Source of the DNA: an uncultured Pseudomonadota bacterium
GTDB lineage: Bacteria; Pseudomonadota; Gammaproteobacteria; Natronospirales; CAVUBB01
Direction of reading: 5' to 3'
Assembly (NCBI GenBank): GCA_963739695.1
Contig: CAVUBB010000005.1
Coordinates: 4,342-68,341, forward strand
DNA length: 64,000 nucleotides
Shown: one piece after another, positions 1 through 64,000 of the stretch
How positions within the stretch are numbered: the first letter of the stretch is position 1
Layout: the number at the start of each line of letters is the position of its first letter
Made by a program: the position numbers and the translations under genes
Notes under the pieces: generated by a model
What the model was told of the DNA's origin: nothing
Database searches by the model: none
What the model saw: the letters and a program-made list of their open reading frames with translations, nothing else

Positions 1-1024
1 GGAGAAGCGGCATTTGACGTTCCAGAATTTCTCAAATCCGATATCCGCGCCAAAGCCGGATTCGGTCACGTGATAGTCGAAAAGTTTCAAGGCCGACGCG
101 GTCGGCAATGATGGAGACTCTGCCCCACGGCGATGTTGGCAAAGGGGCCGGCATGTACGAAACAAGGCTGGTATTCCGCGGTGCTCATGAGGGTGGGGTT
201 AATGGTGTTTCGCATCCAGGCGGTCATGGCGCTGCCAACTTCAAGATCCCGGTGGTAACCGGTTTGCCGCTTCTTATCGAAGGCCACGGTGATATTGTTG
301 ATGCGCTCTTTCAGGTCCGCCAGGTCCGTTGAAGACGGCCAGGATCGCCATCAACTCGGAGGAGACAGCGATGCCGAACTTGGTCTGCATCGTGTAGCCG
401 TCGATTCGTGCCGCCCAGGCCGATGATGATGTTTCGAAGGGCCTGGGCGCAGAAGTCGATGATCCAGCCCATTTCCACCTGGGTGGGGTCGATGTCCAGG
501 CGCCGCATGCCGGTAAGCCGCTGGAGCTGCTCGTCGTTATAGTTCCGTTCATGCTGCATTCTGGCGGTCATAGCCACCATGCCGAGGTTGTGGGCGTTCA
601 TGATATCGTTGATATCGCCGGTCAGCCCCAGGGAAAACTCGGTCATGGGGATCAAAAGGGAGATTCCACCGCCGGCCGCGGTTCCTTTGATGTTCATGGT
701 GGGGCCGCCGGAGGGTTGGCGCAGGGCGCCGCCCACGTCTGACCCCGCGTTTGCCGAGACCTTCGATGAGGCCCACGGACGTGGTGCTTTTCCCTCACCC
801 AGCGGGGTCGGGGTGATGGCGGTCACCTCAATGTATTTTCCATCAGGTTTGTCTTTAAGTCTGTTGATGATCTTGAGAAAGTCAATTTTTGACAGACGCC
901 CCATGGGAAGCATTTCGTCCTGCTGCAACCCGAGTGTTTCCCGCCATTGTTCCGGCGTGGGCATGTTTTTTTCCGCTTCCTCAGAAATTTGCCAGTCTTG
1001 CATATTTACCGCATCGTAAGCCAT
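1..1024 (-). pseudogene. fhs: formate--tetrahydrofolate ligase; C-terminal end runs off the window; reading frame broken at least 4-5 times (pseudogene or indel errors)
   Basis: Start MAYDAV... at 1024. FTHFS signatures are colinear but in different frames: [13 protein letters not shown] and [21 protein letters not shown] (ORF 311..1096), VGLIEGLGK (ORF 549..776), [17 protein letters not shown] (ORF 274..552), [11 protein letters not shown] (ORF 87..287), and [21 protein letters not shown] (my translation of bases 1-90). Confidence 0.8.
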
Positions 1025-1205
1025 CGATCCAAACCTCCTTAATATTTTATGGGTTAGTATTGCTCGTTCGAATAAAGCACGGCGCCGGTCATACACTGAA
1101 AAACCGCCGATTCAATTCATAAATTATGGTAATTAAGCATGAGTTTCATTTTTTGGCAAGCGTAAAATCAAGGAGTGCAAAATCAAGGAGTGTAAAATCG
1201 AGGTT

Positions 1206-3224
1206 CTAATACAACTTCCCGTGGGTCTGGTTCAGACCGTAGTAAAATCCCTTCCGGGCCATTAGTGTTTCATGTGATCCCGCCTCGATGATTCGTCCTT
1301 TTCTGACCACCAGGATACGGTTCAGCTGGCGAACCGTGGCCAGGCGGTGTGCCACAACAATGGCGGTTCTGCTCTCCATGAGATTAAAAAGGGCTTCCTG
1401 AATTTTATGCTCGGTTTGTGAATCGATGTGGGATGTGGCCTCATCCATTACGATCAGCTCCGGGTTCCGGGCAAACGCCCGGGCAATGGAAATCAGCTGC
1501 CTTTCGCCACTGGAGATGGAGGAACCCGCCTCGGTAAGCTGTGTGTCTATTCCATTGGGGACGCGGTCCACCAGATCTTTGCAATTAGATGCCGTAAGTA
1601 TGTCTACAATCTCTGATTCCGAATAGTTCTTGTTTCCCCCCAGAATGTTTTCCCTGATAGTGCCGGAAAATAGGAAGGGGTCCTGCATTACCAGCGCCAT
1701 TTTGCATAGATAGGCTTCCGGATCAAGATTGCGCATGTCACGACCGTTGACGCACACGCGCCCCGAAGTGGGATCATAGAATCGGGTGATGAGATTGATC
1801 AGGGTTGTTTTCCCGGATCCGGTGGGGCCCACGATTCCCAAGGTTTCACCCGCATCGAGGACAAATGAAATATCCTCGAGCACCGGTTCATCGGGATCAT
1901 AGGAAAACGATACGTTTTCAAAAGAGAGCCTGGAAAAAGGCTCCGATGCTGCTTCCCGCGAGTCTTGTGGTATGACATCGACACCCACAGGCGTCGGCAG
2001 ACGGTCCTTGCTGTCGAGTATCAGGAAGATCCTCTCGGCGGAGGAGAGAGCGTTTAGCACCACATTGTATTTTTCTGCCACATCCCGAATCGGACGAAAG
2101 AACATCCGGATATAGGAGATGAAGGCAACCAGATCTCCCAAACTGATGTTGTTGGACATCACCCGGCTGCCGCCATAAAATACGATGCTTGCCACGGCCG
2201 TGGACGAGAGGATTTCAATCAGCGGCATAAAGACGGCCATGAGCCTTATCTGGTCCATACCGGCTTGATAATTTTCATGGTTGAGCGTTTTAAACCGTCG
2301 ATAATTTTCATCTTCATGGAGAAAAAGCTGGATCACTTTCATGCCGCCGATGGTTTCTGAAAACCGGGTGTTTATTTCCGCTATCTTTATTCGCAGGGTT
2401 CTGAAAATCCCCCGGGCCTTTCGTGCAAAATGCATGGCGGCCATCCAGACAAAGGGCAGCACCAGGAATGAGACGATTGTCAACTCGAGGCTGATGCTTA
2501 TCAGGATGATGGTAATCCCCACCAGCAGGCAGACATCGTTGAAGATGAAAGCGATCACCGTGGTAAAAAGCTCGTGCATGTTCTGGATATCGTTGGTAAC
2601 CCGCGTTACCAGGCGTCCTACCGGATTCTTCGAGAAAAAGGATATGGAAAGCCCCTGGATATGCCTGAAGAGCGATACCCTCAGATCGTGCATAAGCATA
2701 TGGCCGGTGTATTCCATGATAACTTTTTGGGTGAAATTGAAACAGAAATCCAGGATGATCAATGCCAGAAAAACAAGCGCTAACAGACCGACACCTGAAA
2801 TGTCCCTTTTCCGCAGCAGTTTCAGGTCGCCCGGGGAGAGACGGCCAAGGGATTCAAAGGCAATGAGGGCATAGGTACCGTGAACACTGAAAAGATCCGG
2901 ATACTTCCGAACGACAGTGGCATTCTCCGGCCGTCCCAGGTCTGTTTTGTAATAGCGGCGCCCACTCTCATCGTGGTTACCCGCCAGGCCCCCGTCTTTC
3001 CGGGTCACTGTTTCCGTAACAGGAACAATGTATCGGTCGATGGCGATTTTGGTGATATACGGCAAGGCGACATTCATGATGGTGATAAGGACGACAATCA
3101 GTACCGAAAGCAGGATCTGGATCCGGTAGGGCTTTGAAAACGGCAGAAGCCGTTTGAGCAACGTCCTGTCGTGGCCCGCCCCGGATGATGAGTGTTCCTC
3201 CATGAATCCGTGCTTGTCAAGCAT
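1206..3224 (-). CDS. ABC exporter, fused permease/ATPase (MsbA/MdlB-like)
   Basis: 686-aa ORF with a TM-rich N-half. Walker A GPTGSGKTT, signature SSGERQLISIARA, Walker B LIVMDEATS. The ORF start at 3266 overlaps the upstream gene, so M15 (3224) or M22 (3203) is the more likely start. Confidence 0.85.
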   Translation of the reverse strand: MLDKHGFMEEHSSSGAGHDRTLLKRLLPFSKPYRIQILLSVLIVVLITIMNVALPYITKIAIDRYIVPVTETVTRKDGGLAGNHDESGRRYYKTDLGRPENATVVRKYPDLFSVHGTYALIAFESLGRLSPGDLKLLRKRDISGVGLLALVFLALIILDFCFNFTQKVIMEYTGHMLMHDLRVSLFRHIQGLSISFFSKNPVGRLVTRVTNDIQNMHELFTTVIAFIFNDVCLLVGITIILISISLELTIVSFLVLPFVWMAAMHFARKARGIFRTLRIKIAEINTRFSETIGGMKVIQLFLHEDENYRRFKTLNHENYQAGMDQIRLMAVFMPLIEILSSTAVASIVFYGGSRVMSNNISLGDLVAFISYIRMFFRPIRDVAEKYNVVLNALSSAERIFLILDSKDRLPTPVGVDVIPQDSREAASEPFSRLSFENVSFSYDPDEPVLEDISFVLDAGETLGIVGPTGSGKTTLINLITRFYDPTSGRVCVNGRDMRNLDPEAYLCKMALVMQDPFLFSGTIRENILGGNKNYSESEIVDILTASNCKDLVDRVPNGIDTQLTEAGSSISSGERQLISIARAFARNPELIVMDEATSHIDSQTEHKIQEALFNLMESRTAIVVAHRLATVRQLNRILVVRKGRIIEAGSHETLMARKGFYYGLNQTHGKLY

Positions 3225-5080
3225 CGAAGGCCTCTGCAATTTCCTGCATACGGTAGGTTTCGGCATAATATCCGTCGGCTGACATCAACTGATTATGCGT
3301 GCCGGATTCGACGACATGTCCGTTTTTCAGCGAAATGATCTGATCCGCAAACGTGAGTGCGCTGAGGCGATGAGACGCCATGATAACGGTTTTTTCACTG
3401 GACCTTGATCGAATAGCCTGGACAATCGCCTCCCCGGTCTGTGTGTCCACCTGGCTGATGGGGTCGTCGAGAATCAAAAGGGGGGCGTCTTTCATAAACG
3501 CTCGGGCCAGCGCAACCCGCTGCTTCTGGCCGCCGGAGAGAATGATTCCTTTTTCACCGACCACAGTATCGTATCCTTTGGGGAACGCAGTGACAGTATC
3601 ATGCAGACACGCCTCCCGGGCCGCCGGGATAAGCTCGGATACGTCACTTTCCGGACTGTTGAGAAGAATGTTGTCGCGGATGGTTCCGGCAAACAGAAAC
3701 GGCTCCTGGGGAATAAAGGCGATGTTGGCCCTCAGGTCCCGAAGTTTTAATGTCCTGATATCGTTTCCGTCCAGAAAGATGCCGCCCTCGGTGACGTCAT
3801 AGAGCCGGGGGATCAAACCCAGAAGCGCCGATTTCCCGCTGCCGGGAGGCCCGACTATGCCAAGGATGCCTCCTGGTTTCACATGGAAGTCGATTTCGGA
3901 CAGAACCGGGGCGCTTTGACCGGAGGTGATTCCATAGGCGAAGGAGACATGGCGAAACTCGATGCCTCCCCCGGCACGTCCTACCGGTCGGGCATCGGCA
4001 GTATCCGTGATGCGGGGGCAGGTATCAAAAATTTTCTGTAACCTGTCGAGGGAGGCTTTCCCGCGCTGGATCAGGTTGGAAACCCAGCCCATTGCCATCA
4101 TGGGCCAGGTAAGCAGGCCCAGGTAGCTGATAAAAGCAACGAAATCGCCCGGCGTGATGTCGACGGTGATGGTCTGTTTCCCCCCGAGGTACAGCACCAC
4201 GGCGTTGCTCAGGTTTGTAAAAAAAACCATCATGGGGAAAAAGGCACCGAGAATTTTCGCAAGCGCCAGATTGCTCGTAATATATCGCCTTGAAACTTCA
4301 GCCACCTTTTCGGCTTCAAGCGCTTCCCGGCGATGGGCCTTGATCAGACGTATACCGGCAAATCGCTCCCGAACCGATTCGGTCAGTTCCGAAAAGTCGC
4401 CCTGGACCCTTCCGTAGAGCCGATGCATCCGTTTGCTGAAATATCGTGCGCCGAAAACAATAAAAGGAGCCGGAATCATGGCGAAAAGTGTCAGACGGAC
4501 ATTGATATAGGCCATGAAGCCCACCGTCGCACTTCCCAGAACAATGGCATCCGTGAGGGCCACCAGCCCCATCCCGATGGCCATTCTAATATTCATCAGG
4601 TCATTTGTGGCGTGTGCCATAAGATCCCCGGTAGTGACAGTGTCAAAATAACCGGGGGAAAGAGTCTGCAGATGTTTAAAAAGCCGGTTGCGAAGCCCTT
4701 CTTCCACCCGCCGGGATGTACCGATGAGGCAGCGTCGCCATCCGAACCGGAAGCATCCGATCAAAATACCGACCAGAAGAATTTCAACCCCGTATACGAG
4801 CAGCGTCCGCCAGTCTACTTTTAAGACGGTAAGGTCATCCACGGCCTGCTTGATGATCCTGGGGAATCATCAGTTGCATAAAGTCCACCAAGATCAGGCA
4901 AAGCAAACCGATGGCAATGAACAGCCTGAGTTCAACAAGGTATGGTTTGATAAGATGAAGTGCTTTCAAGGGAATATATTCAGTATCTGTAGCTCCGTTG
5001 CCGGAGGACAGTTCGCGTTTCAGGTTTAAACCGCCAGGCCCGATTTTTTTCACTATGTCGGATGTGGAAAGAACCGTCAA
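3217..5080 (-). pseudogene. ABC exporter, fused permease/ATPase (MdlA-like), one frameshift near 4840-4860
   Basis: ORF 3217..4842 has Walker A GPPGSGKS, LSGGQKQRVALARAF and Walker B LLILDDP. The missing N-terminal TM1 (LKALHLIKPYLVELRLFIAIGLLCLILVDFMQLMIP) lies in ORF 4835..5080 in another frame. Confidence 0.75.
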
Positions 5081-5287
5081 TAGACAATTGCCTGACCAAA
5101 GGGGAACCGCATTTGGATTTGGTGGTTTGCGTTAAAAAATGCCATGTGCGAATGCGTTTGTCACGGCATGCCCCGTCAAGCCGAACGGCGATGCTGTTGA
5201 AAAACGTTTGATTTGGCATGGAAATAATATATGGTTCAGGCTGATTTTGAATAACCAGCTCTAATCATAATCAAACAAAGGGGTATC

Positions 5288-5938
5288 ATGGAAAAACAGT
5301 TTGTAGTGGATGACTTCAAGTTGGATGAATCGTGGCGAATTTTTAAAATTATCGGCGAGTTTGTGGAGGGTGTGGAGGCGCTTCATGAAATCGGCCCCGC
5401 AGTCAGCATCTTCGGTTCGGCCAGAACAAAGCCTGAAGACCCATATTATAAAATCGCCGAACAAACAGCGGCACTGTTTGTAAAGGCCAACTTCGCGGTC
5501 ATCACGGGCGGTGGCGGCGGGATCATGGAGGCTGCCAACAAAGGCGCCAGGGATGCCGGCGGCAGGTCGGTGGGGATGAACATCATCCTCCCATTCGAAC
5601 AGCAGCCCAACCCCTACGCCAATGTCAAAGTGGAATTTAATTACTTTTTCATTCGAAAAGTCATGTTCGTCAAGTATGCCATGGCTTATATCATCATGCC
5701 CGGAGGCATGGGAACCCTGGACGAGATGTTCGAAGCGGTCACCCTGATTCAGACCAGACGAATCCGCCCGTTTCCCCTGATTCTGGTGGGCTCCGACTAC
5801 TGGAAGGGTCTCATTGATTGGATCAAAGACCGACTTCTCCAAAACCGTATGATTTCTCCCGAAGACATGGACATCTTTCAAATCATCGATACACCTGAGG
5901 AGATCGTAAAAACGGTTCGGAGGACAATTGTACTCTAG
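5288..5938 (+). CDS. LOG family protein (TIGR00730-type lysine-decarboxylase-like / cytokinin riboside 5'-monophosphate phosphoribohydrolase family)
   Basis: 216 aa with VITGGGGGIMEAANKGA and IIMPGGMGTLDE (PGGxGTxxE) motifs. Confidence 0.9.
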   Translation: MEKQFVVDDFKLDESWRIFKIIGEFVEGVEALHEIGPAVSIFGSARTKPEDPYYKIAEQTAALFVKANFAVITGGGGGIMEAANKGARDAGGRSVGMNIILPFEQQPNPYANVKVEFNYFFIRKVMFVKYAMAYIIMPGGMGTLDEMFEAVTLIQTRRIRPFPLILVGSDYWKGLIDWIKDRLLQNRMISPEDMDIFQIIDTPEEIVKTVRRTIVL

Positions 5939-6080
5939 AGCCAGCTTCAAAACGCCCCATTTGGGCCGATCTCTGCGTTGGGCTCAAATTTCAATCCTCG
6001 AAATACGCTTAGTATGTCTGTGGTTGAAATTATCGCCCGCCTTGAGCTTGACCAAACTGAAACATTTTGAAACTGGCTCT
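5937..6080. repeat. 144-bp MITE-like element with ~18-bp terminal inverted repeats, copy 1
   Basis: AGAGCCAGCTTCAAAACG...CATTTTGAAACTGGCTCT. It exactly fills the gap between the convergent LOG and beta-CASP genes. It is about 85-90% identical (by eye) to the reverse complement of 26161..26304. Confidence 0.8.
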
Positions 6081-7658
6081 CTATATATGGATTGCCTCCC
6101 CCGCCCGCGGGGCCATGGCCGAAAAGCCTTCCGTTTTAAGAAAATCCATAAAAGCAAGGGTCTGTTCTTCTTCTCCATGGACCACTGCGATTTTCTTGAT
6201 ATCCAGATTCGATTCCTTTAAGAACCGAACCATTTCCGTTCGGTCCGCATGTGCGCTGAAGCCACCGAGTTGAACCACCTTGGCGCGAACGGGGTAGAGT
6301 TTGTTGAGAATCCTGACTTCCGGTTCCAACCCGTCACCGCCACCTGTCGATTGCTGTGTGCCGATCTCCAGGATCCTGCGTCCCAGGGTATGCTCCGCCA
6401 TGAATCCCACGATTAGAATCGTATTTTTCGGATTATGAATTTTATACCGAAGGTGATGAAGGATCCGCCCGGCCTCGCACATACCTGAGGCGGAGATGAC
6501 GATGTGGGGTCTTTCATCCCGCATGAGCGCCATGGACTCCTCCACCGTCGACACATACTGAATCTGACCGAAAGCAAAGGGGTTTTCACCTTTTTTCAGA
6601 AATGCCTCGTGGGCTTCCTGGTCGAAAACCTCTTCATGCTCACCGAATACGCGGGTAATTTTAGTGGCCAGCGGGCTGTCTATGTAAATGGGGACTTTGG
6701 GCACCTCATTTGCGTTGTACAGCTCGTGGATCATGTAGATGAGTTCCTGGGTCCGGCCGTACGCAAATGCCGGGATAACCACGGTACCTCCCCTTTCGAC
6801 GGTTTCGCGGATCACCTTCTTGAGCTGACCCGGAATATCCTGTACCGGCTCATGGAACCGGTTCCCGTAGGTACTTTCCATAATCAGCAGATCCACAGGC
6901 AACGGGCGGTTCTCGAAAATCAATGTGGGATCTTCAAGTATGGGTTTGTCGAACCGACCGAGATCTCCCGTGTAGCATACGGTTAGCGGCCTTCCATTTT
7001 CCATGGCCTGAATAATCGTAATGGCGGATCCTAGGATATGGCCCGCATCATAGAAAGTCGCCGTCATGTCCTTCCCGATGGTCACCGGGTGCCGATATGG
7101 GTAGCCGTCGAAATATTCCAGGGAGTCTTCGGCATCCTTGACAGTGTAGAGCGGCTCTATCTGCTCCAGGTGATGTTCCTTCATCAGGCGGTTTATCGTT
7201 TCCGCATCCGGCCGTCTGTCGTCCTTCCGAAGCATTTTCTGGATCCGCTTTGCTTCCGCATTCGACAGGGCGCCGGTTTTCCTCGAACTGCGCAACTGAT
7301 GTAGAAAGCCGCGGACCGTTTTGTAATTCAAGTACTGTGCATCCGATTCCTGGATGTGCCCTGCATCAAGAAGCAGATACTCGCAGGCGGCTGCGGTGAC
7401 ACGGGTACAAATGATTCGCCCCATGAAATTCTTCTTGGTCAACAAGGGAATACGCCCGGAATGATCGATATGGGCGTGGGACAGCACGACGTTCGTTATA
7501 ACGCCCGGATCAATTGGAAATATGCGGTTTTTTTCAGCGCTCTCTTTCCGTCGCCCTTGAAACATGCCGCAATCCAGAAGAATCTTGTCCGAATTGATGC
7601 TCAGCAAATGCATGGAGCCGGTAACTTCCCTAACACCGCCGTAAGATGTGATCTGCAT
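6081..7658 (-). CDS. MBL-fold metallo-hydrolase, beta-CASP RNA-processing nuclease family
   Basis: 525 aa. N-terminus LLDCGMFQG...VVLSHAHIDHSGRIPLL (HxHxDH motif). Length and C-terminal region fit beta-CASP/RNA-specificity domain proteins. Confidence 0.9.
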   Translation of the reverse strand: MQITSYGGVREVTGSMHLLSINSDKILLDCGMFQGRRKESAEKNRIFPIDPGVITNVVLSHAHIDHSGRIPLLTKKNFMGRIICTRVTAAACEYLLLDAGHIQESDAQYLNYKTVRGFLHQLRSSRKTGALSNAEAKRIQKMLRKDDRRPDAETINRLMKEHHLEQIEPLYTVKDAEDSLEYFDGYPYRHPVTIGKDMTATFYDAGHILGSAITIIQAMENGRPLTVCYTGDLGRFDKPILEDPTLIFENRPLPVDLLIMESTYGNRFHEPVQDIPGQLKKVIRETVERGGTVVIPAFAYGRTQELIYMIHELYNANEVPKVPIYIDSPLATKITRVFGEHEEVFDQEAHEAFLKKGENPFAFGQIQYVSTVEESMALMRDERPHIVISASGMCEAGRILHHLRYKIHNPKNTILIVGFMAEHTLGRRILEIGTQQSTGGGDGLEPEVRILNKLYPVRAKVVQLGGFSAHADRTEMVRFLKESNLDIKKIAVVHGEEEQTLAFMDFLKTEGFSAMAPRAGEAIHI

Positions 7659-7926
7659 TCATTTTCTCCTTTAAGCCGTATCTTCTTTGCCGTTGTACCT
7701 CAGCGCAGTTCTCTCGGGCCGATTCATAAATGACCTATCAACTCATGTTTCGTCAAGTCAAGGAATATTTAACCCAATACCTCACGGATTTTTGTGGCCA
7801 GGTCCTTTTTGGTGAAGGGTTTTTGAAGAAAGATATTTCTCTGACGGGGGTTGAAACAGCAGCTCTTTGAAGATTGATGACGGCTTTTATCCTGCTCACT
7901 ATGCTCTCCCATCGTCCTGAATGTAA

Positions 7927-8772
7927 TCAGACGGCATCGATAGCATTAATCTTCTGAAATAAAAGTATAATCCCACGTCCCATGAAGCTGCCTGAAAGAG
8001 GTGCACACTGAATCTTGCACGCAATACTCCCTAAAGGGCTTGAATCGAAGTAACTGCAGCTTTGATCCGATAGTGCCTGGATTATGTGCCGCGTGACATC
8101 CGCAGGGAAATAATCGTCAATAAGCCTGCCGACCTCAAATCTGAATGCATTTTTAAACATATCATCCAGCGCGTAATTGGTCATTGCGATCATACCGTCG
8201 GAGCTGACCCCGAGAATTGGTATCGGAATATCATTAAGAATAGCCCTTGAGAGCTCAAGTGCCTGGTTCCGTATCATAATCTCTTCGGTTCGCTGTTTTA
8301 CAAGACTTTCCAGGTGATCGTTCAGATGCTTGAGTTCTTCGTTCTTGGCCATTACCTTTTTATTTAACTCCCGGTTGGCACTGATCAATTCATATTGAAT
8401 AAACGCATGCCGAATTTCCAGGATCAAGTTATCGTCATTCCAGGGTTTCAGCAGGAACTTAAAAATATGTCCCTGATTGACCGCTTCTCGAATCGTATCG
8501 ATATCGGTATACCCGGTTAAAGTAATTCGGATAATATCCGGGTAAATATCCATCAGTTTTTTCAGGAATGTTATGCCATCCATATTGGGCATGCGCTGAT
8601 CGCATATAACCACCTGTATCTCTTCTCTGGATAGGATCTCAAATCCCTCCTCCGCACTAACCGCCGTGAACAGACGATAGCCTTCTTTGCGAAGCAACCG
8701 CTTGAGCGCATTGAGGATACTCACTTCGTCATCCACACATAGCAGTGCCGGCCGGCTACCTTCCATTATCAT
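7927..8772 (-). CDS. response regulator (REC) with coiled-coil and PAS-like C-terminal domain
   Basis: LLCVDDEVSILNAL...VVICDQRMPNMDG...LTGYTD...KFLLKPW receiver signature. No recognisable output enzyme domain. Confidence 0.8.
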   Translation of the reverse strand: MIMEGSRPALLCVDDEVSILNALKRLLRKEGYRLFTAVSAEEGFEILSREEIQVVICDQRMPNMDGITFLKKLMDIYPDIIRITLTGYTDIDTIREAVNQGHIFKFLLKPWNDDNLILEIRHAFIQYELISANRELNKKVMAKNEELKHLNDHLESLVKQRTEEIMIRNQALELSRAILNDIPIPILGVSSDGMIAMTNYALDDMFKNAFRFEVGRLIDDYFPADVTRHIIQALSDQSCSYFDSSPLGSIACKIQCAPLSGSFMGRGIILLFQKINAIDAV

Positions 8773-8846
8773 CTCTCTCCATCAGGAAAAGGCATGCGCT
8801 TTCAATTTCATTCTTGGCTGGGGCCACCATTCGTCCCTGTTGTCGA

Positions 8847-9614
8847 TCAGCATCCGCAAGGTATCCATGTATTTGGACCGAGGCAGGTGAATTCGATGAT
8901 CAATTGAATCATCAAGCGTTTCGCCGGCAAGCATCTCTTCTGCACAATATACGATGCATGCCAGGGATAGGCATCAAATTCAAAAATACCATGGGAGTAA
9001 TGAACAGCATCGCATATTAGCGCCGGCAGCCGCCACCGCCTGGCAAGATGGGCACCGATCTCATTGTGATGAACCGGCACAACATCAATCTCCGAATCGT
9101 AGAAAGGCCTTCCGAAGTCCTTTTTTTCCAGGATCTTGACAAATTGATCGGGAAAATATTTTGCCAAAACCAGTTTGCCGATATCATGGATAAGTCCTGC
9201 GGTAAATGCATCTTCAGGCGCTCCCAGATGTGACGATCGCGCAAAAAGCTTGCTGACAACCGCACAGGAAATGGCATGCCGCCAAAACGAGCTGAAATCG
9301 ACCCGCTCGTTGCGAGCCCCCTTCATGGCCTTTAAAATTGAAACTGAAACCAGAGCATTTCTGACTGTGTTAAAACCCAGGATCACCACCGCCCTGGATA
9401 TGGTACTCACTTGTTTTTCCAGGCCGAAAAAGGAGGAGTTGACCAACCGGAGCATCTTTGAGGCAACCGCCTGGTCCTTTCTAATGATGTTGCTGACCTG
9501 GCTGATGGTCGCACCCGGATTATCCAGAAGTCTGTTTATCTCCAGGGCAACCTGCGGTAAGGTAGGCAGATCACGGATGGCATCGATTTTTTTCAAAAAC
9601 GCAACTTTTTTCAC
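8847..9614 (-). CDS. HDOD domain protein
   Basis: LPTLPQVALEINRLLDNPGATISQVSNIIRKDQAVASKMLRLVNSSFFG...ILGFNTVRNALVS...IHDIGKLVL is typical of HDOD. Confidence 0.8.
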   Translation of the reverse strand: MKKVAFLKKIDAIRDLPTLPQVALEINRLLDNPGATISQVSNIIRKDQAVASKMLRLVNSSFFGLEKQVSTISRAVVILGFNTVRNALVSVSILKAMKGARNERVDFSSFWRHAISCAVVSKLFARSSHLGAPEDAFTAGLIHDIGKLVLAKYFPDQFVKILEKKDFGRPFYDSEIDVVPVHHNEIGAHLARRWRLPALICDAVHYSHGIFEFDAYPWHASYIVQKRCLPAKRLMIQLIIEFTCLGPNTWIPCGC

Positions 9615-9740
9615 TTCATCACCCTTTGATTTGAACAGGAATAGCGCTGGATATCATATTCACCTGCCTGATTTTCCGGATCGCCCGGATGGTTGATGCA
9701 TCCAGCACCGTTGATTGCGCCAGAAGCATTCTCCCGTCAT

Positions 9741-11000
9741 TCATAAACAGGTCCTGGGGAAGAACCATCCCGGGCTTAAGGTTTTCAATTGGAACCAAAC
9801 CATATGTCTCTTCCGAAACAGTGCCCGACAGTTTTTCGAGGATGCTTTTAAAGCGCCAACAACTGCCGCATCATATTTCTTACGGGTTCCCTCCATCAGA
9901 ATTTTTTCGGCTGCAATCCGAAGCAGTTCATCGATGCTGCCCACACAGGTCATATCGAAAGGTATCCCGTAATGAGTCTGCATTTTTTCCTGAATTTCCT
10001 GTTTGCCTTTGGGCCAGAAATACATAACCCGGCAGTAATCCGAAACAGCTCCAATGATTAGGGATCCAGCAGGTATTTCTTCTATTTTCAACCCGTCCGG
10101 GAAGCCCTTCCCATCATATCGTTCGTGATGATGAAGAACAATCTCACATGTTTCGGCAAGTCTGTCTACAGTTTCCAGGCTGATGGCGGCAAATACCGGA
10201 TGTTTCCGGTATCGCCTCAATTCGTCCCCGGTCAGTTCATTTTCGGACTTACGGAGAAAATGCTCTGGAAGTCCGAACATGCCGATATCATGAAGCTGCC
10301 CGGCGATTTCAATCATTCCCACCTCCTTTTCGGGCAACCCCATTTCAATGGCGACGCTTTTCGCGAGTCTTCCCACATGACGCATGTATTGACCCATGGT
10401 GCCGTTTGTTGCTTCAACGAGTGATAGTACAAGACGAACGGTATTTAGAAAACTCCCTTCCAACTTCCGGTTCAGGACTTCCAGATTGATATTGCTCTCT
10501 TTAAGCTTTCGTGTCCGTTCCCTGACTTTTTTTTCAAGCGACACTCCGAGTTCATATAACTGCTTGTTTTGACGCTTTATAAGCCGGGTTAGTCGTTCAT
10601 TTTCCCGGCGCAGTTCCACCTCATCGATCGCCTGCCGCACTTGAAGAAGCAATGCCTCACCATTCCAAGGCTTTGTCAGGTAGCGATGAATTTTCCCCTT
10701 ATTGACGGCATCAACCACGGCCTGCAGATCGGAATACCCGGTCAGAAGGAACCTGATCGCATCGGGCGCCGTTTTGCTCGCCTGTTCGAGAAACTGAGAG
10801 CCGCTCATCCCCGGCATGCGTTGATCGGAAATAATGAGGGAAAACGGTTCCGTCGCTTCTCCAAGCTTGATTAATCCATCGGCGCCGTTGTCGCACATGT
10901 CGATACGATAGCCCTCCTTCCTGAACAAACGATACAGGGACTTGGTGATAGCGGGATCATCATCAACCAGAAGGATGCGATGCGGCTGAACCTCCGTCAT
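9741..11000 (-). CDS. response regulator with HD-GYP domain (RpfG-like c-di-GMP phosphodiesterase)
   Basis: REC: ILLVDDDPAI...IISDQRMPGMSG...KPW. HD-GYP: QLHDIGMFGLP...HHHERYDGKGFPDGL. Confidence 0.85.
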   Translation of the reverse strand: MTEVQPHRILLVDDDPAITKSLYRLFRKEGYRIDMCDNGADGLIKLGEATEPFSLIISDQRMPGMSGSQFLEQASKTAPDAIRFLLTGYSDLQAVVDAVNKGKIHRYLTKPWNGEALLLQVRQAIDEVELRRENERLTRLIKRQNKQLYELGVSLEKKVRERTRKLKESNINLEVLNRKLEGSFLNTVRLVLSLVEATNGTMGQYMRHVGRLAKSVAIEMGLPEKEVGMIEIAGQLHDIGMFGLPEHFLRKSENELTGDELRRYRKHPVFAAISLETVDRLAETCEIVLHHHERYDGKGFPDGLKIEEIPAGSLIIGAVSDYCRVMYFWPKGKQEIQEKMQTHYGIPFDMTCVGSIDELLRIAAEKILMEGTRKKYDAAVVGALKASSKNCRALFRKRHMVWFQLKTLSPGWFFPRTCL

Positions 11001-12080
11001 ATATTTCTTCCTTTCTCTTTATCTGCCGACGATTTTTCCAATATGGAAACAAACGCAGTGACAATTTTCGAATCAAATGCGTCGCCCGCAAGGAGTTGCA
11101 GCTCAGCCACCGCCGCCGCTTTAGACCATGCCTTTTTGTAGGGCCGATCGTTGATAAGGGCGTCATACACATCTACAACGGAAACAATGCGGGCTGCCAG
11201 GGGAATCTTCTCCCCTGCGAGACCGTCCGGGTATCCACCTCCGTCCCATCGTTCATGGTGACTTCGGGCGATTTGTCTCGCGAGAGAATAAAATTTTGAT
11301 TCCCCCATGATTTTTTCTCCGGCAATGGTGTGGGTTTTCATAATCAGCCACTCTTCGGGGGTAAGCTTCCCCTTTTTCAGAAGAATATGATCCGGGATAC
11401 GTATTTTCCCGACATCGTGCATTATGCTGAAAAAACCGATATCTTCCGCATCCAGATTGCTCAGTCCCATGGCCAAAGAGACCTGCTCCGTCATCACTGC
11501 GATTCGCTGAACATGACCGCCCGTTACGTCATCTTTCGCCTCGGCCGCGTTCGCGAGCATAATTATTCCATTCCGCACAGCTAAATGAAGATCCCGAGTC
11601 CGCCGGGAAACCCTATCCTCCAACTGACTGTTTAACGTTAAAAGCTCCCTATTCTGCCGCTGTGTTAGTTCAATAAGGCGTCGGTTTTCGATTTTAAGTC
11701 TGTAATGCTCGAATGCGCGGTCGATTGCGGCTCTTAATTCAGAGCTTGTTCCATGGTTTGATCAAATATAAGAAAATACTGGACTTGTTGATAGCGTCAA
11801 TGGCACTGGCTTTGCTGCTATATCCCGTGAGCAGAATTCTGACCGTATCCTGCCTGAATTCCTTGATTTTTTCCAGAAACTCGACCCCGGACATGTTAGG
11901 CATCCGCTGGTCCGAAAGAACAACCCCGATATCGTTTTGTTTGAAAAGCTCAAGCCCCTCCTGACCGCTGCTTGCCGTATAACAAGTAATCCCGTCATTG
12001 CGCAGCAGCCTTTTGATACTGCTTAGAACGTTCAATTCATCATCAACGATCAGCAGGTTTTTTTGGAGGCCCGTTTCCAC
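10997..12080 (-). pseudogene. second REC + HD-GYP response regulator, single frameshift at ~11740
   Basis: The REC domain (ORF 11739..12080) ends ...IKPWNKL*. My translation of the next frame reads SELRAAIDRAFEHYRLKIENRRLIELTQRQNRELLTLNSQLEDRVSRRTRDL and joins ORF 10997..11623 (HD-GYP: MHDVGKIRIP...SHHERWDGGGYPDGL). Confidence 0.8.
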
Positions 12081-12124
12081 AAATGATATCCTTCAGATTA
12101 TGTTATGTTTTTCGTTAAAACATC

Positions 12125-13852
12125 TCAATACTCGGAAAATTCGCCCGCATCTTGTTTAAATGGAAGTTCGACCGTGAATGTGGTGCCTTTCCCAATTTCA
12201 CTTTCAACCTGAATAGTGCCGCCGTGTTTGGTAATAATGTTATAAACGAGGTTCAGCCCGAGGCCTGTTCCTTTACCCACCGGTTTCGTGGTAAAAAACG
12301 GGTCGAAAATTTTTGAAATGTTCTCCTGGGGAATGCCGTTTCCGGTATCCCGAATTTCAACCCTGACCATATTCCCCTTTAGCTGTGTCTCTATATAAAT
12401 GACGCCTTGGTCGGTGATGGCCTGGGCGGCGTTTACCAGCAGATTCATAAATACCTGGTTGAGCTGTCGCGGATAGCATAACAGGAGAGGAATTTTCCCA
12501 TAGCGTTTCTCAAGCGTTGCCTTGTATTTGATCTCGTTGCGTACGATATTCAGCGTCGATTCGATGCATTCAGTGATGTCCGCCAACTTTTGTTCATCTT
12601 CGGGATGGGCGAAATCTTTCAGGTCCATCACAATTTTTCCAATCCGGTCCATCCCATCCCTGGATTCACGGATCAACTCGGGGATGTCCTTTCGAAGGTA
12701 ATCGATGTCGATTGCCTGTTCCGTTTCCAAAATATCCCCGAGCTGCTTGGAAAGGGAGGGCAAACCGCTGTCCTCGCCCTCCAAGGTATCCCCTATACTC
12801 CTGGAGACCTGCCTGTATCGGTCAATCAGCCCAAGCAGGTCATCCATATACCCTCCCAGCGTTTTCAGATTGCTGCTCACAAATCCTGTCGGGTTGTTGA
12901 TCTCATGGGCCACACCGGCTGCCAGCTGACCAATCGACGCCATTTTTTCGGACTGAAGCATCTGGGTCTGGCTCTCCTTGATCTGATGGAGCGCATCTTC
13001 AAGCAATTTATTCTTGGCCTGGATTTGTGCCATGGCAAAATTAAGCTCTTCATTCAGAGTCTTGATAGCCTCGGATTTTTTTCGTTCCTCGGTGACGTCC
13101 AGGGCCAAAAAGGCCACCTGGGAGACATTTCCCAGTCCATCACCGATGGGCAGGCAGTGAATGTCTTTAACCCGGATCTCTCCCTCCGGCCCTTTGATTC
13201 GGAGTAAAAAAAACCTGGGTTTTCCGCTCTCGAATACCGCTTCAATTGCCGTACGCGAATCATCGTTAAACAAATTGCAGTCCAGATCAAATACCGACGC
13301 ACCGATAATATCGTTGAACTCAAAGCCGTGATTGATCACAAACGGTTTGTTGACCGATTCAATAATGAACCGGTCATCGAGGATGACAAATTCCGCGGTC
13401 AAGGAATCGAAAACGGTTTTCAGTTTGTTCCGGCTGTCGATCAGGATATCAGTGAGCTTGGTATGCTCGCTTTCCAGGTTAACGATCCGTTCCCCGGTTT
13501 TAACCCGCATACGCAGCTCTTCGATATTGAACGGCTTGGAAATAAAATCGTCAGCCCCCGCTTCAAAGGCCTCCTTCAGATGGGCTATTTCATACGTCAC
13601 CGTTATCAATATAAAATAACAATACCAACCAGTTGATATGCCCCGAAGACGCCTGCAAAGGGTCACCCCGTCCATCCCTTGCATTTCCCAATCGGAAATG
13701 ACGAAATGAATCTCCTCACTCTGAAAGATCTCCCAGGCTTTCAGGCCATTCTCCGCCGGTACCACTTGGTAACCCAACCTTTCAAGTGCTCTTCCCAGCA
13801 TTTTTCGGGAGATCGGATCGTTATCCGCAATAAGTATTTTCATAGTTATCAC
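12125..13852 (-). CDS. hybrid sensor histidine kinase (N-terminal REC, PAS, HisKA, HATPase)
   Basis: REC: [11 protein letters not shown]...[12 protein letters not shown]...SKPF. H-box [14 protein letters not shown]. ATPase boxes [24 protein letters not shown]. Confidence 0.85.
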
Positions 13853-13933
13853 CAGTTCTTATTCAGGAAATCCTTAATAACGTCTCCGACATACCCCTTC
13901 TCAGCATCGGTAAACGCGAATTTTCACCACGCT

Positions 13934-14644
13934 TCAACCCCCAGGCATATCCGTATACCCTTGGAAAAGGTACCGGATTTCCTCAAGGGATTCATCGATG
14001 ACAACGGGCACGGACTTTGTGTACATATCAAGCATAATCACCGCATTTACCGACGAATCCGTTGAGGTGGCCGTCCGTAATCTTTCTGCTATGGACATAT
14101 TGACGTTATGCAGGTTACAGTAAATTTCTTTCAGCCCTTCCAGGCCCTCACCTGCTGCAGTCCCGGTTTCCCGGATATAGAAGCGGGCAAGCAGGTACAT
14201 GGACACGGCCCGGTAAATGGTCTCCTCCTCTGTGGCAAATGGCAGGTGAAATCTGGCCATCGGCTTAAAGTAGACCGTATGAGGGCAACCGCTCACCGCC
14301 ATGACCAGCCCCAGCAGAGATCCCAATGCCCGTTGTGCCGTGGTCGTTTGCCGTATCCGGCGCTCCCGCATTTCAACTTCGACAGTCATGGTATCATGGG
14401 ACAGAATGCTGTCAAATCGACCCACAATAGGCGCCAACCGAAGGCAGAGGGGGCAATGGGGATGAACAGCTATCTCCAGAGGGCAATTGGGGCATTGATG
14501 ATAATCCAGCCCGGCCCAGAAAGGTATGCTGTCAAGTGAGGGAATCATCAATTCAAGGCTTGACTTGTCGATTTCGAGTGAAAACAACTCCTCACAACCT
14601 TTTTTCATCAGAAATCGATAATTGATCGCTAATACCGGCATCAT
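13934..14644 (-). CDS. hypothetical Cys-rich protein at the head of the signalling gene run
   Basis: 236-aa ORF, same strand as the kinase and upstream of it. Contains CPNCP and HCPLC motifs. No family recognised. Confidence 0.5.
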   Translation of the reverse strand: MMPVLAINYRFLMKKGCEELFSLEIDKSSLELMIPSLDSIPFWAGLDYHQCPNCPLEIAVHPHCPLCLRLAPIVGRFDSILSHDTMTVEVEMRERRIRQTTTAQRALGSLLGLVMAVSGCPHTVYFKPMARFHLPFATEEETIYRAVSMYLLARFYIRETGTAAGEGLEGLKEIYCNLHNVNMSIAERLRTATSTDSSVNAVIMLDMYTKSVPVVIDESLEEIRYLFQGYTDMPGG

Positions 14645-14884
14645 TTTCCCCCAAAGAAGTCCGAACGTATTTTTTTGACCATAGCATAAAAGCTATCTGA
14701 TGAAATCAGGTTTTGAATGGTATCATAAAAGCATGAACCCCCTCAACAATAGAAATATTATTTATATTTTATCAATGTTATATAAAACCGTAATAGTACC
14801 GGTCGATCTCCAGAGAAAAAAATCGTGATTTTGGCAATATTCGCATGGTTGCGGTTTTTTTAGAACTTACTCTCGTTGAGATTA

Positions 14885-16156
14885 CTAAAAGGAAACCACC
14901 TGGGGCAGAGGTTTGATGAAATGCTGGCGGAGGCTGTAGGTGTAGGCACCCTGGGTGGGAATCAGGAGCATATCACCTACTTCGATGCCGCTGCCCCAGT
15001 AGGAATATCCCCAGACGTCGTGGGGCGTGCAGAGGGACCCCAGCACGTGGCAGGGTGTTTCGGTGAGGGCCGGTCGGGTCAGGTTAAGCACCGGGAAATA
15101 ATCGGTTTCGAACCTCTCCCAGCCGACGGCATTTGTGCCGGCATCGGTTATGACAAGATCCGGCGCTTTTTTATCCACCACGGACATCAAGAGGTGCATG
15201 GCGTCGTTGCATAGCCAGCGGCCGGGTTCACAGCAGATTCGACACCGCAGGTATGGAAAAATATGCGCCTTGACGGCCGCTCCGATCTCTTCGGCAAAAA
15301 CGGCGATGGGTGTCGCCTGTTGATAATAATGATCCTTCGACGCTGTCGGTGGGGTTCCCGAGAGCCGTCTGGTGCATACCCTCAGGGGTGCCCGCCGCCT
15401 GCAGCCATTCTCCTAAGGGCGGCCAGTATCCGCCGCCGATGTCGATGAATCGGATCCGGCTCGACCGTCCGCATCCATCTCCCCGAGAATTTTCCCAGGT
15501 GCCGGATAAAGTCAATCTGGGCCGAAGGGTACAGATTCCAGCTTGTATGGAATTGAACGCCCTTCAAGTTTCACATGGTCGCACGCTTGTGCCTCTGCAC
15601 AGAAAGCGCCGAGCCGCTCCGGGAGAATTCCGAATTTACGCCACAGGCCGTTAGGGTTTGTGGTCAGGCGAACACCGGTACGGACGGATTTTTTCATCGA
15701 TGCGGCGACACTGTTGAGCCGGTGGAGCTCTCCGAAACTGTCCATAAGAACCATCACCCTGTCATGATGGGTTGCGGCCAAAGTCAACTCATCACAGGTT
15801 TTTCCGGGTCCGCTGAAAACGATATCCCGAGCACCCAATGAAAGCGCCATTTCGAGCTCGGGACCGCTGGAAACATCGAGGCCGAATCCGGAACCGAGAA
15901 GAAGACGCGACACCTCGGGGTGGTTGTTGCTTTTAACTGCATAGTAAAATGACGTCTCCGGAAAAACACCGGCAAACGCAGCCCTGAATTCAACAGCCCT
16001 GTCTTTGAGGGCGTTCGCATCCAGAAGATAAAGCGGTGAAGGATTTCCTTTCAGCGCATTGAGAAACAAGTGACGCCGATCGAAATACTCTTTCACAAAC
16101 GCTGCAAGCATCTTCGGGGGCAACCGGGGGATTTTATTCGCTGTTGTTTGTGTCAT
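14885..16156 (-). pseudogene. PLP-dependent Orn/DAP/Arg-decarboxylase-family enzyme (group IV decarboxylase fold), at least 2-3 frameshifts
   Basis: N-half is ORF 15512..16156 (PLYLLD...YYAVKSNNHP PLP-lysine region). GVQFHTS is in ORF 15382..15567, IDIGGGY in ORF 15228..15515, and ...DAGTNAVG...GSLCTPHD...GAYTYS in ORF 14885..15199. All are colinear but in different frames. Confidence 0.75.
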
Positions 16157-16159
16157 ATT

Positions 16160-17430
16160 TTAATCGTCTATTTCCACGCCGATCATTTCACAAATGGTTC
16201 CGCATTCCGATTCAAAGTCGGCACCGGCCTCCGGCCTGAAGATGATATGGCCGAGCAACCAGGAATCGTAATCCGAAGGCGGCAATATAATCCTGTGGCC
16301 TGGAGAACGGGGAAAGTCAACTTCAAGGACCCGGGGATCTTCAAGAGCGGCCTTCGCATCGATACTTCTGAGAACACCCGCCCTATCGGCATGGACCCGC
16401 ACACCGATGTGGGGGCTGACGGCTGATGTATCCGGCGGATAGACCGGCTTTCCTTCAGCGAAATCGATGGCAAGTGCAAGCATATCCAAACCGGAGGCCT
16501 TCCGAAGAAGAAACGGAAGGCAATCACCGCCGGGCCTGGGGGTCATTTCTATAAAAACGATCCGGCCGTCATTGTAGGATAAAAATCGGCCATACAGATG
16601 CATCGCGTAAGGCCAAGCGCCCGGGCGCCCTCCCCTAAGGCTCCGGGAAGAAGTATATCGACAAAATGCTTCGGGAGAGATGCCGGCAGCACGTACCCGC
16701 TGATGGTTCCGAACGGTTTGTCGGCCGCTTTGATCTTTCGGGTAATCCGGATGATATCGACCCGGTCTCCATCCAACAGGAAATCGCAACTGTATTCTTC
16801 TCCTTCGACATATTCTTCAGCGATCATCCGAGGGGCGTCCGCATCGCCGGAGTCGTAAAGGGGGTTATTTTCTCTTTGCCCGAGTCCTTCCAGGACAATT
16901 CGAAAATTCAATTCACACGCCTGCATGCTGTCGCAGACGTAGACAAGCTCGCTGCCGCTGCCGCTTACGGGTTTCAGTACGCAGGGCCCTTCCATTATTT
17001 CAAAAAAAGCCGCCACATCTCCGGCAGACCGGATCATGCGGAAAGCCGGGCAGTCTACGCCGTTCTGTTGCCAGAGGGTTTTGGAAAGGTATTTGTCCCG
17101 GCAATTTTCGATGGCGCCGGTGGAAGGATACGGTAACCCTAGTTGTTCGGCAATTTTTGCAGCGAGCGCCATGGACTCGCAGTCGAAGCAAGCGACACCG
17201 ATCGGATACAGGTTATACAAAGCAAGATGGGTTGTCAGGGCGCCAATTGCCGCCTCCTCATCCATAAGATCACATAGAACCTCTTCCACGGTCGCGGGTA
17301 CGGGCTCTCCGGCCTGTCGGCGAATCGCCGGCGCCGTGACAAACACCACCCTCCCGGGACAAGCGGTTCGAATCCACTCGATGTAATCTGCCGTGGTACC
17401 GATGACAAGCACTCTCGGGCGCTTATGCAT
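16160..17430 (-). pseudogene. ATP-grasp domain enzyme, one frameshift near 16560-16620
   Basis: ORF 16549..17457 has CRDKYLSKTLWQQNGVDCP...CVLKPVSGSGSELVYVC...IAEEYVEGEEYSCDF. It continues in ORF 16160..16789 (RIVFIEMTPRPGGDCLP...). Likely start is MHKRPRVLVIG at 17430. Confidence 0.7.
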
Positions 17431-18379
17431 AAACCATGTTGTGAAATGCAGGCGCATTCACCGAAACATCCGGCGCCGGCAGTCTAATCTCGTAAAGTGG
17501 ACGGACGGCAAGATGAAATCGCTTTTTCCAGCCGAAATCCCCGCAGAGAAAATCGACCGAATCAAACCGTTTTCCGCATGCCCAGTCCATATGGTGAAAG
17601 TTGATCAGCTTGGCAACCCCGGGAAATTCTCGATGCGTACCGCCGGCAAGCACCGTGTAGGTGTTTTTCCAGACGGCGCCGACATCTACTGCCGCAATTT
17701 TCCCGCCAAGCAGAACGGTGGTGATCCGAAGCATCCCATTTTTATGAAGACGGCTTATCAGACTTTCGAACGCCCCCAGGAAACGCGGATCCTTGAAATA
17801 GGAGTGTTCCCAGAAACTCTCAAGGTTCATTCGGAACATGACGGCCGCATCGGACAAATGATCATGCCGAAACGACAACCCCTTGGCTGATAAAGCGGCC
17901 ATCTCCCGAGCCAGTTGCTTGCGGGATTTTCCGGAAAACTCCTGCCAGTATCGATGGGAGTCGTAACCGTAAAGACCCGGATAAAACAGATACCCCTCTT
18001 CGTCCTCGCGGAGCGTCTCCTCGTTTGGATGCCACGGTTCGGATGTCATATACCGCAGGTGGGCGGCATCGGGCACAGCCTCCAGCAACGCCTGGACGGT
18101 TTTGTGCCCGGAGGCCCACAGCTTGTTCTGCTCGAGCCAGGTCTTGCCGTGCCAGGTCTCGCCCGGGAAATAGCCGAAGCAGTGATTCTCTTTAATCCAG
18201 CTTAGGGGAAGAAGTCCTGAAACGGTCCCCCCCTGCTCGGCCACAATAAAATAGGGCTGCCGGGAAAAAGATCTGGCAAAGGCCTCCCGAACCATCCACA
18301 TGTCGAAAAGGCAGGCCGGGGGGTTCATCGTCCAGAGCCGCCGGCACTCCTCAAAATCCTCGCTGACATGAATTCTCAT
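17423..18379 (-). CDS. GNAT-like acyl/aminoacyl-transferase (BioF2/CelD/FemAB-like fold)
   Basis: 318 aa. The C-terminal half (LLGGKIAAVDVGAVWKNTYTVLAGGT...KLINFHHMDWACGKRFDSVDFLCGDFGWKKRF) resembles Acetyltransf_6-type proteins. Assignment is by eye only. Confidence 0.6.
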   Translation of the reverse strand: MRIHVSEDFEECRRLWTMNPPACLFDMWMVREAFARSFSRQPYFIVAEQGGTVSGLLPLSWIKENHCFGYFPGETWHGKTWLEQNKLWASGHKTVQALLEAVPDAAHLRYMTSEPWHPNEETLREDEEGYLFYPGLYGYDSHRYWQEFSGKSRKQLAREMAALSAKGLSFRHDHLSDAAVMFRMNLESFWEHSYFKDPRFLGAFESLISRLHKNGMLRITTVLLGGKIAAVDVGAVWKNTYTVLAGGTHREFPGVAKLINFHHMDWACGKRFDSVDFLCGDFGWKKRFHLAVRPLYEIRLPAPDVSVNAPAFHNMVYA

Positions 18380-18383
18380 TCTC

Positions 18384-18809
18384 CTATCGCCTCAAGTTAA
18401 CCTGAAGAACGGAATGGTTCCCGCCAAAAAAGTGTTTCGAAAACGCCTCGACTGCCTCCGCGTCATACGGTTTGCAGCTGAAGACATCCAGGTAGACGGT
18501 ATTCGTCTGATTTGCAAAATGGGCGGAGATGAGAGATGTCTCGATAAGCTGAACCATGGAGTATCCGGCCACCCGTTCATCTTCTCCGAAATGCACAACC
18601 TGGGTCTCCCCGAACCGCTTCATGTCGATCAGATCACATAGTTCCGCCACAAACCTGCGGATCGCATCGGCATCCCGGATGGTTTCAGGCGTGCATCCGT
18701 ATATGTCGATGGAGGAAGCAATCCCCCAGGCATTCAGAGCCACGGCTTTTTCCATAATGTCAACGCCCTGATGACCCGGCGGCGCTTCTTCTTTAAACAA
18801 GGGTATCAT
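18384..18809 (-). CDS. S-adenosylmethionine decarboxylase-like pyruvoyl enzyme (SpeH/SpeD class 1 family)
   Basis: VQLIETSLISAHF resembles the E-S self-cleavage site region, and YLDVFSCKPYD resembles the C-terminal conserved block. A likely true start is MEKAVALNAWG at 18755 (123 aa). Confidence 0.7.
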   Translation of the reverse strand: MIPLFKEEAPPGHQGVDIMEKAVALNAWGIASSIDIYGCTPETIRDADAIRRFVAELCDLIDMKRFGETQVVHFGEDERVAGYSMVQLIETSLISAHFANQTNTVYLDVFSCKPYDAEAVEAFSKHFFGGNHSVLQVNLRR

Positions 18810-19136
18810 ATTTTGCAGCTCCTTTTTGCATCCCTAATCCTCTCCAAAATCATCCCTGGGGGTGGGCTTGCGGTGAAATCGTTTTCCGGATTTTTTCCGG
18901 CTGCGTGGTTCAAAGTCTTCGTCGTCGTAAGCGAGCACTTTTGGGCGTTTTCGATAAATCGGCTCCCGGCTCGCCTCTTCCAGATCAGGATCAAATTCTA
19001 TTTTCTTCATGTTACGGTCGCTTATAATATCTGGATGCAGATAGTTATCTTCCTTATGTGTGTTTGCTTCCCATAGCCCCTCACAAATCGACATCCGGCG
19101 TGTCTCTTCAAGGAGCAGCTTCCGGCCCCCACAAAA

Positions 19137-19151
19137 GCATATTGCATGCCA
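19137..19151 (-). promoter_or_regulatory. candidate sigma-54 (-24/-12) promoter pointing at the AdoMetDC operon
   Basis: The minus strand reads TGGCATGCAATATGC, with GG and GC in the canonical spacing of TGGCAC-N5-TTGC. It lies about 45 nt upstream of ORF 18834..19094 and is divergent from a sigma-54 activator gene. Confidence 0.4.
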
Positions 19152-19336
19152 TTCATTCGAGTGAATTTATAAACGACTATTTTAGTTTATTTTTCCATTT
19201 TTCCGGCCATTAGATAATAAACGACAACATTCCTTTTTTAGGTATATCATTACCTGTTATATATTTTTTAAGCATTTTATTACTGTTTTATGTTTTTTTA
19301 CATCCGAAACAACTTTACGGGTCATTTCGGAATAGG

Positions 19337-19357
19337 AATATTAATTTAATTAATATT
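19337..19357. promoter_or_regulatory. perfect 21-bp AT palindrome in the divergent intergenic region (possible UAS/operator/IHF-type site)
   Basis: AATATTAATT-T-AATTAATATT, inside the AT-rich gap of about 400 bp between the sigma-54 promoter candidate and the activator gene. Confidence 0.3.
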
Positions 19358-19537
19358 TCATAACTGTTAGGAAGTTTCGCGATTTTGGTTGCAATGCTGA
19401 TGTTACATATTTCAGGCATATCCTTTCCGATAATGCTAAATTATTATTTCAAATCATTTTATTTTCCGGTATGGTATTACCTTATTTTTAATCAGTATGA
19501 CATCCAATATGACGCATACAACTTCGAGGGCATCATC

Positions 19538-20953
19538 ATGCTGATTCGACTCACACTGGCAATCAAGGACAACAAGCTCCAACGTCACCTTGAAAGAAAA
19601 TTCTCGCAGTCCGATATCCGGGTGGATTCTCTCGGTCACCTGCCCGATGCCTGGCAGAAACTGGTTCGGGGCTGTGGGGACGCCGTCGTCATCGATGCGG
19701 GACTCATACCACGGCCTGTCGAAAGCGGCATTTCGACATTAAACAGCCTGCCCGAGCAGCCGACCACGGTTGTTCTGAGCGACAGCGGTGATTCAGAGAA
19801 ATTGGCACAACTGACCGCCGCAGGCGCTGATGTCGTTCTTCATTCAGGAATTTCAAAAAAAAGCATGGTTGAAGCCATCGAGGCGACACTCGAATCCCGC
19901 CGGCAGTTTATCCAGAAGGAATGGTTCGGCCGGAGGGGGCTTCCGCTGCCGAAAATGTCGGATTTTGTTTCAAATAGCCAAAGCATGCAGCTATTCATGG
20001 AAGAAGTCCATCATGTCACCTCAAGTACCGCCCCCATGCTCATCCTCGGAGAAACCGGTGTGGGAAAGGAACATCTTGCCAAAGCTATCCATGCCGAAAG
20101 CCCGAGATCGTCGGGTCCGTTTATCGCCGTCAACACGGCGGCCCTTCCGGAACAGCTTCTGGAAAGCGAGCTTTTCGGTCATGAACAGGGCGCCTTTACA
20201 GGTGCCGCCAGATCCCGTCGGGGCGCGTTTGAACTGGCCCACGACGGCACCCTGTTCCTGGATGAAATCGGAGAAATGCCCCTGCATCTTCAGACAAAGC
20301 TTCTCCGGGTGCTCCAGGACTTTGAAGTGCGACCCGTGGGTGCTGAAAATCCCATCTGGGTGGATGTCCGCGTCATCGCCGCAACCAACCAGGACCTTGA
20401 AAAAGAGATCGTGCAAAAGAACTTCAGGAAAGACCTGTACTACCGCTTGAGCGTGGTGATGCTCACCATACCGCCGCTCCGATCGCGAAGGGAAGACATA
20501 CCGGCCATGTCCCGGCGGTTCATAACCTATTACCGGCACAAAATCGGGAGAGAGATCGACGGCCTCCAGGAAGATGCCCTGGAGGCCCTGTGCAATTACG
20601 ACTGGCCCGGAAACATAAGGGAATTGATGAATGTTATCGAACGTGCCATGCTCCTGTGTCAGACAGGAACAATCACTCTTTCGGATCTTCCCAATGTTTT
20701 TCATAACGGCCTGCACACTGAATCCAGTAGTCGGCCCGAGGGCTTGTTTGATACAACCGATTGGGCAAAAAAGTCTCTCCCCCAAGTGCAGCAGGAGGTG
20801 ATGCGTCAGGTGGAACGGTTGTATCTTGAAACTGTCCTCCGGGAAACCCGGGGACGTGTGGGCAAGGCCGCCCGGATTGCCGGCATCCACCCCAGGGGCA
20901 TGTACAACAAAATGAAGCAGCTTGGACTTAAAAAAGAGGATTTTAAAAAATAG
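19538..20953 (+). CDS. sigma-54-dependent transcriptional activator (NtrC-family EBP with degenerate receiver-like N-domain)
   Basis: Walker [16 protein letters not shown] loop, Walker [13 protein letters not shown]-terminal Fis-type HTH ([21 protein letters not shown]). Start taken at MLIRL (19538) rather than the ORF start in the AT-rich leader. Confidence 0.85.
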
Positions 20954-20970
20954 GCTCAGCGAAAACAACG

Positions 20971-22560
20971 ATGCCACATAAAATCCATATCACAATCGAC
21001 CCGGACATTCTCCACGATCGGGAAAAGATTCGTCAGCGAATATCCAAAGCGACAGGGTTCCCCTTCGAGGACTTTGTAATCGTAAGGCGTTCCGTGGATG
21101 CACGGAGCAAAAAGCCTCAATATACTCTTCAAGTCGACTTGATAGATAAAAGCGGCCGTGTTCCGGAGCCGGCAACCCCCGCTTTCAGATCTGTCCGGGG
21201 GGATCGATCCGTCTTGATTGTCGGTGCAGGGCCCGCCGGTCTTTTTGCCGCCCTCACGCTGATAGAGCAGGGCATCAAACCGGTTGTCCTTGAACGGGGC
21301 AAGCCTGTCGAGCAGCGCAGCAAGGACATCGCCATGCTGCTGCGTCACGGCCGTTTGGAGGCCGAATCGAATTACTGCTTCGGGGAGGGCGGGGCCGGGA
21401 CCTTTTCGGACGGAAAGCTCTATACGCGTTCCACAAAACGTGGGGATGTCCGGGAAATCCTCGATATATTTATCGCCCACGGGGCCCATAACGAGATTCG
21501 CATCGATGCCCATCCCCACATCGGCTCCAACCGGCTTCCGGGGATCGTCAAAGCGATGCGCCGGACTGTGATAAACTGCGGTGGTGAAATCCACTTCGGT
21601 TGCCGGGTAACTGATTTTCTCATTCGAAAGGGTCGCATCATCGGCGTGGCATCGGACAGAGGATACGGATTCGAGGCCGATGCCGTCATTCTTGCCATGG
21701 GGCATTCGGCACGCGACGTTTACACCCTGTTTCAAAAAAAGAATATCGCCGTGCTGCCGAAAGCCTTTGCGGTGGGGGTTCGGGTTGAGCATCCCCAGGC
21801 CCTCATCGACACCATCCAGTACCACCAGTCACCCAGACACCCGAACCTGCCCCCGGCCACATACCGGTTCACCAGTCGGATCGAGGAACGCGGCGTCTAC
21901 TCTTTCTGTATGTGCCCCGGCGGCCATATCATTCCTGCCGGAACAAGCCCTGATGAGCTGGTGGTCAACGGCATGAGCAATGCCAACAGAAATGCCCCGT
22001 ATGCAAACTCGGGCGTCGTGGTGGAGGTCCGACTTGAGGACATCGAAGCTTATCACAAACAAGGGCCCTTTGCGTTTCTGGCCTTCCAACAGGAACTGGA
22101 ACGCCGCGCATTCCAATTCGGTGGCGCCTCAGGCCAGCAGGCGCCGGCCCAGAGAATGACCGATTTCATTCACGGCAGGCAGTCCGCTTCCCTCCCGGTG
22201 ACCTCTTATCTTCCCGGCATTCAAACGGCGCCGCTTCACGAGCTGTTTCCCCCGTTCCTTGCCCGGCGTCTGGCAAACGGCTTGACGGATTTCGGCAAAA
22301 AACGAAAAGGGTTTGTATCCGAGGAAGCGCTTCTTCTGGCGGTTGAATCGAGAACCAGCGCCCCGGTTACGATCCCCAGGGACGAGATGACGCTGATGCA
22401 CCCTGAACTCAAGGGACTCTACCCATGCGGAGAGGGGGCCGGATATGCAGGTGGCATTGTGTCCTCAGCAATGGACGGCCGGCGGGTCGCAATGAAAATA
22501 TCCGAGGGATTGAAAGCAGGAGGGTTAACTGGTAAGAGAGCAGTGGGCAGTGAACAGTGA
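20971..22560 (+). CDS. FAD-dependent oxidoreductase (COG2509-type NAD(FAD)-utilizing dehydrogenase)
   Basis: 529 aa. VLIVGAGPAGLFAAL dinucleotide fold, YCFGEGGAGTFSDGKLYTR and CMCPGG blocks are typical of this family. Confidence 0.8.
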   Translation: MPHKIHITIDPDILHDREKIRQRISKATGFPFEDFVIVRRSVDARSKKPQYTLQVDLIDKSGRVPEPATPAFRSVRGDRSVLIVGAGPAGLFAALTLIEQGIKPVVLERGKPVEQRSKDIAMLLRHGRLEAESNYCFGEGGAGTFSDGKLYTRSTKRGDVREILDIFIAHGAHNEIRIDAHPHIGSNRLPGIVKAMRRTVINCGGEIHFGCRVTDFLIRKGRIIGVASDRGYGFEADAVILAMGHSARDVYTLFQKKNIAVLPKAFAVGVRVEHPQALIDTIQYHQSPRHPNLPPATYRFTSRIEERGVYSFCMCPGGHIIPAGTSPDELVVNGMSNANRNAPYANSGVVVEVRLEDIEAYHKQGPFAFLAFQQELERRAFQFGGASGQQAPAQRMTDFIHGRQSASLPVTSYLPGIQTAPLHELFPPFLARRLANGLTDFGKKRKGFVSEEALLLAVESRTSAPVTIPRDEMTLMHPELKGLYPCGEGAGYAGGIVSSAMDGRRVAMKISEGLKAGGLTGKRAVGSEQ

Positions 22561-23639
22561 ATGGTAAAAAGGGGCTCAGGAGAATCATGACAGACCTTTC
22601 AGGACAACTCCATCATCTACTGGGAAAAGGACATCCGGTGGTACTGGCAACCGTCATACGTCACGTCGGTTCAACGCCCAGGGGCGCCGGGGCAAAAATG
22701 ATCGTATGCAAAGGGGGGAACATTATCGGCACCATCGGCGGCGGCTCAGTGGAAGCCGAAGTGATCCGAAGCGCTCCGGATGTTTTCAATTCCGGGGGCG
22801 CAATCATCCGACATTTCAACTTCAGCAGTACCGATATAGCAAGCTCCATGGGAATGATCTGCGGTGGAGAAATGGACGTTCTCATGGAGCGTCTGGATTC
22901 CGTTAAAAACACCCTGGCCATATTCAGTGCACTGGCATCAAATATCCGGTCCGGAGAAAAATGTCTCCTGGGCAGGGCCTTCGATCCCGAACACAGCTCA
23001 CCCCGGCATCACCATCTTTTCCTTGTGACCGGTCAAAACGTCGTTTTCGGAAATGCTCCGTTCGACACGGCAGGGCTTGAAGAATTGAAAAAAACCGCAT
23101 TTCAGTGCCGGGCGCCAGTCATGATGTCGGCGGAAAATCTCACTATCATCGTCGATCCGTTTTTGTCCGCAGAATGCGTCTATCTGTTTGGAGCGGGGCA
23201 CGTGTCTCAACAAGTCGCCCGGATCCTGAACATGGTCGATTTCAGAACTGTGGTCATTGATGACCGGAAAGAATTCGCCAACCGGAATCTCTTCCCCACG
23301 GCCGATGATATCTGCGTGCCGGAGAATTTTACCGCGGTATTTTCTGAGCTTCTCATCAAAAGGAACGGCATCATTGTCATCCTCACCCGGGGCCACGCCC
23401 ATGACCAGACCGTACTCGAACAGGCGCTTAAAACCGAGGCCGGGTATATTGGTATGATCGGCAGCAAACGGAAACGGAATACCATTTACGACAATCTATC
23501 GAAAAAGGGAGTACGCCCGGAAGATCTTGCCCGGGTCCACAGCCCTATCGGTCTTGAAATCGGCGCCCAAACACCCGAAGAAATCGCCGTGAGCATCACG
23601 GCCGAGATCATCGCCTACCGTGCGGGCACGAAGTCATGA
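22557..23639 (+). CDS. XdhC/CoxI family molybdoenzyme maturation factor
   Basis: LATVIRHVGSTPRGAGAKMIV...GTIGGGSVE and a Rossmann-like VYLFGAGHVSQQVARIL...VIDDR. 4-nt overlap with the upstream gene. Confidence 0.8.
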   Translation: MNGKKGLRRIMTDLSGQLHHLLGKGHPVVLATVIRHVGSTPRGAGAKMIVCKGGNIIGTIGGGSVEAEVIRSAPDVFNSGGAIIRHFNFSSTDIASSMGMICGGEMDVLMERLDSVKNTLAIFSALASNIRSGEKCLLGRAFDPEHSSPRHHHLFLVTGQNVVFGNAPFDTAGLEELKKTAFQCRAPVMMSAENLTIIVDPFLSAECVYLFGAGHVSQQVARILNMVDFRTVVIDDRKEFANRNLFPTADDICVPENFTAVFSELLIKRNGIIVILTRGHAHDQTVLEQALKTEAGYIGMIGSKRKRNTIYDNLSKKGVRPEDLARVHSPIGLEIGAQTPEEIAVSITAEIIAYRAGTKS

Positions 23640-24781
23640 ACCACCAGGCCATAGTCGCCATCGTCCTCGCTGCGGGAGAATCCGGGCGCATGGGAACGCT
23701 CAAACCGCTTCTGCCCTTGGGGGAAAAATCCGTCCTTGAACGGGTTGTGGCCCTTTTCCATACTGCGGGAATCTCAGAAATTCGGGTGGTGACCGGCCAC
23801 CGTGGAGAAGAAATCCGACATCATCTGCCCTCGCTCCAGGTAACATGGATGCACAACGACAACTATCGCCAGGGAATGTTCTCATCCATCAAAAAAGGGC
23901 TCCGTGACCTGCCATCGGAACTTTCGGGTTTTTTTATGCTGCCCGTCGACATCCCCCTGGTTAGACCCCAAACGATTGCCGCCATGCTGGAAAAATGGAG
24001 CACCCTTGAAAACGAGACATCCATTCTGTATCCTTCCTTCCTGGATGAACGGGGTCACCCGCCGCTTATTTCGACAAGACTCATCCCGGAAATCCTGAGA
24101 TGGAAGGGTCAAGGCGGCCTGAACGCGTTTCTCGAATCACGGGAAGCCGAGGCACGAGACCTGTCCGTCATTGATGAATATATCTTGAAAGACATGGACA
24201 CCCGGCCGGATTACGAGTACCTCACTGCCGCCCGTAACCGATACGATATCCCCACAGCCGCCGAGTGCATGGCGATTTTGAAGGACCGGGCGTTCGTATC
24301 CGACACGACAGCGTCCCATTGCCGTACGGTTGCCAACTTGGCGGTTTATTTAGGGAACCACATTGTTTCAGGAAACAGCGCGATTCACCTCTCCCGCATC
24401 TCTTCGGCCGCCCTGTTGCACGATGTGGCAAAAGGTCGCCCTGACCATGCACGCAAAGGCGCGGCGCTTCTATCGGAATTGGGTTTTCCCGGCATTGCCG
24501 ACATCGTTGCCAGCCATATGGATATCGATTTCCCGGAGGACGCCCCTCTCACCGACCGTGAGGTGGTGTACCTGGCGGATAAGCTCGTCAAAGGCGACAA
24601 GCTGGTCTCCCTGTCCGCTCGTTTCGATGACAAGCTCGCCCGACACGGCCAGGATCCGGACGCAAGAAGCGCCATTTTAAAGCGTAAAGCCGATACCATG
24701 AGGATAGTCCGACGTCTTGAAAAGGAATCCGGAAAACAGCTTCAAAGTTTGCTTAATGAATTTATCCGGAATACCCCATGA
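23636..24781 (+). CDS. MobA/MocA-like nucleotidyltransferase fused to a C-terminal HD domain
   Basis: N-terminus IVLAAGESGRMG...LPVDIPLV (NTP_transf_3-like). C-terminus HCRTVANLAVYLG...LLHDVAKG...VASHMD (HD). 4-nt overlap with xdhC-like gene. Confidence 0.75.
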   Translation: MNHQAIVAIVLAAGESGRMGTLKPLLPLGEKSVLERVVALFHTAGISEIRVVTGHRGEEIRHHLPSLQVTWMHNDNYRQGMFSSIKKGLRDLPSELSGFFMLPVDIPLVRPQTIAAMLEKWSTLENETSILYPSFLDERGHPPLISTRLIPEILRWKGQGGLNAFLESREAEARDLSVIDEYILKDMDTRPDYEYLTAARNRYDIPTAAECMAILKDRAFVSDTTASHCRTVANLAVYLGNHIVSGNSAIHLSRISSAALLHDVAKGRPDHARKGAALLSELGFPGIADIVASHMDIDFPEDAPLTDREVVYLADKLVKGDKLVSLSARFDDKLARHGQDPDARSAILKRKADTMRIVRRLEKESGKQLQSLLNEFIRNTP

Positions 24782-24787
24782 CCATTT

Positions 24788-26068
24788 TCACATAATCCAG
24801 TTGCTGCGCGCAGCAACCACTGCAGCGGCAGTTTCCGGCAACCAGGGGGTGAGTTCCTCTCTAAGATAAAACCGGGGATGAAGCAGGGCATCATCCGCCG
24901 AAACCAGGCCCTCCGACCGCGCCAGACGCTCGATGGCCGTATCAGGATAAATACGAATCCCTACCGACAGACGCATCATATTAAGATCGAGACGATCTGC
25001 GAAGTCAATGCTGTTTTGAACGGTTTCCCGGGTTTCACCCGGGCCGCCCAGCAGTAAAAATCCCATTTGCCGGATGCCATTGGCTTTGAAAAGATTCGAA
25101 ATCCTAACTACCGTTCCAGGGTCGGTATGTTTGTTCATCCATTTCAGTATGGTCTCATCGCCGCTCTCAAAGCCTATCGAAACCTGGGCGCATCCGGCCC
25201 GGGCCATTTTCACCACCAGTTCCTCATCGACAAAGTTGGGGTAGACAATCGCCTGCCACCGGAAGTCGATACCGGCAGCGATAATGGCATCACAAAGGGA
25301 CTTGGCGTAAGACATGGGAAGATTGAAGGTGTTGTCGACGAAATAAATCTGTGAGATCCCTGCTTCCACGTAACGACGCAGCGCAGCCGTAACCGAAGCG
25401 GTGGAACGCTTTCTTAATCTGCGTCCTTCGATTGCCGGTGTGGAGCAGTAGCTGCAGCCCATGGCGCATCCACGCCGGGTTTGAAACGGCAACCAGATAT
25501 TTCGGGTATCAAAATCGGGATGTGTCGAAAGCAACGGGTCGGGAATCGGCAGCGCATAGTCGTCAAGCACTTTATGAACAGCGGACGACCGCGCCGGCCG
25601 GCCATCGGAAAAATAAAGGCCGGGTAGCCGGGGTATGCTTTCCCCCCGCTCAAGGTAGGACAGGAGTGTAACAAAAGTCCCCTCCCCTTCCCCCTGGATT
25701 CCCATATCCGCCCCCAGGTAATTCAAAACACTCTGCGGATAGATACTGAACCCGGCGCCGCCAAGAATCACCGGGGAGTCCGAACTCCGACGGCAGGCAT
25801 CCACCACCGGTTTGACCGCATCCAGGAGGAATCGGGTCTGCGCCGCGGATTGATCGTCGATGTTGCGTACCGAAATACCGATCACTTCCGGGGAAAATGT
25901 ACAAACGGTTTCTATCACCAGCCGTCGGGAATCCGCCGGTGTCATCAGATTCACGGTTCTTACCGAATGCCCCGCCTGTTGCGCGGCCTGGGCCACGCAT
26001 GCCATGCCCAGCGGCATCACCGGCATATTTATCTGTTCCGTATTGGCTGAAATCAGTAATACTTTCAT
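24788..26068 (-). CDS. B12-binding-domain radical SAM enzyme
   Basis: N-terminal MKVLLISAN...PLGMACVAQAAQQAGH (cobalamin-binding-like domain), then RRGCAMGCSYC (CxxxCxxC). Confidence 0.85.
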   Translation of the reverse strand: MKVLLISANTEQINMPVMPLGMACVAQAAQQAGHSVRTVNLMTPADSRRLVIETVCTFSPEVIGISVRNIDDQSAAQTRFLLDAVKPVVDACRRSSDSPVILGGAGFSIYPQSVLNYLGADMGIQGEGEGTFVTLLSYLERGESIPRLPGLYFSDGRPARSSAVHKVLDDYALPIPDPLLSTHPDFDTRNIWLPFQTRRGCAMGCSYCSTPAIEGRRLRKRSTASVTAALRRYVEAGISQIYFVDNTFNLPMSYAKSLCDAIIAAGIDFRWQAIVYPNFVDEELVVKMARAGCAQVSIGFESGDETILKWMNKHTDPGTVVRISNLFKANGIRQMGFLLLGGPGETRETVQNSIDFADRLDLNMMRLSVGIRIYPDTAIERLARSEGLVSADDALLHPRFYLREELTPWLPETAAAVVAARSNWIM

Positions 26069-26160
26069 GGTATTTGACCTTTAGTTCATATTATTGTCAG
26101 ACTTATCTCTCTTATCAACAAGTTGTCAATTGCAAAGGAAACAAAATGGCTTATTATAAG

Positions 26161-26304
26161 GAGCCAGTTTCAAAACGTTTCAGTTTGGCCAAGCTCAAGG
26201 CGGATCGGAAATTTCAACCGCAGGCATACTATGGGTATTTCGAGGATTGAAATTTCCGACCAACGCAGAGATCGGCCGAAATGGGGCGTTTTGAAATTGG
26301 CTCT
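26161..26304. repeat. 144-bp MITE-like element, copy 2 (inverted relative to copy 1)
   Basis: GAGCCAGTTTCAAAACG...CGTTTTGAAATTGGCTCT. Its reverse complement aligns along the full length with 5937..6080. Confidence 0.8.
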
Positions 26305-26381
26305 AAGGAAAAACATTTGCCTTATGTTGTATCTTGTCATAAATTTAAACAATAAAAAATCGCTCAATCCAAATTTCCCTA

Positions 26382-27764
26382 TTGGAGTTCGAAATGAAAA
26401 TATCTGGCCCAGTGACAATGCTCCCGGTCGTCGTATGGTTGTTACTTTCTTTTTCCGGAACAGGCATTGCAGAGACTGAAATCAGCGTTCCTCGGCTTCT
26501 TGAGATGACGGAAGCCATCCGTATTGCCGTTATCCACAATCCTGCCGTTACCGAAGCCGAGGCCCTGGTCTCCGCCTCCGACGAGCGCATGGTCCAGGCG
26601 AGATCGGGCCTTTACCCCCAGATCAATGTCTCCGGGACGTTCAGCAGAACCACAAGCCCCATGCTGGCCTTCGGAACAAAGCTGAACCAGGGACGCATCA
26701 GTGGGGAAGATTTTATCCCGGACCGCCTTAACGATCCGGAGGCAATCGACAATTACGGACTGACGTTCTCGGCTATGTGGTCCCTGTTTGACAGCGGGCA
26801 GACATGGTACGGCCTCCGGCAGGCGCAGATGGGTCAAGCCACCGCCGGCCTTGTATTGGACCGGACGATCCAGGAAATCATCGCCCGCACGGTATCCACC
26901 TACAACGGATTGTTGCTTTCTATGCAACAGCATGAGACGGTTCTACAGGCGCTGAAAACAGCTGAAGCCAACCAACAGACGGTGCGTTCCCGTTTTGAAA
27001 GCGGGTTTGTCGTAAAAAGTGACCTTCTGCAAACCCAGGTGCATATTGCCAATCTGAATCAACAACGGCTTCAGGCAGAAAGCGGGATATTGGTGGCACG
27101 GGCGGAACTGTGCATGGCCATGGGTGTCGACGCCGACAGGTCTTTTGAACCGGCAGACAGCCTTGAAAGCGAAGATGAAACGACGGGGACACTGGATGAG
27201 TGGCTAAATAAAGCCGCTACTACCCGTCCGGATTTTAAAGCGCTGCTTCAGCAGGAGTCCATGGCGGAAACCGAGGTCAAAAAGGCCTCGGCGGCCCGGC
27301 TGCCCAGCGTTTCCCTTTCCGCAGATTACGGCACCAACTCCGAAAGTTTTAACGATGGCAACGACAGTTATTCTCTTGGCGCTCTGGTAAATCTGAATCT
27401 GTTTTCCGGTTTCAGGGTTTCGGCCAAAGTAGGAGAAGCCGCCGCGATGCTTAAGCGGATTAAGGCCGGACGCGCCGCCCTGGAGCAGAGGATATCCGTT
27501 GAAACAAGGCGCGCCTTTTATCAGGCGAAAAGCACCTGGGCGCAAATTCGGGTTGCGGACGCTTCCATGGCCCAGGCCGAGGAAGCGCTTCGCATTGTAA
27601 AAAACCGGTACGAGGGCGGCCTGTTCACCATCGTGGAACTTCTGAATGCGGAACTGGTGCTGCAGCAGGCACGGACCAACCGACTTCGGGCAATCCATGA
27701 TTATAATGCCGCCAGGGTCGATCTGATGCTGGCAACCGGTACACTGGATGTGGATTTTAAATGA
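26382..27764 (+). CDS. TolC-family outer-membrane efflux protein
   Basis: 460 aa, signal peptide, two OEP-type repeats (e.g. NPAVTEAEALVSASDERMVQARSGLYPQINVSG..., RYEGGLFTIVELLNAELVLQQAR). Confidence 0.85.
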   Translation: MEFEMKISGPVTMLPVVVWLLLSFSGTGIAETEISVPRLLEMTEAIRIAVIHNPAVTEAEALVSASDERMVQARSGLYPQINVSGTFSRTTSPMLAFGTKLNQGRISGEDFIPDRLNDPEAIDNYGLTFSAMWSLFDSGQTWYGLRQAQMGQATAGLVLDRTIQEIIARTVSTYNGLLLSMQQHETVLQALKTAEANQQTVRSRFESGFVVKSDLLQTQVHIANLNQQRLQAESGILVARAELCMAMGVDADRSFEPADSLESEDETTGTLDEWLNKAATTRPDFKALLQQESMAETEVKKASAARLPSVSLSADYGTNSESFNDGNDSYSLGALVNLNLFSGFRVSAKVGEAAAMLKRIKAGRAALEQRISVETRRAFYQAKSTWAQIRVADASMAQAEEALRIVKNRYEGGLFTIVELLNAELVLQQARTNRLRAIHDYNAARVDLMLATGTLDVDFK

Positions 27765-27773
27765 AATAGGAGA

Positions 27774-28940
27774 TTGAACATGTCTTCTTCGAAACTGTAC
27801 ACCTTGATCGCTATTCTTCCCATTATTCTATTCGCCGGCTGCGGCGACACAAAAGATTCAGGGCATTCCGATTCGCAAACCGGCGTCAAAGCACCTGTGG
27901 CCACGATCGAGGAAACCGTGCGGCCCATGTATCTTGAAGCAGTAGGAACGATTCAGTCCATGACCACCGGAACCCTATCCGCAAAAATCATGGGCACTAT
28001 CCGGACCGTTCATGTGAAGGAAGGAGACCGTGTCAAGGCAGGCGATCTGCTGGTATCCATCGACAACAGGCAGGTTGCGGCTCAACTCGCCCAGGCGAAT
28101 GCCGTGGTGTCCGAAGCGCGTCAGGGTGCATCCGCCGCCGATTCCGCAAAAAAGGCGGCCCAGGCGGGCGCCGACCTGGCTGCCGCCACCTATGAGCGAT
28201 ATAATAAGCTCCTGGACGATGACTCCGTAAGCCGGCAGGAATACGATGAGGTCTCCGCCAGGTATCAACAGGCCCGGGCCGCCATGAAACAGGCGCAGGA
28301 AATGGCTGCAGCAGCCCGCGCCCGGGTCCACCAGGCGGAATCGGGACTGGCCGCGACTGCGGTCGCCGACAAGGACGCCACTGTCCAGGCGCCTTATAAC
28401 GGCGTCGTCAGCGCCAAACTGGTAGAAGCGGGCGATCTTGCCACACCGGGAAGGCCGCTGCTCACCTTTGAAAGCGAAACCGGCTTTGAAATGGCGGTGG
28501 ATCTTCCTGAAACGCTGTTTGGTTCCGTAGCGACCGGTCAGCCGGTCACGATACGAATTCCCGCGCTGAACGATCTTGCCCTGGCCGGTCAGGTGACAGC
28601 AGTGTCCCCTGCCGCCGACGCACAAAGCCGAAGCTTTCTGGTCAAGATCAGCCTTCCGGAAAACAACCGGGTTCACGCCGGCATGTTTGCCAGGGCTGAG
28701 ATACCCACCGGAGATGAGCGGGTTCTTCTCGTTCCTCGAAGTGCCGTTTTACATCAGGGGCCTCTTACCGGCATCTTTGTCCTGGACGACAAGGAAACAG
28801 CTCGGTTTCGCCTGGTTCGAACCGGCCGCTTCATTAATGATGCGGTGCAGATCATCTCCGGCCTGAAATCGGGCACGCGGTTTGTGACACAACCACCCCC
28901 GACTCTGGCGGACGGCGACAGAGTGGAGGTTGGCCTATGA
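27774..28940 (+). CDS. RND efflux periplasmic adaptor (MFP) lipoprotein
   Basis: Lipobox LFAGC, then barrel-sandwich, coiled-coil and beta-barrel organisation ([24 protein letters not shown]..., [16 protein letters not shown]...). Confidence 0.85.
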
Positions 28941-31900
28941 CTGCAAAAACAGGGCCGTGCCGGAAAAATAGCGGGATTTTTCATCAATTCCAAGCTGACC
29001 CCCCTGATAATTGTCGCTTCCATCCTCCTGGGCATCGCGGCCATCATTGCGCTGCCCCGGGAAGAGGAGCCCCAGATCATCGTCCCCATGATCGACATCT
29101 TTGTCCGGATGCCCGGTTCGATTCAAAGGAAGTGGAGCAGCGATTTACCAAGCCCATGGAAAAACTGCTGTGGGAAATCCCGGGCGTGGAGTATGTCTAT
29201 TCCACCTCCAGCCCGGGCATGTCCATGGCCATCGTGCGGTTTTATGTCGGCGAAGACGAAGAAAAAGCCATTGTACGCCTGCAGTCCAAACTGATGGCCA
29301 ACATGGACCGAATTCCCCTGCTGCGTCACCTCGCCCCTTGATCAAACCGCGCTATATCGACGATGTCCCCATACTGGCGCTCACTTTCTGGGGCGACACT
29401 GCAGATCACTATACCCTGCGACGGGTGGCCGCGGAAGTGGAAGATCTGCTCAAGCGGGAGCCGAATGTCTTCCATCACCACTCTCATCGGCGGTAGAGAA
29501 CCGTCAGGTTGAAGTTCGACTGGATCCGGTCCGTCTGGCGCCTTCGGCCTCGACTGGAAGCGGTAGCCGGCATGTTGTCTTGCCGGCCAACCAGGACGCC
29601 GATGCCGGCAGCTTACCCCTCCTCGTGGGTCAGAGTCTCGTTCATGCCGGCGGATTTTCTCAAGGATGCGGAAGATGTGGCCGGGTGGTGGTCGGCGTAT
29701 CCGGAGCGGCCAAACCGGTATACCTGCGGGATGTCGCCGACATCGTCGACGGCCCCGAGGAGCCCGCCCAGTATGTTTTTTTCGGCAGGACCGGCCGCCG
29801 GGCCGAGAATGCCACGGCCGTCACGGGCGCCATGCATCCGGCGGTCACCCTGACCGTGGCCAAACGCAAGGGAACCAACGCCATCAGCTGTGGCCGACAA
29901 GGTGCTGGAGCGCCTTGAGGATGCCCGCGGCACGGTCATTCCCGACAATATCCACATCACCATCACCCGGCATTACGGCGAAACAGCCAAGGAAAAATCC
30001 GACGAACTGCTGCTTCACATGCTCATCGCCATCATATCGGTTACCGTCCTCATCTGGTTTACCCTGGGGCACCGGGAATCCGGCGTAGTGGCCTTCGCCA
30101 TCCCGGTCACTCTGGCCCTGACTATGGCTGTCTTTTATCTGTACGGCTATACCCTCAACCGCATCACCCTTTTTGCCCTGATTTTTTCCATCGGCATCCT
30201 GGTGGACGACGCCATCGTGGTGGTGGAAAACATCGTGCGCCATTTCCACCTCGATGAAAACCAGGGCCGTAGCCAAATTAAAAGTCGCCATCGAAGCCGT
30301 GGACGAAGTCGGCAACCCCACCATCCTGGCCACCTTGACCGTCATTGCCGCCATTCTTGCCCATGGCCTTCGTGGGCGGACTCATGGGGCCTTATATGCG
30401 CCCGATCCCGGTCGGTTCGTCGGCCGCCATGGTCTTTTCGCTGATTATCGCCTTTATCGTCACCCCCTGGGCTTCGGTGCGGCTGATCCGATAAGCATGA
30501 AACCGCCGGCGGCCGAAGGCCGCAATCGATCACCATCACCGGAAGACTGGGCCACCGTGCTTTACCGCCGGGTCATGGAGCCCTTTGATCCACAGCGCCA
30601 ACTGGCGGTGGGGCTTTCTCTGCGGGTGATCGTAGCTGCTGCTGGTCGCCTTGAGCACTGGTGGCCTGGGACTGGTCCGGGTCAAAATGCTGCCCTTTGA
30701 CAACAAAAGCGAATTTCAGGTGATCATCGATCTGCCCGAATCCGCCACCCTTGAAGAGACCGCCGCCGCTGCCATGGAGATGGGCGATTATCTGAAGACG
30801 GTCAACGAAGTCACCGATTACGAAATTTACGTCGGCACCTCCGGGCCCTTTAATTTCAACGGACTGGTGCGTCATTACTACCTGCGGCACGGCGCCCATA
30901 CCAGGCAGACATCCAGGTGAACCTGGCGGGCAAAGGCAGAGCGCCAAGAACAGAGCCATGCCATCGCCAAACGCGTGCGCCCGGCCCTAAAGAGCCATTG
31001 CCGACCGCTATGGCGCGCGGGTCAAAGTGGCCGAAGTGCCTCCCGGCCCGCCGGTGCTGTCCACCCTGGTGGCGGAAGTATACGGTCCGGATTATCAGCG
31101 CCAGCGTGAACTTGCGCTCAGGATTCGGGGGATATTCGAGCAGACCGCCGGCGTGGTGGATGTGGACTGGTATCATGGAAGGAGACCAGCGAACGCTACC
31201 AGCTGGAGGTGGACCGTCAAAAGGCGGCCCTGCACGGCATCAGCACCGCCCAGATCACCGGCCGCTACGCTCGGCCTGAGCGGACGGCAGGTCGGGTCTG
31301 CTTCATCTGCCGCGAGGAGCGAGAAGATGTGCCGATCATCCTGCGGCTGCCCTGGCATTCCCGGGCCGGCATCGACCGGCTGATGGCCATCAAAATCGCC
31401 AGCCCCGGCGGCAGACCATGATCTCCCTAGCTCCGACCTCGTGCACGGTGAAGCGGACGCCGATCGACAGGAGCATTTACCATAAAAACCTGATGCCGGT
31501 GGTTTACGTGATCGGGGATGTCGCCGGCGGCAAAGGAAAGCCCGGTCTATGCCATTCTGGAAATGCGCAAGAAAGATCGACGGCACTCACGATTCCCGAA
31601 GGTTACCGTATTGCCCAGCATCACCGCCGACTGTCCCGGAAAGCGACCGCAACTTCCCATGAAATGGGACGGCGAATGGCAGATCACCTACGAGGTATTC
31701 CGTGATCTCGGGCATCGCCTTCGCTGTGGTGCTGCATTCTTATTTTCGTGCTGGTGGTAGGATGGTTCCAGTCCTTTTCCACCCCGTTCGTGATCATGGT
31801 GGCCATTCCTTTTTCACTGATCGGGATTCTGCCGGCCCACTGGCTCATGGGTGCTTTTTTCACCGCCACCTCCATGATCGGCTTTATTGCCGGTGCCGGC

Positions 31901-32215
31901 ATCGTGGTACGCAATTCCATCATCCTGGTGGATTTCATCGAACTGCGCGTCAGGCAGGGCATGCCCCTGGATCAGGCGGTGATGGACGCCGGCGCCGTCC
32001 GCTTCCGCCCCATGATGCTGACGGCGGCAGCGGTGGTGGTCGGCGCCTCGGTAATTCTTTTCGATCCGATTTTTCAGGGACTGGCGATCTCTCTGATGGC
32101 CGGTGAAGTTGCTTCTCTGCTTTTTTCGCGCATGACGGTTCCCATCCTCTATTTCTTGAAAAAGCGCTGGGAAAAGACCCATCTACATCATGAAGAAATA
32201 GGAAAGGAACGCTGA
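28937..32215 (+). pseudogene. RND efflux permease (AcrB/CzcA superfamily), shattered by roughly 8 or more frame changes
   Basis: Colinear RND blocks lie in different frames: [48 protein letters not shown] (my translation), [126 protein letters not shown], and [22 protein letters not shown]...[34 protein letters not shown]. Confidence 0.85.
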
Positions 32216-32220
32216 AAATA

Positions 32221-32874
32221 ATGTTGAGTCATCTGGGAACTCTGCTCTCACGCTGGTCCGAAAAGTACATGCCGGACCCCTTCATCTTCGCACTGGTTCT
32301 AACCTTTATCACCTATTTACTCGGCATCTTCATCGCACACCAGGGCCCCTTCCTGATGGTTCAGCACTGGTACAAGGGATTCTGGGAGCTTCTCTCTTTC
32401 GGCATGCAGATGGTGCTCATTCTGGTCACCGGCCATGCCCTTGCCAGCGCCCCGCTGATAAAAAAAATCCTCGGCCGGGTGGCCGACATCCCGAGAACGC
32501 CTTCCCAGGCGGTCTATCTGACCGGATTTGTCTCCTGCATTCTCGGCTGGATACACTGGGGATTCGGGCTCATCGGCGGGGGCGTCCTGGCCCTCTTTGT
32601 GGCCCGCTCCGCCCGGGAAAAAGGCTACCGGCTTCACTATCCGCTTGTGGTTGCCTCGGCCTACCTGACCATGCTTATCTGGCACAACGGCTTGTCCGGC
32701 TCCGGCCCACTTCTGTGCGCGACCCCAGGCCACTTCCTGGAATCAGAGACCGGCATCATCCCGATTTCAGCAACTATCTTCAGTCCCATGAACCTCATGA
32801 TCTCTGCTGGAATCCTCTTCGTTTGCCCACTGGTGATGACAATGTCAGCAGTTACCCGCACCCGTCAGCAATGA
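32221..32874 (+). CDS. short-chain fatty acid transporter (AtoE family), N-terminal half only; last ~8-10 codons are a chimeric tail
   Basis: RWSEKYMPDPFIFALVLTF...FGMQMVLILVTGHALASAPLIKK...LLCATPGHFLE aligns by eye with E. coli AtoE residues ~10-225. AtoE-type proteins are about 440 aa (from memory). The ORF stops inside the composition junction. Confidence 0.7.
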   Translation: MLSHLGTLLSRWSEKYMPDPFIFALVLTFITYLLGIFIAHQGPFLMVQHWYKGFWELLSFGMQMVLILVTGHALASAPLIKKILGRVADIPRTPSQAVYLTGFVSCILGWIHWGFGLIGGGVLALFVARSAREKGYRLHYPLVVASAYLTMLIWHNGLSGSGPLLCATPGHFLESETGIIPISATIFSPMNLMISAGILFVCPLVMTMSAVTRTRQQ

Positions 32875-32875
32875 C
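32845..32875. other. abrupt composition and gene-content junction (probable contig join or chimera)
   Basis: A truncated gene on each side. G+C rises sharply to the right. No IS end, tRNA, repeat or N spacer. Confidence 0.7.
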
Positions 32876-33782
32876 AGAGCCACGTATTGCTCGGCTGCTG
32901 TATGTAGCCGCCACGCGCGCGCGCCGCCGCCTGCATCTTCTGGGGCACGTGAAGCCGCGTATCGACAAGGAAGGCGAGGTCACCCTGAGCGCGCCTGCCG
33001 CGCCGACGCTGCTCGCGCAGTTGTGGCCGAGCGTCGAGGCTGAATTCCAGCGTGCTTTCGACGCGGCTGCTGCGCCGCCCGGGGCGGCAGGTGCCGAGGC
33101 GCCCGCGCCCGGTGCCACACTTTACCGCCTGCCGGTTGATTGGCGCCTGCCGCCGGCGCCACCTTCGCTCGATACGGTCCCGGCCGAGGCGGCTGCGGTG
33201 GAGGAAGCTATAATCGAGTTTCGCTGGGCCGGCGAGACCGCACGCCGCGTGGGTACGGTGGTGCACCGGGCCTTGCAGATCATCGCGCGCGAAGGCGCCG
33301 ACGCCTGGCCCGAGGCGCGCCTGCGTACGGCGGCACCCGCGCTGCGCGCATTGCTGGTCCAGGCCGGTGTGGGCGCGGGCGAACTCGAAGGCGCGCTGGC
33401 GCGCTGCATCGATTCGCTGGCGTGTACGCTCGCCGATGCCACCGGACGCTGGCTGCTCGACCCGGCCCATGCCGAGGCCCGCAGCGAATACGCACTGAGC
33501 GGCATGTTCGATGGGCGCCTGGTCACGGGCATCATCGATCGCAGCTTCGTCGACGAAGATGGCGTACGCTGGATCGTGGATTACAAGACGGGCGCGCACG
33601 AAGGCGGTTCGCTGGAAGCCTTCCTTGCCGCCGAACGCGAACGCTACGCGCCGCAGCTCACGCGCTACGCGCGCCTCATGGGCGCACGCGAGAAGCGCCC
33701 GGTCCGGCTGGCCTTGTATTTTCCGGCTCTGGCCGCATTCACCGAATGGGCGGCGCCGGAATCTGGAGGACGCGATGACTGA
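32871..33782 (+). CDS. C-terminal ~300 aa of a UvrD/AddA-type helicase with PD-(D/E)XK nuclease domain (5'-truncated)
   Basis: Helicase motif VI LLYVAATRARRRLHL at the very start. RecB-like nuclease motif GIIDRSFVDEDGVRWIVDYKTG near the end. The N-terminal ~800 aa expected for the family are absent. Confidence 0.7.
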   Translation: MTEPRIARLLYVAATRARRRLHLLGHVKPRIDKEGEVTLSAPAAPTLLAQLWPSVEAEFQRAFDAAAAPPGAAGAEAPAPGATLYRLPVDWRLPPAPPSLDTVPAEAAAVEEAIIEFRWAGETARRVGTVVHRALQIIAREGADAWPEARLRTAAPALRALLVQAGVGAGELEGALARCIDSLACTLADATGRWLLDPAHAEARSEYALSGMFDGRLVTGIIDRSFVDEDGVRWIVDYKTGAHEGGSLEAFLAAERERYAPQLTRYARLMGAREKRPVRLALYFPALAAFTEWAAPESGGRDD

Positions 33783-34674
33783 ACAGATACATCAACAGCT
33801 GGTGGTGGCGATCTCCTCGCGCGCGCTGTTCGATCTCGAAGAGAGTCACCGCGTGTTCATGGACGAAGGCCTCGAAGCCTATTCACGCTACCAGATCGAA
33901 CACGAAGACGAACTGCTCGAACCCGGCATCGCCTTCAACCTGGTGAACAAACTGCTGCGGCTCAACGAGGGCAGCAAGCACACGCGCGTGGATGTGATCC
34001 TGCTCTCGCACAACAGCGCCGATACCGGCCTGCGCATCTTCAACTCCATCCAGCATTACAAGTTGCAGATCACGCGTGCCGCATTCACCAACGGCCTCTC
34101 GCCGTACCGTTACGTGGCGCCGTTCGGAACCACGCTGTTTCTGTCCGCCGAACCCGACGATGTGCGCGCCGCGCTCGACGCCGGGTATGCCGCCGCCACC
34201 ATCGTGCCTTCGCGCGCCGGCGAGAGCGAAGGCGAGCAGCTGCGCATCGCTTTCGATGGCGATGCGGTGTTGTTCTCCGACGAGGCCGAACGCGTGTTCA
34301 AGGAGCAGGGCCTGGATGCCTTCGCCGAAAGCGAGAAGGCCGCGGCGCGCAAGCCACTATCCGGCGGTCCGTTCAAGGATTTCCTCGCCGCCCTGCACCG
34401 TATCCAGTCCGAATTTCCCATCGATGGCTCGCCCATCCGCACGGCACTGGTCACCGCACGCTCCGCCCCCGCGCACGAACGCGTGATCCGTACGCTGCGC
34501 GCGTGGGATATCCGTATCGACGAGGCGCTGTTCCTCGGCGGGCTCGATAAATCCGAATTCCTGCGCACCTTCGGGGCCGACATCTTCTTCGACGACCAGA
34601 CCGGACATTGCGAGCGCGCCTCGATGCATGTGGCCACCGGCCATGTGCCGCATGGCGTGGCCAACGAAAAATAA
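33775..34674 (+). CDS. 5'-nucleotidase (PF06189-type HAD-like)
   Basis: MTEQIHQQLVVAISSRALFDLEES...RIAFDGDAVLFSDEAERVF...PIRTALVTARSAPAHERVIRTLRAWDIRIDEALFLGG...IFFDDQ. ATG at 33775 overlaps the upstream stop. Confidence 0.8.
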   Translation: MTEQIHQQLVVAISSRALFDLEESHRVFMDEGLEAYSRYQIEHEDELLEPGIAFNLVNKLLRLNEGSKHTRVDVILLSHNSADTGLRIFNSIQHYKLQITRAAFTNGLSPYRYVAPFGTTLFLSAEPDDVRAALDAGYAAATIVPSRAGESEGEQLRIAFDGDAVLFSDEAERVFKEQGLDAFAESEKAAARKPLSGGPFKDFLAALHRIQSEFPIDGSPIRTALVTARSAPAHERVIRTLRAWDIRIDEALFLGGLDKSEFLRTFGADIFFDDQTGHCERASMHVATGHVPHGVANEK

Positions 34675-34701
34675 GTACGCAGATCCTTTCGGGAGTGATC
34701 C

Positions 34702-35748
34702 ATGCACGAGATCGACAGTTGGCGCGAAGAGCGCCAGTCCGCCTACCTCTATCGCGTGATCGCCGAGATCGAAGCGGCCTCGCCGCGCAGGCAGCAGTTG
34801 TTCATCCGCCTTGCCGAGGCGGCGGAGAACCAGGCCGAGACCTGGGTAAGGCTCGCGGCCGAGAAGGGCTTGCAGCTGCCGCACAGTTTTCACCCGCCGC
34901 TGCGCGTGCGCGTGGTCATCTGGCTGCTGCATCGCTTCGGTCCGCGCCCGCTGATCCAGGTGCTCGCGGCGATGAAAGTACGCGGTCTCTCGGTGTATAC
35001 GCAGCCGCAGCATGCCTTGAGCGAACACCCCACACCCACATCCGTGGACGTGCTGGAGAAGCGCCACGCCGGACTTACCGGCGGTGGCAACCTGCGCGCC
35101 GCGATCTTCGGTATCAACGACGGTCTGGTCTCCAACGCCAGCCTGATCCTGGGCGTGGCCGGCGCCGCGCTCGATAACGCCGCCATCCTGCTCACCGGTC
35201 TGGCCGGACTGCTCGCCGGGGCCGCTTCGATGGCCTCGGGCGAATACGTCTCCGTGCGTTCGCAGCGCGAGATGTTCGAATACCAGATCGGTCTCGAGAA
35301 AGACGAACTCGATGCCTATCCAGAAGAAGAGGCGATGGAGCTCGCGCTCATCTACGAAGCACGCGGGCTGGATGCCGACAAGGCACGCGAACTGGCCGAT
35401 ACCGTGATCAGCGATCCCGAACGCGCACTCGATGCGCTCGCGCGCGAAGAGCTCGGCCTCAACCCCGACGAACTCGGTTCGCCCTGGGGCGCGGCGATCT
35501 CCTCGTTCCTCGCCTTCGGCTTCGGCGCACTCGTGCCCCTGGTGCCGTACTTCTTCGGACACGGCGAGCGCAACCTCGAATGGACGGTGGGGCTGACGCT
35601 GCTTTCGCTGTTTGGCGTGGGCGCCGCCACCAGTCTCTTTACCGGGCGCAGTGCCTGGCGCAGCGGACTGCGCATGGTCCTGATCGGCGGTGCCGCCGGG
35701 GCGGTTACCTATGCCCTGGGGCACTTTCTTGGCGTCAATCTCGGTTAA
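34702..35748 (+). CDS. VIT1/CCC1-family iron/manganese transporter with N-terminal ferritin-like extension
   Basis: LRAAIFGINDGLVSNASLILGVAGA...ASMASGEYVSVRSQRE...five TM segments. Confidence 0.85.
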   Translation: MHEIDSWREERQSAYLYRVIAEIEAASPRRQQLFIRLAEAAENQAETWVRLAAEKGLQLPHSFHPPLRVRVVIWLLHRFGPRPLIQVLAAMKVRGLSVYTQPQHALSEHPTPTSVDVLEKRHAGLTGGGNLRAAIFGINDGLVSNASLILGVAGAALDNAAILLTGLAGLLAGAASMASGEYVSVRSQREMFEYQIGLEKDELDAYPEEEAMELALIYEARGLDADKARELADTVISDPERALDALAREELGLNPDELGSPWGAAISSFLAFGFGALVPLVPYFFGHGERNLEWTVGLTLLSLFGVGAATSLFTGRSAWRSGLRMVLIGGAAGAVTYALGHFLGVNLG

Positions 35749-35968
35749 GTCGGCTGGTTCTCTCGTGTGAGCCTGGAATAGGGCTCGCAGGAAGAGCTGG
35801 AGCATCTTGAAGAAGACGTCTCACGCGAAGGCGCGAAGGCGCGAAGAAAAGACAAGGAGCAAAAAAACCGGAACAGATCTTTTCTCTTCGCTCTTCTTTT
35901 TCTTCTCTTCACTTTGCGGTTTCGCGCCCTCGCGTGAGCCATTCTTCTGTTCACCGCCGCAGGCGAGA

Positions 35969-35997
35969 TAAAAAAATGGCGGGCCGAAGCCCGCCAT
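35969..35997 (-). terminator. Rho-independent terminator after pepO (usable from both sides)
   Basis: ATGGCGGGC-cgaa-GCCCGCCAT 9-bp stem preceded on the plus strand by A7 (a U-tract for the minus-strand transcript). It sits between the convergent VIT and pepO genes. Confidence 0.7.
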
Positions 35998-36032
35998 CCA
36001 TCTTCATCGCACTTCAGTGCGAGCGAGTCAGA

Positions 36033-38087
36033 TCACCAGATCTCGCACCGATGCTTCGGCGCCATCGGCGCACCGTCCTTGATCCCGAACGCCTGCTGGA
36101 ATTCCGGCGTGTCGGAAAGCGTTCCGTTCACGCGGTATTTCGCGGGCGGATGCGGGTCGATGGTGATGCGACGGCTGGCTTCGGCCGGGCGGATGTTGCT
36201 GGCCCAGACATTGGCGAAGCTGAGGAAGAACAGCTGATCGGCGGTGAAGCCGTCGTAGGTCTTGCCCTGTTCCGCCTTGCCTGCGTCGGAAGCCTGGAAG
36301 GCGTTGTAGGCCAGCTTCACGCCGCCGATGTCGGCGATCGCTTCACCGGTCACCAGCTTGCCCTGCACGTGGGTGTCGCCGTTTACGGTGTAACCGGAGA
36401 ACTGGTGCACCACGCACTGGGTACGTTCCTTGAAGGCTTTCTTGTCGGCCTTGGTCCACCAGTTGTTCAGGTTGCCCTTGGCATCGTACTGGCTGCCCTG
36501 GTCGTCGAAGCCGTGAGTGATCTCATGGCCCATGACCACGCCCGCGGCACCGTAGTTGACCGCGGCGATCGCATCGGCGTTGAAGAAGGGCGGCTGCAGG
36601 ATACCGGCCGGGAACACGATCTCGTTGTTCGACGGATCGTAGTAGGCGTTCACGGTCTGCGGCGTCATGTACCACTCGTTGTGATCCACCGGCTGGCCGA
36701 TCTTGTTCAGCTCGCGGTGATTGTCGAACTCGGCCGCGCGCATCACGTTGAGCACGTACGGGCCGCGGTCGATCTCGAGCGCGGAGTAATCACGCCACTT
36801 GTCCGGGTAGCCGATCTTCTCGTGGATCTGCGAGAGCTTGTAGATCGCCGCCTTGCGGGTCGCGGGGCTCATCCAGCTCAGCTGTTCCAGGTCGGCCTTC
36901 AGCGCGCCTTTCACGTTGTGCAGGATAGAGATCACGCGCGCCTTGGATTCGGGCGGGAAATACTTTTCGACATACTTCTGGCCCACGGCGAAACCGAGCG
37001 CGTTGTCTTCGGCTCCGATCACGCGCTGCCAGCGCGGATGCAGTTTCTTGGCGCCCGAGAGCACCGAGTTCATCTTGAAGTCTTCATCCACGAAGGCCTT
37101 GGAAAGATACGGCGCTGCGCGGTCGACAAGGTGCCAGCGCAGATAGGTCTTCCAGTCATCCATCGAGCGGTGCGCGAGCGACTTGCTGACTTCGTTGAAG
37201 AACTTCGGGTTGAGCACGTTCACGCTCTGCTGCTCGGGGATGCCGACCAGGGTGAAGTACTTCTTCCAGGAAAACTGCGGCGTCATCTTCTCGAGCTTGA
37301 CGAGCTTGGTCGGATGATAGATCGCGTGCGGGTCGCGACGCTGGACGCGTGTCATCGAGGCCTTGGCCAGATCCATCTCGATGGACATCACGGTGTCGGC
37401 GTCTTTTGCCGCCTGTTTGGCGTCTTCGCCCAGCAGCTGGAACATGGCGCCCATGTGCTTGACGTAGGCGTCACGGATCTCTTTGTGCTTCTTGTCTTTC
37501 TTGGTGTAGTAATCGCGGTCCGGCAGGCCGAGTCCGCCCTGATCGGCGGCCCCGATCATCTTGCTGCTGTCCTTGAAGTCCTGCATGTTGCCGAAGCTGA
37601 ACAGCGCGTGTACGCCCATCAGGTGCAGGCGGGCGATCTCGTCTTCGAGGCCGGCCATGTCCTTGATGTCGTCGATGCGCTTGAGTTCGGGCTTCAACGG
37701 ATCGATGCCGGCCTTGTCGATGGCGGCCTCGTCCATGCCGCTGGCATAGAAATCACCGATCTTCTGCTCGATGCTGCCCTTGGGCGCCTTGGTGTCGGCG
37801 GCGGCGGCTTCGAGGATGGTGCGCATCTTCTCCTGGTTGTTCTTGTACAGGACGGAGAACGTGCCCCAGCGCGAATATTCGTCGGGGATCGGGTTGGCCT
37901 TGCGCCAGCCGCCGTCGGCGTACTCGAAGAAGTTGTCGCCCGGGGAGACCGAACGGTCGAGATTATTCAGATCGAAGCCGCTCGAATTGGTGGCCGGTGC
38001 GGTGTCGGCCATGGCCAGCAGGGGCAGCACGCAAAGGCTGCCTGCCAGCAAGTATTTGGAAAACCCCATCTTCTCCTCCTGGTTCAT
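36033..38087 (-). CDS. pepO: M13-family zinc metallopeptidase (PepO / endothelin-converting-enzyme-like)
   Basis: 684 aa, signal peptide, VMGHEITHGFDDQG (HExxH) and the ...NAYY.../GENIAD-like block GEAIADIGG. Confidence 0.9.
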   Translation of the reverse strand: MNQEEKMGFSKYLLAGSLCVLPLLAMADTAPATNSSGFDLNNLDRSVSPGDNFFEYADGGWRKANPIPDEYSRWGTFSVLYKNNQEKMRTILEAAAADTKAPKGSIEQKIGDFYASGMDEAAIDKAGIDPLKPELKRIDDIKDMAGLEDEIARLHLMGVHALFSFGNMQDFKDSSKMIGAADQGGLGLPDRDYYTKKDKKHKEIRDAYVKHMGAMFQLLGEDAKQAAKDADTVMSIEMDLAKASMTRVQRRDPHAIYHPTKLVKLEKMTPQFSWKKYFTLVGIPEQQSVNVLNPKFFNEVSKSLAHRSMDDWKTYLRWHLVDRAAPYLSKAFVDEDFKMNSVLSGAKKLHPRWQRVIGAEDNALGFAVGQKYVEKYFPPESKARVISILHNVKGALKADLEQLSWMSPATRKAAIYKLSQIHEKIGYPDKWRDYSALEIDRGPYVLNVMRAAEFDNHRELNKIGQPVDHNEWYMTPQTVNAYYDPSNNEIVFPAGILQPPFFNADAIAAVNYGAAGVVMGHEITHGFDDQGSQYDAKGNLNNWWTKADKKAFKERTQCVVHQFSGYTVNGDTHVQGKLVTGEAIADIGGVKLAYNAFQASDAGKAEQGKTYDGFTADQLFFLSFANVWASNIRPAEASRRITIDPHPPAKYRVNGTLSDTPEFQQAFGIKDGAPMAPKHRCEIW

Positions 38088-38608
38088 AAAGCATGGATGC
38101 CATGCCCGGCCGATATTAGAGCCGGGATGGCGGCACCGGTTCCCTTCGGGGTCGGCACAGGACTCCCCACGGGCGGGTTTCAGGCCCGTCTCTCGAAATA
38201 GGGAGCCAAGGCACTATAAACGAAAGCTTCCGTAAGCGGGAGTCGGCGCACGCCGCCAGCCCGGATTTGCGCATCGCGGCCCAGTTCGGACACTATCGGG
38301 ACATTCCGGCTGAGGGAATGGCGCCGCGAACGTCCGGCTTTGCACGTTACCGGCAGCCTTCGTGGCCACAGGGGGGGCGGGAATCTTCAAACTATCGACG
38401 GAGGAAGCCCCGTGAAAACGAGGAGTACTACATGACCTACAAGGTGGATTACCACGGCGGTCTGAAGTACCCGCAGCTGGTGCGCGAGACAGGCGTGCCC
38501 GACCGTCTGTCGAAGATCATCGCGGCACATGCAGATACGAGATAGGGGAGGAGCCTGACGGCCGGCGGGCGAAGACCCGTCGGCCGTATTTTCCGGCGTC
38601 ACCCGATC

Positions 38609-39727
38609 TCACCGGGGAACGATCAATCCGCCGGGTACACCTTCGGGCGAGAGCACGAGTTGCCAGAGCTGGTCGCGCCGGGAACGGAACGCGCCCGCGC
38701 TCACGCCCAGATAGTAGTGCCACATGCGGCGGAAGCGTTCGCCGTAGCGTTGGGCGATCTCGGGCCAGCGGCGGTCGAAGTTGGCGCGCCAGGCCATCAG
38801 CGTGCGGTCGTAATCGGGGCCGAAGTTGTGCCAGTCCTCGATCACGAACAAGTGCTCCATGGCGGCGGTCACCTGGGCCGCGGAAGGGATCATGGAGTTG
38901 GGGAAGATGTAGCGCTCGATCCAGGGGTCGGTGCGCGTTTCGGAGACGTCGCGGCCGATGAAGTGGAGCAGGAACAGGCCATCGGGTTTGAGCAGCGCGC
39001 GCATCTTCTCCATGTAGGGGCGGTAGTTCTTGTAGCCCACGTGCTCGAACATGCCGATCGAGAGGATGCGGTCGTAGGTGCCGGGCGTGTCGTGATAGTC
39101 CTCCAGCCGGATATCCACCGGCAGACCCGCGCAGATTTCTTGCGCGCGCTCGTACTGGTGGCGCGATACCGTGATCCCGGTCACTTCCACGCCATATCGC
39201 TCCGCCGCAAAACGCGCCATCCCGCCCCAGCCGCAGCCCACGTCCAGCACGCGCATGCCGGGCTCGAGCCCCAGCTTGCGACAGACCAGATCGAGCTTGG
39301 CCTCCTGCGCGGCATCGAGATCGCCCGCCTCGCGCCAGTAGCCGCAGCTGTAGATCATGCGTTTGTCGAGCATGCGCTCATAGAGGTCGTCGCCGATGTC
39401 GTAGTGGTCCTGCCCCACCTTGTAGGCACGTTTCCCGCGCTGGAGGTTGATCAGGCGCGCGCGCAGGGCCAGCAGCGCTTCGCGCCAGGGCACCACGCGC
39501 TCGTCGATATGGTTGATCAGCAGGTTATGGAAGAACTGGTCCAGGCTTTCGCAATCCCACCAGCCGTCCATGTAGGATTCGCCCAGGCCCAGCGAGCCGT
39601 GGGCCAGGACGCGTTCGAAGAAGCGGGGGTCGTGGACTTCGATGTCGCAGGGGCGCCCGCCGCCGACAGTCACATCAGCGCTGGCCAGCAAGGCCTCGAT
39701 GCGTTGTCGCAGTCTTCCTGCGGGCAT
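38609..39727 (-). CDS. cfa: cyclopropane-fatty-acyl-phospholipid synthase
   Basis: SAM-binding VLDVGCGWGGMARFAAERYG, IGMFEHVG, and a typical CFA N-terminal region (LGLGESYMDGWWDC). Start taken at MPAGRL (39727). The ORF extends to 39832. Confidence 0.85.
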   Translation of the reverse strand: MPAGRLRQRIEALLASADVTVGGGRPCDIEVHDPRFFERVLAHGSLGLGESYMDGWWDCESLDQFFHNLLINHIDERVVPWREALLALRARLINLQRGKRAYKVGQDHYDIGDDLYERMLDKRMIYSCGYWREAGDLDAAQEAKLDLVCRKLGLEPGMRVLDVGCGWGGMARFAAERYGVEVTGITVSRHQYERAQEICAGLPVDIRLEDYHDTPGTYDRILSIGMFEHVGYKNYRPYMEKMRALLKPDGLFLLHFIGRDVSETRTDPWIERYIFPNSMIPSAAQVTAAMEHLFVIEDWHNFGPDYDRTLMAWRANFDRRWPEIAQRYGERFRRMWHYYLGVSAGAFRSRRDQLWQLVLSPEGVPGGLIVPR

Positions 39728-39838
39728 GATCGGTATGGATGAGCTTCCTTTTCCGTCCATCCAAGATAAAGCGCTGGGGTCACCGGAGCAAGTTCCGCTC
39801 CGGTGACCGCTCGCGCCGGCCGACGTGCGCACGTGAAG

Positions 39839-40297
39839 CTACTTCACGATCTTCCAGCTGCCGTCGGCCTGCCGGCATGCCGTTCCGTACACCTGTTGGG
39901 TCTTGCCGCCGACCTGCGAATCCATGGTGAATTCGCGACACGGCGTGCCCTGCGACTCGTAGGTCTGCGTCGGGGTCACGGTATAGCTGTTGCCGGAATC
40001 CGGGTTCACCCAGCTGCTCGACTGGTTGGTGCGGTTGGTTTCAAATACCTGGGCGGTGCGCGCCCGGTCCTGCGCATCCATCGACTGGCCGATGGCCGAA
40101 CCCACTGCGGTGCCTACCATGGTACCGATGATGATGGCGGCGATGCGCCCTTCGCCCCGGCCGATGGTGGAACCCACAGCCGCGCCGGTGGCGCCGCCCA
40201 CCAGCGCGCCGGTCTGCTCGTGGGTCGCGCAGGCGGCGGCGAACACCAGCAATATGGCGCCCGCGATAGTCTTTATCCTGGAAGTCTCGATCTTCAT
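39839..40297 (-). CDS. glycine-zipper outer-membrane lipoprotein (17-kDa surface antigen / SlyB-like)
   Basis: Lipobox VFAAAC. Glycine zipper GALVGGATGAAVGSTIG...IIIGTMVGTAVGSAIG. C-terminal CREFT...GTACRQADGSWKIV. Confidence 0.8.
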   Translation of the reverse strand: MKIETSRIKTIAGAILLVFAAACATHEQTGALVGGATGAAVGSTIGRGEGRIAAIIIGTMVGTAVGSAIGQSMDAQDRARTAQVFETNRTNQSSSWVNPDSGNSYTVTPTQTYESQGTPCREFTMDSQVGGKTQQVYGTACRQADGSWKIVK

Positions 40298-40483
40298 GGC
40301 GTGTCCTCGCATCCATAAGTGCCGCCCAGACCGATCTGCGGGCGGCGCGCATCCGTCCTTCAGGCCAATGCTAGGGCGCGCTCCAGGCGCTGTCTTTCGG
40401 TATTTCTACGCAGGGCGACGCACAAAAAAGCCCCCGCCGGAACAGGTCCGGCGGGGGCGGTAGCGAGGCGTTTTCGGGTTCGA

Positions 40484-41896
40484 TCAATCCTTGTCGGCGG
40501 TACCGGCATGATAGATCTCGGGCTGCGGTTTGCCGCTCACCTCAAGGTAACCAGCCAACCCGCGCTCCATGCGCGACAGCGCATGGTCCACCAGTATGTA
40601 TTTGCCCGGAACGTGCAGCTTGAACTGGGCCACCGTCGCGCCGCCGGGCGGCACGGAGATGGTCTGTACGTCCTTGCTGGGCGGAGTCGCCAGCGAACCC
40701 CAGGGCCAGACCTCATCCATGATCTCGCCGATCACGTGGAACGAGGAGGTGAAGTTGGGGCCGCCCACACCGAAGTAGATGCGCACCGTGTCGCCCACCT
40801 GCGCCTTCAGCGGATGGTTCTTGGTCAGCGCGCCCACCGCGCCGTTGAACACGAAGTAGGTCGGCTGCTCGTCCAGCAGTTTGTTCACGTCGAACTCCTG
40901 CTTGCCGTGCTGGCCGTAGGCGCCGGTGGTGTACATGTCGCCCTGCATCACATAGAACTCGTGATCGACCTTGGGCAGGCCGCCTTCGGGTTCGACCAGG
41001 ATCATGCCGTACATGCCGTTGGCGATGTGGTTGGCCACCATCGGCGTGGCGCAGTGGTAGACGAACAGGCCGGGCTTGAGCGCCTTGAAGGTCAGCGACT
41101 TCTCCTCGCCCGGCGGCACCTGCAACACGGCCGCGCCGCCACCGGGGCCGGTCACCGCGTGCAGGTCGATGGAGTGGATCATGCGGCTCTTGGCCGAGTT
41201 CTTCAGATGCAGTTCCACGGTGTCGCCCACGCGCACGCGCAGGAACGGGCCCGGCACCTTGCCGTTGAAGGTCCAGTAGTTATAGGTGGTGCCGTCCGCC
41301 AGCAGACCCTTCACTTCCTCGGTATAGAGGTGGATCTTGACCAGCTTCGGGGCGCGGTCACCGATCGGTCCCGGCAGGTCGGTCGGGTCGCGACTGATAT
41401 CCACGGCATCGGTCTTGGCCGCCACCGGGCCGCCCGAGCCGACCACGATGAAACCGTCCATGCCCGCCTGGCGATGGCCGGGCAGGGTGCAAAAGTAATG
41501 GAACTTGCCTTCCTTGTCGGCGCGGAACACGATCACCGTGCTCGCGCCCTTGCCCACGACGTGGTCGGAGAGCGCATCGAATTCCGGAAAGTTGATGTTG
41601 TGCTCGGCACCGTCGCCGTCGATCAGCGTCACCTGCACGATGTCGCCCGGCTTCACGTGCAGGGTCGGGTTGTACTGCCCGTCGATGAGTCCACCCACAC
41701 CCACGAAGGCCATGCCTTCCTTGCCGATATCGGTCTTCAACGTGTAACTGACATCGGGGTTATAGGTAGCCGGCGAGTTCGGCAGGTTGCTGTTGAACGC
41801 GAACGCGTTGGAAAACGCACCCGCGAGCGCCAGCGCGGCCAGGCCGGCGAGCAGCCGGATGGTCCGGGGCATCGGGTGAATGCGGTGTGGTCTCAT
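40484..41896 (-). CDS. nirK: copper-containing nitrite reductase with an extra N-terminal type-1 cupredoxin domain
   Basis: Core NirK motifs IHSIDLHAVTGPGGG and VYHCATPMVANHIANGMYGMILVEP. The N-terminal ~130 aa carry AEHNI...YFCTLPGHRQAGM (His...Cys-x4-His-x4-Met T1Cu ligand pattern). Signal peptide present. Confidence 0.9.
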   Translation of the reverse strand: MRPHRIHPMPRTIRLLAGLAALALAGAFSNAFAFNSNLPNSPATYNPDVSYTLKTDIGKEGMAFVGVGGLIDGQYNPTLHVKPGDIVQVTLIDGDGAEHNINFPEFDALSDHVVGKGASTVIVFRADKEGKFHYFCTLPGHRQAGMDGFIVVGSGGPVAAKTDAVDISRDPTDLPGPIGDRAPKLVKIHLYTEEVKGLLADGTTYNYWTFNGKVPGPFLRVRVGDTVELHLKNSAKSRMIHSIDLHAVTGPGGGAAVLQVPPGEEKSLTFKALKPGLFVYHCATPMVANHIANGMYGMILVEPEGGLPKVDHEFYVMQGDMYTTGAYGQHGKQEFDVNKLLDEQPTYFVFNGAVGALTKNHPLKAQVGDTVRIYFGVGGPNFTSSFHVIGEIMDEVWPWGSLATPPSKDVQTISVPPGGATVAQFKLHVPGKYILVDHALSRMERGLAGYLEVSGKPQPEIYHAGTADKD

Positions 41897-42025
41897 TGCC
41901 TATCTCCTTGCCTGAGGCAGCTGGGTTTCTTCCGGAGCCTTCGTCATCCGGTCGCGACCGCGCCGGAGTGGATCTAAGGTTCCTTAGACTGAGTACAAGT
42001 GTAGGCGCTCAGACAAAAGATGCCC

Positions 42026-42039
42026 TTGATATGCATCAA
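42026..42039. promoter_or_regulatory. perfect FNR/Dnr/NnrR-type box upstream of nirK
   Basis: TTGATatgcATCAA (consensus TTGAT-N4-ATCAA), centred about 135 nt upstream of the nirK ORF start. Confidence 0.7.
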
Positions 42040-42093
42040 TTCTTGATATTTAAATGACCGCTGATGTGGCCGCGCCCGCGCGCTGGCAGAGGT

Positions 42094-42825
42094 CTATTCC
42101 GAAGTCGTGGCGGGGGGCGGGGGGTGCATGGGCATGGGGCTGGAGAAGAGCGAAGACACCGGCATCGCCAGGGTCCATACCCCGAACACGACCAGCAAGG
42201 CGCCGGCCAGGCGGCGCAGCGAGCTTACGCGCGGGTTGCGGCTGAACGCACCGGCGGCCAGGCCCGCGCCCAGCATCGCCGGTAAAGTGCCCAGGCCGAA
42301 ACCGAGCATCACCTCGGCACCGGCCGCCGCGCCGCCACTCACCGCGGCGGCCGCGAGCAGGGTGTAGACGAGCCCGCAGGGCAGCCAGCCCCAGAGCATG
42401 CCCGCCGCCAGTGCCTGGCCCGGCGTGCGTGCGGGCAGGAGACGGCGGGCGAGCGGGGCGAGCCTGCGCCAGAAGTGCGCCCCCCAGCGCTCGAGCGCGC
42501 CCAGCCCGCGCCAGCGCGTGGCGAGCGTCAATCCGATAGCGATCATCACCAGCGCGGTGGCGATACGCAGCATCTCGGGCCACCCGTGCCAGCCGCCGGC
42601 ATGGCCGATGCCGGCACCGAGCGCACCCACCACGGCGCCCGCGATCATATAACTCAGGATACGGCCCAGATTGTGCAGCAGCGTGAAAGCCGCACTGCGC
42701 CTGCGCCCGGGCGCGGGGTCCACCTGCAGCGCGCCACTGATGCCGCCGCACATCCCCAGGCAATGGCCGCTGCCGAGAAAGCCCGCCGCAAGCGCGGCCA
42801 CGAAAGTTGCCGGCACGAGCGTCAT
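42094..42825 (-). CDS. TauE/SafE-like (DsbD_2-type) membrane protein, last gene of the cco maturation operon
   Basis: GSGHCLGMCGG motif, multiple TM segments, 4-nt overlap with ccoS. Confidence 0.75.
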   Translation of the reverse strand: MTLVPATFVAALAAGFLGSGHCLGMCGGISGALQVDPAPGRRRSAAFTLLHNLGRILSYMIAGAVVGALGAGIGHAGGWHGWPEMLRIATALVMIAIGLTLATRWRGLGALERWGAHFWRRLAPLARRLLPARTPGQALAAGMLWGWLPCGLVYTLLAAAAVSGGAAAGAEVMLGFGLGTLPAMLGAGLAAGAFSRNPRVSSLRRLAGALLVVFGVWTLAMPVSSLFSSPMPMHPPPPATTSE

Positions 42826-42995
42826 CGTTCGTTCTCGCCCGGCTTGGCAGCCGGCTTCTCGTCGTCCATGAGGATGCGCCAGGCCGGCGTCTCCAGATCG
42901 TCGAACTGGCCGCTGCCCACGGCCCAGAAGAACACGCCGATGGCGATGGCGAGCAGCACCAGGCCGAGTGGGATGAGCATGTAAAGCACGTTCAT
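42822..42995 (-). CDS. ccoS: cbb3 oxidase maturation protein CcoS
   Basis: 57 aa: MNVLYMLIPLGLVLLAIAIGVFFWAVGSGQFDDLETPAWRILMDDE. It is hidden inside the longer ORF 42822..43469 and overlaps the ccoI stop by 4 nt. Confidence 0.85.
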   Translation of the reverse strand: MNVLYMLIPLGLVLLAIAIGVFFWAVGSGQFDDLETPAWRILMDDEKPAAKPGENER

Positions 42996-45433
42996 CCCGC
43001 CACCTCGCGTGGCTGCAAGCGTTCCGCAGTGCGGGGCGGCGCCTCGGGCGTGCGCCCGGCGCGCAGCGCGTTGAGCACCACGATCAGCGAACTCGCCGAC
43101 ATGCCCACCGCCGCCATCCAGGGCTGGAGCAGGCCGCTTGCGGCCAGCGGGATCGCAACCAGATTGTAGCCCACGGCCCAGGCCAGGTTCTCGCGGATCA
43201 CACGCACCGTCTTTTTTGCCGTGCCGAGCGCGAGCGGCAGGCTTTCCAGGCGCTCGCTGAGCACGATCACATCGGCGCTGGTCTGCGCCAGCGCGCTGCC
43301 GCTGCCCATGGCGATTCCCACGTCCGCACCGGCCAGCACCGGCGCGTCGTTGACGCCGTCCCCGATCACGGTTACGCGCTTTTCCTGCGTCTGCAGCTCG
43401 CGCACCCAGGCAAGCTTTTCCGCGGGCGCGAGTCGCGCGCGGCCCTCGGCGATATTCAGGCGCGAACACACGGCGGCCACGGCGCGCGGCGCATCGCCGC
43501 TGGCAACCAGAACCTCAAGTCCGGCGCGTTCCAGCGTCTGCACGGCTGCCTTCGCCTGTGGGCGCAACGGATCTTCCAGGGTGAAACGCGCGACCGGGCC
43601 TGCAGCATCGGCCAGGACCACGCCGGCGTCGTGCATCACCGGGCGCAGGTAGAACTCGGCGCAGAACGCGGGCGCGCCGATGCGCCAGCGCGTGCCGCCC
43701 ACCGTACCCTCGATGCCGCGCCCGCGGTGAAAGACCACCTCGGTTGCGGGCGCCGGCGCCACGTCGGGCGCGAGAAAGGCCTGCGCCAGCGGGTGTTCGG
43801 AATCGCGCTCGAGCGCGGCGGCGATGCCGCGCGCGCGTTCTTCGTCCATGTCCGGGCGCAGTATCTGCACGCCGGTGATGCCCGGGCGTCCGCGCGTGAG
43901 CGTGCCCGTCTTGTCGAAGATCACTGTGTCGGTCCGGGCCAGCGTCTCCAATGCCGTGCCGCGTGTGATCAGCAGCCCGGCCCGCCCCAGTGCGCTGGTG
44001 GCGGCGGTGATCGCGGCGGGGGTGGCCAGCGAGAGCGCGCAGGGGCAGGTCACCACCAGCACCGCAAGCACGATGCGAAAGGCATCGAGCGGCGCGACGA
44101 AGTACCAGTAGGCGCCGATGCCTGCTGCCAGCACCAGCAGCACAGCCACGAACCAGTGCGCCGCGCGGTCGGCCAGTTGCGCCACCGGCGGACGTTCGGC
44201 CTGGGCGCGCGACATCAGCCGGCCGATGGCCGAGACCAGGGTCTCGCCGCCGATCCGTTCCACCAGCACTTCGATCGGTCCGCCGCGGTTGAGGCTGGCC
44301 GCATACACTTTGCTGCCGGGGCCGCGGCGCACGGGATCGGGTTCGCCGCTGAGCATGGATTCGTCCATGCGGCCGTCGCCACGCACGATGCGCCCGTCCG
44401 CGGGCACCTGTTCGCCGTAGCGCACGCGCACCGTATCGCCCGCTTCGAGTTCGGCCACTGTCACCGTCACCGCGGCGCCGTCATCCAGGCGCGTGGCGGT
44501 GCTCGGGTGCATGCGCACCAGGGCATCGGTCACCGCGCCGGCGCGGTGGCGCGCGAGCATCTCGGCGTAGCGTCCCAGCGAGAGGAAGAACACGAACATC
44601 ACCGCGGAATCGAAATACACCTCGCCCCGGCCCGCGAGCGTGGCCCACACGCTGGCCAGATACGCGCTGCCGATGGCGATGCTCACCGGCACATCCATAC
44701 CGGCCTGGCGGTGGCTGAGATCGCGCCAGGCACTGACGAAGAACGGGCGCCCGGCATAGAACACCACGGGGGTCGCCACCAGCAGGCTCACCAGGCGCAG
44801 GAACTGCGCCAGATGCGCGTCCATGCCCTGGAAGCTGCCGGCGTAGAGCGCCACGGCATACATCATCACCTGCATCATCCCCAGGCCTGCCACCGCCAGG
44901 CGCTTGAGTGCGGCGCGGCGTTCGTTCTGCGCGATGTCGGCCATACCGGCCGCCACCGGATGCGGGCGATAACCCAGCGCGCTGATGCGCGTGAGCAGGG
45001 CGCCCAGGCCGGTCTTGGCGTCGTCCCAGCGCAGGCGCGCGCGTCCGGTCGCCGGATTCACGCTGGCCTCCAGCACGCCGGGCACCGGGGCGAGGCTGTT
45101 CTCGATCAGCCAGGCACAGGCGGCGCAGTTGATGCCTTCGAGAACGAGGTCGGTCTCCGCGCTGCCGTCGGCATTGGCGCGTGCGAACCGTTTGCGCGCA
45201 TCGGCGCGGTCGAACACCTGCCATTCGGTGTCGGCAGCTTCCGGCTTCATCGCGGGGGCGGTACGAAAGCGGTAGAAATCTTCCAGCCCGGCGTCGGCCA
45301 CCAGCCGCGCGACCGCGGCGCAGCCATGGCAGCACATGGCGCGCTCGGCGCCGTCCAGCGTCACCGTGACCGGTGTGCCGCCGGGCAACGGTTCGCCGCA
45401 GTGATAGCACGCTTTTGGTGTATCCACAGACAT
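42992..45433 (-). CDS. ccoI: copper-translocating P1B-type ATPase CcoI/FixI
   Basis: Start MSVDTPKACYHCGEPLP...CCHGCAAV. CPC (VVTCPCALSLATP), DKTGTLT, GDGVNDAP. The upstream 157 aa of ORF 42992..45901 are read-through of ccoH in another frame. Confidence 0.9.
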   Translation of the reverse strand: MSVDTPKACYHCGEPLPGGTPVTVTLDGAERAMCCHGCAAVARLVADAGLEDFYRFRTAPAMKPEAADTEWQVFDRADARKRFARANADGSAETDLVLEGINCAACAWLIENSLAPVPGVLEASVNPATGRARLRWDDAKTGLGALLTRISALGYRPHPVAAGMADIAQNERRAALKRLAVAGLGMMQVMMYAVALYAGSFQGMDAHLAQFLRLVSLLVATPVVFYAGRPFFVSAWRDLSHRQAGMDVPVSIAIGSAYLASVWATLAGRGEVYFDSAVMFVFFLSLGRYAEMLARHRAGAVTDALVRMHPSTATRLDDGAAVTVTVAELEAGDTVRVRYGEQVPADGRIVRGDGRMDESMLSGEPDPVRRGPGSKVYAASLNRGGPIEVLVERIGGETLVSAIGRLMSRAQAERPPVAQLADRAAHWFVAVLLVLAAGIGAYWYFVAPLDAFRIVLAVLVVTCPCALSLATPAAITAATSALGRAGLLITRGTALETLARTDTVIFDKTGTLTRGRPGITGVQILRPDMDEERARGIAAALERDSEHPLAQAFLAPDVAPAPATEVVFHRGRGIEGTVGGTRWRIGAPAFCAEFYLRPVMHDAGVVLADAAGPVARFTLEDPLRPQAKAAVQTLERAGLEVLVASGDAPRAVAAVCSRLNIAEGRARLAPAEKLAWVRELQTQEKRVTVIGDGVNDAPVLAGADVGIAMGSGSALAQTSADVIVLSERLESLPLALGTAKKTVRVIRENLAWAVGYNLVAIPLAASGLLQPWMAAVGMSASSLIVVLNALRAGRTPEAPPRTAERLQPREVAG

Positions 45434-45957
45434 CAGCCGGGGCTCGGGCGCCAGGGCTTCAAGGCCACCGTTTGCGTGCCGGGCGCGATCTCGCCGGTGA
45501 GCCGCCAATGGCTGTCCTGCGGTTCCAGGCGCAGGCCCCAGCGCCCTTCCAGCGGCGCCTTGAAGCCGCCGTAGTAACGGCCGTCGGGGCCCACCGCCAG
45601 CTCCACCCGGCGGTCGAGCGCTTCTTGGGTGGGGTGGATCAGGCGCAGCTTCAGCGCGGGCTCGCGTGCCGCGGCCGGACCATGCAGCACCAGCGTCACG
45701 CGTCCGCCCGTACGGTCGAAAGAAAGATCGGCCGCAACGCCGAGTTTCGCCGCGGCTTGGTCGCGTTCGAACATCTGCTCGGTGGCCATGCCGATCTTGG
45801 CGTAGTCGCCCACCACCAGCGAATCGCGCGTCTTGATCGCGATCGCGAGCGTGGTCAGCCCCGCGATCACCGCACTGGTGGGCAGGATGATCAGGAACCA
45901 AGGCCAGAACTGGCGATACCAGGGGGTGACGTCGAGCTCGTCAGCGGGTACAGACAT
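45433..45957 (-). CDS. ccoH: CcoH/FixH
   Basis: 174 aa: PWYRQFWPWFLIILPTSAVIAGLTTLAIAI... FixH-type. Its TGA shares a base with the ccoI ATG (TGATG). Confidence 0.8.
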   Translation of the reverse strand: MSVPADELDVTPWYRQFWPWFLIILPTSAVIAGLTTLAIAIKTRDSLVVGDYAKIGMATEQMFERDQAAAKLGVAADLSFDRTGGRVTLVLHGPAAAREPALKLRLIHPTQEALDRRVELAVGPDGRYYGGFKAPLEGRWGLRLEPQDSHWRLTGEIAPGTQTVALKPWRPSPG

Positions 45958-45961
45958 CGTT

Positions 45962-47356
45962 CTACCTCGGCAGTGTCATCGGGGCCAGGAATTTGCCCGT
46001 CTCGTGCACGGATTGCTCCGGCGCATCTTCGGCGTGCAAGGTGAAGATGATGCTGTGCGGCCCACCCTTGGCTTCATCGGCGGGCACGCGCACGCGCACC
46101 GGGAGTGTGGCCACTTCGCCCGCATCCACTTCGGGCAGGCGGTCGTCCACGCTCAGCGTCGCGTGCGGGATCCCGGCCACGGTCAGCGTATACCGATGCG
46201 GCTTGATGTCCTTGTTCATGATCTTGAGCGTGTAGACGTTTTCGATGCGTCCGTCGTCGAGCACGCGATAGAGCGCGTTGCGATCGTGCAGCACATCCAC
46301 CGCCAGCAGGTTGCGCGTGGCCACCGAATAGACGAAGCCGCCCGCCAGCGCGAGCAGGATGGCGGCATACACCATCACCCGCGGGCGCAACACGCGCTTG
46401 CCCTTGCCGTCGAGCGCGTTCTGCGTGGTGTAGCGGATCAGCCCGCGCGGGTAATCCATCTTGTCCATCACGCTGTCGCACACGTCCACACAAGCCGCGC
46501 AGGCGATGCACTCGTATTGCAGGCCCTCGCGGATGTCGATGCCCGTGGGGCAGACCTGCACGCACATATTGCAGTCGATGCAATCGCCCTTGCCCGCGGT
46601 GCGCGGATCCACCCCGCGCTTGCGCCCGCCGCGCGGTTCGCCGCGGACTTCGTCATAGGAGATGATCAGCGTGTCACGGTCGAACATGGCGCTCTGAAAA
46701 CGCGCATAAGGACACATGTAGATGCATACCTGCTCGCGCAGGAAACCGGCGTTGCCATAGGTGGCGAAGCTGTAGAAGACGATCCAGAACGTCTCCCACG
46801 GCCCCAGCGAGAACTGGCTGATATGCGCCCACAGATCGCGCACCGGGCTGAAGAAACCCACGAAGGTGAAACCGGTGAACGCGGCGAACGCGATCCACAG
46901 CACCTGCTTCGAACCCTTGCGCAGGATCTTCTCGCGGTTCCACGGGCCGCGGTCGAGCTTCATGCGCTTGCCGCGGTCGCCCTCGGTGAGCCGTTCCATC
47001 CACAAAAACACTTCCGTCCACACCGTCTGCGGGCAGGCATAGCCGCACCACAAGCGCCCAGCCAGCGCGGTGAAGAAGAACAGGGAAAGCGCGGCGATGA
47101 TCAGCAGCAGCGCCAGATACACGAAATCCTGCGGCCACAGCACCAGGCCGAAGATGTAGAACTTGCGCGCGGGCAGGTCGAACAGCACCGCCTGGCGGCC
47201 GCTCCAGTTCACCCAGGGCAGGAAATAATAGAGGCCGAGCAGCGTCACCACCGCGAGATTGCGCAAGCTCTGGAAGCGACCCTTGATCTCGCGCGGATAG
47301 ACTTTCTCGCGCGCCGCGTACATCGAATCCACGACAGGCCCGGTCTCCGGCTTCAT
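45962..47356 (-). CDS. ccoG: CcoG/FixG 4Fe-4S accessory protein
   Basis: KVYPREIKGRFQSLRN, CGYACPQTVWTE, CIDCNMCVQVCPTGIDIR, CIACAACVDVCD. Confidence 0.9.
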   Translation of the reverse strand: MKPETGPVVDSMYAAREKVYPREIKGRFQSLRNLAVVTLLGLYYFLPWVNWSGRQAVLFDLPARKFYIFGLVLWPQDFVYLALLLIIAALSLFFFTALAGRLWCGYACPQTVWTEVFLWMERLTEGDRGKRMKLDRGPWNREKILRKGSKQVLWIAFAAFTGFTFVGFFSPVRDLWAHISQFSLGPWETFWIVFYSFATYGNAGFLREQVCIYMCPYARFQSAMFDRDTLIISYDEVRGEPRGGRKRGVDPRTAGKGDCIDCNMCVQVCPTGIDIREGLQYECIACAACVDVCDSVMDKMDYPRGLIRYTTQNALDGKGKRVLRPRVMVYAAILLALAGGFVYSVATRNLLAVDVLHDRNALYRVLDDGRIENVYTLKIMNKDIKPHRYTLTVAGIPHATLSVDDRLPEVDAGEVATLPVRVRVPADEAKGGPHSIIFTLHAEDAPEQSVHETGKFLAPMTLPR

Positions 47357-47658
47357 CGCGTGTCGTCTCCTTCTTCACCACGTCCGCTGTGCGCGGTGTA
47401 GAGCAAGATGATGGTCAATCCGCTGGTGGCCGCGGTGAGCAGCCAGAACAGCAGAAAGCCCAGCGTGTAACCCACCCCGCGCGTCAGATGCGCGGGGAAG
47501 GTCGCGGCATGGCCGAGAACCTGCGGGTCGAAGGCTGCGAAGAACAGCACACTGGCGAGGCCCGCGGTGAGGAAGGAGGGCCAGATGATGGCCCCCCACA
47601 TCAGCAGCTTGCCGCGGCGTCCGGCGAAGAGCGCCGGACAGCGCTCGACCGCGCTCAT
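47353..47658 (-). CDS. small hypothetical membrane protein between ccoP and ccoG
   Basis: 101 aa, 2-3 hydrophobic segments. ATGA-type 4-nt overlaps with both the ccoP stop and the ccoG start. Confidence 0.55.
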   Translation of the reverse strand: MSAVERCPALFAGRRGKLLMWGAIIWPSFLTAGLASVLFFAAFDPQVLGHAATFPAHLTRGVGYTLGFLLFWLLTAATSGLTIILLYTAHSGRGEEGDDTR

Positions 47659-48566
47659 CGCGACTGCTCCGCGCCCGCGCGGTGCGAGAGGCTGTACACG
47701 TAAGCGGCCAGCACATGCACCTTGTCAGGGCCCAGATTGTCGATCTGCGCCGGCATGTGTCCGCTGCGGCCCTTGGTCACCGTCTCGACGATGGTGTTCA
47801 GGCTCGAACCATAGAGCCAGATATCGTCGGTGAGATTCGGTGCGCCCACGGCCTGGTTGCCCTTGCCGTCAGGTCCGTGACACGCCGCGCAATAGGTGGC
47901 GAAGGTGATCTTGCCTTTGGCGGCCACATCCTTGGGTGCGTCGTAGCCCGCCAGCGTGCGCACGTAGGTGGCCACCTCGGTCACCTTCTCGCTGCCCAGC
48001 ACCGGGCCCCAGGTGGGCATCGCGCCCTGGCGGCCGTGCAGGATGGTCTGCTCGATGGTCTTGGGCTCGCCGCCGTAGAGCCAGTCGTTGTCGGTCAGGT
48101 TGGGAAAGCCCGGCGCGCCGCGCGCATCCGAGCCATGGCACATGGCGCAGTTGTTGGAAAACAGGTGCGCGCCCATCTCCAGCACCTGCGGATCCTTCGC
48201 CATCGCGGCGATATCCTGATCCTTGTACTGGGCGAAGATATCGCCGTATTGCTTGTCGGCCGCGGCCACTTCCGCCTTGTACTGACTCACCTCGGTCCAG
48301 CCCAGCAGGCCCTTGTAGCGGCCCAGCCCCGGGTAGAGCGCGAGATAGATCACGCCGAACACCACGGTGATGTAAAACAGATTGAGCCACCAGCGCGGCA
48401 ACGGGTTGTTGTACTCGCGCAGATCTTCGTCCCAGACGTGATCGGTGGTCTCGCCTGCGGCCTTCTCGCCGGGGCGGGGCTTGGCGGTCCAGCGCAGCAG
48501 CCACACACAGCCGCCGATGTTGGCGACCACCAGGATGACGATGTACCAGTTCCAGAAAGCGCTCAT
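47655..48566 (-). CDS. ccoP: cbb3 oxidase dihaem cytochrome c subunit CcoP
   Basis: N-terminal TM, two CxxCH sites (NCAMCHG, YCAACHG). Confidence 0.9.
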   Translation of the reverse strand: MSAFWNWYIVILVVANIGGCVWLLRWTAKPRPGEKAAGETTDHVWDEDLREYNNPLPRWWLNLFYITVVFGVIYLALYPGLGRYKGLLGWTEVSQYKAEVAAADKQYGDIFAQYKDQDIAAMAKDPQVLEMGAHLFSNNCAMCHGSDARGAPGFPNLTDNDWLYGGEPKTIEQTILHGRQGAMPTWGPVLGSEKVTEVATYVRTLAGYDAPKDVAAKGKITFATYCAACHGPDGKGNQAVGAPNLTDDIWLYGSSLNTIVETVTKGRSGHMPAQIDNLGPDKVHVLAAYVYSLSHRAGAEQSR

Positions 48567-48727
48567 GACTGACTTCCTTTTGGCTTTTCGATCTCGTCTT
48601 CGAGCGGCAGCTGTGCCGCCTCGTCGAAGTCATTCTTCCGCTTGCTGCTCCAGGCCCACACGACGATGCCCAGAAACAGCACGATAAGGATCGCGGTGAT
48701 GATCCCGCTGATGGTTGCCAGAGACAT
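48563..48727 (-). CDS. ccoQ: cbb3 oxidase small subunit CcoQ (below the ORF-track size cut-off)
   Basis: My translation: MSLATISGIITAILIVLFLGIVVWAWSSKRKNDFDEAAQLPLEDEIEKPKGSQS (54 aa). Its stop overlaps the ccoP ATG (ATGA). It lies 3 nt after the ccoO stop. Confidence 0.8.
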   Translation of the reverse strand: MSLATISGIITAILIVLFLGIVVWAWSSKRKNDFDEAAQLPLEDEIEKPKGSQS

Positions 48728-48730
48728 GGC

Positions 48731-49339
48731 CTACCTCCGGTCCTTGATGTCGGTGCCAAGACCCTGCAGATAAGCGATCAGCGCATCCAGCTCGGTCTTG
48801 CCTTTCACCGCCGCCGGCGCATCGGCGATCTGCTTGTCGGTGTAGGGGTCGCCCAGCCAGCGCAGCACCTTCATCTTCTTCTGCACCAGTTCGCCATCCA
48901 CCATGGTCTTGGCCAGCCAGGGGAAGGCGGGCATGTTGGATTCGGGCACCACATCGCGCGGGTTGTTCAGGTGCACGCGGTGCCACTCGTCCGAATAGCG
49001 CCCGCCCACGCGCGCCAGATCCGGTCCGGTGCGCTTGGAACCCCACTGGAACGGGCGGTCGTAGACGAATTCGCCGGCGATCGAGTAATGGCCGTAGCGC
49101 TCGGTCTCGGTGCGGAAGGGGCGGATCATCTGCGAGTGACACAGATAGCAGCCTTCGCGCACATAGATGTCGCGCCCGGCCAGGCGCAGCGCGGAATAGG
49201 GCTTGATGCCCGGCGCGGGCTGGGTGGTCTGCGCCGAATACATCAGCGGCACGATCTCCACCAGGCCGCCCACGCTGATAACCAGCGCGATCAGCGCCGC
49301 CATCAGGCCCACGTTTTTCTCAACGATCTCGTGTGACAT
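48731..49339 (-). CDS. ccoO: cbb3 oxidase monohaem subunit CcoO
   Basis: [13 protein letters not shown]...[15 protein letters not shown]...[22 protein letters not shown]. Confidence 0.9.
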
Positions 49340-49349
49340 GGATCTCTCC

Positions 49350-50771
49350 TCAGGCGGCCTGGGCGGCGGGTTCGGCAACGGGCTCGGGTTCGGTGGTCAG
49401 CGTCTTGTAGACGTTGAACGCCATGATGAACATGCCGGTCAGGAACAGGATGCCGCCAAGCAGGCGCACGCCGTAATACGGGTAAGCCGCTTTCAGCGTC
49501 TCCACGAAGCTGTAGGTGAGCGTGCCGTCGGGGTTCACCGCGCGCCACATAAGGCCTTCCATCACGCCCGCGATCCACATCGAGGCGATATAGAGCACCA
49601 CACCGATTGTGGCCACCCAGAAATGCACGTCGATCAGCCTGATCGAATACATCTTCTCCTTGCCGAACAGTTTCGGGATCAGCGCATACATCGAACCGAT
49701 GGTGATGAACGCCACCCAGCCCAGTGCGCCGGAATGCACATGGCCGATGGTCCAGTCGGTGTAGTGGCTGAGCGCGTTCACCGTCTTGATCGACATCATC
49801 GGCCCTTCGAAGGTCGACATGCCGTAGAACGAGAGCGAGACGATCAGGAACTTCAGGATCGGGTCGGTGCGCAGCTTATGCCAGGCGCCCGAGAGCGTCA
49901 TGACGCCGTTGATCATGCCGCCCCAGCTCGGCGCCAGCAGGATCAGCGAGAACACCATGCCGAGTGATTGCACCCAGTCGGGCAGCGCCGAGTAGTGCAG
50001 GTGATGGGGGCCGGCCCACATGTAGATCGAGATCAGCGCCCAGAAATGCACCACCGAAAGCCGGTAGGAATAGATCGGGCGCCCGGCCTGCTTGGGCACG
50101 AAGTAATACATCATGCCGAGGAAGCCCGCGGTGAGGAAAAAGCCCACGGCGTTATGGCCGTACCACCACTGCACCATGGCATCCACCACCCCCGAATACA
50201 CCGGGTAGGATTTGGTCAGCGTCACCGGCACCGCGGCGGCGTTCACCACATGCAGCACCGCGATGGTGATGATGTAGGCGCCGTAGAACCAGTTCGCCAC
50301 GTAGATGTGCTTGACCTTGCGCTTGGCGATGGTGCCGAAGAAGACCACCGCATACACCACCCACACGATGGTGATCAGGATATCGATCGGCCATTCGGGC
50401 TCGGCGTATTCCTTGCTCTGGGTGATACCCAGCGGCAGGGTGATGGCCACCAGCACGATCACCGCCTGCCAGCCCCAGAAGGTGAAGGCGGCAAGGCGGT
50501 CGGATATCAGCCGCACCCCGCAGGTGCGCTGGACCACGTGATAGGAAGTGGCGAACAACCCGCAGCCGCCGAAAGCGAAGATCACCGCGTTGGTGTGCAG
50601 CGGGCGCAGGTGGCTGTAGGTGAACCACGGCGTGTCGAAGTTCAGCGCCGGCCAGATCAGCTGGGCAGCGATGATCACGCCGACGGTCATGCCCACCACG
50701 CCCCAGACAACCGTCATGATGGCGAATTGGCGGACGACCTTATCGTTATAGATCGGTGGTGATGTTTCCAT
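49350..50771 (-). CDS. ccoN: cbb3 oxidase catalytic subunit CcoN
   Basis: [28 protein letters not shown]...[15 protein letters not shown]...12-TM haem-copper oxidase pattern. Confidence 0.9.
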
Positions 50772-50862
50772 GATCTCCGGTCCTTTGTTCAGGCACAAAA
50801 ACCCCACTCCCGCCGGGCGGCGGGCTCGCAGAGCATTTTCCAAGGGGTGGGCAGACCCCGCA

Positions 50863-50876
50863 TTGACTCAGGTCAA
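50863..50876. promoter_or_regulatory. FNR-type box upstream of ccoN
   Basis: TTGACtcagGTCAA (palindromic, 1 mismatch per half-site to TTGAT-N4-ATCAA), centred about 98 nt upstream of the ccoN ATG. Confidence 0.6.
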
Positions 50877-51018
50877 CGAGGCATTGAGTACGGTCGGTCC
50901 AACGGTGTTGTACCCGCTGGTCCAAATGTGTGCGGGGGCCGCATCTGTGGGATTGCCACCCCGTATAGGGGGGCTTGACTGGGCCCGCTGCCGCGTCGCC
51001 CTTCGCAAGGCCCCCCAG

Positions 51019-51032
51019 TTGACTTGAATCAA
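51019..51032. promoter_or_regulatory. FNR-type box upstream of hemN
   Basis: TTGACttgaATCAA, centred about 73 nt upstream of the hemN ATG. Confidence 0.65.
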
Positions 51033-51098
51033 TGCGGGTGGTTTTGCGGAAGCCTATCTTCGCATCCAAGATTCGAACCACATTGGGATCGTGTACCG

Positions 51099-52490
51099 AT
51101 GAAACAGACAATCGAGTTCAACCGGGAGCTGGTCAAGCGCTACGACGTTCAGGGGCCTCGTTATACGTCGTATCCCACTGCCGTGCAGTTCACCGAAGAT
51201 TTCGGGCTCAAGGACTACCGCCATCACGCGCATGTCAGCAACGAGGTGCCCATACCCGACCCGCTGTCGGTGTATATCCATATCCCGTTCTGCCGCAGCC
51301 CGTGCTTCTACTGCGCCTGCACCAAGATCATCACCCGCGATTCGGCCAAGGCCGAAGCCTACCTGCAGGGGCTGTACCGCGAGATCGCCATGCAGGCGGC
51401 GCTGTTCGACCCCGACCGCAGCGTGGATCAGCTCCATCTCGGCGGCGGCACCCCCACCTTCCTGGGGCTGCGCCAGTTGAGCGAGCTCATGTCCACCCTG
51501 GACAAGCACTTCAACCTGCGCGAAGACGAAGGCCGCGAGTTCTCCATCGAGATCGACCCGCGCACCGTCTCCGAAGAGACCATCGCGCTGCTCGCCGGGC
51601 TCGGTTTCAACCGCATGAGCGTGGGCGTGCAGGATTTCGCGCCCGAAGTGCAGCAGGCCGTGAACCGCGTGCAGCCGGAAGACGACACCGTGGCGGTCAT
51701 GGAGCAGGCGCGCCATTACGGCTTCGAATCGGTCAGCGTAGACCTTATCTATGGCCTGCCGTTCCAGACCGAGACCGGCTTCGACAACACCATCGGCTCG
51801 GTTATCCAGGCCAAGCCCGATCGCATCGCGGTCTACAGCTACGCGCACCTGCCGCAGCTCTTTAAGCCGCAGCGCCAGATCAAGGCCGAAGACCTGCCCA
51901 CCCCGGAGGTCAAGCTGGAACTGCTGCGCCTGACCATCGAGAAGCTCACCGCGGCGGGCTACGTCTATATCGGCATGGATCACTTCGCCCTGCCCGATGA
52001 CGAACTCGTGATCGCCCAGCGAAAGGGCACCCTGCAGCGCAACTTCCAGGGCTATTCCACCCACGCCCAGACCGACCTCATCGGCCTGGGAGTGAGCGCC
52101 ATCGGCAAGATCGGCGATTCCTACAGCCAGAACCTCAAATCTCTGCCGGACTACTATTCGGCCCTCGATGCCGGCCAACTGCCCATCTGGCGCGGGCTCG
52201 AACTCAACGCCGACGATATCCTCCGCCGCGAGGTCATCCAGCAGATCATGTGCCAGGGCGAGCTGGACTACAGCAAGGTTGGCAGCCGCTTCCAGATCCA
52301 GTTCAAGGACTACTTCGCCGACGAGCTCACCCGGCTCGAACCGCTGCGCGAAGACGGGCTGGTCAAGCTCGAGCCCGGCCGGCTCGAAGTAACCCCCGCC
52401 GGGCGCTTGCTGCTCCGGGCCGTGGCCATGGTCTTCGACGCCTATCTCAATAAGAACGGGAACGTCGAACGATTCTCGAAGGTGATCTGA
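51099..52490 (+). CDS. hemN: oxygen-independent coproporphyrinogen III oxidase (radical SAM)
   Basis: MKQTIEFNRELVKRYDVQGPRYTSYPTA...YIHIPFCRSPCFYCAC...HLGGGTPTFL. Confidence 0.9.
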   Translation: MKQTIEFNRELVKRYDVQGPRYTSYPTAVQFTEDFGLKDYRHHAHVSNEVPIPDPLSVYIHIPFCRSPCFYCACTKIITRDSAKAEAYLQGLYREIAMQAALFDPDRSVDQLHLGGGTPTFLGLRQLSELMSTLDKHFNLREDEGREFSIEIDPRTVSEETIALLAGLGFNRMSVGVQDFAPEVQQAVNRVQPEDDTVAVMEQARHYGFESVSVDLIYGLPFQTETGFDNTIGSVIQAKPDRIAVYSYAHLPQLFKPQRQIKAEDLPTPEVKLELLRLTIEKLTAAGYVYIGMDHFALPDDELVIAQRKGTLQRNFQGYSTHAQTDLIGLGVSAIGKIGDSYSQNLKSLPDYYSALDAGQLPIWRGLELNADDILRREVIQQIMCQGELDYSKVGSRFQIQFKDYFADELTRLEPLREDGLVKLEPGRLEVTPAGRLLLRAVAMVFDAYLNKNGNVERFSKVI

Positions 52491-52677
52491 GGCAGCACCG
52501 TCCGAGAGGTCGTGCCGGCGATATTGCGATGCGCGGCACGCCGAGGGTAGCGCTACGAGAGGCCGAAGAGGGCCCCCGCTCCAGTGGGAATCTGACCCAT
52601 CGGTGTAGCGCAGGCCTTCTTTCTCTCAAATAGTGCAACGAGAGCCGTATCCGTTTCCAGAATGGTGATTTCCTCAA

Positions 52678-52709
52678 GCCCGTCGGCTCATGCCGGCGGG
52701 CGTTTTCTT
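52678..52709 (+). terminator. candidate Rho-independent terminator about 190 nt after hemN
   Basis: GCCCGTCGGC-tcat-GCCGGCGGGC (10-bp stem with one G-U) followed by GTTTTCTT. Confidence 0.5.
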
Positions 52710-52949
52710 GTGGGCCTTCACCTCCATTCGGGGAGGGGGGCTGACCTTTACCAATCCGTGTCGCAAAATGCCCGCGGCGCATGGGCGGGGAGGCTCCGTC
52801 AAGCACCCCAGGGGGCCTTGGAAAGGGTCTAAGTACTTGATTGGGTTAGGTACGTAGTCCACTACGTATAAGTACGTATATTGGTCTAAGTATCCCTTGG
52901 GTAAGGTGTGCCCACGGTCCATTGGGGGGCCAATCAGCGGAGAGTACCG

Positions 52950-53693
52950 ATGATGCAGCAGCAGACCTCTAAAGTCGTGGATTTTGGCGCGCTGCGCCAT
53001 GCCTGCAGCACCTGCTCGCTAAGCGAGCTGTGTGTCGCCATGGGCCTGGACAAGGCGGGCATGGAACAGCTCGACTCCGTCGTCGAGCAATCGGGCCCCC
53101 TCCACGCCGAGGAGCACCTGTTCCGCGTGGGCGACCGCTTCCGTGCGGTCTATGCGGTGCGCTCCGGCTGCCTCAAGACCTACACCGTCGACAGCCTGGG
53201 CCGCGAGCAGGTCCTGGGCTTTCACCTCCCGGGCGAGCTGGTGGGGCTGGATGCGATCTACCCCAATCGCCACCGCTGCAACGGGGTTTCCCTCGATACC
53301 TCCTCGGTCTGCGTCCTGCCCTATGCGGAGCTGAACCGCCTGGCGCATGAGATTCCGAGCCTGCAGCAGCAGATCTTCAGGCTCATGAGCAAGGATATCG
53401 CCAATTCCTCCATGCTCTCGGGCGATTACACCGCCGAAGAGCGCCTGGCCAGCTTCCTGCTGGGCATGTCGCAGCGCCTGCGCCGCCGCGGCTATTCGGA
53501 AACTGATTTCAACCTGGCCATGTCGCGCCGCGATATCGCCAATTACCTGCGTCTCGCCACGGAGACGGTGAGCCGGGTGTTCAAGCGCTTCCAGCTCGAC
53601 GGCCTGATCAAGGTCGAGCGCCGGGCTATCCAGATATTGGATATGGAGCGGTTGAAGGAGATGGCGAGTTGTATTGGGGCGTTTGATGCCTGA
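52950..53693 (+). CDS. fnr: FNR/Anr-type oxygen-sensing Crp-family regulator
   Basis: N-terminal Cys cluster CSTCSLSELC (C-x2-C-x5-C) plus central NRHRCNG Cys. cNMP-like fold. C-terminal HTH RRDIANYLRLATETVSRVFKRF (E--SR recognition helix). GGAGAG SD 6 nt before ATGATG. Confidence 0.9.
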   Translation: MMQQQTSKVVDFGALRHACSTCSLSELCVAMGLDKAGMEQLDSVVEQSGPLHAEEHLFRVGDRFRAVYAVRSGCLKTYTVDSLGREQVLGFHLPGELVGLDAIYPNRHRCNGVSLDTSSVCVLPYAELNRLAHEIPSLQQQIFRLMSKDIANSSMLSGDYTAEERLASFLLGMSQRLRRRGYSETDFNLAMSRRDIANYLRLATETVSRVFKRFQLDGLIKVERRAIQILDMERLKEMASCIGAFDA

Positions 53694-53764
53694 TTGGGGC
53701 GAGACTGCGTCTCGCGCTCGCTAGAAGGTTTGGCGCTTGCCGCGCCAGGGCTGATTTAGGAAAA

Positions 53765-53793
53765 AGCCTCCGCTGGAAAGCGGGGGCTTTTTT
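53765..53793 (+). terminator. Rho-independent terminator after fnr
   Basis: AGCCTCCGC-tggaaa-GCGGGGGCT stem (one G-U) followed by T6 and preceded by A5. Confidence 0.7.
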
Positions 53794-53832
53794 GTTTGGA
53801 GGTTTCGCTCGCCCCTTCGGGGCTTTCAGCGA

Positions 53833-53866
53833 CCTACTTTCCTTTGCGCCGCCAAAGGAAAGTAGG
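53833..53866. repeat. perfect 14-bp-stem hairpin in a GC-rich ORF-poor stretch
   Basis: CCTACTTTCCTTTG-cgccgc-CAAAGGAAAGTAGG. Confidence 0.5.
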
Positions 53867-54299
53867 CAAAGGAAAGGCGGCCCCGGAGGCGGCGCGCTTG
53901 CTTCCGGCTTCGCCTCCAGCGCGTTCCCGGCCGTGCTCGCGTCCTCGCGGCCGCCCATACAGGCCATCCCTGGCCTGGATGGGCGGGCTTCGGCATCCCT
54001 GCCTCGCCCGCACCTGCGGTGCGGCTATTCGCTCCGGGCGCTGCGCTGTCCGGCGCCGTCTACGGGCGGGGGGGCAGTGCCCGACGCTCGGTTCTCTTAG
54101 TTCTCTTAGCGATGCCTACACCCAGGAACCCGGATTCCAGGCGATGTCGCAAAGTTCACTCCTCTCGAATGTGTCTGGGGTGGTCAACTGCTCCATTTCA
54201 ATGCAGGGGGAAAATTGATGACCGCGGGAGATCAAGCCTAGTATCAGTTTTCGCCCCTGGAAACCCGACTCCGCGTTAAGCGAAGGGTAGTCCAATACG

Positions 54300-54485
54300 G
54301 TGGGCGCAAGATAAAGGTGGCGGAAGGCCCCTCAACATCAGGTGTGTGAGCCAGTATGGACTGGCTCTCAACTAATCGGGAGTTCCGAACATAAGTTTAG
54401 GCGAATCCCGAATAGTGAGCGCGCTAGAGCAAGCCCGAGCGCAAGCGTAATCTTGGCGCCTTCCGCCAAAAGTAGTATTGCCGAA
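54300..54485 (-). ncRNA. candidate structured non-coding RNA immediately 3' of the second RT gene
   Basis: No credible ORF between 54110 and 54485. An 11-bp long-range pairing (54318-54328 TGGCGGAAGGC with 54458-54468 GCCTTCCGCCA) encloses nested hairpins: 54348-54367 GAGCCAGT-atgg-ACTGGCTC (perfect 8 bp) and 54376-54410 CGGGA...TCCCG. Strand is assumed from the RT operon. Confidence 0.4.
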
Positions 54486-56537
54486 CTAGTACACCGAACG
54501 CAATTCCTTTCTCTCAAGTAGCTTCCGCAAATTGAGTGCCTTCCATTTTACAAACCAATATGTCGACTCCAGTCGGGAAATGTCCGCAGTTATCTGCTCT
54601 GCGCTTACAGGATCGCTGCTCATTGGGAATGCCTTATAGAATGACTCGAGAAGCCGGCACCGGAGTGCCTCACTAAGGTACGGGCAGGTTATTGTATCTA
54701 GAAAAAGATGAGCCAGTTCCGAATCCGTCTCAAGGTCATGCATGTTTTTATCAGATAATCTTCTAGCAATGACCTTTTCTAGCGATTTCACCAATTCGCC
54801 ATAGTCCGACTTATCTTGAAAGTAATAAATAAACGCAACCAAGTGAAAATAGCTAAGCTGTTCTTCCTTAGAAAGCCAGTCACTAAACCAAGAACTTGGC
54901 ATTGCGTGAGAGGCGCCAAAATCGGCGGTAGCAATGATAATATTCAGTGTCTCCAAGGCGATATACTTATCATCGACCACCGGCGACTTATGGTGTTCGA
55001 TAAACTTCGCAACATTGCGTATGATTTCTGCCCGTATATAGGGCTGCGATGCGTTAAAACTGCGTCCAAAAAATTCGTCAACTATAAGTATAGTCTTTGA
55101 TATTTTCGTAGAGCTCTCTGGCCTTGGGCTAACGAAGTGCAAGAAAAACATTAGATCCAAGTAGACGCATATTACGTCCCTAACCGCATATTCTAGTGTG
55201 TCATCATCTATCCATTTAATTCTCTTCCTTGTTGATTCGATAAGCCGAATTATTCGGTGGCTAAAGGCTGCCTGGCAGAGATTGGCTATAGAAGAATATC
55301 CCTCACCGCTTTGGCTTGCGGCTATGCGAATCTGGTCAATGAGGTTCTTCGTAACGGCGGTGCGACGGCCCTTCAAGTGTTTGGGCTCAAGATTGGGTGC
55401 GCCACCGAATCCTTGGTCGCTATCAGACTCACGAAATAGCTTACCTTCAATGTCCTGAATAGCCTTTATTGCGAAGACTCGTGGTCGATTAATTAAGAAG
55501 GGCCGTTCAAATCTTCTGCTTTTCGTTTCGCCGATATGGAGATTGAAGTCGTTTAATTTGTTCTTTATTGCTTCAGTGACTTTCTTGGCCGTCGCATCAT
55601 CTTCGGCAAACAAGAAATAATCATCCATGAAACGTACAACAGAATATTGTTCTCCATGATTAAATCCGTGCTTTTCCAGGACAGCTGTTAGCACCTGTTT
55701 GTCTAGATGCTGGAATATCATCTCAGCGAAAATGCGGCTGACTTCGTTGCCAACTGGTATTCCATTTGTCTCTAGGTAGTTACTCCTTTGCATGAGCTGG
55801 TCTAGTTGGCTTCCGATTTGATTCTTGAACTGTTTATGAAATTTAGCAAATTTCTTCGTCTTGAGCGCCCAAGATATTGAATGGGAGTAGATGGTGTAAA
55901 AACAGCGCATTACATCCAACGTATAGAGCAAAGGATACTTCTTTTCTAGTTCGATAAACTGCTCACTGTCAAAGAATTTATGTAGCCGACTATATTTGTT
56001 GTAGGCGAAATAAGATGACGCATGACGCGACCAAATCTGCTCGTCAAGAGTATCTATGTCGATTTCTTTGTATTGACGCGTAGGGTCTCGTTCCTTCGCG
56101 AAGAAGGAACTGGACACAGATATCGGTGCCCGTATCGAGAATTCACTGTTGCTACACTGCCAAGTTATAGCGGAATAGAAATCTCTATAGAAAAGAGCCC
56201 AGCTTAATTGCGAGTGCGGGTGGAGCAGTGCTAACCGCCTAGTGTCGCCCGTTTTCTTCCATATTCTATAGTGGTGGGGGACTGTATAACGGACCTGCTT
56301 CCCGACGAGGCGTTGTCCTGCATTCGGTGGCTGAACGATTTTCCTGTAAATATGCTGAACGATCTTACTCAAGCGCGTGTCCGTTGGTGCTGGCGTGACT
56401 GATAGTGCCTCGACACGTTGGGCATTGAGGTAAAACCCATCATTCGAGAATATGATTGGAACATCGCCGGGAGCAGTATCGGTCAAGAGAGCGCGGAGGT
56501 AGTCTTTCTTGTCTAGCTGGATTCGGTGTTTGGTCAT
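54486..56537 (-). CDS. reverse transcriptase 2 (large, Abi/UG-type RT with ~330-aa C-terminal extension; UG8/Drt3b-like by architecture)
   Basis: RT blocks: IWKKTGDTRRLALLHPHSQL (fingers), LYTLDVMRCFYTIYSHSI (motif A), GIPVGNEVSRIFAEMIF (motif B), VVRFMDDYFLFAED (YxDD-type motif C), NLHIGETKS (motif D/E). Likely ATG at 56537 overlaps the RT1 stop as ATGA. AT-rich codon usage. Confidence 0.8.
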   Translation of the reverse strand: MTKHRIQLDKKDYLRALLTDTAPGDVPIIFSNDGFYLNAQRVEALSVTPAPTDTRLSKIVQHIYRKIVQPPNAGQRLVGKQVRYTVPHHYRIWKKTGDTRRLALLHPHSQLSWALFYRDFYSAITWQCSNSEFSIRAPISVSSSFFAKERDPTRQYKEIDIDTLDEQIWSRHASSYFAYNKYSRLHKFFDSEQFIELEKKYPLLYTLDVMRCFYTIYSHSISWALKTKKFAKFHKQFKNQIGSQLDQLMQRSNYLETNGIPVGNEVSRIFAEMIFQHLDKQVLTAVLEKHGFNHGEQYSVVRFMDDYFLFAEDDATAKKVTEAIKNKLNDFNLHIGETKSRRFERPFLINRPRVFAIKAIQDIEGKLFRESDSDQGFGGAPNLEPKHLKGRRTAVTKNLIDQIRIAASQSGEGYSSIANLCQAAFSHRIIRLIESTRKRIKWIDDDTLEYAVRDVICVYLDLMFFLHFVSPRPESSTKISKTILIVDEFFGRSFNASQPYIRAEIIRNVAKFIEHHKSPVVDDKYIALETLNIIIATADFGASHAMPSSWFSDWLSKEEQLSYFHLVAFIYYFQDKSDYGELVKSLEKVIARRLSDKNMHDLETDSELAHLFLDTITCPYLSEALRCRLLESFYKAFPMSSDPVSAEQITADISRLESTYWFVKWKALNLRKLLERKELRSVY

Positions 56538-57811
56538 CGCCAAATCCTCGCAATCTCGTGAAGCCGTGATGGACTGAATTTGCGGCGGATACGCATCTGA
56601 AACCCAGTCACGAACCGGAGGTTGGTTAGTGACTGGCGCTGTCCTGATGTGAGGGAACCTCTCAGAGCTTTGCCAAGACGGCCATGAAGGCCGAGGATGA
56701 AGCAGCGAGTGAATTTGTCTAGCTCCCGGAGAGCCTGCGACCTACTTCCTATTGCGGCGTAGTTATAGTAGATGCCCGCAGAAATAGGCCTACTATCTCT
56801 TTTAGATTTTACGTATCTATTACTAGTTAGAAAAGCCAACCTGTCAAACAACAGATCGTAGTCTCTATTCTTTAGGTAGGCAGAGAAAGACTGCGCAATT
56901 CTGGTTTTAATCTTACGAACTTTGTCGGGTGAAATATCTACATCGACGTAGCGGAATGATGCCAGCGATTGTTTTTTGGAGCTCGCGATATCGAATACAG
57001 TGTATTGGTAGCCAAGAAAACTTACTTGTAGTTTCCTGTCTCCTTCGGGATGGGTAAGAGTGACAGATTGATTGTCCGCTCTGGCTGTTAAGGTTTTCTC
57101 AGTATTAAAGTGCAGTCCAGTAGGTAAATTATCTTCCAGGTGCGTATGGAAATCTTGGTGTCTCTCATTCCCGGTTGTCATGATGAAAATATCGTCAACG
57201 AAGCGCGTGTAGTAAAGCACCCCTTGCTGTCGCACAGCCGCCCGGTCAAATTTAGAGAGTAGTAGATCAGCTAGCATGGGGCTTGTTTCGACGCCTCGCG
57301 GTAGACCGGGTCCAAACAGGCTTTGAAACAGTGAGGTATGAGTAAGAAGTAGCCGCGCGGCATGAGAACCAATAGAACTATGCTGTTGGAGGAGGTGCCG
57401 CAAGCATGAGAGTTGAATAGATTCGAAGAAGTTGCGTATATCAAGACGGTATACGCGGTATTGCGTACCCTCTCGCAGGAAGGTCGATATCTCCCTCGCA
57501 ATATCATTTCGATGCTTATGTGGATGGCATATTGCGTAGCGGAGATGTTCGTTGCAGAGCCTTAGTACGAGTTTCTCAGATAAAGTCGTAACACGGTATG
57601 CAGCTTTTCCAGAGATTCTAGTCTGTTCCAAACTTATCCCAGAACCAAACAATGTTTCCGCCGTGTTGAGCGCCCTCTCGACAACCTGGCCGCGATAGGT
57701 GTCGTCACTGAGCCGTGAGTCGTGATAGAAATCGTCGTCTATGAAGCATCTAGCCAAATTAGAGTAGCTGAAGGATTGGTTCTTCATGGCTATTGTGCAG
57801 GTCCCTTCCAT
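56534..57811 (-). CDS. reverse transcriptase 1 (compact RT; UG3/Drt3a-like by architecture)
   Basis: LSEKLVLRLCNEHL (motif 2), YRLDIRNFFESI (motif A), GLPRGVETSPMLADLLL (motif B), YTRFVDDIFIM (motif C), LHFNTEKT, SFLGYQY (motif 7). 425 aa. An alternative ATG is at 57787. Confidence 0.85.
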   Translation of the reverse strand: MEGTCTIAMKNQSFSYSNLARCFIDDDFYHDSRLSDDTYRGQVVERALNTAETLFGSGISLEQTRISGKAAYRVTTLSEKLVLRLCNEHLRYAICHPHKHRNDIAREISTFLREGTQYRVYRLDIRNFFESIQLSCLRHLLQQHSSIGSHAARLLLTHTSLFQSLFGPGLPRGVETSPMLADLLLSKFDRAAVRQQGVLYYTRFVDDIFIMTTGNERHQDFHTHLEDNLPTGLHFNTEKTLTARADNQSVTLTHPEGDRKLQVSFLGYQYTVFDIASSKKQSLASFRYVDVDISPDKVRKIKTRIAQSFSAYLKNRDYDLLFDRLAFLTSNRYVKSKRDSRPISAGIYYNYAAIGSRSQALRELDKFTRCFILGLHGRLGKALRGSLTSGQRQSLTNLRFVTGFQMRIRRKFSPSRLHEIARIWR

Positions 57812-57896
57812 GAGTAATTAGTTGGAGTAGAGTATAGTAAAAATATTGTGCTTCGGTGCGCATCGCGCCAGATTAAAGATCTTCCAGAGGATAGTG

Positions 57897-57937
57897 AGCG
57901 TAGGTTGGGCTGACAGAGGAAGTGCAACAACTGGCGC
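57897..57937 (+). repeat. 41-bp repeat family B, copy 1
   Basis: AGCGTAGGTTGGGCTGACAGAGGAAGTGCAACAACTGGCGC. About 35/41 identical to 58301..58341. Confidence 0.7.
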
Positions 57938-57960
57938 ATGATTAGATGCCAAATGAGGGT

Positions 57961-57987
57961 AGATCATGGACATCCATGATGTTCGCC
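57961..57987 (+). repeat. repeat family A core, copy 1 (variant with 1-nt insertion)
   Basis: AGATCATGGACATCCATGATGTTCGCC, 46 nt upstream of the ATG at 58007. Confidence 0.65.
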
Positions 57988-58006
57988 ATTAGGTAAGGAA
58001 GTCAGA

Positions 58007-58198
58007 ATGACAACGAAAAGGCGCATTCTCATCTTTTTGGCAACTCTTACATTCTTCGCTTTATCGATTCTGTTTGGTCTACACACCAAATATGGAGACC
58101 CATGGGGTACACCGGGGACGGATTGGGGGCGAGTGATCTTATCAGGGGTGTTCGGTTTAGCTGGGGTGGGGTCCTTCTTCCTGGCATTGGGCCGGTGA
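58007..58198 (+). CDS. small two-TM membrane protein (hypothetical)
   Basis: 63 aa: ILIFLATLTFFALSILFGL...VILSGVFGLAGVGSFFLAL. Good SD (AAGGAAG) 7 nt upstream. Confidence 0.5.
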   Translation: MTTKRRILIFLATLTFFALSILFGLHTKYGDPWGTPGTDWGRVILSGVFGLAGVGSFFLALGR

Positions 58199-58300
58199 CG
58201 AATGTAGCTCTCGACACCCACTATCTGCATTGCAGCGGGTCGGAAGCGGATATTTGGGGTCAGAGTAAAAACTCTAGGGTGCAGGAGATGCGCTGCTAGC

Positions 58301-58341
58301 AGCGTAGGTTGGGCTGACGGAGGAGGCCCAACAATTGGCGC
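58301..58341 (+). repeat. 41-bp repeat family B, copy 2
   Basis: AGCGTAGGTTGGGCTGACGGAGGAGGCCCAACAATTGGCGC. Contains the hairpin GGTTGGGC-N11-GCCCAACa. Confidence 0.7.
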
Positions 58342-58405
58342 TAGAATACAAGCCTTTCTAGCCACGTGCGCCGGCATGGGATTGGGGATGGATACATTAG
58401 ACAAT

Positions 58406-58462
58406 AGATCTGGACACCCATTACTCTCAAAGGCTCCGAAAGAGAGCTAAGTGACTGATTGG
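58406..58462 (+). repeat. repeat family A, long (57-bp) copy 2
   Basis: AGATCTGGACACCCATTACTCTCAAAGGCTCCGAAAGAGAGCTAAGTGACTGATTGG, identical to 58619..58675. Confidence 0.85.
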
Positions 58463-58586
58463 GGCATGATTTCAGTGGGGTGATGGCTGATCGGGGTCGG
58501 ATCAGCATAAGTAGCCACATCTGGGCTTCGCTCAATATCATTAAGGGTGCTGAGGTCCGGTCTCGCCAGAAGTCGAGGTACGAGAT

Positions 58587-58612
58587 AGATCTGGACACCC
58601 ATAATTCTCGAA
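58587..58612 (+). repeat. repeat family A core, copy 3
   Basis: AGATCTGGACACCCATAATTCTCGAA, directly abutting copy 4. Confidence 0.75.
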
Positions 58613-58618
58613 TGGGCT

Positions 58619-58675
58619 AGATCTGGACACCCATTACTCTCAAAGGCTCCGAAAGAGAGCTAAGTGACTGATTGG
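58619..58675 (+). repeat. repeat family A, long (57-bp) copy 4
   Basis: Identical 57-mer to 58406..58462. Confidence 0.85.
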
Positions 58676-58719
58676 CGGCATAATGAATAGGATTGGGGAA
58701 CAGGGTAGGGAGCCCCGGA

Positions 58720-59127
58720 GTGTATAGAGAATTTCTTCTCAGCGCGGTTGTATCGGCTGTCTACACCACTTTCTTGCTCACGCTGCTGGCCACGGCCGTC
58801 ATCTTGAGAGGAGCGTGTCTGTATACATTCTGGCTGCCTCGGGAGTTTCAGATGCTCAGCCCATTTTGGGTAACCGTTGTTGCAGCAATTAGCCTTTCGC
58901 TCTGGGCATTCGCTGGGCTGCGCCGGGCTATCCGACAGCGGCGGAAGGCGGCGTGGCCGGTGCTGTATCACATGTTCGCGGTTATATGCCTGGTATGGTG
59001 GCTGTATGATCTGCATGGGTTCTGGCGCGCCATGGAGTATGAGCGAGGCGTTATCCCGGCTGCGCAATATTTCACCAACGGCATTCCTGGAATCGGAACC
59101 AAGCCATATCTGTGCCATGGGTGGTAG
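58720..59127 (+). CDS. hypothetical four-TM membrane protein
   Basis: ORF 58693..59127 has four hydrophobic segments (LLSAVVSAVYTTFLLTLLATAVIL, WVTVVAAISLSLWAFAGL, VLYHMFAVICLVWWLY ...). Start is uncertain (GTG 58720 or TTG 58693). Confidence 0.45.
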   Translation: MYREFLLSAVVSAVYTTFLLTLLATAVILRGACLYTFWLPREFQMLSPFWVTVVAAISLSLWAFAGLRRAIRQRRKAAWPVLYHMFAVICLVWWLYDLHGFWRAMEYERGVIPAAQYFTNGIPGIGTKPYLCHGW

Positions 59128-59131
59128 AAGT

Positions 59132-59158
59132 AGATCTGGACATCCATGATTCTCACGA
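59132..59158 (+). repeat. repeat family A core, copy 5
   Basis: AGATCTGGACATCCATGATTCTCACGA, 47 nt upstream of the ATG at 59179. Confidence 0.75.
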
Positions 59159-59178
59159 CATCCAGGATTGGGGGCAAC

Positions 59179-59964
59179 ATGCGAAGACATTTTCTTCTTG
59201 TTCTGACGGCAGCCATGGTTGCCGGTTGTGCGCAGCAGGCTGTGCGGCCAGCGCAACAGAAAACAGCGCAACCACGGGCATTCATAGATCGGAGCGCAAT
59301 CTTCTATCCGAAATCCGGCGATAAGTTCGATCTGATTCGAGAATACACGTATGCCAACGTCGCCTCAGGCATTCAATTGACGTACGAGGCTGAAGATCTT
59401 CCTTCCGCAAAGATCGACATCTTCGTCTACCCGGTCGGCGATGTGCCCGAGGACAAGGCATTGGCTATCGATATGAAGGATGTCCAGACAGGTGTCGAAG
59501 GCATGGTAAGGCAGGGCAGGTACAGCGAAGTCCAGTATGGGGCATTGTCCGATTTCAATGTGCCGCTCGGCAAGGACAGCACTTTGTCCGGTAAGAGGCA
59601 GCTCCTCACGTTCGATCTGGATGGGACGCCCATGGTCTCGGCGGCCTATCTTGCGTACAAGCAGCTTTATCTTTTCGAGCTGCGGATAACTTCGGCAGCG
59701 GTTACCGAGCAGCAGCTGGCACCCGTCGGAGACCGGATTGCCACTGAAGCCTTTCGCAAGATTCACATCCTGAGTGAAGGAAAATGTGCATCTCCCACCG
59801 TGGAGGTCGGGAAAAACGCAGATCAGCTGAGGCAATCGCTCATGGCCGCGATGAAGCATGTCCTCGCAGTATCATGTACGACTGAGTTTCAACCAGGCGC
59901 GCTCAAGCCTGGCGACAATGAAGATGTGACGGTCCTCACGTTCCGGCCTCAGGACTGGAATTAG
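59179..59964 (+). CDS. hypothetical lipoprotein
   Basis: MRRHFLLVLTAAMVAGCAQQ (lipobox VAGC). 261 aa. No family recognised. Confidence 0.6.
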   Translation: MRRHFLLVLTAAMVAGCAQQAVRPAQQKTAQPRAFIDRSAIFYPKSGDKFDLIREYTYANVASGIQLTYEAEDLPSAKIDIFVYPVGDVPEDKALAIDMKDVQTGVEGMVRQGRYSEVQYGALSDFNVPLGKDSTLSGKRQLLTFDLDGTPMVSAAYLAYKQLYLFELRITSAAVTEQQLAPVGDRIATEAFRKIHILSEGKCASPTVEVGKNADQLRQSLMAAMKHVLAVSCTTEFQPGALKPGDNEDVTVLTFRPQDWN

Positions 59965-59975
59965 TCGGTTGGACA

Positions 59976-60004
59976 AGATCTGGACCCCATAATTCGCAAA
60001 GGCG
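59976..60004 (+). repeat. repeat family A core, copy 6 (variant with 1-nt deletion)
   Basis: AGATCTGGACCCCATAATTCGCAAAGGCG, 12 nt after the lipoprotein stop. Confidence 0.7.
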
Positions 60005-60159
60005 CCAGAAATGCGCCCATATGGGCAGGTCTTTGACTCATGATTGCTCAACCGTCAGCAGCGGTATCCGCAATCACGACCCAAAGACCTGTTTCCCCTT
60101 GTTTCCAGTAGCGCCGTGGCGGTGGTTTGTCGTCCTCAAACCATGGCAGGCGTTACTCG

Positions 60160-60783
60160 CTATTGGTTGTTCGGCAGCACGACGATGTGGACGGTTGCCG
60201 ATGCCCACGGCGCGCCGTAGTAAGTGGCCTCCCAGCGGCTGATGTACTCGCCGGGGGCGAGTTGGGTGATGAACGCGCGCTGTTGATACAAGGTCAGGCC
60301 CCAGTCGGGTCGGTGCATCTGTTTGTAGCCGGTGCGATCGAGTGACTGCTCTGTCAGTGGGCCACCCACCGGACCGAACCACACGCGGTCTTCATACGCG
60401 TCGGTGTCGGCGATCGCTCCGGCCAGGGTGAATCCCCAGTTCTTGTAGTCGAAAAGATAGACGATGCCGCCGACGATGAAGTCACCGCTGTGGAAGGTGT
60501 AGGTGGCGCCGTCGGCGAATACGCGGAACTGGCAGTGCAGGGTGCCGCCGCCGACGCCGGCGCGTTGATTGCGCAGCGCGAAGTCGGTTGACTGGACATA
60601 GCCCACGGGCAGTGCCTGTAGGGTCGAGCTGGCTTCGCCCCAGCCGCAGTGGGTGTCGTCTTTGGCGAAGACCGTCTGGCTGAGGACGATCGACAACAGC
60701 AACGTGACCGTTGCCGCTACCCGCGCCATGACCGCGGCGGTGGCGATCAGCGGCTTTGCCGGGGTGAGATTTGAATGCGTCAT
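60160..60783 (-). CDS. hypothetical secreted protein
   Basis: MTHSNLTPAKPLIATAAVMARVAATVTLLLSIVLSQTVFA signal-like N-terminus. High G+C like the host background. Confidence 0.6.
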   Translation of the reverse strand: MTHSNLTPAKPLIATAAVMARVAATVTLLLSIVLSQTVFAKDDTHCGWGEASSTLQALPVGYVQSTDFALRNQRAGVGGGTLHCQFRVFADGATYTFHSGDFIVGGIVYLFDYKNWGFTLAGAIADTDAYEDRVWFGPVGGPLTEQSLDRTGYKQMHRPDWGLTLYQQRAFITQLAPGEYISRWEATYYGAPWASATVHIVVLPNNQ

Positions 60784-60904
60784 GGCAAGCTCCCGTCCGT
60801 TGAAGGTTCTATGAGCTTGCAAGACTGGTTCGGCCAAGTCCCGGCAAAACCGCGAAAAAACTGCTATAAAACTGCTAAGAGCGCTTCACAACGGGGGTTG
60901 CTGG

Positions 60905-62476
60905 ATGCTCAGGCCAGTCACTCGCAGTCAGGCACGCCATCGGGTGTACCGGTTCGGCGACTTCCATCTCGATCTTGACCGGGAATCGCTGTCGCGCGGC
61001 GGTCAGGCATTGAAGCTTCGGCCGAAATCCTTCGCCGTACTCAGATACCTGGTTGAACACGCCGGCCGCCTGGTGAGCAAGGAAGAGCTGCTGGCGGAGA
61101 TCTGGGGCCACCTTCACGTCTCGGAAGGCTCGCTCACCCAGTGTCTTATCGATATCCGCCGGGTGCTGGCCGATGCGGATCATCAGATGGTACGGACGGT
61201 GCCCCGGCGCGGCTACATCTTCGAGCTGAAAGTCAGCGCGTCTGGATCCGCCCCTGCCAAATCCAATGCTTCACGGCGGCTCTTGCCACTCCGATTTTCC
61301 CTATCGGCCTTGGCCGTTCTGGTGCTGCTTGTCGTCGGCGGTGTGTGGGGCGTGCGCTACGTTGTCCGTTCCGCGATCGGGCCGATGGCTGTGGCGCATC
61401 ATGCGGCGCCGAACGCGATTGCGACACAGCCCACTCAAACTCTGAATCCGGTACCGGCCAGGCCGGACGATGCGGGGTCGGCAAAGGTGAAATATTCACC
61501 CGCCTACAATCACTACCAGCGTGGCGAGTTCTTCTGGCATCGGCGTGCCGCCGGCGACATGGCGCTCGCGGAACGAGAGTTTCGCCAGGCGACACAGGCA
61601 GACCCTGGATATGCTCCCGCATGGACGGGGCTGGCCGGCGCGTTGTGGGGGCGTATCCTCAATGCCGGCAAAGCGCCGGCGCCGGGTGAACTCGAAGCCT
61701 ACCGCGACGCCCTGGAACATGCGGTGGCAGCCGATCCAAACCTGGCCGAAGCACACATGCGGCTCGCCAACTACTATCTGGTGGTCGAGAACTATCCGGA
61801 GTTTCATGCGCATTGGGAGAAGGCCCGTGCGCTTGCGCCGGATGACCTCCTCGTGCTCGGCTGGGGTGCAGCCTTTGCCGCCTGGCACGGGCATTATCAG
61901 CAGGCGATCAGCTTGCAGCGTCGCGCGGCCGAGGTGGCCCCTCTTTCTGCCGTAGTGCATGCGAATCTCGCAGGATTTCTGATGGCCGGTGGGCGTTTCA
62001 AGGAAGCGGAGTCGGAGTTTCGCCAGGTGCTGGAGCTCAGCCCGCGAATGAACAGCGCCGACCCGAACTTTCTCTCGCCCGCCAGTGGTCTGGCGTTGGC
62101 CATGATCCTCCAGAAACGTTATGCACAAGCACTTGCAGTCATCGACAAACAGCCCTCTGATGCTCCCGGCAACAAGCAGGTAGAGGCGCTAGCCTACTGG
62201 GGCATGGGCCGCAGAGCTGAGTACACCAAGGCAGTCGCGCAGCTGGAGCGTGAAGGTGGTCCCAGTACACAGTTGCGTCTGGCTGAGCTGGACGCGTTCC
62301 GGGGCCATCGGGAGGACGCCTTCAGCCATCTGCGGGCAGCCGTGGATGGCGTGAATGACATGAATGGGCCTACCGCAAAGTGGGACCTGCTGCAGGAATT
62401 GCGCTTGTCGCCATTCCTTATCCCGTTGCGCGACGATCCGCTTTGGGCGCAACTGACGAGATTACCGGATGCCTGA
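60905..62476 (+). CDS. membrane-anchored winged-helix (OmpR/CadC-type) transcriptional regulator with C-terminal TPR domain
   Basis: YRFGDFHLDLDRESLSRGGQALKLRPKSFAVLRYLVEHAGRLVSKEELLAEIW...VRTVPRRGYIFE (Trans_reg_C). One TM (LSALAVLVLLVVGGVWGV). TPR-like repeats after it. Confidence 0.8.
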   Translation: MLRPVTRSQARHRVYRFGDFHLDLDRESLSRGGQALKLRPKSFAVLRYLVEHAGRLVSKEELLAEIWGHLHVSEGSLTQCLIDIRRVLADADHQMVRTVPRRGYIFELKVSASGSAPAKSNASRRLLPLRFSLSALAVLVLLVVGGVWGVRYVVRSAIGPMAVAHHAAPNAIATQPTQTLNPVPARPDDAGSAKVKYSPAYNHYQRGEFFWHRRAAGDMALAEREFRQATQADPGYAPAWTGLAGALWGRILNAGKAPAPGELEAYRDALEHAVAADPNLAEAHMRLANYYLVVENYPEFHAHWEKARALAPDDLLVLGWGAAFAAWHGHYQQAISLQRRAAEVAPLSAVVHANLAGFLMAGGRFKEAESEFRQVLELSPRMNSADPNFLSPASGLALAMILQKRYAQALAVIDKQPSDAPGNKQVEALAYWGMGRRAEYTKAVAQLEREGGPSTQLRLAELDAFRGHREDAFSHLRAAVDGVNDMNGPTAKWDLLQELRLSPFLIPLRDDPLWAQLTRLPDA

Positions 62477-62596
62477 TCGAGCCGCCCGATGAAGATCGGC
62501 ACACGCATGATTGTCGAAAGCGCCAATTGTGCTTACGAGATGGGTGCCCGGATCTTGAGCCTTGGGATCGGATCCAGGCAGGTGCGGTCGAAGGTC

Positions 62597-64000
62597 TCAG
62601 TGCACTGATTTTTTCTCGAAGTTGGCTATCAATGCTTGTCTGATCTTGTTTCGCTCGACCTTGCCGAATGCGTTTCTGGGGATACCGGTCACTCCAACAT
62701 ATCTGTTCGGAAGTGCGGCTTTTCCGAAAGCCTTCGATATCTTGGTCTGCAGCGCCTTGAAATCGAAGTCATCGGGGATGACCAGCGCCGCGACGATCTC
62801 ATCACCGCCGTCCGCGTTTTGCATCCCCACCACGGCGGCGTCCTGTATGCCTTCGTAATGTTGCAGGAACTGGTCTAGCCGCGCCGGGTCAACCTTCACC
62901 CCGCCACGGTTGATGAGCTCGTCGGTGCGCCCGGCCAGCACGAGGACGCCCGTTTTTGTCAGCAATCCGCGATCTCCAGGATAGAACCAGCCGTCTCTGA
63001 TGGATTTTTCGGTAGCTTCAGGGTCCTTGTAGTACCCCGGAATCACATAGGGGCATTTGACCCGTATCTCACCCTCGTTGCCGGGTGGCAAGACAGTGCC
63101 CTGAGCATCGAACACCTCGATCTCCGCGTCATAAACAATCAGGCCGGCGAACTGCAGATGCTTGCGACTTCGCACCGGATTGATGCAGGTCCGACCGGCT
63201 TCCGTGGAACCATAGGCGGAATAAAGGTCGGCGCCAAAGGTCTCCATGAGCTTGTCATACAGGACCGGGGAGAGGTATGCGCCGCCGGTCAGGACGGTCT
63301 TGATGGCGTGCTTGAAATCCTTCTTCTCCGCGATATGCGCCATTATCCTGGACAACTGGAATGGCGAAGCGAGCAGATAGGCGATCTTGCCGGTCTCGAT
63401 CAGGCTCACGATCTCATCCAGCCCACTGGCGAAGTAGCAGGGTTCCGCGGCGAACAGTGCGTTCATGGAGATGAGAAAACCGAAGGATGTTGATAGCGGC
63501 AAGGCACTCAAGGCTGCGGTCGGTGTGATGCCGTCACCGGCCCGGAGCCGCAGCATCTCATCCAGCAGCAACCCGACACTGAACATGGCCGCCTTGGGGT
63601 AGCCTGTGGTCCCGCTGGTCAGGAAAAGCCGGCAGAGTTCGTCTTCGTCGCCATAATCCTTCATGCCTTCGGCAGGCTTTTTGTCGGCCAGGTCGTCGAG
63701 CCATGCCTGATCGATAACTAACTGTTTTGTTTCAGGAAACCAGTCACACTTCTGGTCGGTGATGACCCAGTCGATCTCGAATTTGGGGTCTAGTTCGCTG
63801 TGGCCCTGATTACTGCAGGTGATGCACGCTTCGTGGAACAGCGCCAACGTGAAGATCCAGTCGAGCTTGCCGGGCAGGCAGGTAGCAACGAGTTGCCCGG
63901 AACTGATTCCCAGTTCGCCAAGCTTTGCCGCTACCCGGCGGGAATAAGCGCACAGCTGGACGTAGGTGAGCGTCTCCTTGCCATCATCGAACGCCGGTCT
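62597..64000 (-). CDS. AMP-dependent synthetase/ligase (acyl-CoA or aryl-CoA ligase), N-terminus off-window
   Basis: LTSGTTGYPKA AMP-binding motif, YGSTEAG, GDRG...GRTDELINRGG. The frame stays open upstream of the track start (…ETLTYVQLCAYSRRVAAKLGELGISSG... by my translation) to base 64000. Confidence 0.85.
   Translation of the reverse strand, partial: RPAFDDGKETLTYVQLCAYSRRVAAKLGELGISSGQLVATCLPGKLDWIFTLALFHEACITCSNQGHSELDPKFEIDWVITDQKCDWFPETKQLVIDQAWLDDLADKKPAEGMKDYGDEDELCRLFLTSGTTGYPKAAMFSVGLLLDEMLRLRAGDGITPTAALSALPLSTSFGFLISMNALFAAEPCYFASGLDEIVSLIETGKIAYLLASPFQLSRIMAHIAEKKDFKHAIKTVLTGGAYLSPVLYDKLMETFGADLYSAYGSTEAGRTCINPVRSRKHLQFAGLIVYDAEIEVFDAQGTVLPPGNEGEIRVKCPYVIPGYYKDPEATEKSIRDGWFYPGDRGLLTKTGVLVLAGRTDELINRGGVKVDPARLDQFLQHYEGIQDAAVVGMQNADGGDEIVAALVIPDDFDFKALQTKISKAFGKAALPNRYVGVTGIPRNAFGKVERNKIRQALIANFEKKSVH

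Follow-up and report, generated by a model that had tools for sequence, protein, structure and literature searches.

An abrupt junction in a metagenome-assembled contig is very probably an assembly artefact, with an unsplit Nanopore read as its likely cause

The locus studied here raises the question of whether an abrupt change between two genomic backgrounds arose in a cell or in an assembly. The window, the whole 64,000-nucleotide stretch that was analysed, corresponds to C5:4342-68341, where C5 is contig CAVUBB010000005.1 (~176 kb) of an assembly of 24 contigs and 2.54 Mb. An earlier note had placed at 32845-32875 a junction that truncates one gene on each side. Such a junction is present in the deposited sequence. 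The left edge of that interval was exact, and the right edge was found 16 nt further on, at 32891. Judged by the similarity of relatives, the left organism's DNA ends at window position 32844, at about codon 208 of a transporter gene of ~447 aa. By similarity to another contig of the assembly, C6, the right organism's DNA begins exactly at 32892, which is residue 830 of a 1125-aa helicase-nuclease. Because the left similarity ends at 32842-32844 and the C6 similarity starts at 32892, the intervening 47 nt (32845-32891) were taken as filler, and these match neither flanking organism. The reported shift in composition was also reproduced, with a G+C of 0.59 in the 300 b left of the join and 0.73 in the 300 b to its right. 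Across the window, the left side ranged over G+C values of 0.47-0.60 and the right side over 0.61-0.71, up to a low-GC islet with a DRT3 defence system.

The gene left of the join is the 5' half (codons 1-208; 32221-32844, plus strand) of a short-chain fatty acid (SCFA) transporter gene (AtoE/SCFA_trans). Its ORF (32221-32874) encodes 217 aa, and the Pfam profile SCFA_trans (PF02667) was matched over positions 1-212 of 453 (E=1e-67). A full-length match of ~450 aa was not obtained, and the ORF covers the N-terminal half of a family member only. This bears out the earlier reading of an AtoE-type transporter cut mid-gene, here at codon ~208 of ~447. Relatives of 447-448 aa shared 92%, 89%, and 78% amino acid identity with the truncated protein. 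DNA similarity to three of the transporter relatives ceases at 32842-32844, and their genes run on to 447-448 aa. Among named genomes, the best relative (L004, 92% aa) was found in a MAG labelled Ca. Krumholzibacteria, on a contig of 2.85 Mb. The next named-genome relatives are in two Desulfobacterales/Thermodesulfobacteriota MAGs, at 78% and 75% aa, respectively. The left organism's own continuation of the transporter was not recovered on an independent contig, and searches for exact copies of the adjacent MFP, TolC, and beta-CASP proteins gave no match. P0001, the best full-length transporter match, was considered as the left organism itself and rejected; at 89% identity and from another run (SRR29850986), it is another relative. 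As in these relatives, the gene would be expected to continue past the join position in the left organism.

On the right, the plus-strand frame from 32892 reads RLLYVAATRARRRLHL, followed by 296 codons that contain a PD-(D/E)XK nuclease domain (PF12705). This stretch (32892-33782) is the last 296 codons and stop (residues 830-1125) of a UvrD-type helicase/PD-(D/E)XK nuclease, and the helicase tail recognized earlier at this place is confirmed as part of a gene whose full length is 1125 aa. The intact 1125-aa protein is encoded on C6, where PF00580, PF13361, and PF12705 are all present; it combines UvrD N- and C-terminal helicase domains and PDDEXK_1 in a single protein of ~1100 aa (AddA/RecB-like). 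The C5 copy holds residues 830-1125 only. Database relatives of the helicase are almost all 1100-1145 aa long, with residues 600-1125 covered at 98-100%, and therefore extend across the breakpoint (residue 829/830). Named relatives come from Burkholderiales, Betaproteobacteria, and Gammaproteobacteria. The transporter and helicase genes are both cut mid-domain at the join. The chimeric ORF reported at 32715-33782 (plus strand, 355 aa) exists and crosses the join. It is not a gene; over its first ~59 codons it reads the transporter out of frame, together with the filler.

The undisrupted sequence of the right side was found in the same data set, in the overlap between C6 and C5 and in an independent Logan contig. 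Window 32892-34638 (C5:37233-38979) is duplicated in the assembly as C6:142134-143880, the last 1,748 b of C6, with 99.6% identity. The homology starts sharply at 32892, and the preceding 60 b are unrelated. Upstream of the breakpoint, C6 carries the remaining helicase in the same frame without interruption. The exact 5'-nucleotidase protein encoded downstream of the helicase led to Logan contig L031 (3,668 b, run ERR11594398). L031 matched C6 at 100% identity over the 1,270 b that precede the breakpoint, and it matched C5, also at 100%, over the 2,398 b that follow, which takes it 651 b past the end of C6. Upstream of the breakpoint, its identity to C5 was 24%, which is the random level. All 7 differences within the C6/C5 overlap are confined to the terminal ~615 b of C6, a stretch in which L031 is 100% identical to C5. 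The end of C6 is therefore a poorly polished overhang. As judged from the assembled contigs, the real genome runs from C6 into C5 at C5:37233 with an intact helicase-nuclease and no foreign DNA. The truncation of the helicase in C5 is artefactual. At the C6 end itself, C6:143265-143880 (the copy of window ~34020-34638) differs from both C5 and L031 by 5 substitutions and 2 indels, and its copy of the 5'-nucleotidase is frameshifted. Besides the 1,748 b shared by C6 and C5, contig ends also overlap between C5 and C13. At C5:175965-176246 and C13:84341-84622, the ends of the two contigs share 282 b at 100% identity, in reverse orientation, which suggests that C5 continues into C13.

The sequence left of the join (window 1-32844, unstranded; as a whole C5:1-37185, 37.2 kb) was compared with the MAG that holds L004, the one labelled Ca. 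Krumholzibacteria (G021). C5:1-4400, window 1-7658, and window 14886-32844 were collinear with G021:C3:2741804-2771948 at 81-90% nucleotide identity. This collinearity with a single locus spans ~37 kb, apart from an extra 7.2 kb at 7659-14885. The right block had only scattered matches to G021, to conserved respiratory genes on another contig of that genome. A second Logan contig of run ERR11594398, L030, was found with a DVU_1551-family NTP transferase protein of the left side. Window 18292-26216 (C5:22633-30557) was 99.96% identical to this separate contig, with one mismatch and one indel in 7.9 kb. Tetranucleotide profiles of the two halves, which the earlier note had proposed to compare, gave C5:1-30000 as the strongest outlier in the assembly. 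Its 10-kb chunks (n = 3) had distances of 0.052-0.063 to the genome mean, and the maximum of the 227 chunks from other contigs was 0.047. In 20 relatives from the same order as the binned genome, the right-side CcoG had full-length matches of 63-67%, and a left-side protein matched only the N-terminal domain of ~30%-identical paralogues. The taxonomy of genes on either side likewise separated, the left going with the Ca. Krumholzibacteria-labelled MAG and the right-hand helicase with Burkholderiales/Gammaproteobacteria. Collinearity, tetranucleotides, helicase relatives, and these gene comparisons all place the two sides in different genomes. Together with L030, they establish that C5:1-37185 belongs to a different bacterium from the same sample, and that the sequence from 32892 on belongs to the binned organism, of a Burkholderiales-like Pseudomonadota lineage. 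The suggestion that DNA of two organisms had been mis-joined is upheld by the C6 overlap, the L031 bridge, and the collinearity of the left side with a MAG of another lineage.

Two further observations concern this comparison. The 7.2 kb at window 7659-14885 has a G+C of ~0.48 and encodes an HD-GYP response regulator, a histidine kinase, and neighbours, and G021 has only ~200 b at this place. It is probably a strain-specific island or indel of the foreign organism; a second assembly join is also possible. The next tetranucleotide outliers in the assembly were C18:40001-50000, C24:80001-90000, and C23:240001-250000, with distances of 0.045-0.047. Islands, rRNA, or additional foreign DNA could account for them.

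The join stands in a deposited contig and both organisms were in one sample, which makes transfer physically possible. Real illegitimate recombination or horizontal transfer would then have put ~37 kb from another phylum inside the host helicase gene in part of the population, with C6 and L031 representing the unrearranged majority. We regard this as very improbable. There is a single junction, and the foreign block reaches the contig start with no second host flank. Both genes are cut mid-domain, and neither microhomology nor a repeat, integrase, tRNA, or IS end is seen at the join. Compared with the separate contig of the co-resident organism, the foreign DNA shows 99.96% identity, and the intact arrangement occurs in two independent assemblies. 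The filler, moreover, ends in a sequencing adapter, as described below. Recombination and an island are both disfavoured because there is one junction with mid-domain cuts and no tRNA or repeats, an intact host locus in two assemblies, and an adapter end. The particular version in which ~37 kb of anaerobe DNA entered the Burkholderiales-like helicase-nuclease gene in a minority of cells, the adapter-like 10-mer being coincidental, is a shade less probable still. An origin as a genomic island or through an IS or att site was rejected on the same grounds of a single junction, genes cut mid-domain, and no tRNA, repeats, or target duplication. Genomic islands resemble this locus in their sharp boundary with an abrupt change of composition and gene content. 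They differ from it in that here there is no second boundary, integrase, tRNA/att, or direct repeats, and that the same sample contains the host locus in uninterrupted form.

The join had been described as marked by nothing. This is true of biological features, as a search at the join for a tRNA, an N run, a terminal repeat, a target duplication, or a flanking repeat found none, and no mobile-element end or recombinase was found there. It does not hold for the filler, which marks the join with a terminal adapter 10-mer. The 47 nt at 32845-32891 (plus strand) showed no similarity to L004, L005, L006, C6, or L031. Its last 10 nt (32882-32891, plus strand) are ACGTATTGCT. They are identical to the final 10 nt of the ONT read-start adapter and lie flush with the first base of the right organism. 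The read-start (ligation) adapter is AATGTACTTCGTTCAGTTACGTATTGCT (10.1101/2022.07.07.499093). ACGTATTGCT occurs 2 times in the 2.54-Mb assembly, both strands counted. The copy at the join ends one base before the independently set breakpoint, in the orientation adapter-then-insert, and the chance of this at a fixed position is ~1e-6. The other copy (C18:108485, minus strand) was considered as an adapter and taken as chance; it lies in a uniformly AT-rich stretch with no adapter continuation.

The length of the filler, 47 nt, is near that of a read-end plus a read-start adapter (22+28 nt). In a global alignment to the 50-nt model of the two adapters, the filler scored 8.5 against a null of -2.9 +/- 3.4 (p~0.0013), and in gap-tolerant local alignment to the adapter it reached p~0.01-0.02. 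The alignment to the adapter model describes the filler as a degenerate remnant of the read-end and read-start Nanopore adapters, in which only the terminal 10 nt are exact. With blastn-short, chance 11-13-mer matches to internal parts of the adapter were found elsewhere in the assembly, and no other substantial adapter remnant was found. With such chance 11-13-mers and a local p of only ~0.01-0.02, the adapter match was rejected as a stand-alone genome-wide statistic. What counts in the argument from the adapter is therefore the position, together with how the filler fits the 50-nt model globally, and not the match by itself. An adapter in the adapter-then-insert orientation was thus found at the join as a partial match with a degenerate upstream part. 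Internal adapters are a recognized mark of false chimeric ONT reads (10.1101/2022.07.07.499093), and 1.7-2.2% of the reads in ONT metagenome data sets are chimeric (10.1101/2021.11.19.469328).

Some other artefact could also have produced the join, namely a ligation chimera from library preparation, a wrong path through the assembly graph, or concatenation after assembly, with the adapter-like 10-mer coincidental. The evidence for two organisms and for true continuity from C6 to C5 applies equally to such a cause. Most of the filler is weakly adapter-like (local p~0.01-0.02), and chimeric ONT reads free of known adapters have been reported (10.1101/2021.11.19.469328). However, 47 nt foreign to both genomes would not result from a blunt ligation chimera or from an error in the graph, and deliberate concatenation normally gives either Ns or no inserted sequence. 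The two sides share no repeat at the join by which a graph might have been led astray, and the exact terminal 10-mer stands in the right place and orientation with a chance of ~1e-6. We therefore consider these other artefacts unlikely, though less so than recombination.

The explanation that we hold with high confidence is that the junction is an assembly artefact inside C5 of a long-read MAG, in which 37.2 kb of foreign DNA were fused to the host, probably through an unsplit, adapter-bearing Nanopore read. The most likely cause is that two molecules were recorded as a single Nanopore read that was then used in the assembly. Two DNA molecules would have passed through a nanopore back to back, or otherwise have been logged as one read, and would have been left unsplit, with the adapter between them escaping trimming. 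The assembler would then have extended a path with this chimeric read, so that the foreign sequence, at its end, became attached to the host genome at an internal position. C6 would thereby have been stranded as a dead end whose 1.7-kb overlap is poorly polished. The garbled consensus of the read-end and read-start adapters would make up the 47-nt filler, and the error-rich 3-4 kb before the join fit very low read support. The earlier suggestion of a mis-join or a concatenation of contigs in a contaminated bin was right about two organisms. The join is not between two binned contigs; it is a chimera within one assembled contig. The left ORF is a member of the SCFA_trans family truncated by the artefact, and there is no biological meaning at the join.

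Long-read-type signs accompany the join, in the indel-bearing C6/C5 overlap, the dense frameshifts left of the join, and the adapter 10-mer. These signs may indirectly point to Nanopore ligation chemistry for the library of the assembly. A literature search found no publication or platform record for run ERR11594398. The left block has its closest relative in the Nanopore-based Microflora Danica project, from which nothing certain follows for the platform of the present assembly. The dense frameshifts are in an RND efflux pump gene of the foreign block (~28950-32215, plus strand), which shows at least 6 frame switches in 3.2 kb. In tblastn with the L004 and L005 pump proteins, the frames followed each other as 3,2,1,2,3,1,2. 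Frameshifts in the pump near the join, against the near-clean 7.9 kb further left, fit a thinning of read support toward the join. The claim that frameshifted genes all lie to the left was supported in part, by the RND pump, which is broken, and by a sigma-54 activator, which appears split, and the ten right-side proteins compared were full length against NCBIfam profiles. Four short minus-strand ORFs at 15.5-18.4 kb are probably separate genes rather than frameshifts.

Frame breaks were also seen outside C5. The orthologous RND pump in the related MAG (L004:2228-5900, on G021:C3) is likewise split across several frames, and the breaks may reflect a systematic long-read error common to both assemblies or gene decay in the lineage. 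The sigma-54 activator of the foreign block (window 19385-20953) is split in L030 into calls of 477 aa and 50 aa (HTH_8). If it is split in C5 too, the cause is either a genuine frameshift or a basecalling error of a systematic kind, and not a consensus error specific to C5.

Among known artefacts, the closest likeness is to ONT middle-adapter chimeras, on which Porechop splits reads. As in these, unrelated genomes are joined by a non-genomic filler, here ending in the last 10 nt of AATGTACTTCGTTCAGTTACGTATTGCT (10.1101/2022.07.07.499093). The true continuation is likewise found elsewhere in the same data, and the assembly here is of the long-read metagenome style. Unlike these chimeras, the adapter here is intact in its last 10 nt only, with the remainder a degenerate consensus, and the case was judged from assembled contigs. 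Contamination by mis-binned contigs, of the type addressed by CheckM and GUNC, shares with this case the presence of other-lineage DNA inside a genome bin. It differs in that the foreign DNA here shares a contig with 139 kb of genuine host sequence, to which it is fused, and is without marker genes.

The reported contamination of the bin is 0.02. Since the chimera lies within one contig and the foreign part has no marker genes, contamination checks based on marker genes miss it and contig-level filters keep it. A species-representative genome in a public catalogue thus holds 37.2 kb of other-lineage DNA with about 30 genes, among them sigma-54 regulators, a B12-radical SAM enzyme, ABC and RND transporters, and an HD-GYP regulator. 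All features left of window position 32845 pertain to the other organism and not to the binned one. If uncorrected, the record would yield false gene-content and metabolic calls for the lineage, false inferences of horizontal transfer, two false pseudogenes, and one chimeric ORF. The correction is to cut C5 at C5:37185 and C5:37233 (window 32844/32892), drop the filler, take the left 37.2 kb out of the bin, and merge C6 with the remaining C5 through the 1,748-b overlap. The value of this finding lies in data hygiene and not in biology.

The genuine host part of the window offers a contrast to the join. The DRT3 defence system at 54.1-60.1 kb is a genuine low-GC islet. Two antiviral reverse transcriptases, Drt3b (685 aa) and Drt3a (425 aa), are encoded there in full at window 54486-57811 on the minus strand, both above the NCBIfam cut-offs. 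At the left edge of this islet, window 53802-54066 (C5:58143-58407) is a multi-copy repeat of ~265 b, with copies on C22 and at no fewer than 4 sites on C23 at 84-89% identity.

Follow-up and report, generated by a model that had tools for sequence, protein, structure and literature searches.

The stretch of DNA analysed (the window) has 64,000 nucleotides, and its host is an uncultured proteobacterium of a distant lineage. A pair of reverse transcriptase (RT) genes and a small template RNA make up the known layout of the anti-phage system DRT3, and all three parts are present at the locus, on the minus strand. The features, with the evidence that places them, are the following:

54100..60150, no strand assigned: low-GC insert of about 6 kb with the DRT3 genes, orphan ORFs and island-specific repeats (GC, flank annotation, repeats)
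56534..57811, minus: drt3a (UG3, class 2 RT), 425 aa from an ATG start
57205-57191, minus: catalytic box RFVDD of Drt3a (translation)
54486..56537, minus: drt3b (UG8), 683 aa from the ATG at 56537, its start overlapping the drt3a stop
56463..56465, minus: Asp25 of Drt3b, equivalent of the dATP gate Glu22 (EcoDRT3b) or Glu26 (9z6y), from the alignment of PGDVP with PYEVP/PYETP
55734..55736, minus: Arg268 of Drt3b, equivalent of the dCTP specificity switch Arg241 (Eco) or Arg253 (9z6y), from the alignment
55620..55631, minus: catalytic box F303-M304-D305-D306 of Drt3b, YVDD in sampled relatives
54489..54491, minus: C-terminal Tyr683 of Drt3b, equivalent of the DNA-priming Tyr666 (EcoDRT3b), matching the final Tyr of both 9z6y_H and 26cz in the alignment
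54318..54468, minus: DRT3 ncRNA, 151 nt, starting 18 nt past the drt3b stop (covariance model R1)
54468-54455 paired with 54331-54318, minus: closing stem P1 of the ncRNA
54456-54444, minus: conserved 5' box CCAAGAUUACGCU of the ncRNA
54446-54419, minus: stem-loop SL1
54418-54368, minus: stem-loop SL2
54367-54348, minus: stem-loop SL3
54342..54347, minus: 5'-ACACAC-3', putative template for Drt3a, single-stranded and directly 3' of SL3 (published motif)
54110..54317, minus: rest of the tail, spacer or island-junction DNA outside the ncRNA (fold, R1, alignment)

The preliminary description had reported two minus-strand ORFs of 425 aa and about 683 aa joined by an ATGA overlap, and translations and coordinates agree with it: at 56537-56534, the drt3b ATG (56537-56535) overlaps the drt3a TGA (56536-56534). 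Read from a TTG, the drt3b ORF would extend over 54486..56543 (minus strand, 685 aa). All the RT motifs quoted there were found in the translations, that is, LDIRNFFESI, GLPRG and RFVDD in the first protein (RT1) and LDVMRCFYTI, GIPVG and RFMDD in the second (RT2), and both proteins keep the two catalytic aspartates. Furthermore, both exceed the cut-off of Pfam RVT_1 (55.9 bits for RT1 and 47.7 bits for RT2, cut-off 29.6).

The two products go well beyond the curated cut-offs of the equivalog profiles for Drt3a and Drt3b, which they match over their whole length. The PADLOC Drt3a profile matched RT1 at 4.8e-123 (residues 9-425 against profile positions 1-415 of 417), and the NCBIfam equivalog NF041747 gave 339.6 bits for the drt3a product, with a cut-off of 200. 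Since the profile homology begins at Met9, the ATG at 57787 may be the true start of Drt3a. RT2 was matched by the PADLOC Drt3b profile over its full length (6.3e-183, residues 5-685 covered) and by NF041748 with 577.6 bits (cut-off 350). The solved chains point in the same direction: the Drt3a chain 9z6y_A aligns with RT1 full length (1.7e-52), the Drt3b chain 9z6y_H with RT2 over its whole length (1.1e-97), and the Drt3b structure 26cz with RT2 in two stretches (3.9e-73). The runner-up families, RT_UG17 (UG17/DRT10, 8.9e-23) for Drt3a and DRT6, UG14, AbiP2, DRT4 and AbiK (1e-43 to 1e-24) for Drt3b, are consistent with the placement in UG3 and UG8. About 330 C-terminal residues of RT2 had been described as carrying no recognisable motif; the extension is indeed present, but it aligns throughout with the C-terminal part of the solved Drt3b, which in EcoDRT3b is an alpha-Rep domain followed by a C-terminal tail (PMC13174585).

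The gene order is constant. In each of the 80 homologous loci, which come from diverse bacteria, drt3a directly precedes drt3b, and both genes are on one strand. The motif ACACAC, published as the DRT3 template (PMC13174585), lies 139 nt past the drt3b stop here. The other DRT3 loci all have it as well (79/79), between +105 and +223 past drt3b, while it occurs in 1.6% of 131-nt background windows. Immediately after the template there is a conserved CUGAUGUUGAGG.

The preliminary description had also given the tail as a structured region of about 375 nt. This held for its first 151 nt (54468-54318, minus strand), whose predicted fold was better than that of all the shuffled sequences (z = -5.15, 0/200 as good), and it did not hold for the remaining 208 nt (54317-54110), where no fold beyond that of shuffled sequences was found (z = -0.32, 69/200). 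The latter segment is not covered by the covariance model R1, and aligned homologues show no conserved sequence after P1. R1 was built from eight other DRT3 loci, with the window excluded, and found the ncRNA with 42.8 bits (E = 1.5e-9, model positions 1-159 of 159) as the sole significant match in the 64 kb. Among 20 homologues, the paired cells amount to 89.1% (slid controls 37-46%), and 34 of the 38 ncRNA pairs show compensatory change. Over the ncRNA no family of Rfam 15 matched, so that annotating a DRT3 ncRNA takes a dedicated model. A consensus scan showed no intrinsic terminator right behind the ncRNA.

The preliminary description saw no group II intron maturase context and no retron-type msr/msd repeats; profile, Rfam and repeat tests for these and for a diversity-generating retroelement were negative. 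The retron St85 RT profile reached 56.6 bits (cut-off 235) and the group II intron maturase TIGR04416 58.7 bits (cut-off 300); no TR/VR-like pair was present in 53700-60400, where the sole repeats are the short island repeats D1-D5, with differences that are not A-specific. With Rfam at E <= 1, no retron msr, group II intron or other RNA family was found over 53000-60500. Weak Rfam matches in this range fell only in a GC-rich block at 53729-54013.

The block had been judged AT-richer than its neighbours, and the composition bears this out: GC drops to 0.40-0.53 over 54250-58250, whereas the hemN/anr flank has 0.60-0.66, and in the whole insert it is 0.40-0.56 (flanks 0.60-0.66). The insert is bordered by anr/hemN/ccoN on one side and by regulator and acyl-CoA ligase genes on the other.

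The functional residues of Drt3b known from the characterised systems are kept, the one at the EcoE22 gate as a common variant (D). The equivalent of Arg268 is found in 80/80 loci and that of R100 (R71 in Eco) in 79/80; D208, F213, D305 and D306 are also kept, as seen in the alignment with solved chains and homologues. Tyr683 is the last residue, invariant in alignment A1 and shared by 78/80 loci. The gate position 25 is D in 30 of the 80 loci and E in 50; in EcoDRT3, the change E22D leaves poly(dCdA) synthesis partly intact, and E-to-D occurs naturally (PMC13174585).

The catalytic box deviates in its first two residues. In the 80 loci its first position is always Y and the second is V (78) or I (2); among 120 database homologues, 116 have YV, and FM is present only in our protein. 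Sampled relatives all read Y[V/I]D[D/N], which makes FMDD unique among about 200 homologues. The corresponding residues of EcoDRT3b, Y276 and V277, are in contact with the -1 nucleotide at its sugar (PMC13174585), and the activity of Drt3b could therefore be altered. From this it could be argued that the locus is a true DRT3 by descent, yet a catalytically impaired or decaying relic of an orphan lineage, with its Y-to-F and V-to-M changes, and the consensus scan, in which no clear sigma-70-like promoter appeared directly upstream of drt3a, fits such a reading. Nevertheless, we consider it unlikely, given that neither ORF is truncated or interrupted, the ATGA coupling is kept, the other invariant residues are all in place, and the ncRNA has the exact ACACAC and a well-paired structure. 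In other RTs, F or Y is found at the first of these positions and M at the next one (YMDD), which is compatible with activity. The same exchange is common in Drt3a, where the Y of YVDD is F in 34 of 80 homologues and Y in 44.

Another possibility is a DRT3 variant whose output (product length or composition) or trigger differs from that of E. coli DRT3 through divergence and FMDD. The identity of at most 40% to all relatives, the unique catalytic box and the distant, uncultured host lineage would agree with it. It is nonetheless very improbable, as the ACACAC template is identical, the gate residues D/E25, R268 and R100, on which the sequence of the protein-templated strand depends, are conserved, and both strands are constrained by having to be complementary. 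Finally, an undescribed non-DRT3 dual-RT system, or a part of a retron, group II intron or diversity-generating retroelement, is hardly credible: generic RT domains and weak, sub-threshold retron and group II RT profile scores can be put forward for it, but Drt3a and Drt3b exceed their own cut-offs.

The locus very probably represents a complete type 3 defence-associated reverse transcriptase (DRT3) system (drt3a of UG3, drt3b of UG8 and a cis-encoded ncRNA) in a horizontally acquired low-GC insert of about 6 kb. Directly observed are the identity and completeness of drt3a, drt3b and the ncRNA, as well as those of the key residues and motifs. Of the two options of the preliminary description, DRT3 was confirmed on profiles, solved chains, gene order in 80/80 loci and an ncRNA with ACACAC, and the new dual-RT system was discarded, since the locus agrees with DRT3 in profile, structure, synteny and ncRNA, which is all that the sequence allows to be compared. 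As for the findings that were to speak against an RT-based defence pair, both proteins do hit RT profiles, the pair is syntenic elsewhere, and the locus belongs to no retron, group II intron or diversity-generating retroelement. Compared with the known homologues, the identity to any other Drt3a or Drt3b is at most 40%. There is a small chance that this divergent, FMDD-bearing DRT3 on a small, repeat-punctuated insert is a functionally distinct sub-lineage, with altered polymerase properties or trigger, on an undescribed small mobile element. The basis of that suggestion is the identity just given, the absence of FMDD from about 200 other homologues, and an insert with its own cassette-like repeats.

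Products, trigger and phenotype can be proposed by homology to characterised DRT3. The operon and its 3' ncRNA would be transcribed off the minus strand, and Drt3a would bind the ncRNA and copy the single-stranded ACACAC (54347-54342), bounded by SL3 on its 5' side, repeatedly into poly(dT-dG). Drt3b would prime itself on Tyr683 and make poly(dC-dA) untemplated by any nucleic acid, with the alternation of A and C imposed by Asp25 (Glu in E. coli) and Arg268. Both strands would then anneal into a poly(GT/AC) duplex, normally cleared by the host RecBCD; when phage inhibitors of RecBCD such as Gam are present, the duplex would accumulate and lead to growth arrest (abortive infection).

As a complete, divergent copy of the known anti-phage DRT3, the locus is a regular member of a family that has recently been well characterised, and no new kind of system. 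Its discovery value is limited, DRT3 being already defined, and both genes would be named by routine pipelines such as PADLOC and the NCBI PGAP equivalogs. What it contributes is a deep-branching DRT3 whose host, a proteobacterium, is uncultured. ACACAC, the ncRNA architecture and the gate and priming residues of Drt3b persist at about 35-40% protein identity, and this persistence supports the generality of the published mechanism. Moreover, FMDD, as a variant of the Drt3b active site that occurs in nature, could inform structure-function work.

The DRT3 mechanism has been solved structurally and biochemically by Deng et al. 2026, as cited in PMC13213688 and PMC13314766, and by Wang et al. 2026 (PMC13174585). 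The structure of Deng et al., PDB 9z6y/9z6z, is a 6:6:6 Drt3a-Drt3b-ncRNA complex. The 9z6y/9z6z system resembles ours in both proteins end to end, in gene order, in the ACACAC of the ncRNA, in the Arg253 equivalent and in the terminal Tyr. The two differ in Glu26, which is Asp here, and in the boxes (FMDD instead of YVDD in Drt3b, FVDD instead of YVDD in Drt3a). EcoDRT3 is the system of Gao et al. 2020, with its mechanism worked out by Wang et al. 2026 (PMC13174585). Its Drt3b (structure 26cz) shares the RT-like domain, the alpha-Rep-aligned C-terminal part and the tail with the priming Tyr; the equivalents of R71, D182, F187 and R241 are kept in our protein, and in both cases drt3b is followed by the ncRNA, in which ACACAC adjoins a stem-loop. 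On the other hand, this Drt3b is more distant than that of 9z6y (3.9e-73, two stretches), E22 is replaced by D here, and a Gam/RecBCD trigger and GreA dependence are described for EcoDRT3. DRT10 (UG17) and DRT9 are class 2 RT and ncRNA systems that produce tandem-repeat or homopolymer DNA and work by the same principle, the repeated copying of a short ncRNA template that a stem-loop delimits; unlike DRT3, they have a single RT, other partners (SLATT in DRT10, for example) and other template motifs, and the Drt3a profile is about 100 orders of magnitude better here than RT_UG17. AbiK, AbiP2, DRT4 and DRT6, which are class 1 protein-primed, template-independent RTs, resemble Drt3b in their Tyr priming and in having an alpha-helical domain at the C-terminus. 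Each of them works on its own and produces random or other DNA, whereas Drt3b has specific gate residues and is always accompanied by Drt3a and the ncRNA.

Two reverse transcriptase (RT) genes lie side by side on the minus strand, with the following coordinates:

56534-57811, minus strand: RT1 (drt3a), 425 aa
54486-56543, minus strand: RT2 (drt3b), 685 aa with a TTG start, 683 aa with the ATG start at 56537
55620-55631, minus strand: catalytic box FMDD of Drt3b, unlike the Y[V/I]D[D/N] of the 80 genomic homologues

The observation is real, as shown by the two ORFs, the ATGA at 56537-56534 where the RT2 ATG overlaps the RT1 TGA, the RFVDD and RFMDD motifs in the translations, Pfam RVT_1 matches passed by both proteins, and a GC content of 0.40-0.53 across both genes, compared with 0.60-0.66 in the hemN/anr flank.

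As regards the family, both proteins matched the PADLOC profiles over their full length. RT1 matched Drt3a at 4.8e-123 (its residues 9-425 cover positions 1-415 of the 417 in the profile) and RT2 matched Drt3b end to end at 6.3e-183; with the NCBIfam equivalog NF041747, RT1 scored 339.6 bits (cut-off 200), and with NF041748, RT2 scored 577.6 bits (cut-off 350). The second-best profiles, UG17/DRT10 (class 2) for RT1 and DRT6, UG14, AbiP2, DRT4 and AbiK (class 1) for RT2, are those expected by the UG/Abi phylogeny, and both proteins stayed far under the cut-offs of the RT models for retrons and group II introns. Among the solved DRT3 structures, full-length alignments were obtained for Drt3a with chain 9z6y_A (1.7e-52) and for Drt3b with 9z6y_H (1.1e-97), and Drt3b also matched the SUMO-fused Drt3b of 26cz (3.9e-73). 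The roughly 330 extra C-terminal residues first reported for RT2 align, over the whole stretch, to the C-terminal part of the solved Drt3b. In the E. coli reference, EcoDRT3b, this part comprises an alpha-Rep domain and a C-terminal tail (PMC13174585).

A scan for Drt3b relatives, with one genome per species, gave 447 loci, 80 of which were retrieved. In all 80 the Drt3a homologue ends where Drt3b starts, on the same strand, and the hexamer ACACAC follows the drt3b stop at +105 to +223 in 79/79 loci with readable sequence. Public data contain the exact Drt3b sequence in one 176-kb contig, and there is another assembly, of 4.3 kb and 100% identical; the closest Drt3b after these shares 39-40% identity. 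The neighboring hemN, in a housekeeping flank with FNR/Anr (51024-53693), shares no more than 66% identity with any of 5.8 billion database proteins, and among its relatives the few with a name come from uncultured Proteobacteria or Steroidobacteraceae MAGs; therefore, the host belongs to a poorly sampled lineage. A Pseudomonas host, which the hemN-anr-ccoN context had suggested, was rejected on these grounds.

In the window, ACACAC is located at +139 past the drt3b stop (54347-54342, minus strand), while the same hexamer occurs in 1.6% of background 131-nt windows from the retrieved loci. Single-sequence folds shared a layout with a long closing stem and three internal stem-loops, in which ACACAC occupies a single-stranded joint directly 3' of the last hairpin and is followed by CUGAUGYUGAGG. 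MAFFT alignments of 49, and then of 15, downstream regions aligned P1 and scrambled the internal hairpins of variable length, and for this reason a seed of eight sub-clade sequences was adopted. RNAalifold on the 15 sequences recovered the closing stem, in which 12 of the 13 pairs carry compensatory changes; for the sub-clade it gave 38 pairs, and such changes were seen at 21 of these. The covariance model built on these eight sequences, with the window left out (model R1), found one significant match in the 64-kb window, at 54318-54468 (minus strand; 42.8 bits, E = 1.5e-9), spanning model positions 1-159 of 159. Covariation was evaluated on the 20 loci with an R1 match at E < 0.01: in this alignment, which is fitted to R1, 89.1% of cells were paired, against 37-46% with slid partners, 34/38 pairs showed changes on both sides, and the covariation values were reached by none of 500 shuffles. 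The E. coli/Enterobacter homologues retrieved (P0060, P0063 and P0020) differ from the 26cz protein and so provide no link between R1 and the E. coli locus studied by experiment. A second R1 match at 14696-14803 (minus strand; 9.4 bits, E = 0.72), without ACACAC and with no RT nearby, was attributed to chance; that segment is a local spot of 29% GC.

The structured tail of about 375 nt claimed initially stands in part. The 151-nt RNA by itself folds with z = -5.15, whereas the other 208 nt (54317-54110) are at shuffle level (z = -0.32), show no conservation in the homologue alignment and most probably represent junction DNA. When the tail and the whole window were searched against Rfam 15, no family covered the ncRNA, and the only matches were sub-threshold ones (ncS011, 31 bits; TwoAYGGAY, 33.9 bits) in 53729-54013. 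This is a GC-rich, repeat-like and highly structured block between anr and the island, and it includes a bidirectional terminator-like hairpin (~53766-53795). A scan for promoter and terminator consensus sequences returned nothing useful adjoining the operon.

The DRT3 mechanism has been established by two 2026 studies, Wang et al. (PMC13174585) and Deng et al. (as cited in PMC13213688 and PMC13314766). DRT3a makes poly(dTdG) from a conserved 5'-ACACAC-3' motif in the ncRNA encoded downstream of drt3b, and DRT3b needs no nucleic-acid template for its poly(dCdA), using Tyr666 as primer, with the A/C alternation enforced by Glu22 and Arg241, plus Arg71; the strands form dsDNA that RecBCD restrains, and the phage RecBCD inhibitor Gam leads to abortive infection (PMC13174585). 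Deng et al. reported a D3-symmetric 6:6:6 Drt3a:Drt3b:ncRNA complex in which selection is made by Glu26 and Arg253 (as cited in PMC13213688 and PMC13314766).

In the Drt3b studied here (683-aa numbering), Asp25 (in PGDVP) aligns to the Glu22/Glu26 gate, Arg268 to Arg241/Arg253, Arg100 to Arg71, Asp208/Phe213 to Asp182/Phe187, and the last residue, Tyr683, to the priming Tyr; the catalytic box has Asp305/Asp306. Among the 80 other loci, Arg268 is kept in 80, Arg100 in 79 and the terminal Tyr in 78, and the gate position is E in 50 and D in 30. This E-to-D change is a natural variant, and it keeps partial activity in E. coli (PMC13174585). The FMDD box is the sole true oddity among the Drt3b residues checked: the 80 genomic homologues all have Y first and V or I second, 116 of 120 database homologues have YV, and FM is exclusive to the window's Drt3b. 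F/Y and M at these positions occur in active RTs, and from such general knowledge FMDD is predicted to be compatible with activity. In EcoDRT3b, box positions 1-2 touch the sugar of the -1 nucleotide (PMC13174585). The FVDD of Drt3a is a common variant (F in 34 and Y in 44 homologues).

GC remains below about 0.56 as far as roughly 60.1 kb. This low-GC insert is bordered on one side by ccoN, hemN and the FNR/Anr-type regulator and on the opposite side by a winged-helix/TPR regulator and an acyl-CoA ligase; no tRNA genes were found in the window. The insert also carries its own repeat families and three orphan ORFs, each preceding a copy of the repeat TAGATCTGGACAYCCAT.A.TCTC:

58007-58198, plus strand: orphan ORF
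58693-59127, plus strand: orphan ORF
59146-59964, plus strand: orphan ORF

None of these ORFs has a counterpart in the other 80 DRT3 loci, and a reading as accessory genes was rejected; since none recurs in those loci, the DRT3 module is self-contained, as described for DRT3. Copies of the island-specific repeat start at 58204, 58404, 58585, 58617, 59130 and ~59973 (span 58204-60009, plus strand), those at 58204, 59130 and ~59973 directly 3' of the small ORFs, a layout that looks cassette-like; in the rest of the 64 kb only one match with 3 mismatches was found, at 62540. A stretch of 58 nt is duplicated exactly (58405-58462 and 58618-58675). In addition, a 54-nt repeat, 81% identical (57897-57950, just upstream of drt3a, and 58301-58354), folds into a short hairpin whose apex carries GTTGGGC/GCCCAAC. 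An attC reading was weighed because these cores resemble integron core sites; it seems unlikely, as they lie at the apex and not at the base as in attC. Near the right-hand end, a 22-nt inverted repeat (60026-60091; 86% complementary, 22-nt spacer) may mark the island boundary. Farther away, positions 1-28000 form a large lower-GC region (0.43-0.57) with two ABC exporters, a beta-CASP/RMMBL nuclease, an HD-domain response regulator, a hybrid histidine kinase and a B12-binding radical SAM protein. A defence-island context was discarded, as these are transporters and signalling genes without recognisable defence systems, and the 'mad3' matches there reflect generic ABC ATPase similarity.

All three DRT3 components are present and intact at this locus: the ncRNA with its template motif and stem-loop boundary, and the two RTs with their catalytic aspartates, Drt3b also with the priming Tyr and the gate residues. 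A decayed DRT3 relic seems quite improbable, and a DRT3 variant with altered output or trigger even more so. That the locus is something other than DRT3 is hardly credible. Of the two readings offered in the preliminary description, DRT3 is supported and a new dual-RT system is not, since profiles, solved chains, synteny and the downstream ncRNA agree on DRT3. By homology, Drt3a with its ncRNA would produce poly(dTdG) and Drt3b a Tyr-primed poly(dCdA); both strands would anneal, RecBCD would clear the annealed DNA, and phage RecBCD inhibitors would unleash growth arrest. Still of note are the FMDD box, which is unique, the deep divergence and the island repeats. The evidence supports the locus as a divergent member of the known, mechanistically solved DRT3 family.

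What the first reader, a model, noticed from the sequence alone, without database searches (positions are those of the whole stretch)
54300..54485. Nested-stem RNA-like element directly after the RT2 stop codon
An 11-bp perfect long-range pairing (54318-54328 with 54458-54468) closes a domain of about 130 nt. That domain contains a perfect 8-bp hairpin (54348-54367) and a further stem (54376-54410). It also has a local direct repeat GAGCGC...GAGCGC (about 54417-54442). It starts 18 nt after the RT2 stop, on the same transcript if the operon reads through. Several defence RTs (DRT2, DRT9, retrons and, as I recall, DRT3) depend on a cis-encoded ncRNA as template or scaffold. This is the obvious candidate. 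The 150-nt leader upstream of RT1 (57812-57960) is a weaker alternative.
Basis: partly seen in the sequence, partly recalled or inferred. Interest (0 to 1): 0.7.

Follow-up and report, generated by a model that had tools for sequence, protein, structure and literature searches.

The report
DRT3 defence system's template RNA
The folded RNA-like element just after the second reverse transcriptase gene is this locus's copy of the known non-coding RNA of the DRT3 anti-phage system, including the conserved ACACAC stretch that one of the two enzymes copies into repetitive DNA, so it is real but not a new kind of thing.

Summary
All stems described are in the sequence, and the 157-nt core (54315-54471, minus strand) folds far better than shuffles (z = -5.7).

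The two upstream genes are Drt3a and Drt3b, so this is a DRT3 (UG3+UG8) defence operon. The element is its cis-encoded ncRNA. A long closing helix P1 encloses three hairpins (P2, P3, P4).

- A covariance model built from eight homologous loci, without the window, hits the 64-kb window once, exactly here (E = 3e-11).
- P1 and P4 show strong compensatory covariation across about 20 loci, and P3 moderate covariation.

Published work shows that the DRT3 ncRNA lies downstream of Drt3b. It also shows that ACACAC templates poly(dT-dG) synthesis by Drt3a, while Drt3b makes poly(dC-dA) without a nucleic-acid template.

This copy belongs to a deep-branching lineage: its proteins are at most 40% identical to any relative found. 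It has no detectable sequence similarity to the E. coli ECOR12 ncRNA used in experiments. Expression and function here are inferred, not shown.

Verdict: new member of a known kind, low interest.

The parts
56534..57811 (-). Drt3a (UG3, Class 2 RT), 425 aa. By homology this is the RNA-templated enzyme that copies the ncRNA template. Its catalytic motif reads FVDD.
   Evidence: PADLOC Drt3a E = 4.8e-123 and Pfam RVT_1. PDB 9z6y chain A 'Drt3a reverse transcriptase protein' E = 1.7e-52. Motif at residues 204-207.
54486..56543 (-). Drt3b (UG8, Class 1 RT with an alpha-repeat C-terminal domain), 685 codons from TTG; the database entry has 683 aa from ATG. By homology it is the protein-primed, protein-templated poly(dC-dA) polymerase. 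Its start overlaps the end of Drt3a.
   Evidence: PADLOC Drt3b E = 6.3e-183. PDB 9z6y chain H 'Drt3b' E = 1.1e-97. The functional residues of EcoDRT3b map to D27, R102, D210, F215, R270 and F305-M306-D307-D308. The C-terminal Y685 is invariant in the alignment.
54315..54471 (-). DRT3 ncRNA core, 157 nt. It is a four-way junction: P1 encloses P2, P3 and P4, and the template lies in the strand that joins P4 to the 3' arm of P1.
   Evidence: Covariance model R1, built without the window, hits only here: 56 bits, E = 3e-11. Fold z = -5.69. The same three-hairpin architecture appears in 17 of 22 homologues.
54455..54468 (-). P1 5' arm. UGGCGGAAGGC (54468-54458) pairs with 54328-54318. After a 1-nt bulge, CC (54456-54455) pairs with GG (54331-54330).
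   Evidence: On a structure-blind MAFFT alignment, 12 of 13 pairs have compensatory changes. 80% of cells are paired against 39-48% when the partner is slid, and 0 of 500 shuffles reach the observed value.
54318..54331 (-). P1 3' arm: GG.GCCUUCCGCCA.
54419..54446 (-). P2 hairpin domain. Its core is GCGCU.GGG-CUUG-CUC.AGCGC.
   Evidence: MFE and centroid fold. Homologues have a hairpin of unrelated sequence at the same position. No column-wise covariation test was possible because the alignment is poor here.
54368..54418 (-). P3 hairpin domain, 51 nt.
   Evidence: The matching domain is 50-54 nt in most homologues. The distal P3 helix of homologues covaries: 9 of 9 pairs have compensatory changes and 74% of cells are paired. 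The model did not align the window's own distal P3.
54348..54367 (-). P4, a perfect 8-bp hairpin (GAGCCAGU-CCAU-ACUGGCUC) that abuts the template. It is the likely template-boundary element.
   Evidence: In the model-fitted alignment P4 is 92% paired, and 6 of 7 pairs have compensatory changes. The template starts 0 nt after this hairpin in 18 of 22 homologues. Wang et al. describe read-through into the stem-loop next to the template as ending repeat synthesis (PMC13174585).
54342..54347 (-). 5'-ACACAC-3' template, unpaired. By homology Drt3a copies it repeatedly into poly(dT-dG).
   Evidence: It is invariant in all 18 aligned homologues. ACACAC lies within 400 nt (29-234 nt) downstream of Drt3b in 56 of the 61 loci that have downstream sequence. 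The template role was shown by mutation and biochemistry for EcoDRT3 (PMC13174585).
54329..54341 (-). Conserved joining strand CUGAUGUUGAGGG, between the template and the 3' arm of P1.
   Evidence: The consensus CCTGATGYTGAGG is nearly invariant across the subgroup.
54445..54454 (-). Conserved joining strand AAGAUUACGC (family consensus AAUAUURCU), after the 5' arm of P1. A54448 and C54447 are candidate partners of U54335 and G54336.
   Evidence: Conservation. The R-Y pair counts are AU 9, GC 8, GU 1, and all 18 sequences are paired at both positions. At least three separate switches appear on a rough Drt3b tree.

Best explanation

**Transcription (inferred).** It is probably transcribed as the 3' end of the drt3a-drt3b operon. 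No promoter-like site lies between the Drt3b stop and the element.

**Structure (shown by fold and covariation).**
- It folds into a four-way junction.
- A long helix, P1, closes three hairpins: P2, P3 and P4.
- The six-nucleotide 5'-ACACAC-3' is left single-stranded, directly 3' of the GC-rich hairpin P4.

**Mechanism (inferred from experiments on E. coli DRT3 and on a second, structurally solved system).**
1. Drt3a binds the RNA and copies ACACAC repeatedly into poly(dT-dG).
2. P4 limits how far the enzyme can read, so the product can slip back and re-align on the dinucleotide repeat.
3. [quoted passage not shown] It is primed from its C-terminal tyrosine (Y685 here) and gated by D27 and R270.
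4. The two strands anneal into poly(GT/AC) duplex DNA.
5. This duplex accumulates when phage proteins block RecBCD, and the infected cell aborts.

The RNA probably also acts as a scaffold of the Drt3a-Drt3b complex.
For: **Identity of the system.**
- The upstream genes are Drt3a and Drt3b.
- They match the PDB chains named Drt3a and Drt3b in 9z6y/9z6z.

**Position and motif.**
- The element starts 18 nt after the Drt3b stop.
- ACACAC lies 138 nt after the stop. In the closest group of homologous loci it lies 131-163 nt after.
- Of the 61 fetched Drt3b loci that have downstream sequence, 56 carry ACACAC within 400 nt of the stop.

**Homology.**
- Model R1 was built from eight other loci.
- It gives a single hit in 128 kb of searched strand: 54315-54471, 56 bits, E = 3e-11.
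- It also finds the equivalent position in 21 other loci.

**Structure.**
- Fold z = -5.69.
- P1 covaries on a structure-blind alignment: covariation score 0.70 against 0.23 or less when the partner is slid, and 0 of 500 shuffles reach it.
- In the model-fitted alignment, 29 of 31 pairs have compensatory changes and 86% of cells are paired, against 38-49% when slid.
- 17 of 22 homologues fold into P1 enclosing three hairpins. The template abuts the last hairpin in 18 of 22.

**Mechanism, from the literature.**
- The ncRNA downstream of DRT3b is essential, and ACACAC mutations abolish poly(dT-dG) synthesis and defence (PMC13174585).
- A CACACA-like exposed motif is shared by UG8 downstream ncRNA groups 1-17 (PMC9226505).
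- A 6:6:6 complex with the ncRNA as scaffold is described in reviews of Deng et al. 2026 (PMC13213688, PMC13314766).

**Enzyme competence.** The catalytic, gating and priming residues of EcoDRT3b are conserved or conservatively replaced in the window's Drt3b.
Against: - There is no expression, end-mapping or binding data for this organism.
- No promoter-like site lies directly upstream of the element. No intrinsic terminator lies directly after it; the nearest terminator-like site on this strand is at 53783-53766. The RNA's ends are therefore unknown.
- Primary-sequence similarity to the EcoDRT3 (ECOR12) ncRNA used in experiments is undetectable. Only the position, the topology and the motif are shared.
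- The covariance model did not align the window's distal P3. P2 could not be tested column by column.
- Both RTs read FxDD instead of YxDD, and Drt3b has Asp where EcoDRT3b has Glu22. The E22D mutant kept only partial activity (PMC13174585). Activity and product could therefore differ quantitatively.
- The model-fitted alignment leans towards the modelled structure. Eight of its 22 rows are the sequences the model was built from.
Confidence: 0.9

Rival explanations
1. The element is a structured 3' UTR that stabilises or terminates the drt3a-drt3b mRNA. On this view it has no template or scaffold role.
For: It lies directly after the stop codon with no promoter of its own. In many homologues the 3' arm of P1 is followed by a U-rich stretch (CCUUUAUCUU here).
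Against: A 130-nt 'loop' is not the geometry of an intrinsic terminator, and the terminator scan reports nothing here. A stabilising stem would not need an invariant unpaired ACACAC, nor the conserved joining strands seen across Gamma- and Alphaproteobacteria and Planctomycetota. In E. coli the corresponding RNA is bound in the RT complex and serves as the template (PMC13174585).
Confidence: 0.04
2. The functional ncRNA of this locus is instead the 150-nt leader upstream of Drt3a (57812-57963).
For: It is a sizeable non-coding stretch on the operon strand. Some DRT systems (DRT2, DRT9) place their ncRNA upstream of the RT (PMC9226505).
Against: Its fold is barely better than shuffles: z = -1.84, with 6 of 200 shuffles as good. 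The model gives no hit there. ACACAC is not reported in it: the motif search found three copies per 64 kb on one strand and seven on the other, and the operon-proximal one is at 54347. 54 nt of the leader (57897-57950) are an 81% copy of 58301-58354, which points to local repeated DNA. For proteobacterial UG3+UG8 systems the ncRNA lies downstream of UG8 (PMC9226505).
Confidence: 0.02
3. The stems are a chance inverted repeat plus local GC-rich palindromes, with no function.
For: Perfect 11-bp inverted repeats within 150 nt occur 8 times in the window and about 2.5 times in shuffles.
Against: Fold z = -5.7. A single model hit at E = 3e-11 from a model that did not include this sequence. Compensatory changes across about 20 loci.
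Confidence: 0.01
4. It is a true DRT3 ncRNA, but in this deep-branching lineage it directs a different product or a different reset register. Possible causes are the extended conserved 3' strand CUGAUGYUGAGG, or the FMDD and Asp27 changes in Drt3b.
For: The proteins are at most 40% identical to any relative found. The subgroup has strongly conserved joining strands that are absent from the ECOR12 ncRNA. A covarying R-Y pair lies 6-7 nt 3' of the template.
Against: The template hexamer is identical to the experimentally defined one. The gating Arg and the priming Tyr are conserved. Asp at the Glu22 position is common among homologues, and the E22D mutant still makes poly(dC-dA) (PMC13174585).
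Confidence: 0.03

Closest known systems
DRT3 (UG3+UG8) ncRNA of E. coli ECOR12 (EcoDRT3), 161 nt (Wang, Yoneyama et al. 2026, bioRxiv, PMC13174585)
   Same: - It is encoded on the operon strand directly downstream of Drt3b.
- A closing helix (GUUAAAGGG/CCUUUUAGC there) encloses several hairpins.
- An unpaired 5'-ACACAC-3' lies in the 3' joining strand, right after the last hairpin and a few nucleotides before the 3' arm of the closing helix.
- The partner proteins are Drt3a and Drt3b, with the same gating and priming positions.
   Different: - No primary-sequence similarity is detectable outside the motif (blastn).
- The ECOR12 RNA ends in a canonical terminator hairpin; the window's does not.
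- The window's joining strands AAGAUUAC and CUGAUGUUGAGG have no counterpart in ECOR12.
- The Drt3b proteins are about 34% identical over the part compared.
- Glu22 is Asp here, and YVDD is FMDD.
DRT3 complex solved by cryo-EM, PDB 9z6y/9z6z (Deng et al. 2026, known here only through reviews PMC13213688 and PMC13314766)
   Same: - Drt3a of 426 aa and Drt3b of 650 aa are the best PDB matches of the window's proteins (E = 1.7e-52 and 1.1e-97).
- In that system the ncRNA serves as ACACAC template and as central scaffold.
- L018 is the fetched locus whose Drt3b is closest to 9z6y (55% identity). Its downstream RNA has related joining strands (CAAUAUGC ... ACACAC UAAGGGAUGAGG) and is weakly hit by the same model (E = 0.51).
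   Different: - Drt3b is about 40% identical.
- Glu26 there is Asp27 here; Arg253 there corresponds to Arg270 here.
- I could not read the RNA chain of the PDB entry, so no direct comparison of the RNA structures was made.
UG8-downstream ncRNA groups 1-17 with the exposed 'CACACA'-like motif (Mestre et al. 2022, NAR, PMC9226505)
   Same: They show group-specific structures downstream of UG8, a globally conserved CACACA-like exposed motif, a variable distance from the RT stop, and little sequence similarity between groups. The fetched loci show the same pattern.
   Different: That paper read the motif as a possible recognition or attachment site. I could not determine which of its 20 groups, if any, contains the window's subgroup.
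DRT10 (UG17) and DRT9 (UG28) ncRNAs, and telomerase RNA
   Same: A short template held in a structured RNA is copied repeatedly into tandem-repeat or homopolymer DNA. A helix 5' of the template limits reading (PMC12632851 and PMC13174585 draw this analogy).
   Different: They use different RT families, different templates and different products. DRT9 and DRT10 use one RT, and their synthesis is protein-primed. No priming residue was found for DRT3a (PMC13174585).

Membership tests
DRT3 (UG3+UG8) ncRNA | Encoded in cis, on the same strand, immediately downstream of Drt3b in a drt3a-drt3b operon | tested here: met
   Drt3a is at 56534-57811 and Drt3b at 54486-56543, both on the minus strand. The element starts 18 nt after the Drt3b stop.
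DRT3 (UG3+UG8) ncRNA | Conserved 5'-ACACAC-3' (CACACA-like) motif, exposed and unpaired in the predicted structure | tested here: met
   ACACAC is at 54347-54342 and is unpaired in both the MFE and the centroid fold. It is invariant in the 18-sequence alignment.
DRT3 (UG3+UG8) ncRNA | Stem-loop directly adjacent to the template on its 5' side | tested here: met
   The perfect 8-bp P4 ends at 54348 and the template starts at 54347. The gap is 0 nt in 18 of 22 homologues. P4 covaries.
DRT3 (UG3+UG8) ncRNA | Secondary structure conserved with covariation among related loci | tested here: met
   P1 on a structure-blind alignment: 12 of 13 pairs compensatory, 0 of 500 shuffles. P1, P3 and P4 on the model-fitted alignment: 29 of 31 pairs compensatory. 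R-scape was not available.
DRT3 (UG3+UG8) ncRNA | Detectable homology to ncRNAs of other DRT3 loci | tested here: met
   The model built from 8 loci without the window gives a single window hit at 54315-54471, 56 bits, E = 3e-11.
DRT3 (UG3+UG8) ncRNA | Sequence similarity to the experimentally characterised EcoDRT3 (ECOR12) ncRNA, or a match to the published covariance model | tested here: not met
   blastn of the 161-nt ECOR12 ncRNA finds nothing in the window. The published model was not available, and by its authors' account it covers only 32-41 close relatives of EcoDRT3 (PMC13174585). Lack of similarity between groups is the known pattern for this RNA (PMC9226505), so this does not exclude membership of the class.
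DRT3 (UG3+UG8) ncRNA | The RNA is expressed, associates with the RT complex, and templates poly(dT-dG) | not testable with these tools
   This needs RNA-seq or RIP-seq, cDNA sequencing, or biochemistry with this locus.
DRT3 (UG3+UG8) ncRNA | Curated RNA family match (Rfam) | tested here: inconclusive
   No Rfam 15 family matches 54300-54485 even at E up to 1. That result cannot distinguish a poor match from the absence of a DRT3 ncRNA family in Rfam, and I did not check which applies.
DRT3 defence system (proteins) | Paired Class 2 UG3 RT and Class 1 UG8 RT with catalytic aspartates, a C-terminal priming Tyr, and Glu/Asp and Arg gating residues in Drt3b | tested here: met
   PADLOC Drt3a and Drt3b. 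FVDD in Drt3a and FMDD in Drt3b. E22 maps to D27, R71 to R102 and R241 to R270. Y685 is invariant. The Y-to-F change in the YxDD motif is a deviation of unknown effect.
Retron msr/msd ncRNA | Retron-type RT with an adjacent msr-msd bounded by a1/a2 inverted repeats and a branching G | tested here: not met
   The RTs score as Drt3a and Drt3b. Retron RT models score far lower: RT_Ec107-like E = 4e-13 against 5e-123 for Drt3a. No Rfam retron family was hit.

The most novel reading that the evidence does not exclude
**The reading.** The window's ncRNA and its roughly 20 relatives may form a structurally distinct DRT3 ncRNA class. The relatives come from Gamma- and Alphaproteobacteria, a Planctomycetota MAG and an E. 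coli P2-like prophage.

**Features of the class.**
- It is a four-way junction.
- It has near-invariant joining strands AAUAUURC and CUGAUGYUGAGG.
- A covarying two-base-pair clamp lies 6-7 nt 3' of the template (A54448-U54335 and C54447-G54336 in the window).

**What would be new.** The clamp, rather than only the 5' hairpin, might set where Drt3a starts and re-aligns on the template. In this deep-branching FMDD/Asp27 lineage, that could change product length or register compared with EcoDRT3.
Probability: 0.12. Interest if true: 0.35.

Novelty: new member of a known kind. Interest (0 to 1): 0.2.

Why it matters
The result assigns a function to an otherwise unannotated 157-nt stretch and completes the annotation of a three-part DRT3 defence system. 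The system sits in a low-GC island of a roughly 62% GC chromosome.

This copy comes from a lineage whose proteins are at most 40% identical to any other found in a 5.8-billion-protein collection. It is therefore a useful outgroup for asking which RNA features are truly required:
- the ACACAC template;
- the abutting hairpin P4;
- the closing helix P1;
- the two conserved joining strands.

It does not open a new question. The RNA, its motif and its mechanism have been published.

Tried and rejected
- **Rfam.** The scan of 52000-60000 at E up to 1 gave no hit on the element. It gave only weak, sub-threshold hits further downstream.
- **MAFFT alignment of 18 downstream regions.** It recovered only P1 under RNAalifold, because the hairpin domains vary too much in length and sequence. 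A smaller 8-sequence alignment was needed to recover P3 and P4. P2 could never be aligned column by column, so its support is only per-sequence folding.
- **blastn of the published ECOR12 ncRNA** against the window and all fetched loci. It found no meaningful similarity.
- **Promoter and terminator scan of 53600-58500.** Nothing flanks the element, and the counts are no higher than in shuffles. The RNA ends could not be predicted.
- **The Drt3a leader as the alternative ncRNA.** Rejected.
- **Naming the organism.** The cluster look-up of the Drt3b protein returned no name. The only other copy found is a 4.3-kb Logan contig with identical downstream sequence. No close relative was available for fine-scale covariation.
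- **An extended helix between AAUAUUA and UGAUGUU.** The register does not explain the observed R/Y covariation. Only the 2-bp register R-Y plus C-G is supported.
- **The 11-bp inverted repeat as evidence on its own.** Rejected as being within chance expectation.
- **The primary Deng et al. paper.** It is not in the held library, so it is cited only through reviews.

Full report
**1. What is in the sequence**

On the minus strand, a 425-aa ORF (56534-57811) overlaps by a few codons a 685-codon ORF (54486-56543). PADLOC profiles identify them as Drt3a (E = 4.8e-123) and Drt3b (E = 6.3e-183). Pfam sees an RVT_1 domain in each. Their best PDB matches are the chains deposited as 'Drt3a reverse transcriptase protein' and 'Drt3b reverse transcriptase protein' in 9z6y/9z6z (E = 1.7e-52 and 1.1e-97). 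The locus is therefore a DRT3 (UG3+UG8) defence operon.

The finding lies directly after the Drt3b stop codon.
- the 11-bp perfect pairing 54318-54328 with 54458-54468;
- the 8-bp hairpin 54367-54348;
- the UCGGGA/UCCCGA stem inside 54411-54376;
- two copies of GAGCGC on the plus strand.

The GAGCGC copies are simply the arms of a hairpin built around the self-complementary GCGC.

**2. Is it more than chance?**

The 11-bp inverted repeat alone is not. The window has eight such repeats, and composition-matched shuffles average 2.5.

The fold as a whole is. The region 54300-54485 gives -73 kcal/mol, z = -4.85. The 157-nt core 54315-54471 gives -70.1 kcal/mol, z = -5.69, and none of 200 shuffles does as well.

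**3.

Directly 3' of the 8-bp hairpin lies 5'-ACACAC-3' (54347-54342), unpaired in both the MFE and the centroid structure.

I fetched 66 Drt3b loci from one-genome-per-species contigs. Of the 61 with downstream sequence, 56 have ACACAC within 400 nt (29-234 nt) downstream of the stop. In the closest group it sits at +131 to +163, against +138 in the window.

Around it, the window shares a conserved frame with loci L001-L017 and L019, less closely with L063, and with an E. coli locus in a P2-like prophage (L067):
- the P1 5' arm, followed by AAUAUURCU;
- GUUGAG, then a hairpin;
- ACACAC, then CUGAUGYUGAGG, then the P1 3' arm.

**4. Homology and covariation**

*P1 on a structure-blind alignment.* On a MAFFT alignment of 18 downstream regions, RNAalifold recovers the closing helix P1, and 12 of its 13 pairs have compensatory changes. 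80% of cells are paired, against 39-48% when the 3' partner is slid by 1-3 columns. The covariation score is 0.70 against 0.23 or less, and 0 of 500 shuffles reach it.

*Covariance model built without the window.* An alignment of eight homologues also gives a distal P3 helix and P4. The covariance model built from it finds exactly one match in both strands of the 64-kb window: 54315-54471, minus strand, 56 bits, E = 3e-11. It also finds the equivalent position in 21 other loci.

*Pair counts on the model-fitted alignment.*

| Helix | Cells paired |
|---|---|
| P1 | 89% |
| distal P3 | 74% |
| P4 | 92% |
| all 31 pairs | 86% (38-49% when slid) |

29 of the 31 pairs show compensatory changes. 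This alignment leans towards the model, and 8 of its 22 rows are the sequences the model was built from. The P1 result is therefore the cleaner test.

*Independent single-sequence folds.* With only the template forced unpaired, 17 of 22 sequences give P1 enclosing exactly three hairpin domains. The middle domain is 50-54 nt in most of them. The template begins 0 nt after the last hairpin in 18 of 22. The window fits this pattern: P2 is 28 nt, P3 is 51 nt, P4 is 20 nt and the gap is 0.

**5. What is known about this RNA**

- Mestre et al. 2022 (PMC9226505) reported that the ncRNA at the 3' end of UG3+UG8 systems is essential, citing Gao et al. 2020. They found that the sequences downstream of UG8 fall into about 20 groups with group-specific structures. 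Groups 1-17 share an exposed 'CACACA'-like motif at a variable distance from the RT.
- Wang, Yoneyama et al. 2026 (PMC13174585) showed several things for E. coli ECOR12 DRT3:
  - The ncRNA downstream of DRT3b co-purifies with the active RT complex.
  - DRT3a needs the ncRNA to make poly(dT-dG).
  - Mutating the ACACAC loop abolishes that product and abolishes defence.
  - DRT3b makes poly(dC-dA) without RNA. It is primed from Y666 and gated by E22 and R241.
  - The strands anneal into dsDNA. RecBCD keeps this dsDNA in check, and the phage protein Gam unleashes it.
  - Read-through into the stem-loop next to the template ends repeat synthesis.
- Reviews of Deng et al. 2026 describe a 6:6:6 Drt3a:Drt3b:ncRNA complex in which the RNA is both template and scaffold (PMC13213688, PMC13314766).

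**6. Mechanism proposed for the window**

Shown here: position, structure, motif and homology.

Inferred from the literature:
1. Drt3a binds the four-way-junction RNA and copies ACACAC iteratively into poly(dT-dG).
2. The GC-rich P4 acts as the 5' template boundary.
3. Drt3b supplies the complementary strand.

The window's Drt3b keeps the relevant residues:

| EcoDRT3b | Window Drt3b |
|---|---|
| E22 | D27 |
| R71 | R102 |
| D182 | D210 |
| F187 | F215 |
| R241 | R270 |
| YVDD | FMDD (both aspartates kept) |
| Y666 (priming) | Y685 (C-terminal, invariant in the alignment) |

Asp at the E22 position is common among homologues, and the E22D mutant retains partial activity (PMC13174585).

No promoter-like site lies between the Drt3b stop and the element, and no terminator follows it directly. 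I therefore infer co-transcription with the operon. The RNA ends are unknown.

**7. How it compares with the studied RNAs**

The published 161-nt ECOR12 ncRNA (Table S3 of PMC13174585) folds with the same topology. A closing helix encloses several hairpins, and ACACAC lies in the 3' joining strand just after the last hairpin. It has no detectable sequence similarity to the window's RNA, and it ends in a canonical terminator.

The Drt3b of the window is about 34% identical to ECOR12 Drt3b over the part compared. It is about 40% identical to the 9z6y Drt3b. The closest fetched relative of 9z6y (L018, 55%) has a downstream RNA with related joining strands and a weak model hit.

On a rough Drt3b tree the window branches deep, next to L018. 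In the 5.8-billion-protein collection, nothing other than the sequence itself exceeds 39% identity over the full length.

**8. Rivals**

- *A plain 3' UTR stabiliser or terminator.* This does not explain an invariant unpaired hexamer and the conserved joining strands.
- *The Drt3a leader.* It is weakly structured (z = -1.84), gets no model hit, and is partly a local repeat.
- *Chance.* Excluded by the conservation data.
- *A changed product in this lineage.* This cannot be excluded without experiments, but it is unlikely given the identical template.

**9. Verdict**

The element is a new, divergent member of a known kind, the DRT3 ncRNA. It would not surprise a specialist. Its value lies in annotation and in comparative analysis of which RNA features are universal.

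Noticed in passing
window 54447-54448 with 54335-54336 (minus strand); alignment A2 columns 45-46 with 249-250: A two-base-pair contact may link the strand after the P1 5' arm (AUU[A/G]C) to the strand 3' of the template (GAUG[U/C]UG). The R-Y position reads AU in 9 sequences, GC in 8 and GU in 1. All 18 sequences are paired at both positions. On a rough Drt3b tree the G-C state arises at least three times. It may clamp the template loop. No longer helix fits this register.
   Followed up: partly
window 57897-60009: The region upstream of Drt3a holds repeated modules. There is an exact 58-nt direct repeat (58405-58462 and 58618-58675). A 28-nt motif, ATAGATCTGGACACCCATTACTCTCAAA, occurs five times (58204, 58404, 58585, 58617, 59130). 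A 54-nt repeat links the Drt3a leader (57897-57950) to 58301-58354 at 81% identity. On the minus strand the motif reads ATGGGTGTCCAGATCTA. No convincing ORFs or Pfam hits were found in this region. The nature of the repeats is unknown; they could be repeated regulatory sites, a small mobile repeat or decayed gene starts.
   Followed up: partly
window about 54100-60000: The DRT3 operon and the repeat-rich region upstream of it form a low-GC island (42-54% GC) in a roughly 62% GC chromosome. On one side are cbb3 oxidase genes, hemN and an Fnr/Crp-type regulator (52908-53693, plus strand). On the other is an OmpR-type regulator with TPR repeats (60905-62476). This suggests horizontal acquisition. 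No flanking direct repeats that would mark integration were found.
   Followed up: partly
window 54486-56543 and 56534-57811 (proteins): Both RTs have Phe in place of the Tyr of the YxDD motif: FVDD in Drt3a and FMDD in Drt3b. Y and V are at least 90% conserved at these positions in the 15-sequence Drt3b alignment. Drt3b has Asp27 where the two studied systems have Glu (E22 and E26). Asp is invariant in the whole 15-sequence alignment of this clade.
   Followed up: partly
window 53758-54013 (minus strand): There are sub-threshold Rfam matches to Burkholderia sRNA ncS011 (53758-53983, 31 bits against a gathering score of 48, E = 5e-5, full model length) and to TwoAYGGAY RNA (53947-54013). They lie between the Fnr-type gene and the DRT3 ncRNA. 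The same stretch holds a perfect 14-bp palindrome (53833-53846 with 53853-53866) and a terminator-like site (53783-53766, minus strand). The ncS011 match may hint at a Burkholderiales-like host.
   Followed up: no
loci L038, L040-L043, L046, L049, L053, L059, L065; and L055-L058: In several other Drt3b lineages (Yersinia, Pluralibacter, Proteus, Chitinophagaceae, Glycomyces and others), ACACAC lies only 29-42 nt after the Drt3b stop. The 5' part of their ncRNA must therefore overlap the coding region, or the architecture differs. Four loci (Ideonella, Rubrivivax, Chthoniobacter and Alteromonas aestuariivivens) show no ACACAC within 400 nt, although for three of them my stop-codon call is uncertain.
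   Followed up: no
locus L067 (E. coli, GCA_022978735.1) 5033-5286: An E. coli DRT3 sits next to P2-type Psu and Ogr/Delta genes. It carries a larger version (about 250 nt) of the same ncRNA subtype: P1 is GUGGUCAGUUUC/GAAACUGACCAC, ACACAC lies 234 nt after the stop, and the same GUUGAG and CUGAUGUUGAG frame is present. This differs from the ECOR12 ncRNA used in the published experiments.
   Followed up: partly

Follow-up and report, generated by a model that had tools for sequence, protein, structure and literature searches.

A one-orientation intergenic box repeated six times among small envelope-protein genes beside a DRT3 system, and its possible role as a cis-regulatory site

A set of short direct repeats that separates small open reading frames (ORFs), located next to an operon for two reverse transcriptases (RTs), raises the question whether such repeats are sites of gene capture, signals read in cis, or something else. 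The initial annotation likened the locus to an integron in which the RTs occupy the position of the integrase, and offered a shared promoter, operator or 5′-UTR element and a family of very short MITEs as alternatives. We studied the locus within the 64-kb stretch of DNA that contains it (hereafter the window; part of a 176-kb contig) and in public sequence collections.

The repeated box, TAGATCTGGACAYCCATNAYTCTC, is present six times in the region 57960-59997, always on the + strand, and is absent from the remaining 62 kb of the window. The pattern TGGACAYCCATNAYTCTC, with at most two mismatches, gave five matches against 0.01 expected from shuffled sequences. An nhmmer profile built from the six copies scored them with E values between 1.3e-7 and 3.1e-5 and detected nothing else significant in the window; a candidate seventh copy at 58206-58227 (E=6.5) is noise. 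These positions agree to within 1 nt with those of the six same-orientation copies reported originally. The left half of the box, TAGATCTGGACA, is invariant and includes the palindrome AGATCT, and the right half is variable and comes in three types. Type I, TCCATGAT, is present in copies c1 (57960-57984; E 1.9e-5), which has an extra A after TAGATC, and c5 (59131-59154). Type II, CCCATTAC, is present in c2 (58405-58428, within a 58-nt unit, 58405-58462) and c4 (58618-58641, unit 58618-58684). Type III, CCCATAAT, is present in c3 (58586-58609, with an 8-nt tail to 58617), and c6 (59975-59997, with a right extension to 60011; E 3.1e-5) is type III-like, lacking one A and having AAG in place of TAG. 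The small palindrome noticed earlier in the core is perfect in c1 (ATCATGGA-CA-TCCATGAT) but in none of the other five copies. Conservation is at the nucleotide level, as had been proposed; conservation of a peptide was rejected because indels place the aligned copies in different frames and the variable positions are not synonymous.

All six copies are intergenic (P ~0.004 given 61% coding) and all have the orientation of the three ORFs of the array (6/6, P ~0.016). In line with the original description, c1, c4 and c5 precede ORF starts, at measured distances of 47, 102 and 48 nt, respectively: c1 is situated between the divergent drt3a and ORF1 (ATG at 58007), c4 upstream of the GTG of ORF2 at 58720, and c5 upstream of the ATG of ORF3. 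The latter copy begins 3 nt past the ORF2 stop codon, and since the gap between ORF2 and ORF3 is only 51 nt, c5 must either be part of a transcript that both genes share or coincide with a promoter. Copy c6 starts 10 nt past the ORF3 stop. No ORF directly follows the other three copies, c2, c3 and c6, on their 3′ side.

The sequences surrounding the boxes are mosaic. Region 58405-58462 is identical to region 58618-58675, so that the c2 and c4 units form an exact 58-nt duplicate that extends to 67 nt at 97% identity. Copies c3 and c4 form a tandem pair with a period of 32 nt, leaving only 8 nt between the two boxes. A second repeat, D3 (AGCGTAGGTTGGGCTGAC...CAACAAYTGGCGC), is also present twice on the + strand: D3a (57897-57950; 54 nt) lies 10 nt 5′ of c1, and D3b (58301-58354), to which it is 81% identical, lies 51 nt 5′ of c2 and contains GTTGGGC-N11-GCCCAAC followed by AATTGG. 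The block consisting of D3 and box has thus been duplicated, with 81% identity in D3 and 76% in the box (c1 versus c2). To the right, the flanks of c2 and c4 are the same for 58-67 nt, that of c3 is similar to that of c6, and the right extension of c6 resembles those of c2, c3 and c4; to the left there are short similarities between c3 and c5, c2 and c6, and c4 and c6. Comparison of the aligned copies indicates that the right-half type tends to go with the downstream flank. Between copies the core is 80-100% identical, whereas the directly adjoining sequence is unrelated in most pairs. The array is closed by a strong inverted repeat (60026-60091; fold z -3.57), which resembles a terminator or REP-like palindrome and coincides with the right-hand end of the low-GC island. 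An attB-type explanation was set aside, the 14-nt match (13/14) between the 3′ end of fnr and the c2 unit being at chance level for a 6.6-kb region.

The ORFs between the boxes constitute a 2-kb patch of foreign composition that contains three small, unrelated envelope-protein genes. Their GC3 is 0.55-0.64, whereas core genes have 0.80-0.87 and DRT3 has 0.49, and none of them matched Pfam, NCBIfam, PADLOC or PHROGs. ORF1 (58007-58198, + strand) would encode 63 aa with two hydrophobic segments and has a good Shine-Dalgarno sequence. Of the three ORFs this is the least secure, being absent as a called gene from the public gene index. ORF2 (58720-59127, + strand; 135 aa, GTG start) encodes a small membrane protein of no named family with 33 distant relatives, the best being 43% identical; a Kyte-Doolittle plot gives three clear hydrophobic segments and not the four transmembrane segments assigned to it before. 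ORF3 (59179-59964, + strand) encodes a lipoprotein of 261 aa with lipobox VAGC. Only three clusters of ORF3 homologues are known (55-58% identity), alignment with these shows the ATG at 59179 to be its true start, and the AlphaFold model is unusable (pLDDT 36). The gene neighbourhoods of the rare ORF2 and ORF3 homologues are quite different from this one and typically consist of small accessory genes packed on one strand in compact runs. One ORF2 relative (locus L028) has a genuine attC one gene away, which weakly supports the view that ORF2 is an integron cassette elsewhere; most intergenic regions near two other relatives (L024, L027) are without an attC-like fold.

Searches for the box in public collections gave no multi-copy locus in any collection scanned. 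Among the 185,579 species representatives of GTDB the box was not found apart from one genome contig with a single match, IMG/VR had none, and in the JGI metagenomes 12 contigs had one match each, several of these within coding sequence such as GDLDTHD. We read the single matches in GTDB and the JGI metagenomes as chance. The possibility, raised at the outset, that the motif is scattered through this and other genomes finds no support in the rest of the window or in these collections. In addition, the 58-nt extension and the D3 repeat were not found in IMG/VR, nor was the whole 2.3-kb region found in plasmid or phage collections. The same DNA was recovered on one further contig (L011, Logan ERR11594398), which is 100% identical over 5,355 nt. 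Box-like words are present beside lipoprotein homologues: for example, L002 has AGAGTCTGGACAC past the stop codon, and both L002 and L006 have GATCT..GATTGGGG on the 5′ side. However, in local alignments compared with shuffles the best P was ~0.04-0.06 before correction for 5 units x 12 flanks, which is not significant, and cross-lineage conservation of the box is accordingly not claimed.

Most likely, the box is an ordinary local control or recombination box that is confined to this lineage. Tentatively, we favour the reading that the array consists of paralogous intergenic spacers with a one-orientation cis-regulatory box, reshuffled via recombination between the copies. The six boxes would be paralogues of one spacer, a 24-nt core in a unit of 35-70 nt, that came to separate independently acquired small envelope-protein genes in the foreign patch beside DRT3. 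The core, which comes after the stop codon of a unit and before the next ribosome-binding site, would be recognised in one orientation by a factor whose gene lies elsewhere, and might act either as an operator or stoperator-like DNA site or as a leader or intercistronic RNA box. Near-identical direct repeats would at the same time provide homology for unequal recombination and gene conversion, and such events between boxes would explain why the flanks are mosaic, how the exact 58-nt duplicate and the 32-nt tandem pair arose, and why some intervals are devoid of ORFs. Recognition of the box by a regulator, and the origin of the present order in recombination between boxes, are inferred.

Several observations argue for this reading. 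The repeats are real and local to the array, and they are intergenic and co-oriented with the ORFs in every case. The type I copies c1 and c5 lie at nearly the same distance from the ATGs of unrelated genes, c5 is in a shared transcript or at a promoter, and the copy with the best palindrome, c1, occupies the divergent drt3a/ORF1 control region. A distance of 8 nt, as between c3 and c4, is normal for binding sites and hard to obtain via site-specific excision. The mosaic flanks and the foreign composition of the patch are also in agreement with it, and there are precedents for reused promoters (PMC3575422) and for one-orientation repressor sites (PMC9283540). The promoter scans, on the other hand, speak against it. 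Although a shared promoter, operator or 5′-UTR element, proposed before as an alternative, now ranks first, no sigma-70 promoter (-35/-10 with a 16-18-nt spacer) was detected on the + strand at any box, the regional count being equal to the shuffle expectation. Inspection by eye gave no convincing match to the consensus of sigma-54, sigma-E/ECF, sigma-32, FNR, CRP, LexA, Fur, PhoB, IHF or NarL, and in Rfam nothing reached the gathering score anywhere in the window, nor E<=1 within 57700-60200. Moreover, the island contains no regulator gene, and half of the copies (c2, c3, c6) have no ORF directly 3′. A CadC/ToxR-like regulator encoded at 60905-62476 is one candidate for a binding factor. The identity between c1 and c2 is no higher than that of the adjoining D3 repeats, so that this pair does not indicate any additional constraint on the box, and as the collections scanned yielded no second genome with the box, its selective conservation cannot be demonstrated.

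Could the boxes instead delimit gene cassettes? The array does have features of an integron: co-oriented sites, one more than the units they bound, lie near the stop codons of unrelated small ORFs, at their 3′ ends and in their orientation (3 nt past the stop for c5, 10 nt for c6). To this extent the layout first described holds, but the attC reading was rejected. The attC sites of integrons are conserved in structure and not in sequence, and form imperfect hairpins of 57-141 nt with AAC/GTT triplets in the R boxes (PMC4889954). As single-stranded DNA such a site folds into R-UCS-L boxes and a variable terminal structure. The triplets (R″ RYYYAAC, R′ GTTRRRY), which in attC are found at both ends of the site, are not present at a conserved position in the six aligned copies. 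D3 has the only words of this kind, GTTGGGC and GCCCAAC, but their order is wrong and only 11 nt separate them. Regex searches for RYYYAAC..GTTRRRY pairs, both strict and relaxed, gave nothing relevant in the array but also missed a true attC; the verdict is therefore based on direct inspection and on folding with a positive control. Single-stranded DNA and RNA folds of every box unit on both strands had z values from -1.9 to +1.5, none significant, whereas a genuine attC (L028:715-782) gave -4.8 and paired end to end. Finally, a complete integron begins with IntI, attI and Pc, whereas this array is headed by drt3a, and no recombinase (Pfam integrase, Phage_integrase, transposase or other) is encoded among the ~45 major ORFs of the window, which bears out the initial statement that tyrosine and serine recombinases are absent.

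A non-integron cassette array, in which the box is a simple double-stranded recombination site and a recombinase encoded elsewhere inserts and excises single-gene units, is unlikely in our view. In such an array crossover would take place in or near the invariant left half, which would fit its invariance and the tendency of the right half to accompany the downstream flank. The n+1 sites for n units, the start of boxes 3-10 nt past stop codons, and the unrelated, foreign ORFs, whose rare homologues lie in compact same-strand runs of accessory genes (one near a genuine attC), point in the same direction. Against this stand the lack of a recombinase within 64 kb, the absence of dyad symmetry in five of the six copies and of a conserved arm left of the putative crossover, and the c3/c4 pair, which cannot come from excision. 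Nor does the box occur in the GTDB, JGI and IMG/VR collections apart from the single chance matches, and the sole other contig, being identical, offers no variant arrangement.

The boxes could also be neutral relics, to which we assign a low probability: duplication, slippage and gene conversion would have copied an intergenic segment several times within the locus, and the copies would now be decaying without a function of their own. Such decay would account for the equal divergence of the c1/c2 and D3a/D3b pairs, the exact 58-nt duplicate and the 32-nt tandem pair are typical products of slippage or duplication, and no structure, recognisable promoter or partner was found for the box. But the core remains 80-100% identical where adjoining sequence is unrelated, no copy is in coding sequence or in the other orientation, and plain tandem duplication is not expected to put the same spacer between unrelated genes.

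Quite unlikely is an origin from a donor organism in which the box is a genome-wide repeat (REP, MITE or other) and from which it came in with the 2-kb patch; that it is rare in the host window would then say nothing. The foreign composition of the patch, the extragenic position of the boxes just past stop codons, the GTAG with which c1 and c5 begin, and the presence of other palindromic intergenic repeats in related lineages (L006, L024) are consistent with this origin. However, the 24-, 32- and 58-nt units are bounded by neither terminal inverted repeats nor target duplications; c1 alone is palindromic; REP clusters alternate in orientation, unlike these copies, which all point the same way; and the window yielded neither a RAYT nor a transposase, and the collections no multi-copy locus. 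For lack of such termini, target duplications and copies elsewhere, the MITE or REP alternative put forward earlier is weak. We consider it improbable, too, that the locus represents a second, non-attC gene-cassette platform in a defence island, which would use a 24-nt double-stranded site and a recombinase encoded elsewhere and do without IntI, attC hairpins or an adjacent enzyme.

The RTs themselves belong to a complete, standard DRT3 anti-phage system. The genes drt3a (56534-57787; PADLOC E 5e-123) and drt3b (54486-56543; E 6e-183) form an operon on the - strand (54486-57787), and 3′ of drt3b, on the same strand, lies a candidate DRT3 ncRNA (approximately 54300-54475) with an ACACAC template at 54342-54347 within an invariant block at 54332-54349. 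DRT3 has been described as two RTs plus an ncRNA that is encoded downstream of drt3b and bears an ACACAC template loop, with DNA synthesis by both RTs needed for defence (PMC13174585). The boxes have no ACACAC, are not complementary to the ncRNA, and are located 5′ of drt3a on the opposite strand, and are in these respects unlike the DRT3 ncRNA. The closest Drt3a relatives are 41% and 40% identical; their loci (L025, L026) have other defence genes (Mrr/NERD/Fic or BrxR-WYL) upstream of drt3a and no box array or small-ORF array, and a look-up of Drt3a contigs returned nothing. The relatives of ORF2 and ORF3 are never beside RTs in the loci examined, and the GC3 of DRT3 differs from that of ORF1-3. 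DRT3 and the repeat array are functionally independent, and the array is not part of the drt3 operon. The RTs therefore do not stand in for an integrase, as had been suggested, and the speculated link to them is largely refuted: that the array is a DRT3 accessory or effector module, or was captured through RT-mediated events, draws on adjacency, divergent orientation and the fact that the effector downstream of DRT3-induced growth arrest is not yet known (PMC13174585), and is highly improbable.

As a regulatory site, the box would be a further lineage-specific cis-element, of value mainly for annotating the island, in which the three small envelope genes would form one controlled unit apart from DRT3. 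More would follow if the boxes were recombination sites: they would represent gene-by-gene capture without integron machinery, which bears on the build-up of small accessory genes next to defence systems. The cassette-like layout beside the RTs is no evidence that RTs act as a capture enzyme, which is a clean negative.

Comparison with known systems places the array as follows. CALINs are clusters of attC sites without an integrase (PMC4889954). Like integrons and CALINs, the array has small, unrelated ORFs, mostly of unknown function, in one orientation, n+1 sites and a repeated site a few nt past the stop codon; as in CALINs, there is no integrase near it, and some relatives of ORF2 and ORF3 sit in cassette-like gene runs. 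Unlike attC, the box is conserved by sequence, is only 24-58 nt long, and lacks AAC/GTT cores and a significant fold. Xer/dif modules (pdif modules, IMEX) are likewise small gene modules bounded by short sites, of the 28-bp class, and are moved by host recombinases encoded elsewhere. However, pdif sites alternate in orientation, and the box has no 11-6-11 dyad and by inspection matches the XerC arm at 7/11 and the XerD arm at ~2/11 positions of a gammaproteobacterial consensus that may not be that of the host.

REP and BIME elements resemble the boxes in being short extragenic repeats that often lie just past stop codons, and c1 in particular has a partial GTAG head and a palindromic core. Many REPs begin with GTAG; REPs occur in hundreds of copies dispersed genome-wide, each copy is palindromic, and orientation alternates. 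By contrast, all six copies of the box lie within 2 kb and none in the remaining 62 kb of the window, c1 alone is palindromic, and the copies are direct repeats throughout.

Closer to the cis-regulatory reading are two systems of reused control sites. Near-identical promoter regions are reused ahead of unrelated genes (PMC3575422). As in these reused or mobile promoters, one short upstream sequence precedes unrelated genes, and the copies are related by descent and not by convergence; the box differs from them in that it has no recognisable sigma-70 promoter, that three copies have no gene directly 3′, and that all copies lie inside 2 kb. The stoperators of mycobacteriophages are sites of 13-14 bp in phage genomes, of one orientation and close to stop codons, that are read by a single trans-acting repressor, which is known (PMC9283540). 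Whereas the box array has neither a phage context nor a repressor candidate, it shares with stoperators the multiple use of short asymmetric sites that keep one orientation relative to transcription and lie in short intergenic gaps near stop codons.

A search of the window with the core pattern TGGACAYCCATNAYTCTC, allowing up to two mismatches, returned five matches (57967, 58411, 58592, 58624 and 59137), all on the plus strand, where shuffles predicted 0.01. A sixth copy with a 1-nt deletion, c6, lies at 59975-59997. When aligned at the left edge, which is sharp, the boxes read TAGATC(A)TGGACAYCCATNAYTCTC (c1 to c5 at 57960-57984, 58405-58428, 58586-58609, 58618-58641 and 59131-59154), and an nhmmer profile retrieved these six at E-values of 1.3e-7 to 3.1e-5 and no further copies in the whole 64-kb window. 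The six same-orientation copies described in the initial annotation were thus recovered, as were the single-base indels between them, namely the optional A and the nucleotide missing from c6. A possible seventh copy at 58206, past the ORF1 stop, was left out of the count (nhmmer E 6.5). The boxes form three subtypes of two copies each: type I (c1 and c5; TCCATGAT), type II (c2 and c4; CCCATTAC) and type III (c3 and c6; CCCATAAT). All share the same left half, TAGATCTGGACA, and differ by subtype in the right half. All six are intergenic (P about 0.004) and oriented like the ORFs among them (ORF1, 58007-58198; ORF2, 58720-59127; ORF3, 59179-59964; P about 0.016). An inverted type-I core, ATGAAGGATGTCCAGA, is present inside ORF3 (59473-59488), 322 nt downstream of c5, to which it is complementary at 14 of 16 positions; it showed no DNA-level conservation in the single lipoprotein homologue compared (L006).

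The box flanks are mosaic. A 54-nt repeat, D3 (57897-57950 and 58301-58354; 81% identity), lies upstream of both c1 and c2; c2 and c4 each begin a 58-nt unit that is duplicated exactly (67 nt at 97% when extended); about 33-46 nt are common downstream of c3 and c6; and short left-flank similarities connect c3 with c5, c2 with c6 and c4 with c6. Copies c3 and c4 follow each other in tandem at a 32-nt period. It follows from these mosaic flanks that the intergenic segments are paralogous spacers, shuffled by exchanges in the box or close to it. D3 contains GTTGGGC-N11-GCCCAAC and then AATTGG; such words are characteristic of the R and L boxes of attC, yet here their order is wrong and their spacing too short, and they may either be remnants of decayed attC sites or have arisen by chance. 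A stretch of about 1 kb in the array has five copies of the octamer GATTGGGG (58121, 58380, 58457, 58691 and 59166, plus strand), and a further one is present at the fnr stop (53692). One copy precedes the ORF3 start codon by 5 nt, and the octamer abuts the start codon of the homologue in L006, while AATTGGGG lies 5 nt upstream of the homologue's start in another locus, L002; the octamer may belong to a common leader or ribosome-binding-site module. At the end of the array stands a strongly folding inverted repeat (60026-60091; z -3.6). The arm GGGCAGGTCTTTGACTCATGAT of this repeat has one mismatch to a degenerate pattern built on the palindromic elements GGGTCAGGTCTTTGATTTATGAT that border small genes in L006 (1144-1198, 1749, 1862 and 3045), similar words (GGGTCA/GGGTCG..GTCTTG) are found at the ends of L024, a locus with an ORF2 relative, and these elements may constitute a REP-like family of this gammaproteobacterial lineage.

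The reading that we rank first, albeit tentatively, is that the box would be a one-orientation regulatory element carried by paralogous spacers, recombination among its copies being a by-product. The geometry favors a cis-acting expression element, because two unrelated genes have a type-I box 47 or 48 nt ahead of the start codon and the 51-nt ORF2-ORF3 gap is too small for a separate terminator and promoter. The c3-c4 tandem and the palindromic c1, which lies in the divergent control region, resemble binding sites, in line with one half of the earlier suggestion that the core palindrome is a protein-binding or recombination site. The proposal of a shared promoter, operator or 5'-UTR element agrees with this geometry but not with two results: no sigma-70 promoter was detectable at the boxes, and no ORF directly follows three of the copies. 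Directly right of the island, a gene for a CadC/ToxR-like membrane-bound regulator (60905-62476; N-terminal winged helix, TM segment, periplasmic TPR), divergent from that of a secreted 225-aa protein of unassigned function (60160-60837), encodes a candidate trans-factor for the boxes.

That the boxes are instead the recombination sites of a genuine non-attC cassette system we consider unlikely. Its recombinase would be encoded elsewhere. When about 45 ORFs from the whole 64 kb were scanned with Pfam, no integrase, transposase or other recombinase domain was detected, in agreement with the lack of tyrosine and serine recombinases noted initially, and the window contains neither tRNA genes nor Rfam matches. 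We give the same low standing to the boxes being functionless relics of duplication. Between c1 and c2 the box (76% identity) and D3 (81%) have diverged alike, which argues against strong extra constraint on the box in this pair. The suggestion that the boxes are very short MITEs found no support, since terminal inverted repeats and target duplications are absent around them.

Importation of a repeat from a donor genome appears less probable still. In its favor, the patch is foreign: the array lies in a low-GC island (about 54.1-60.0 kb, bounded by an fnr-like gene and a convergent secreted-protein gene), and by GC3 its composition is unlike both neighbors (0.55-0.64 for ORF1-3, 0.49 for drt3ab and 0.80-0.87 for core genes). 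Against it, the collections searched yielded no candidate donor. The other 62 kb of the window contain no copy of the box, 185,579 species representatives, JGI metagenomes and IMG/VR gave only single-copy chance matches, so that a generic genome-wide element is not indicated, and phage and plasmid collections held nothing similar. Just one further public contig, from Logan, has this DNA; it is identical and thus offers no strain variation, and it stops within the 58-nt duplicate, a break expected of a k-mer assembler. GC-rich repeat-like filler (53800-54100) separates the fnr terminator (about 53750-53795) from the island; it produces long spurious ORFs in several reading frames and may mark an insertion hotspot at the island's left edge. 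Elsewhere, the genes for an AcrB-type transporter (28841-32215) and an Orn/DAP decarboxylase (14885-16159) are each broken into several ORFs, and GC3 is only 0.5-0.65 at 1-33 kb versus 0.8-0.87 at 36-53 kb; pseudogenes, a large foreign region or assembly frameshift errors could be responsible.

ORF3 encodes a lipoprotein (true start ATG 59179; lipobox VAGC) with homologues in only three clusters among 5.8 billion proteins (55-58% identity). ORF2 (start GTG 58720; 135 aa) has no close relative, and its 33 distant relatives share a clear conserved pattern, which places it in a real family of small membrane proteins. This unnamed family (about 135-160 aa; motifs CLYTFWLP, SPFW and WLY..G.W.AM.YERG plus a C-terminal Cys) recurs in small accessory-gene runs (L027, L028/L029 and L024), once near a canonical attC. 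ORF1 (63 aa) has no record as a called gene; that it is real is plausible. None of the three matched Pfam, NCBIfam, PADLOC or PHROGs. The neighborhoods of ORF2 and ORF3 homologues differ in every lineage and are mostly compact same-strand runs of small accessory genes (GNAT, GFA, glyoxalase, DUF1801, cupin). These shifting neighborhoods indicate that both ORFs belong to a flexible accessory pool; integron-cassette status in general is not claimed. The L028/L029 run has a textbook attC one gene away from the homologue, and most other intergenic regions around ORF2 relatives (L024, L027) showed no attC-like fold. A cassette platform without integron machinery is given a slim chance.

A tie of any kind between array and reverse transcriptases is very improbable, and the functional link once speculated upon found no support. 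The minus-strand operon is DRT3, its 417-425-aa and 685-aa proteins matching Drt3a (56534-57787; E 4.8e-123) and Drt3b (54486-56543; E 6.3e-183), respectively. DRT3 ncRNA is encoded downstream of drt3b and has an ACACAC template loop (PMC13174585); a candidate lies there at 54300-54475 (minus strand; template 54342-54347). Its block TCACACACCTGATGYTGA (54332-54349 in plus-strand numbering, read on the minus strand) is shared unchanged by the window and the two nearest DRT3 loci and sits inside a stem with compensatory changes, the nearest Drt3a relatives being only about 40% identical. DRT3 thus needs no part of the array to be complete. Upstream of drt3a, the loci of these relatives carry Mrr/NERD/Fic genes or a BrxR-WYL regulator and no small-ORF arrays, ORF2 and ORF3 relatives were never beside RTs in the loci examined, and box-ncRNA duplex energies were no better than those of shuffled boxes.

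The resemblance to an integron proposed initially holds for layout only: like attC, the box lies just past stop codons in a single orientation. RTs as the capture enzyme found no support. In attC sites, AAC/GTT triplets in the R boxes and a hairpin are conserved and the sequence is poorly conserved (PMC4889954); in the box this is reversed, the sequence being conserved without a significant fold. AAC/GTT is absent from every conserved box position, and z-scores were -1.1 to +1.5 for RNA folds of box units and -1.9 to +0.4 for ssDNA folds of both strands, D3+box compound units included, versus -4.8 for a control attC (L028:715-782) that pairs end to end. The missing triplets and insignificant folds rule out that the box is an attC. 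The box is real but private to one lineage, and its kind is already known, that of lineage-specific intergenic repeat boxes.
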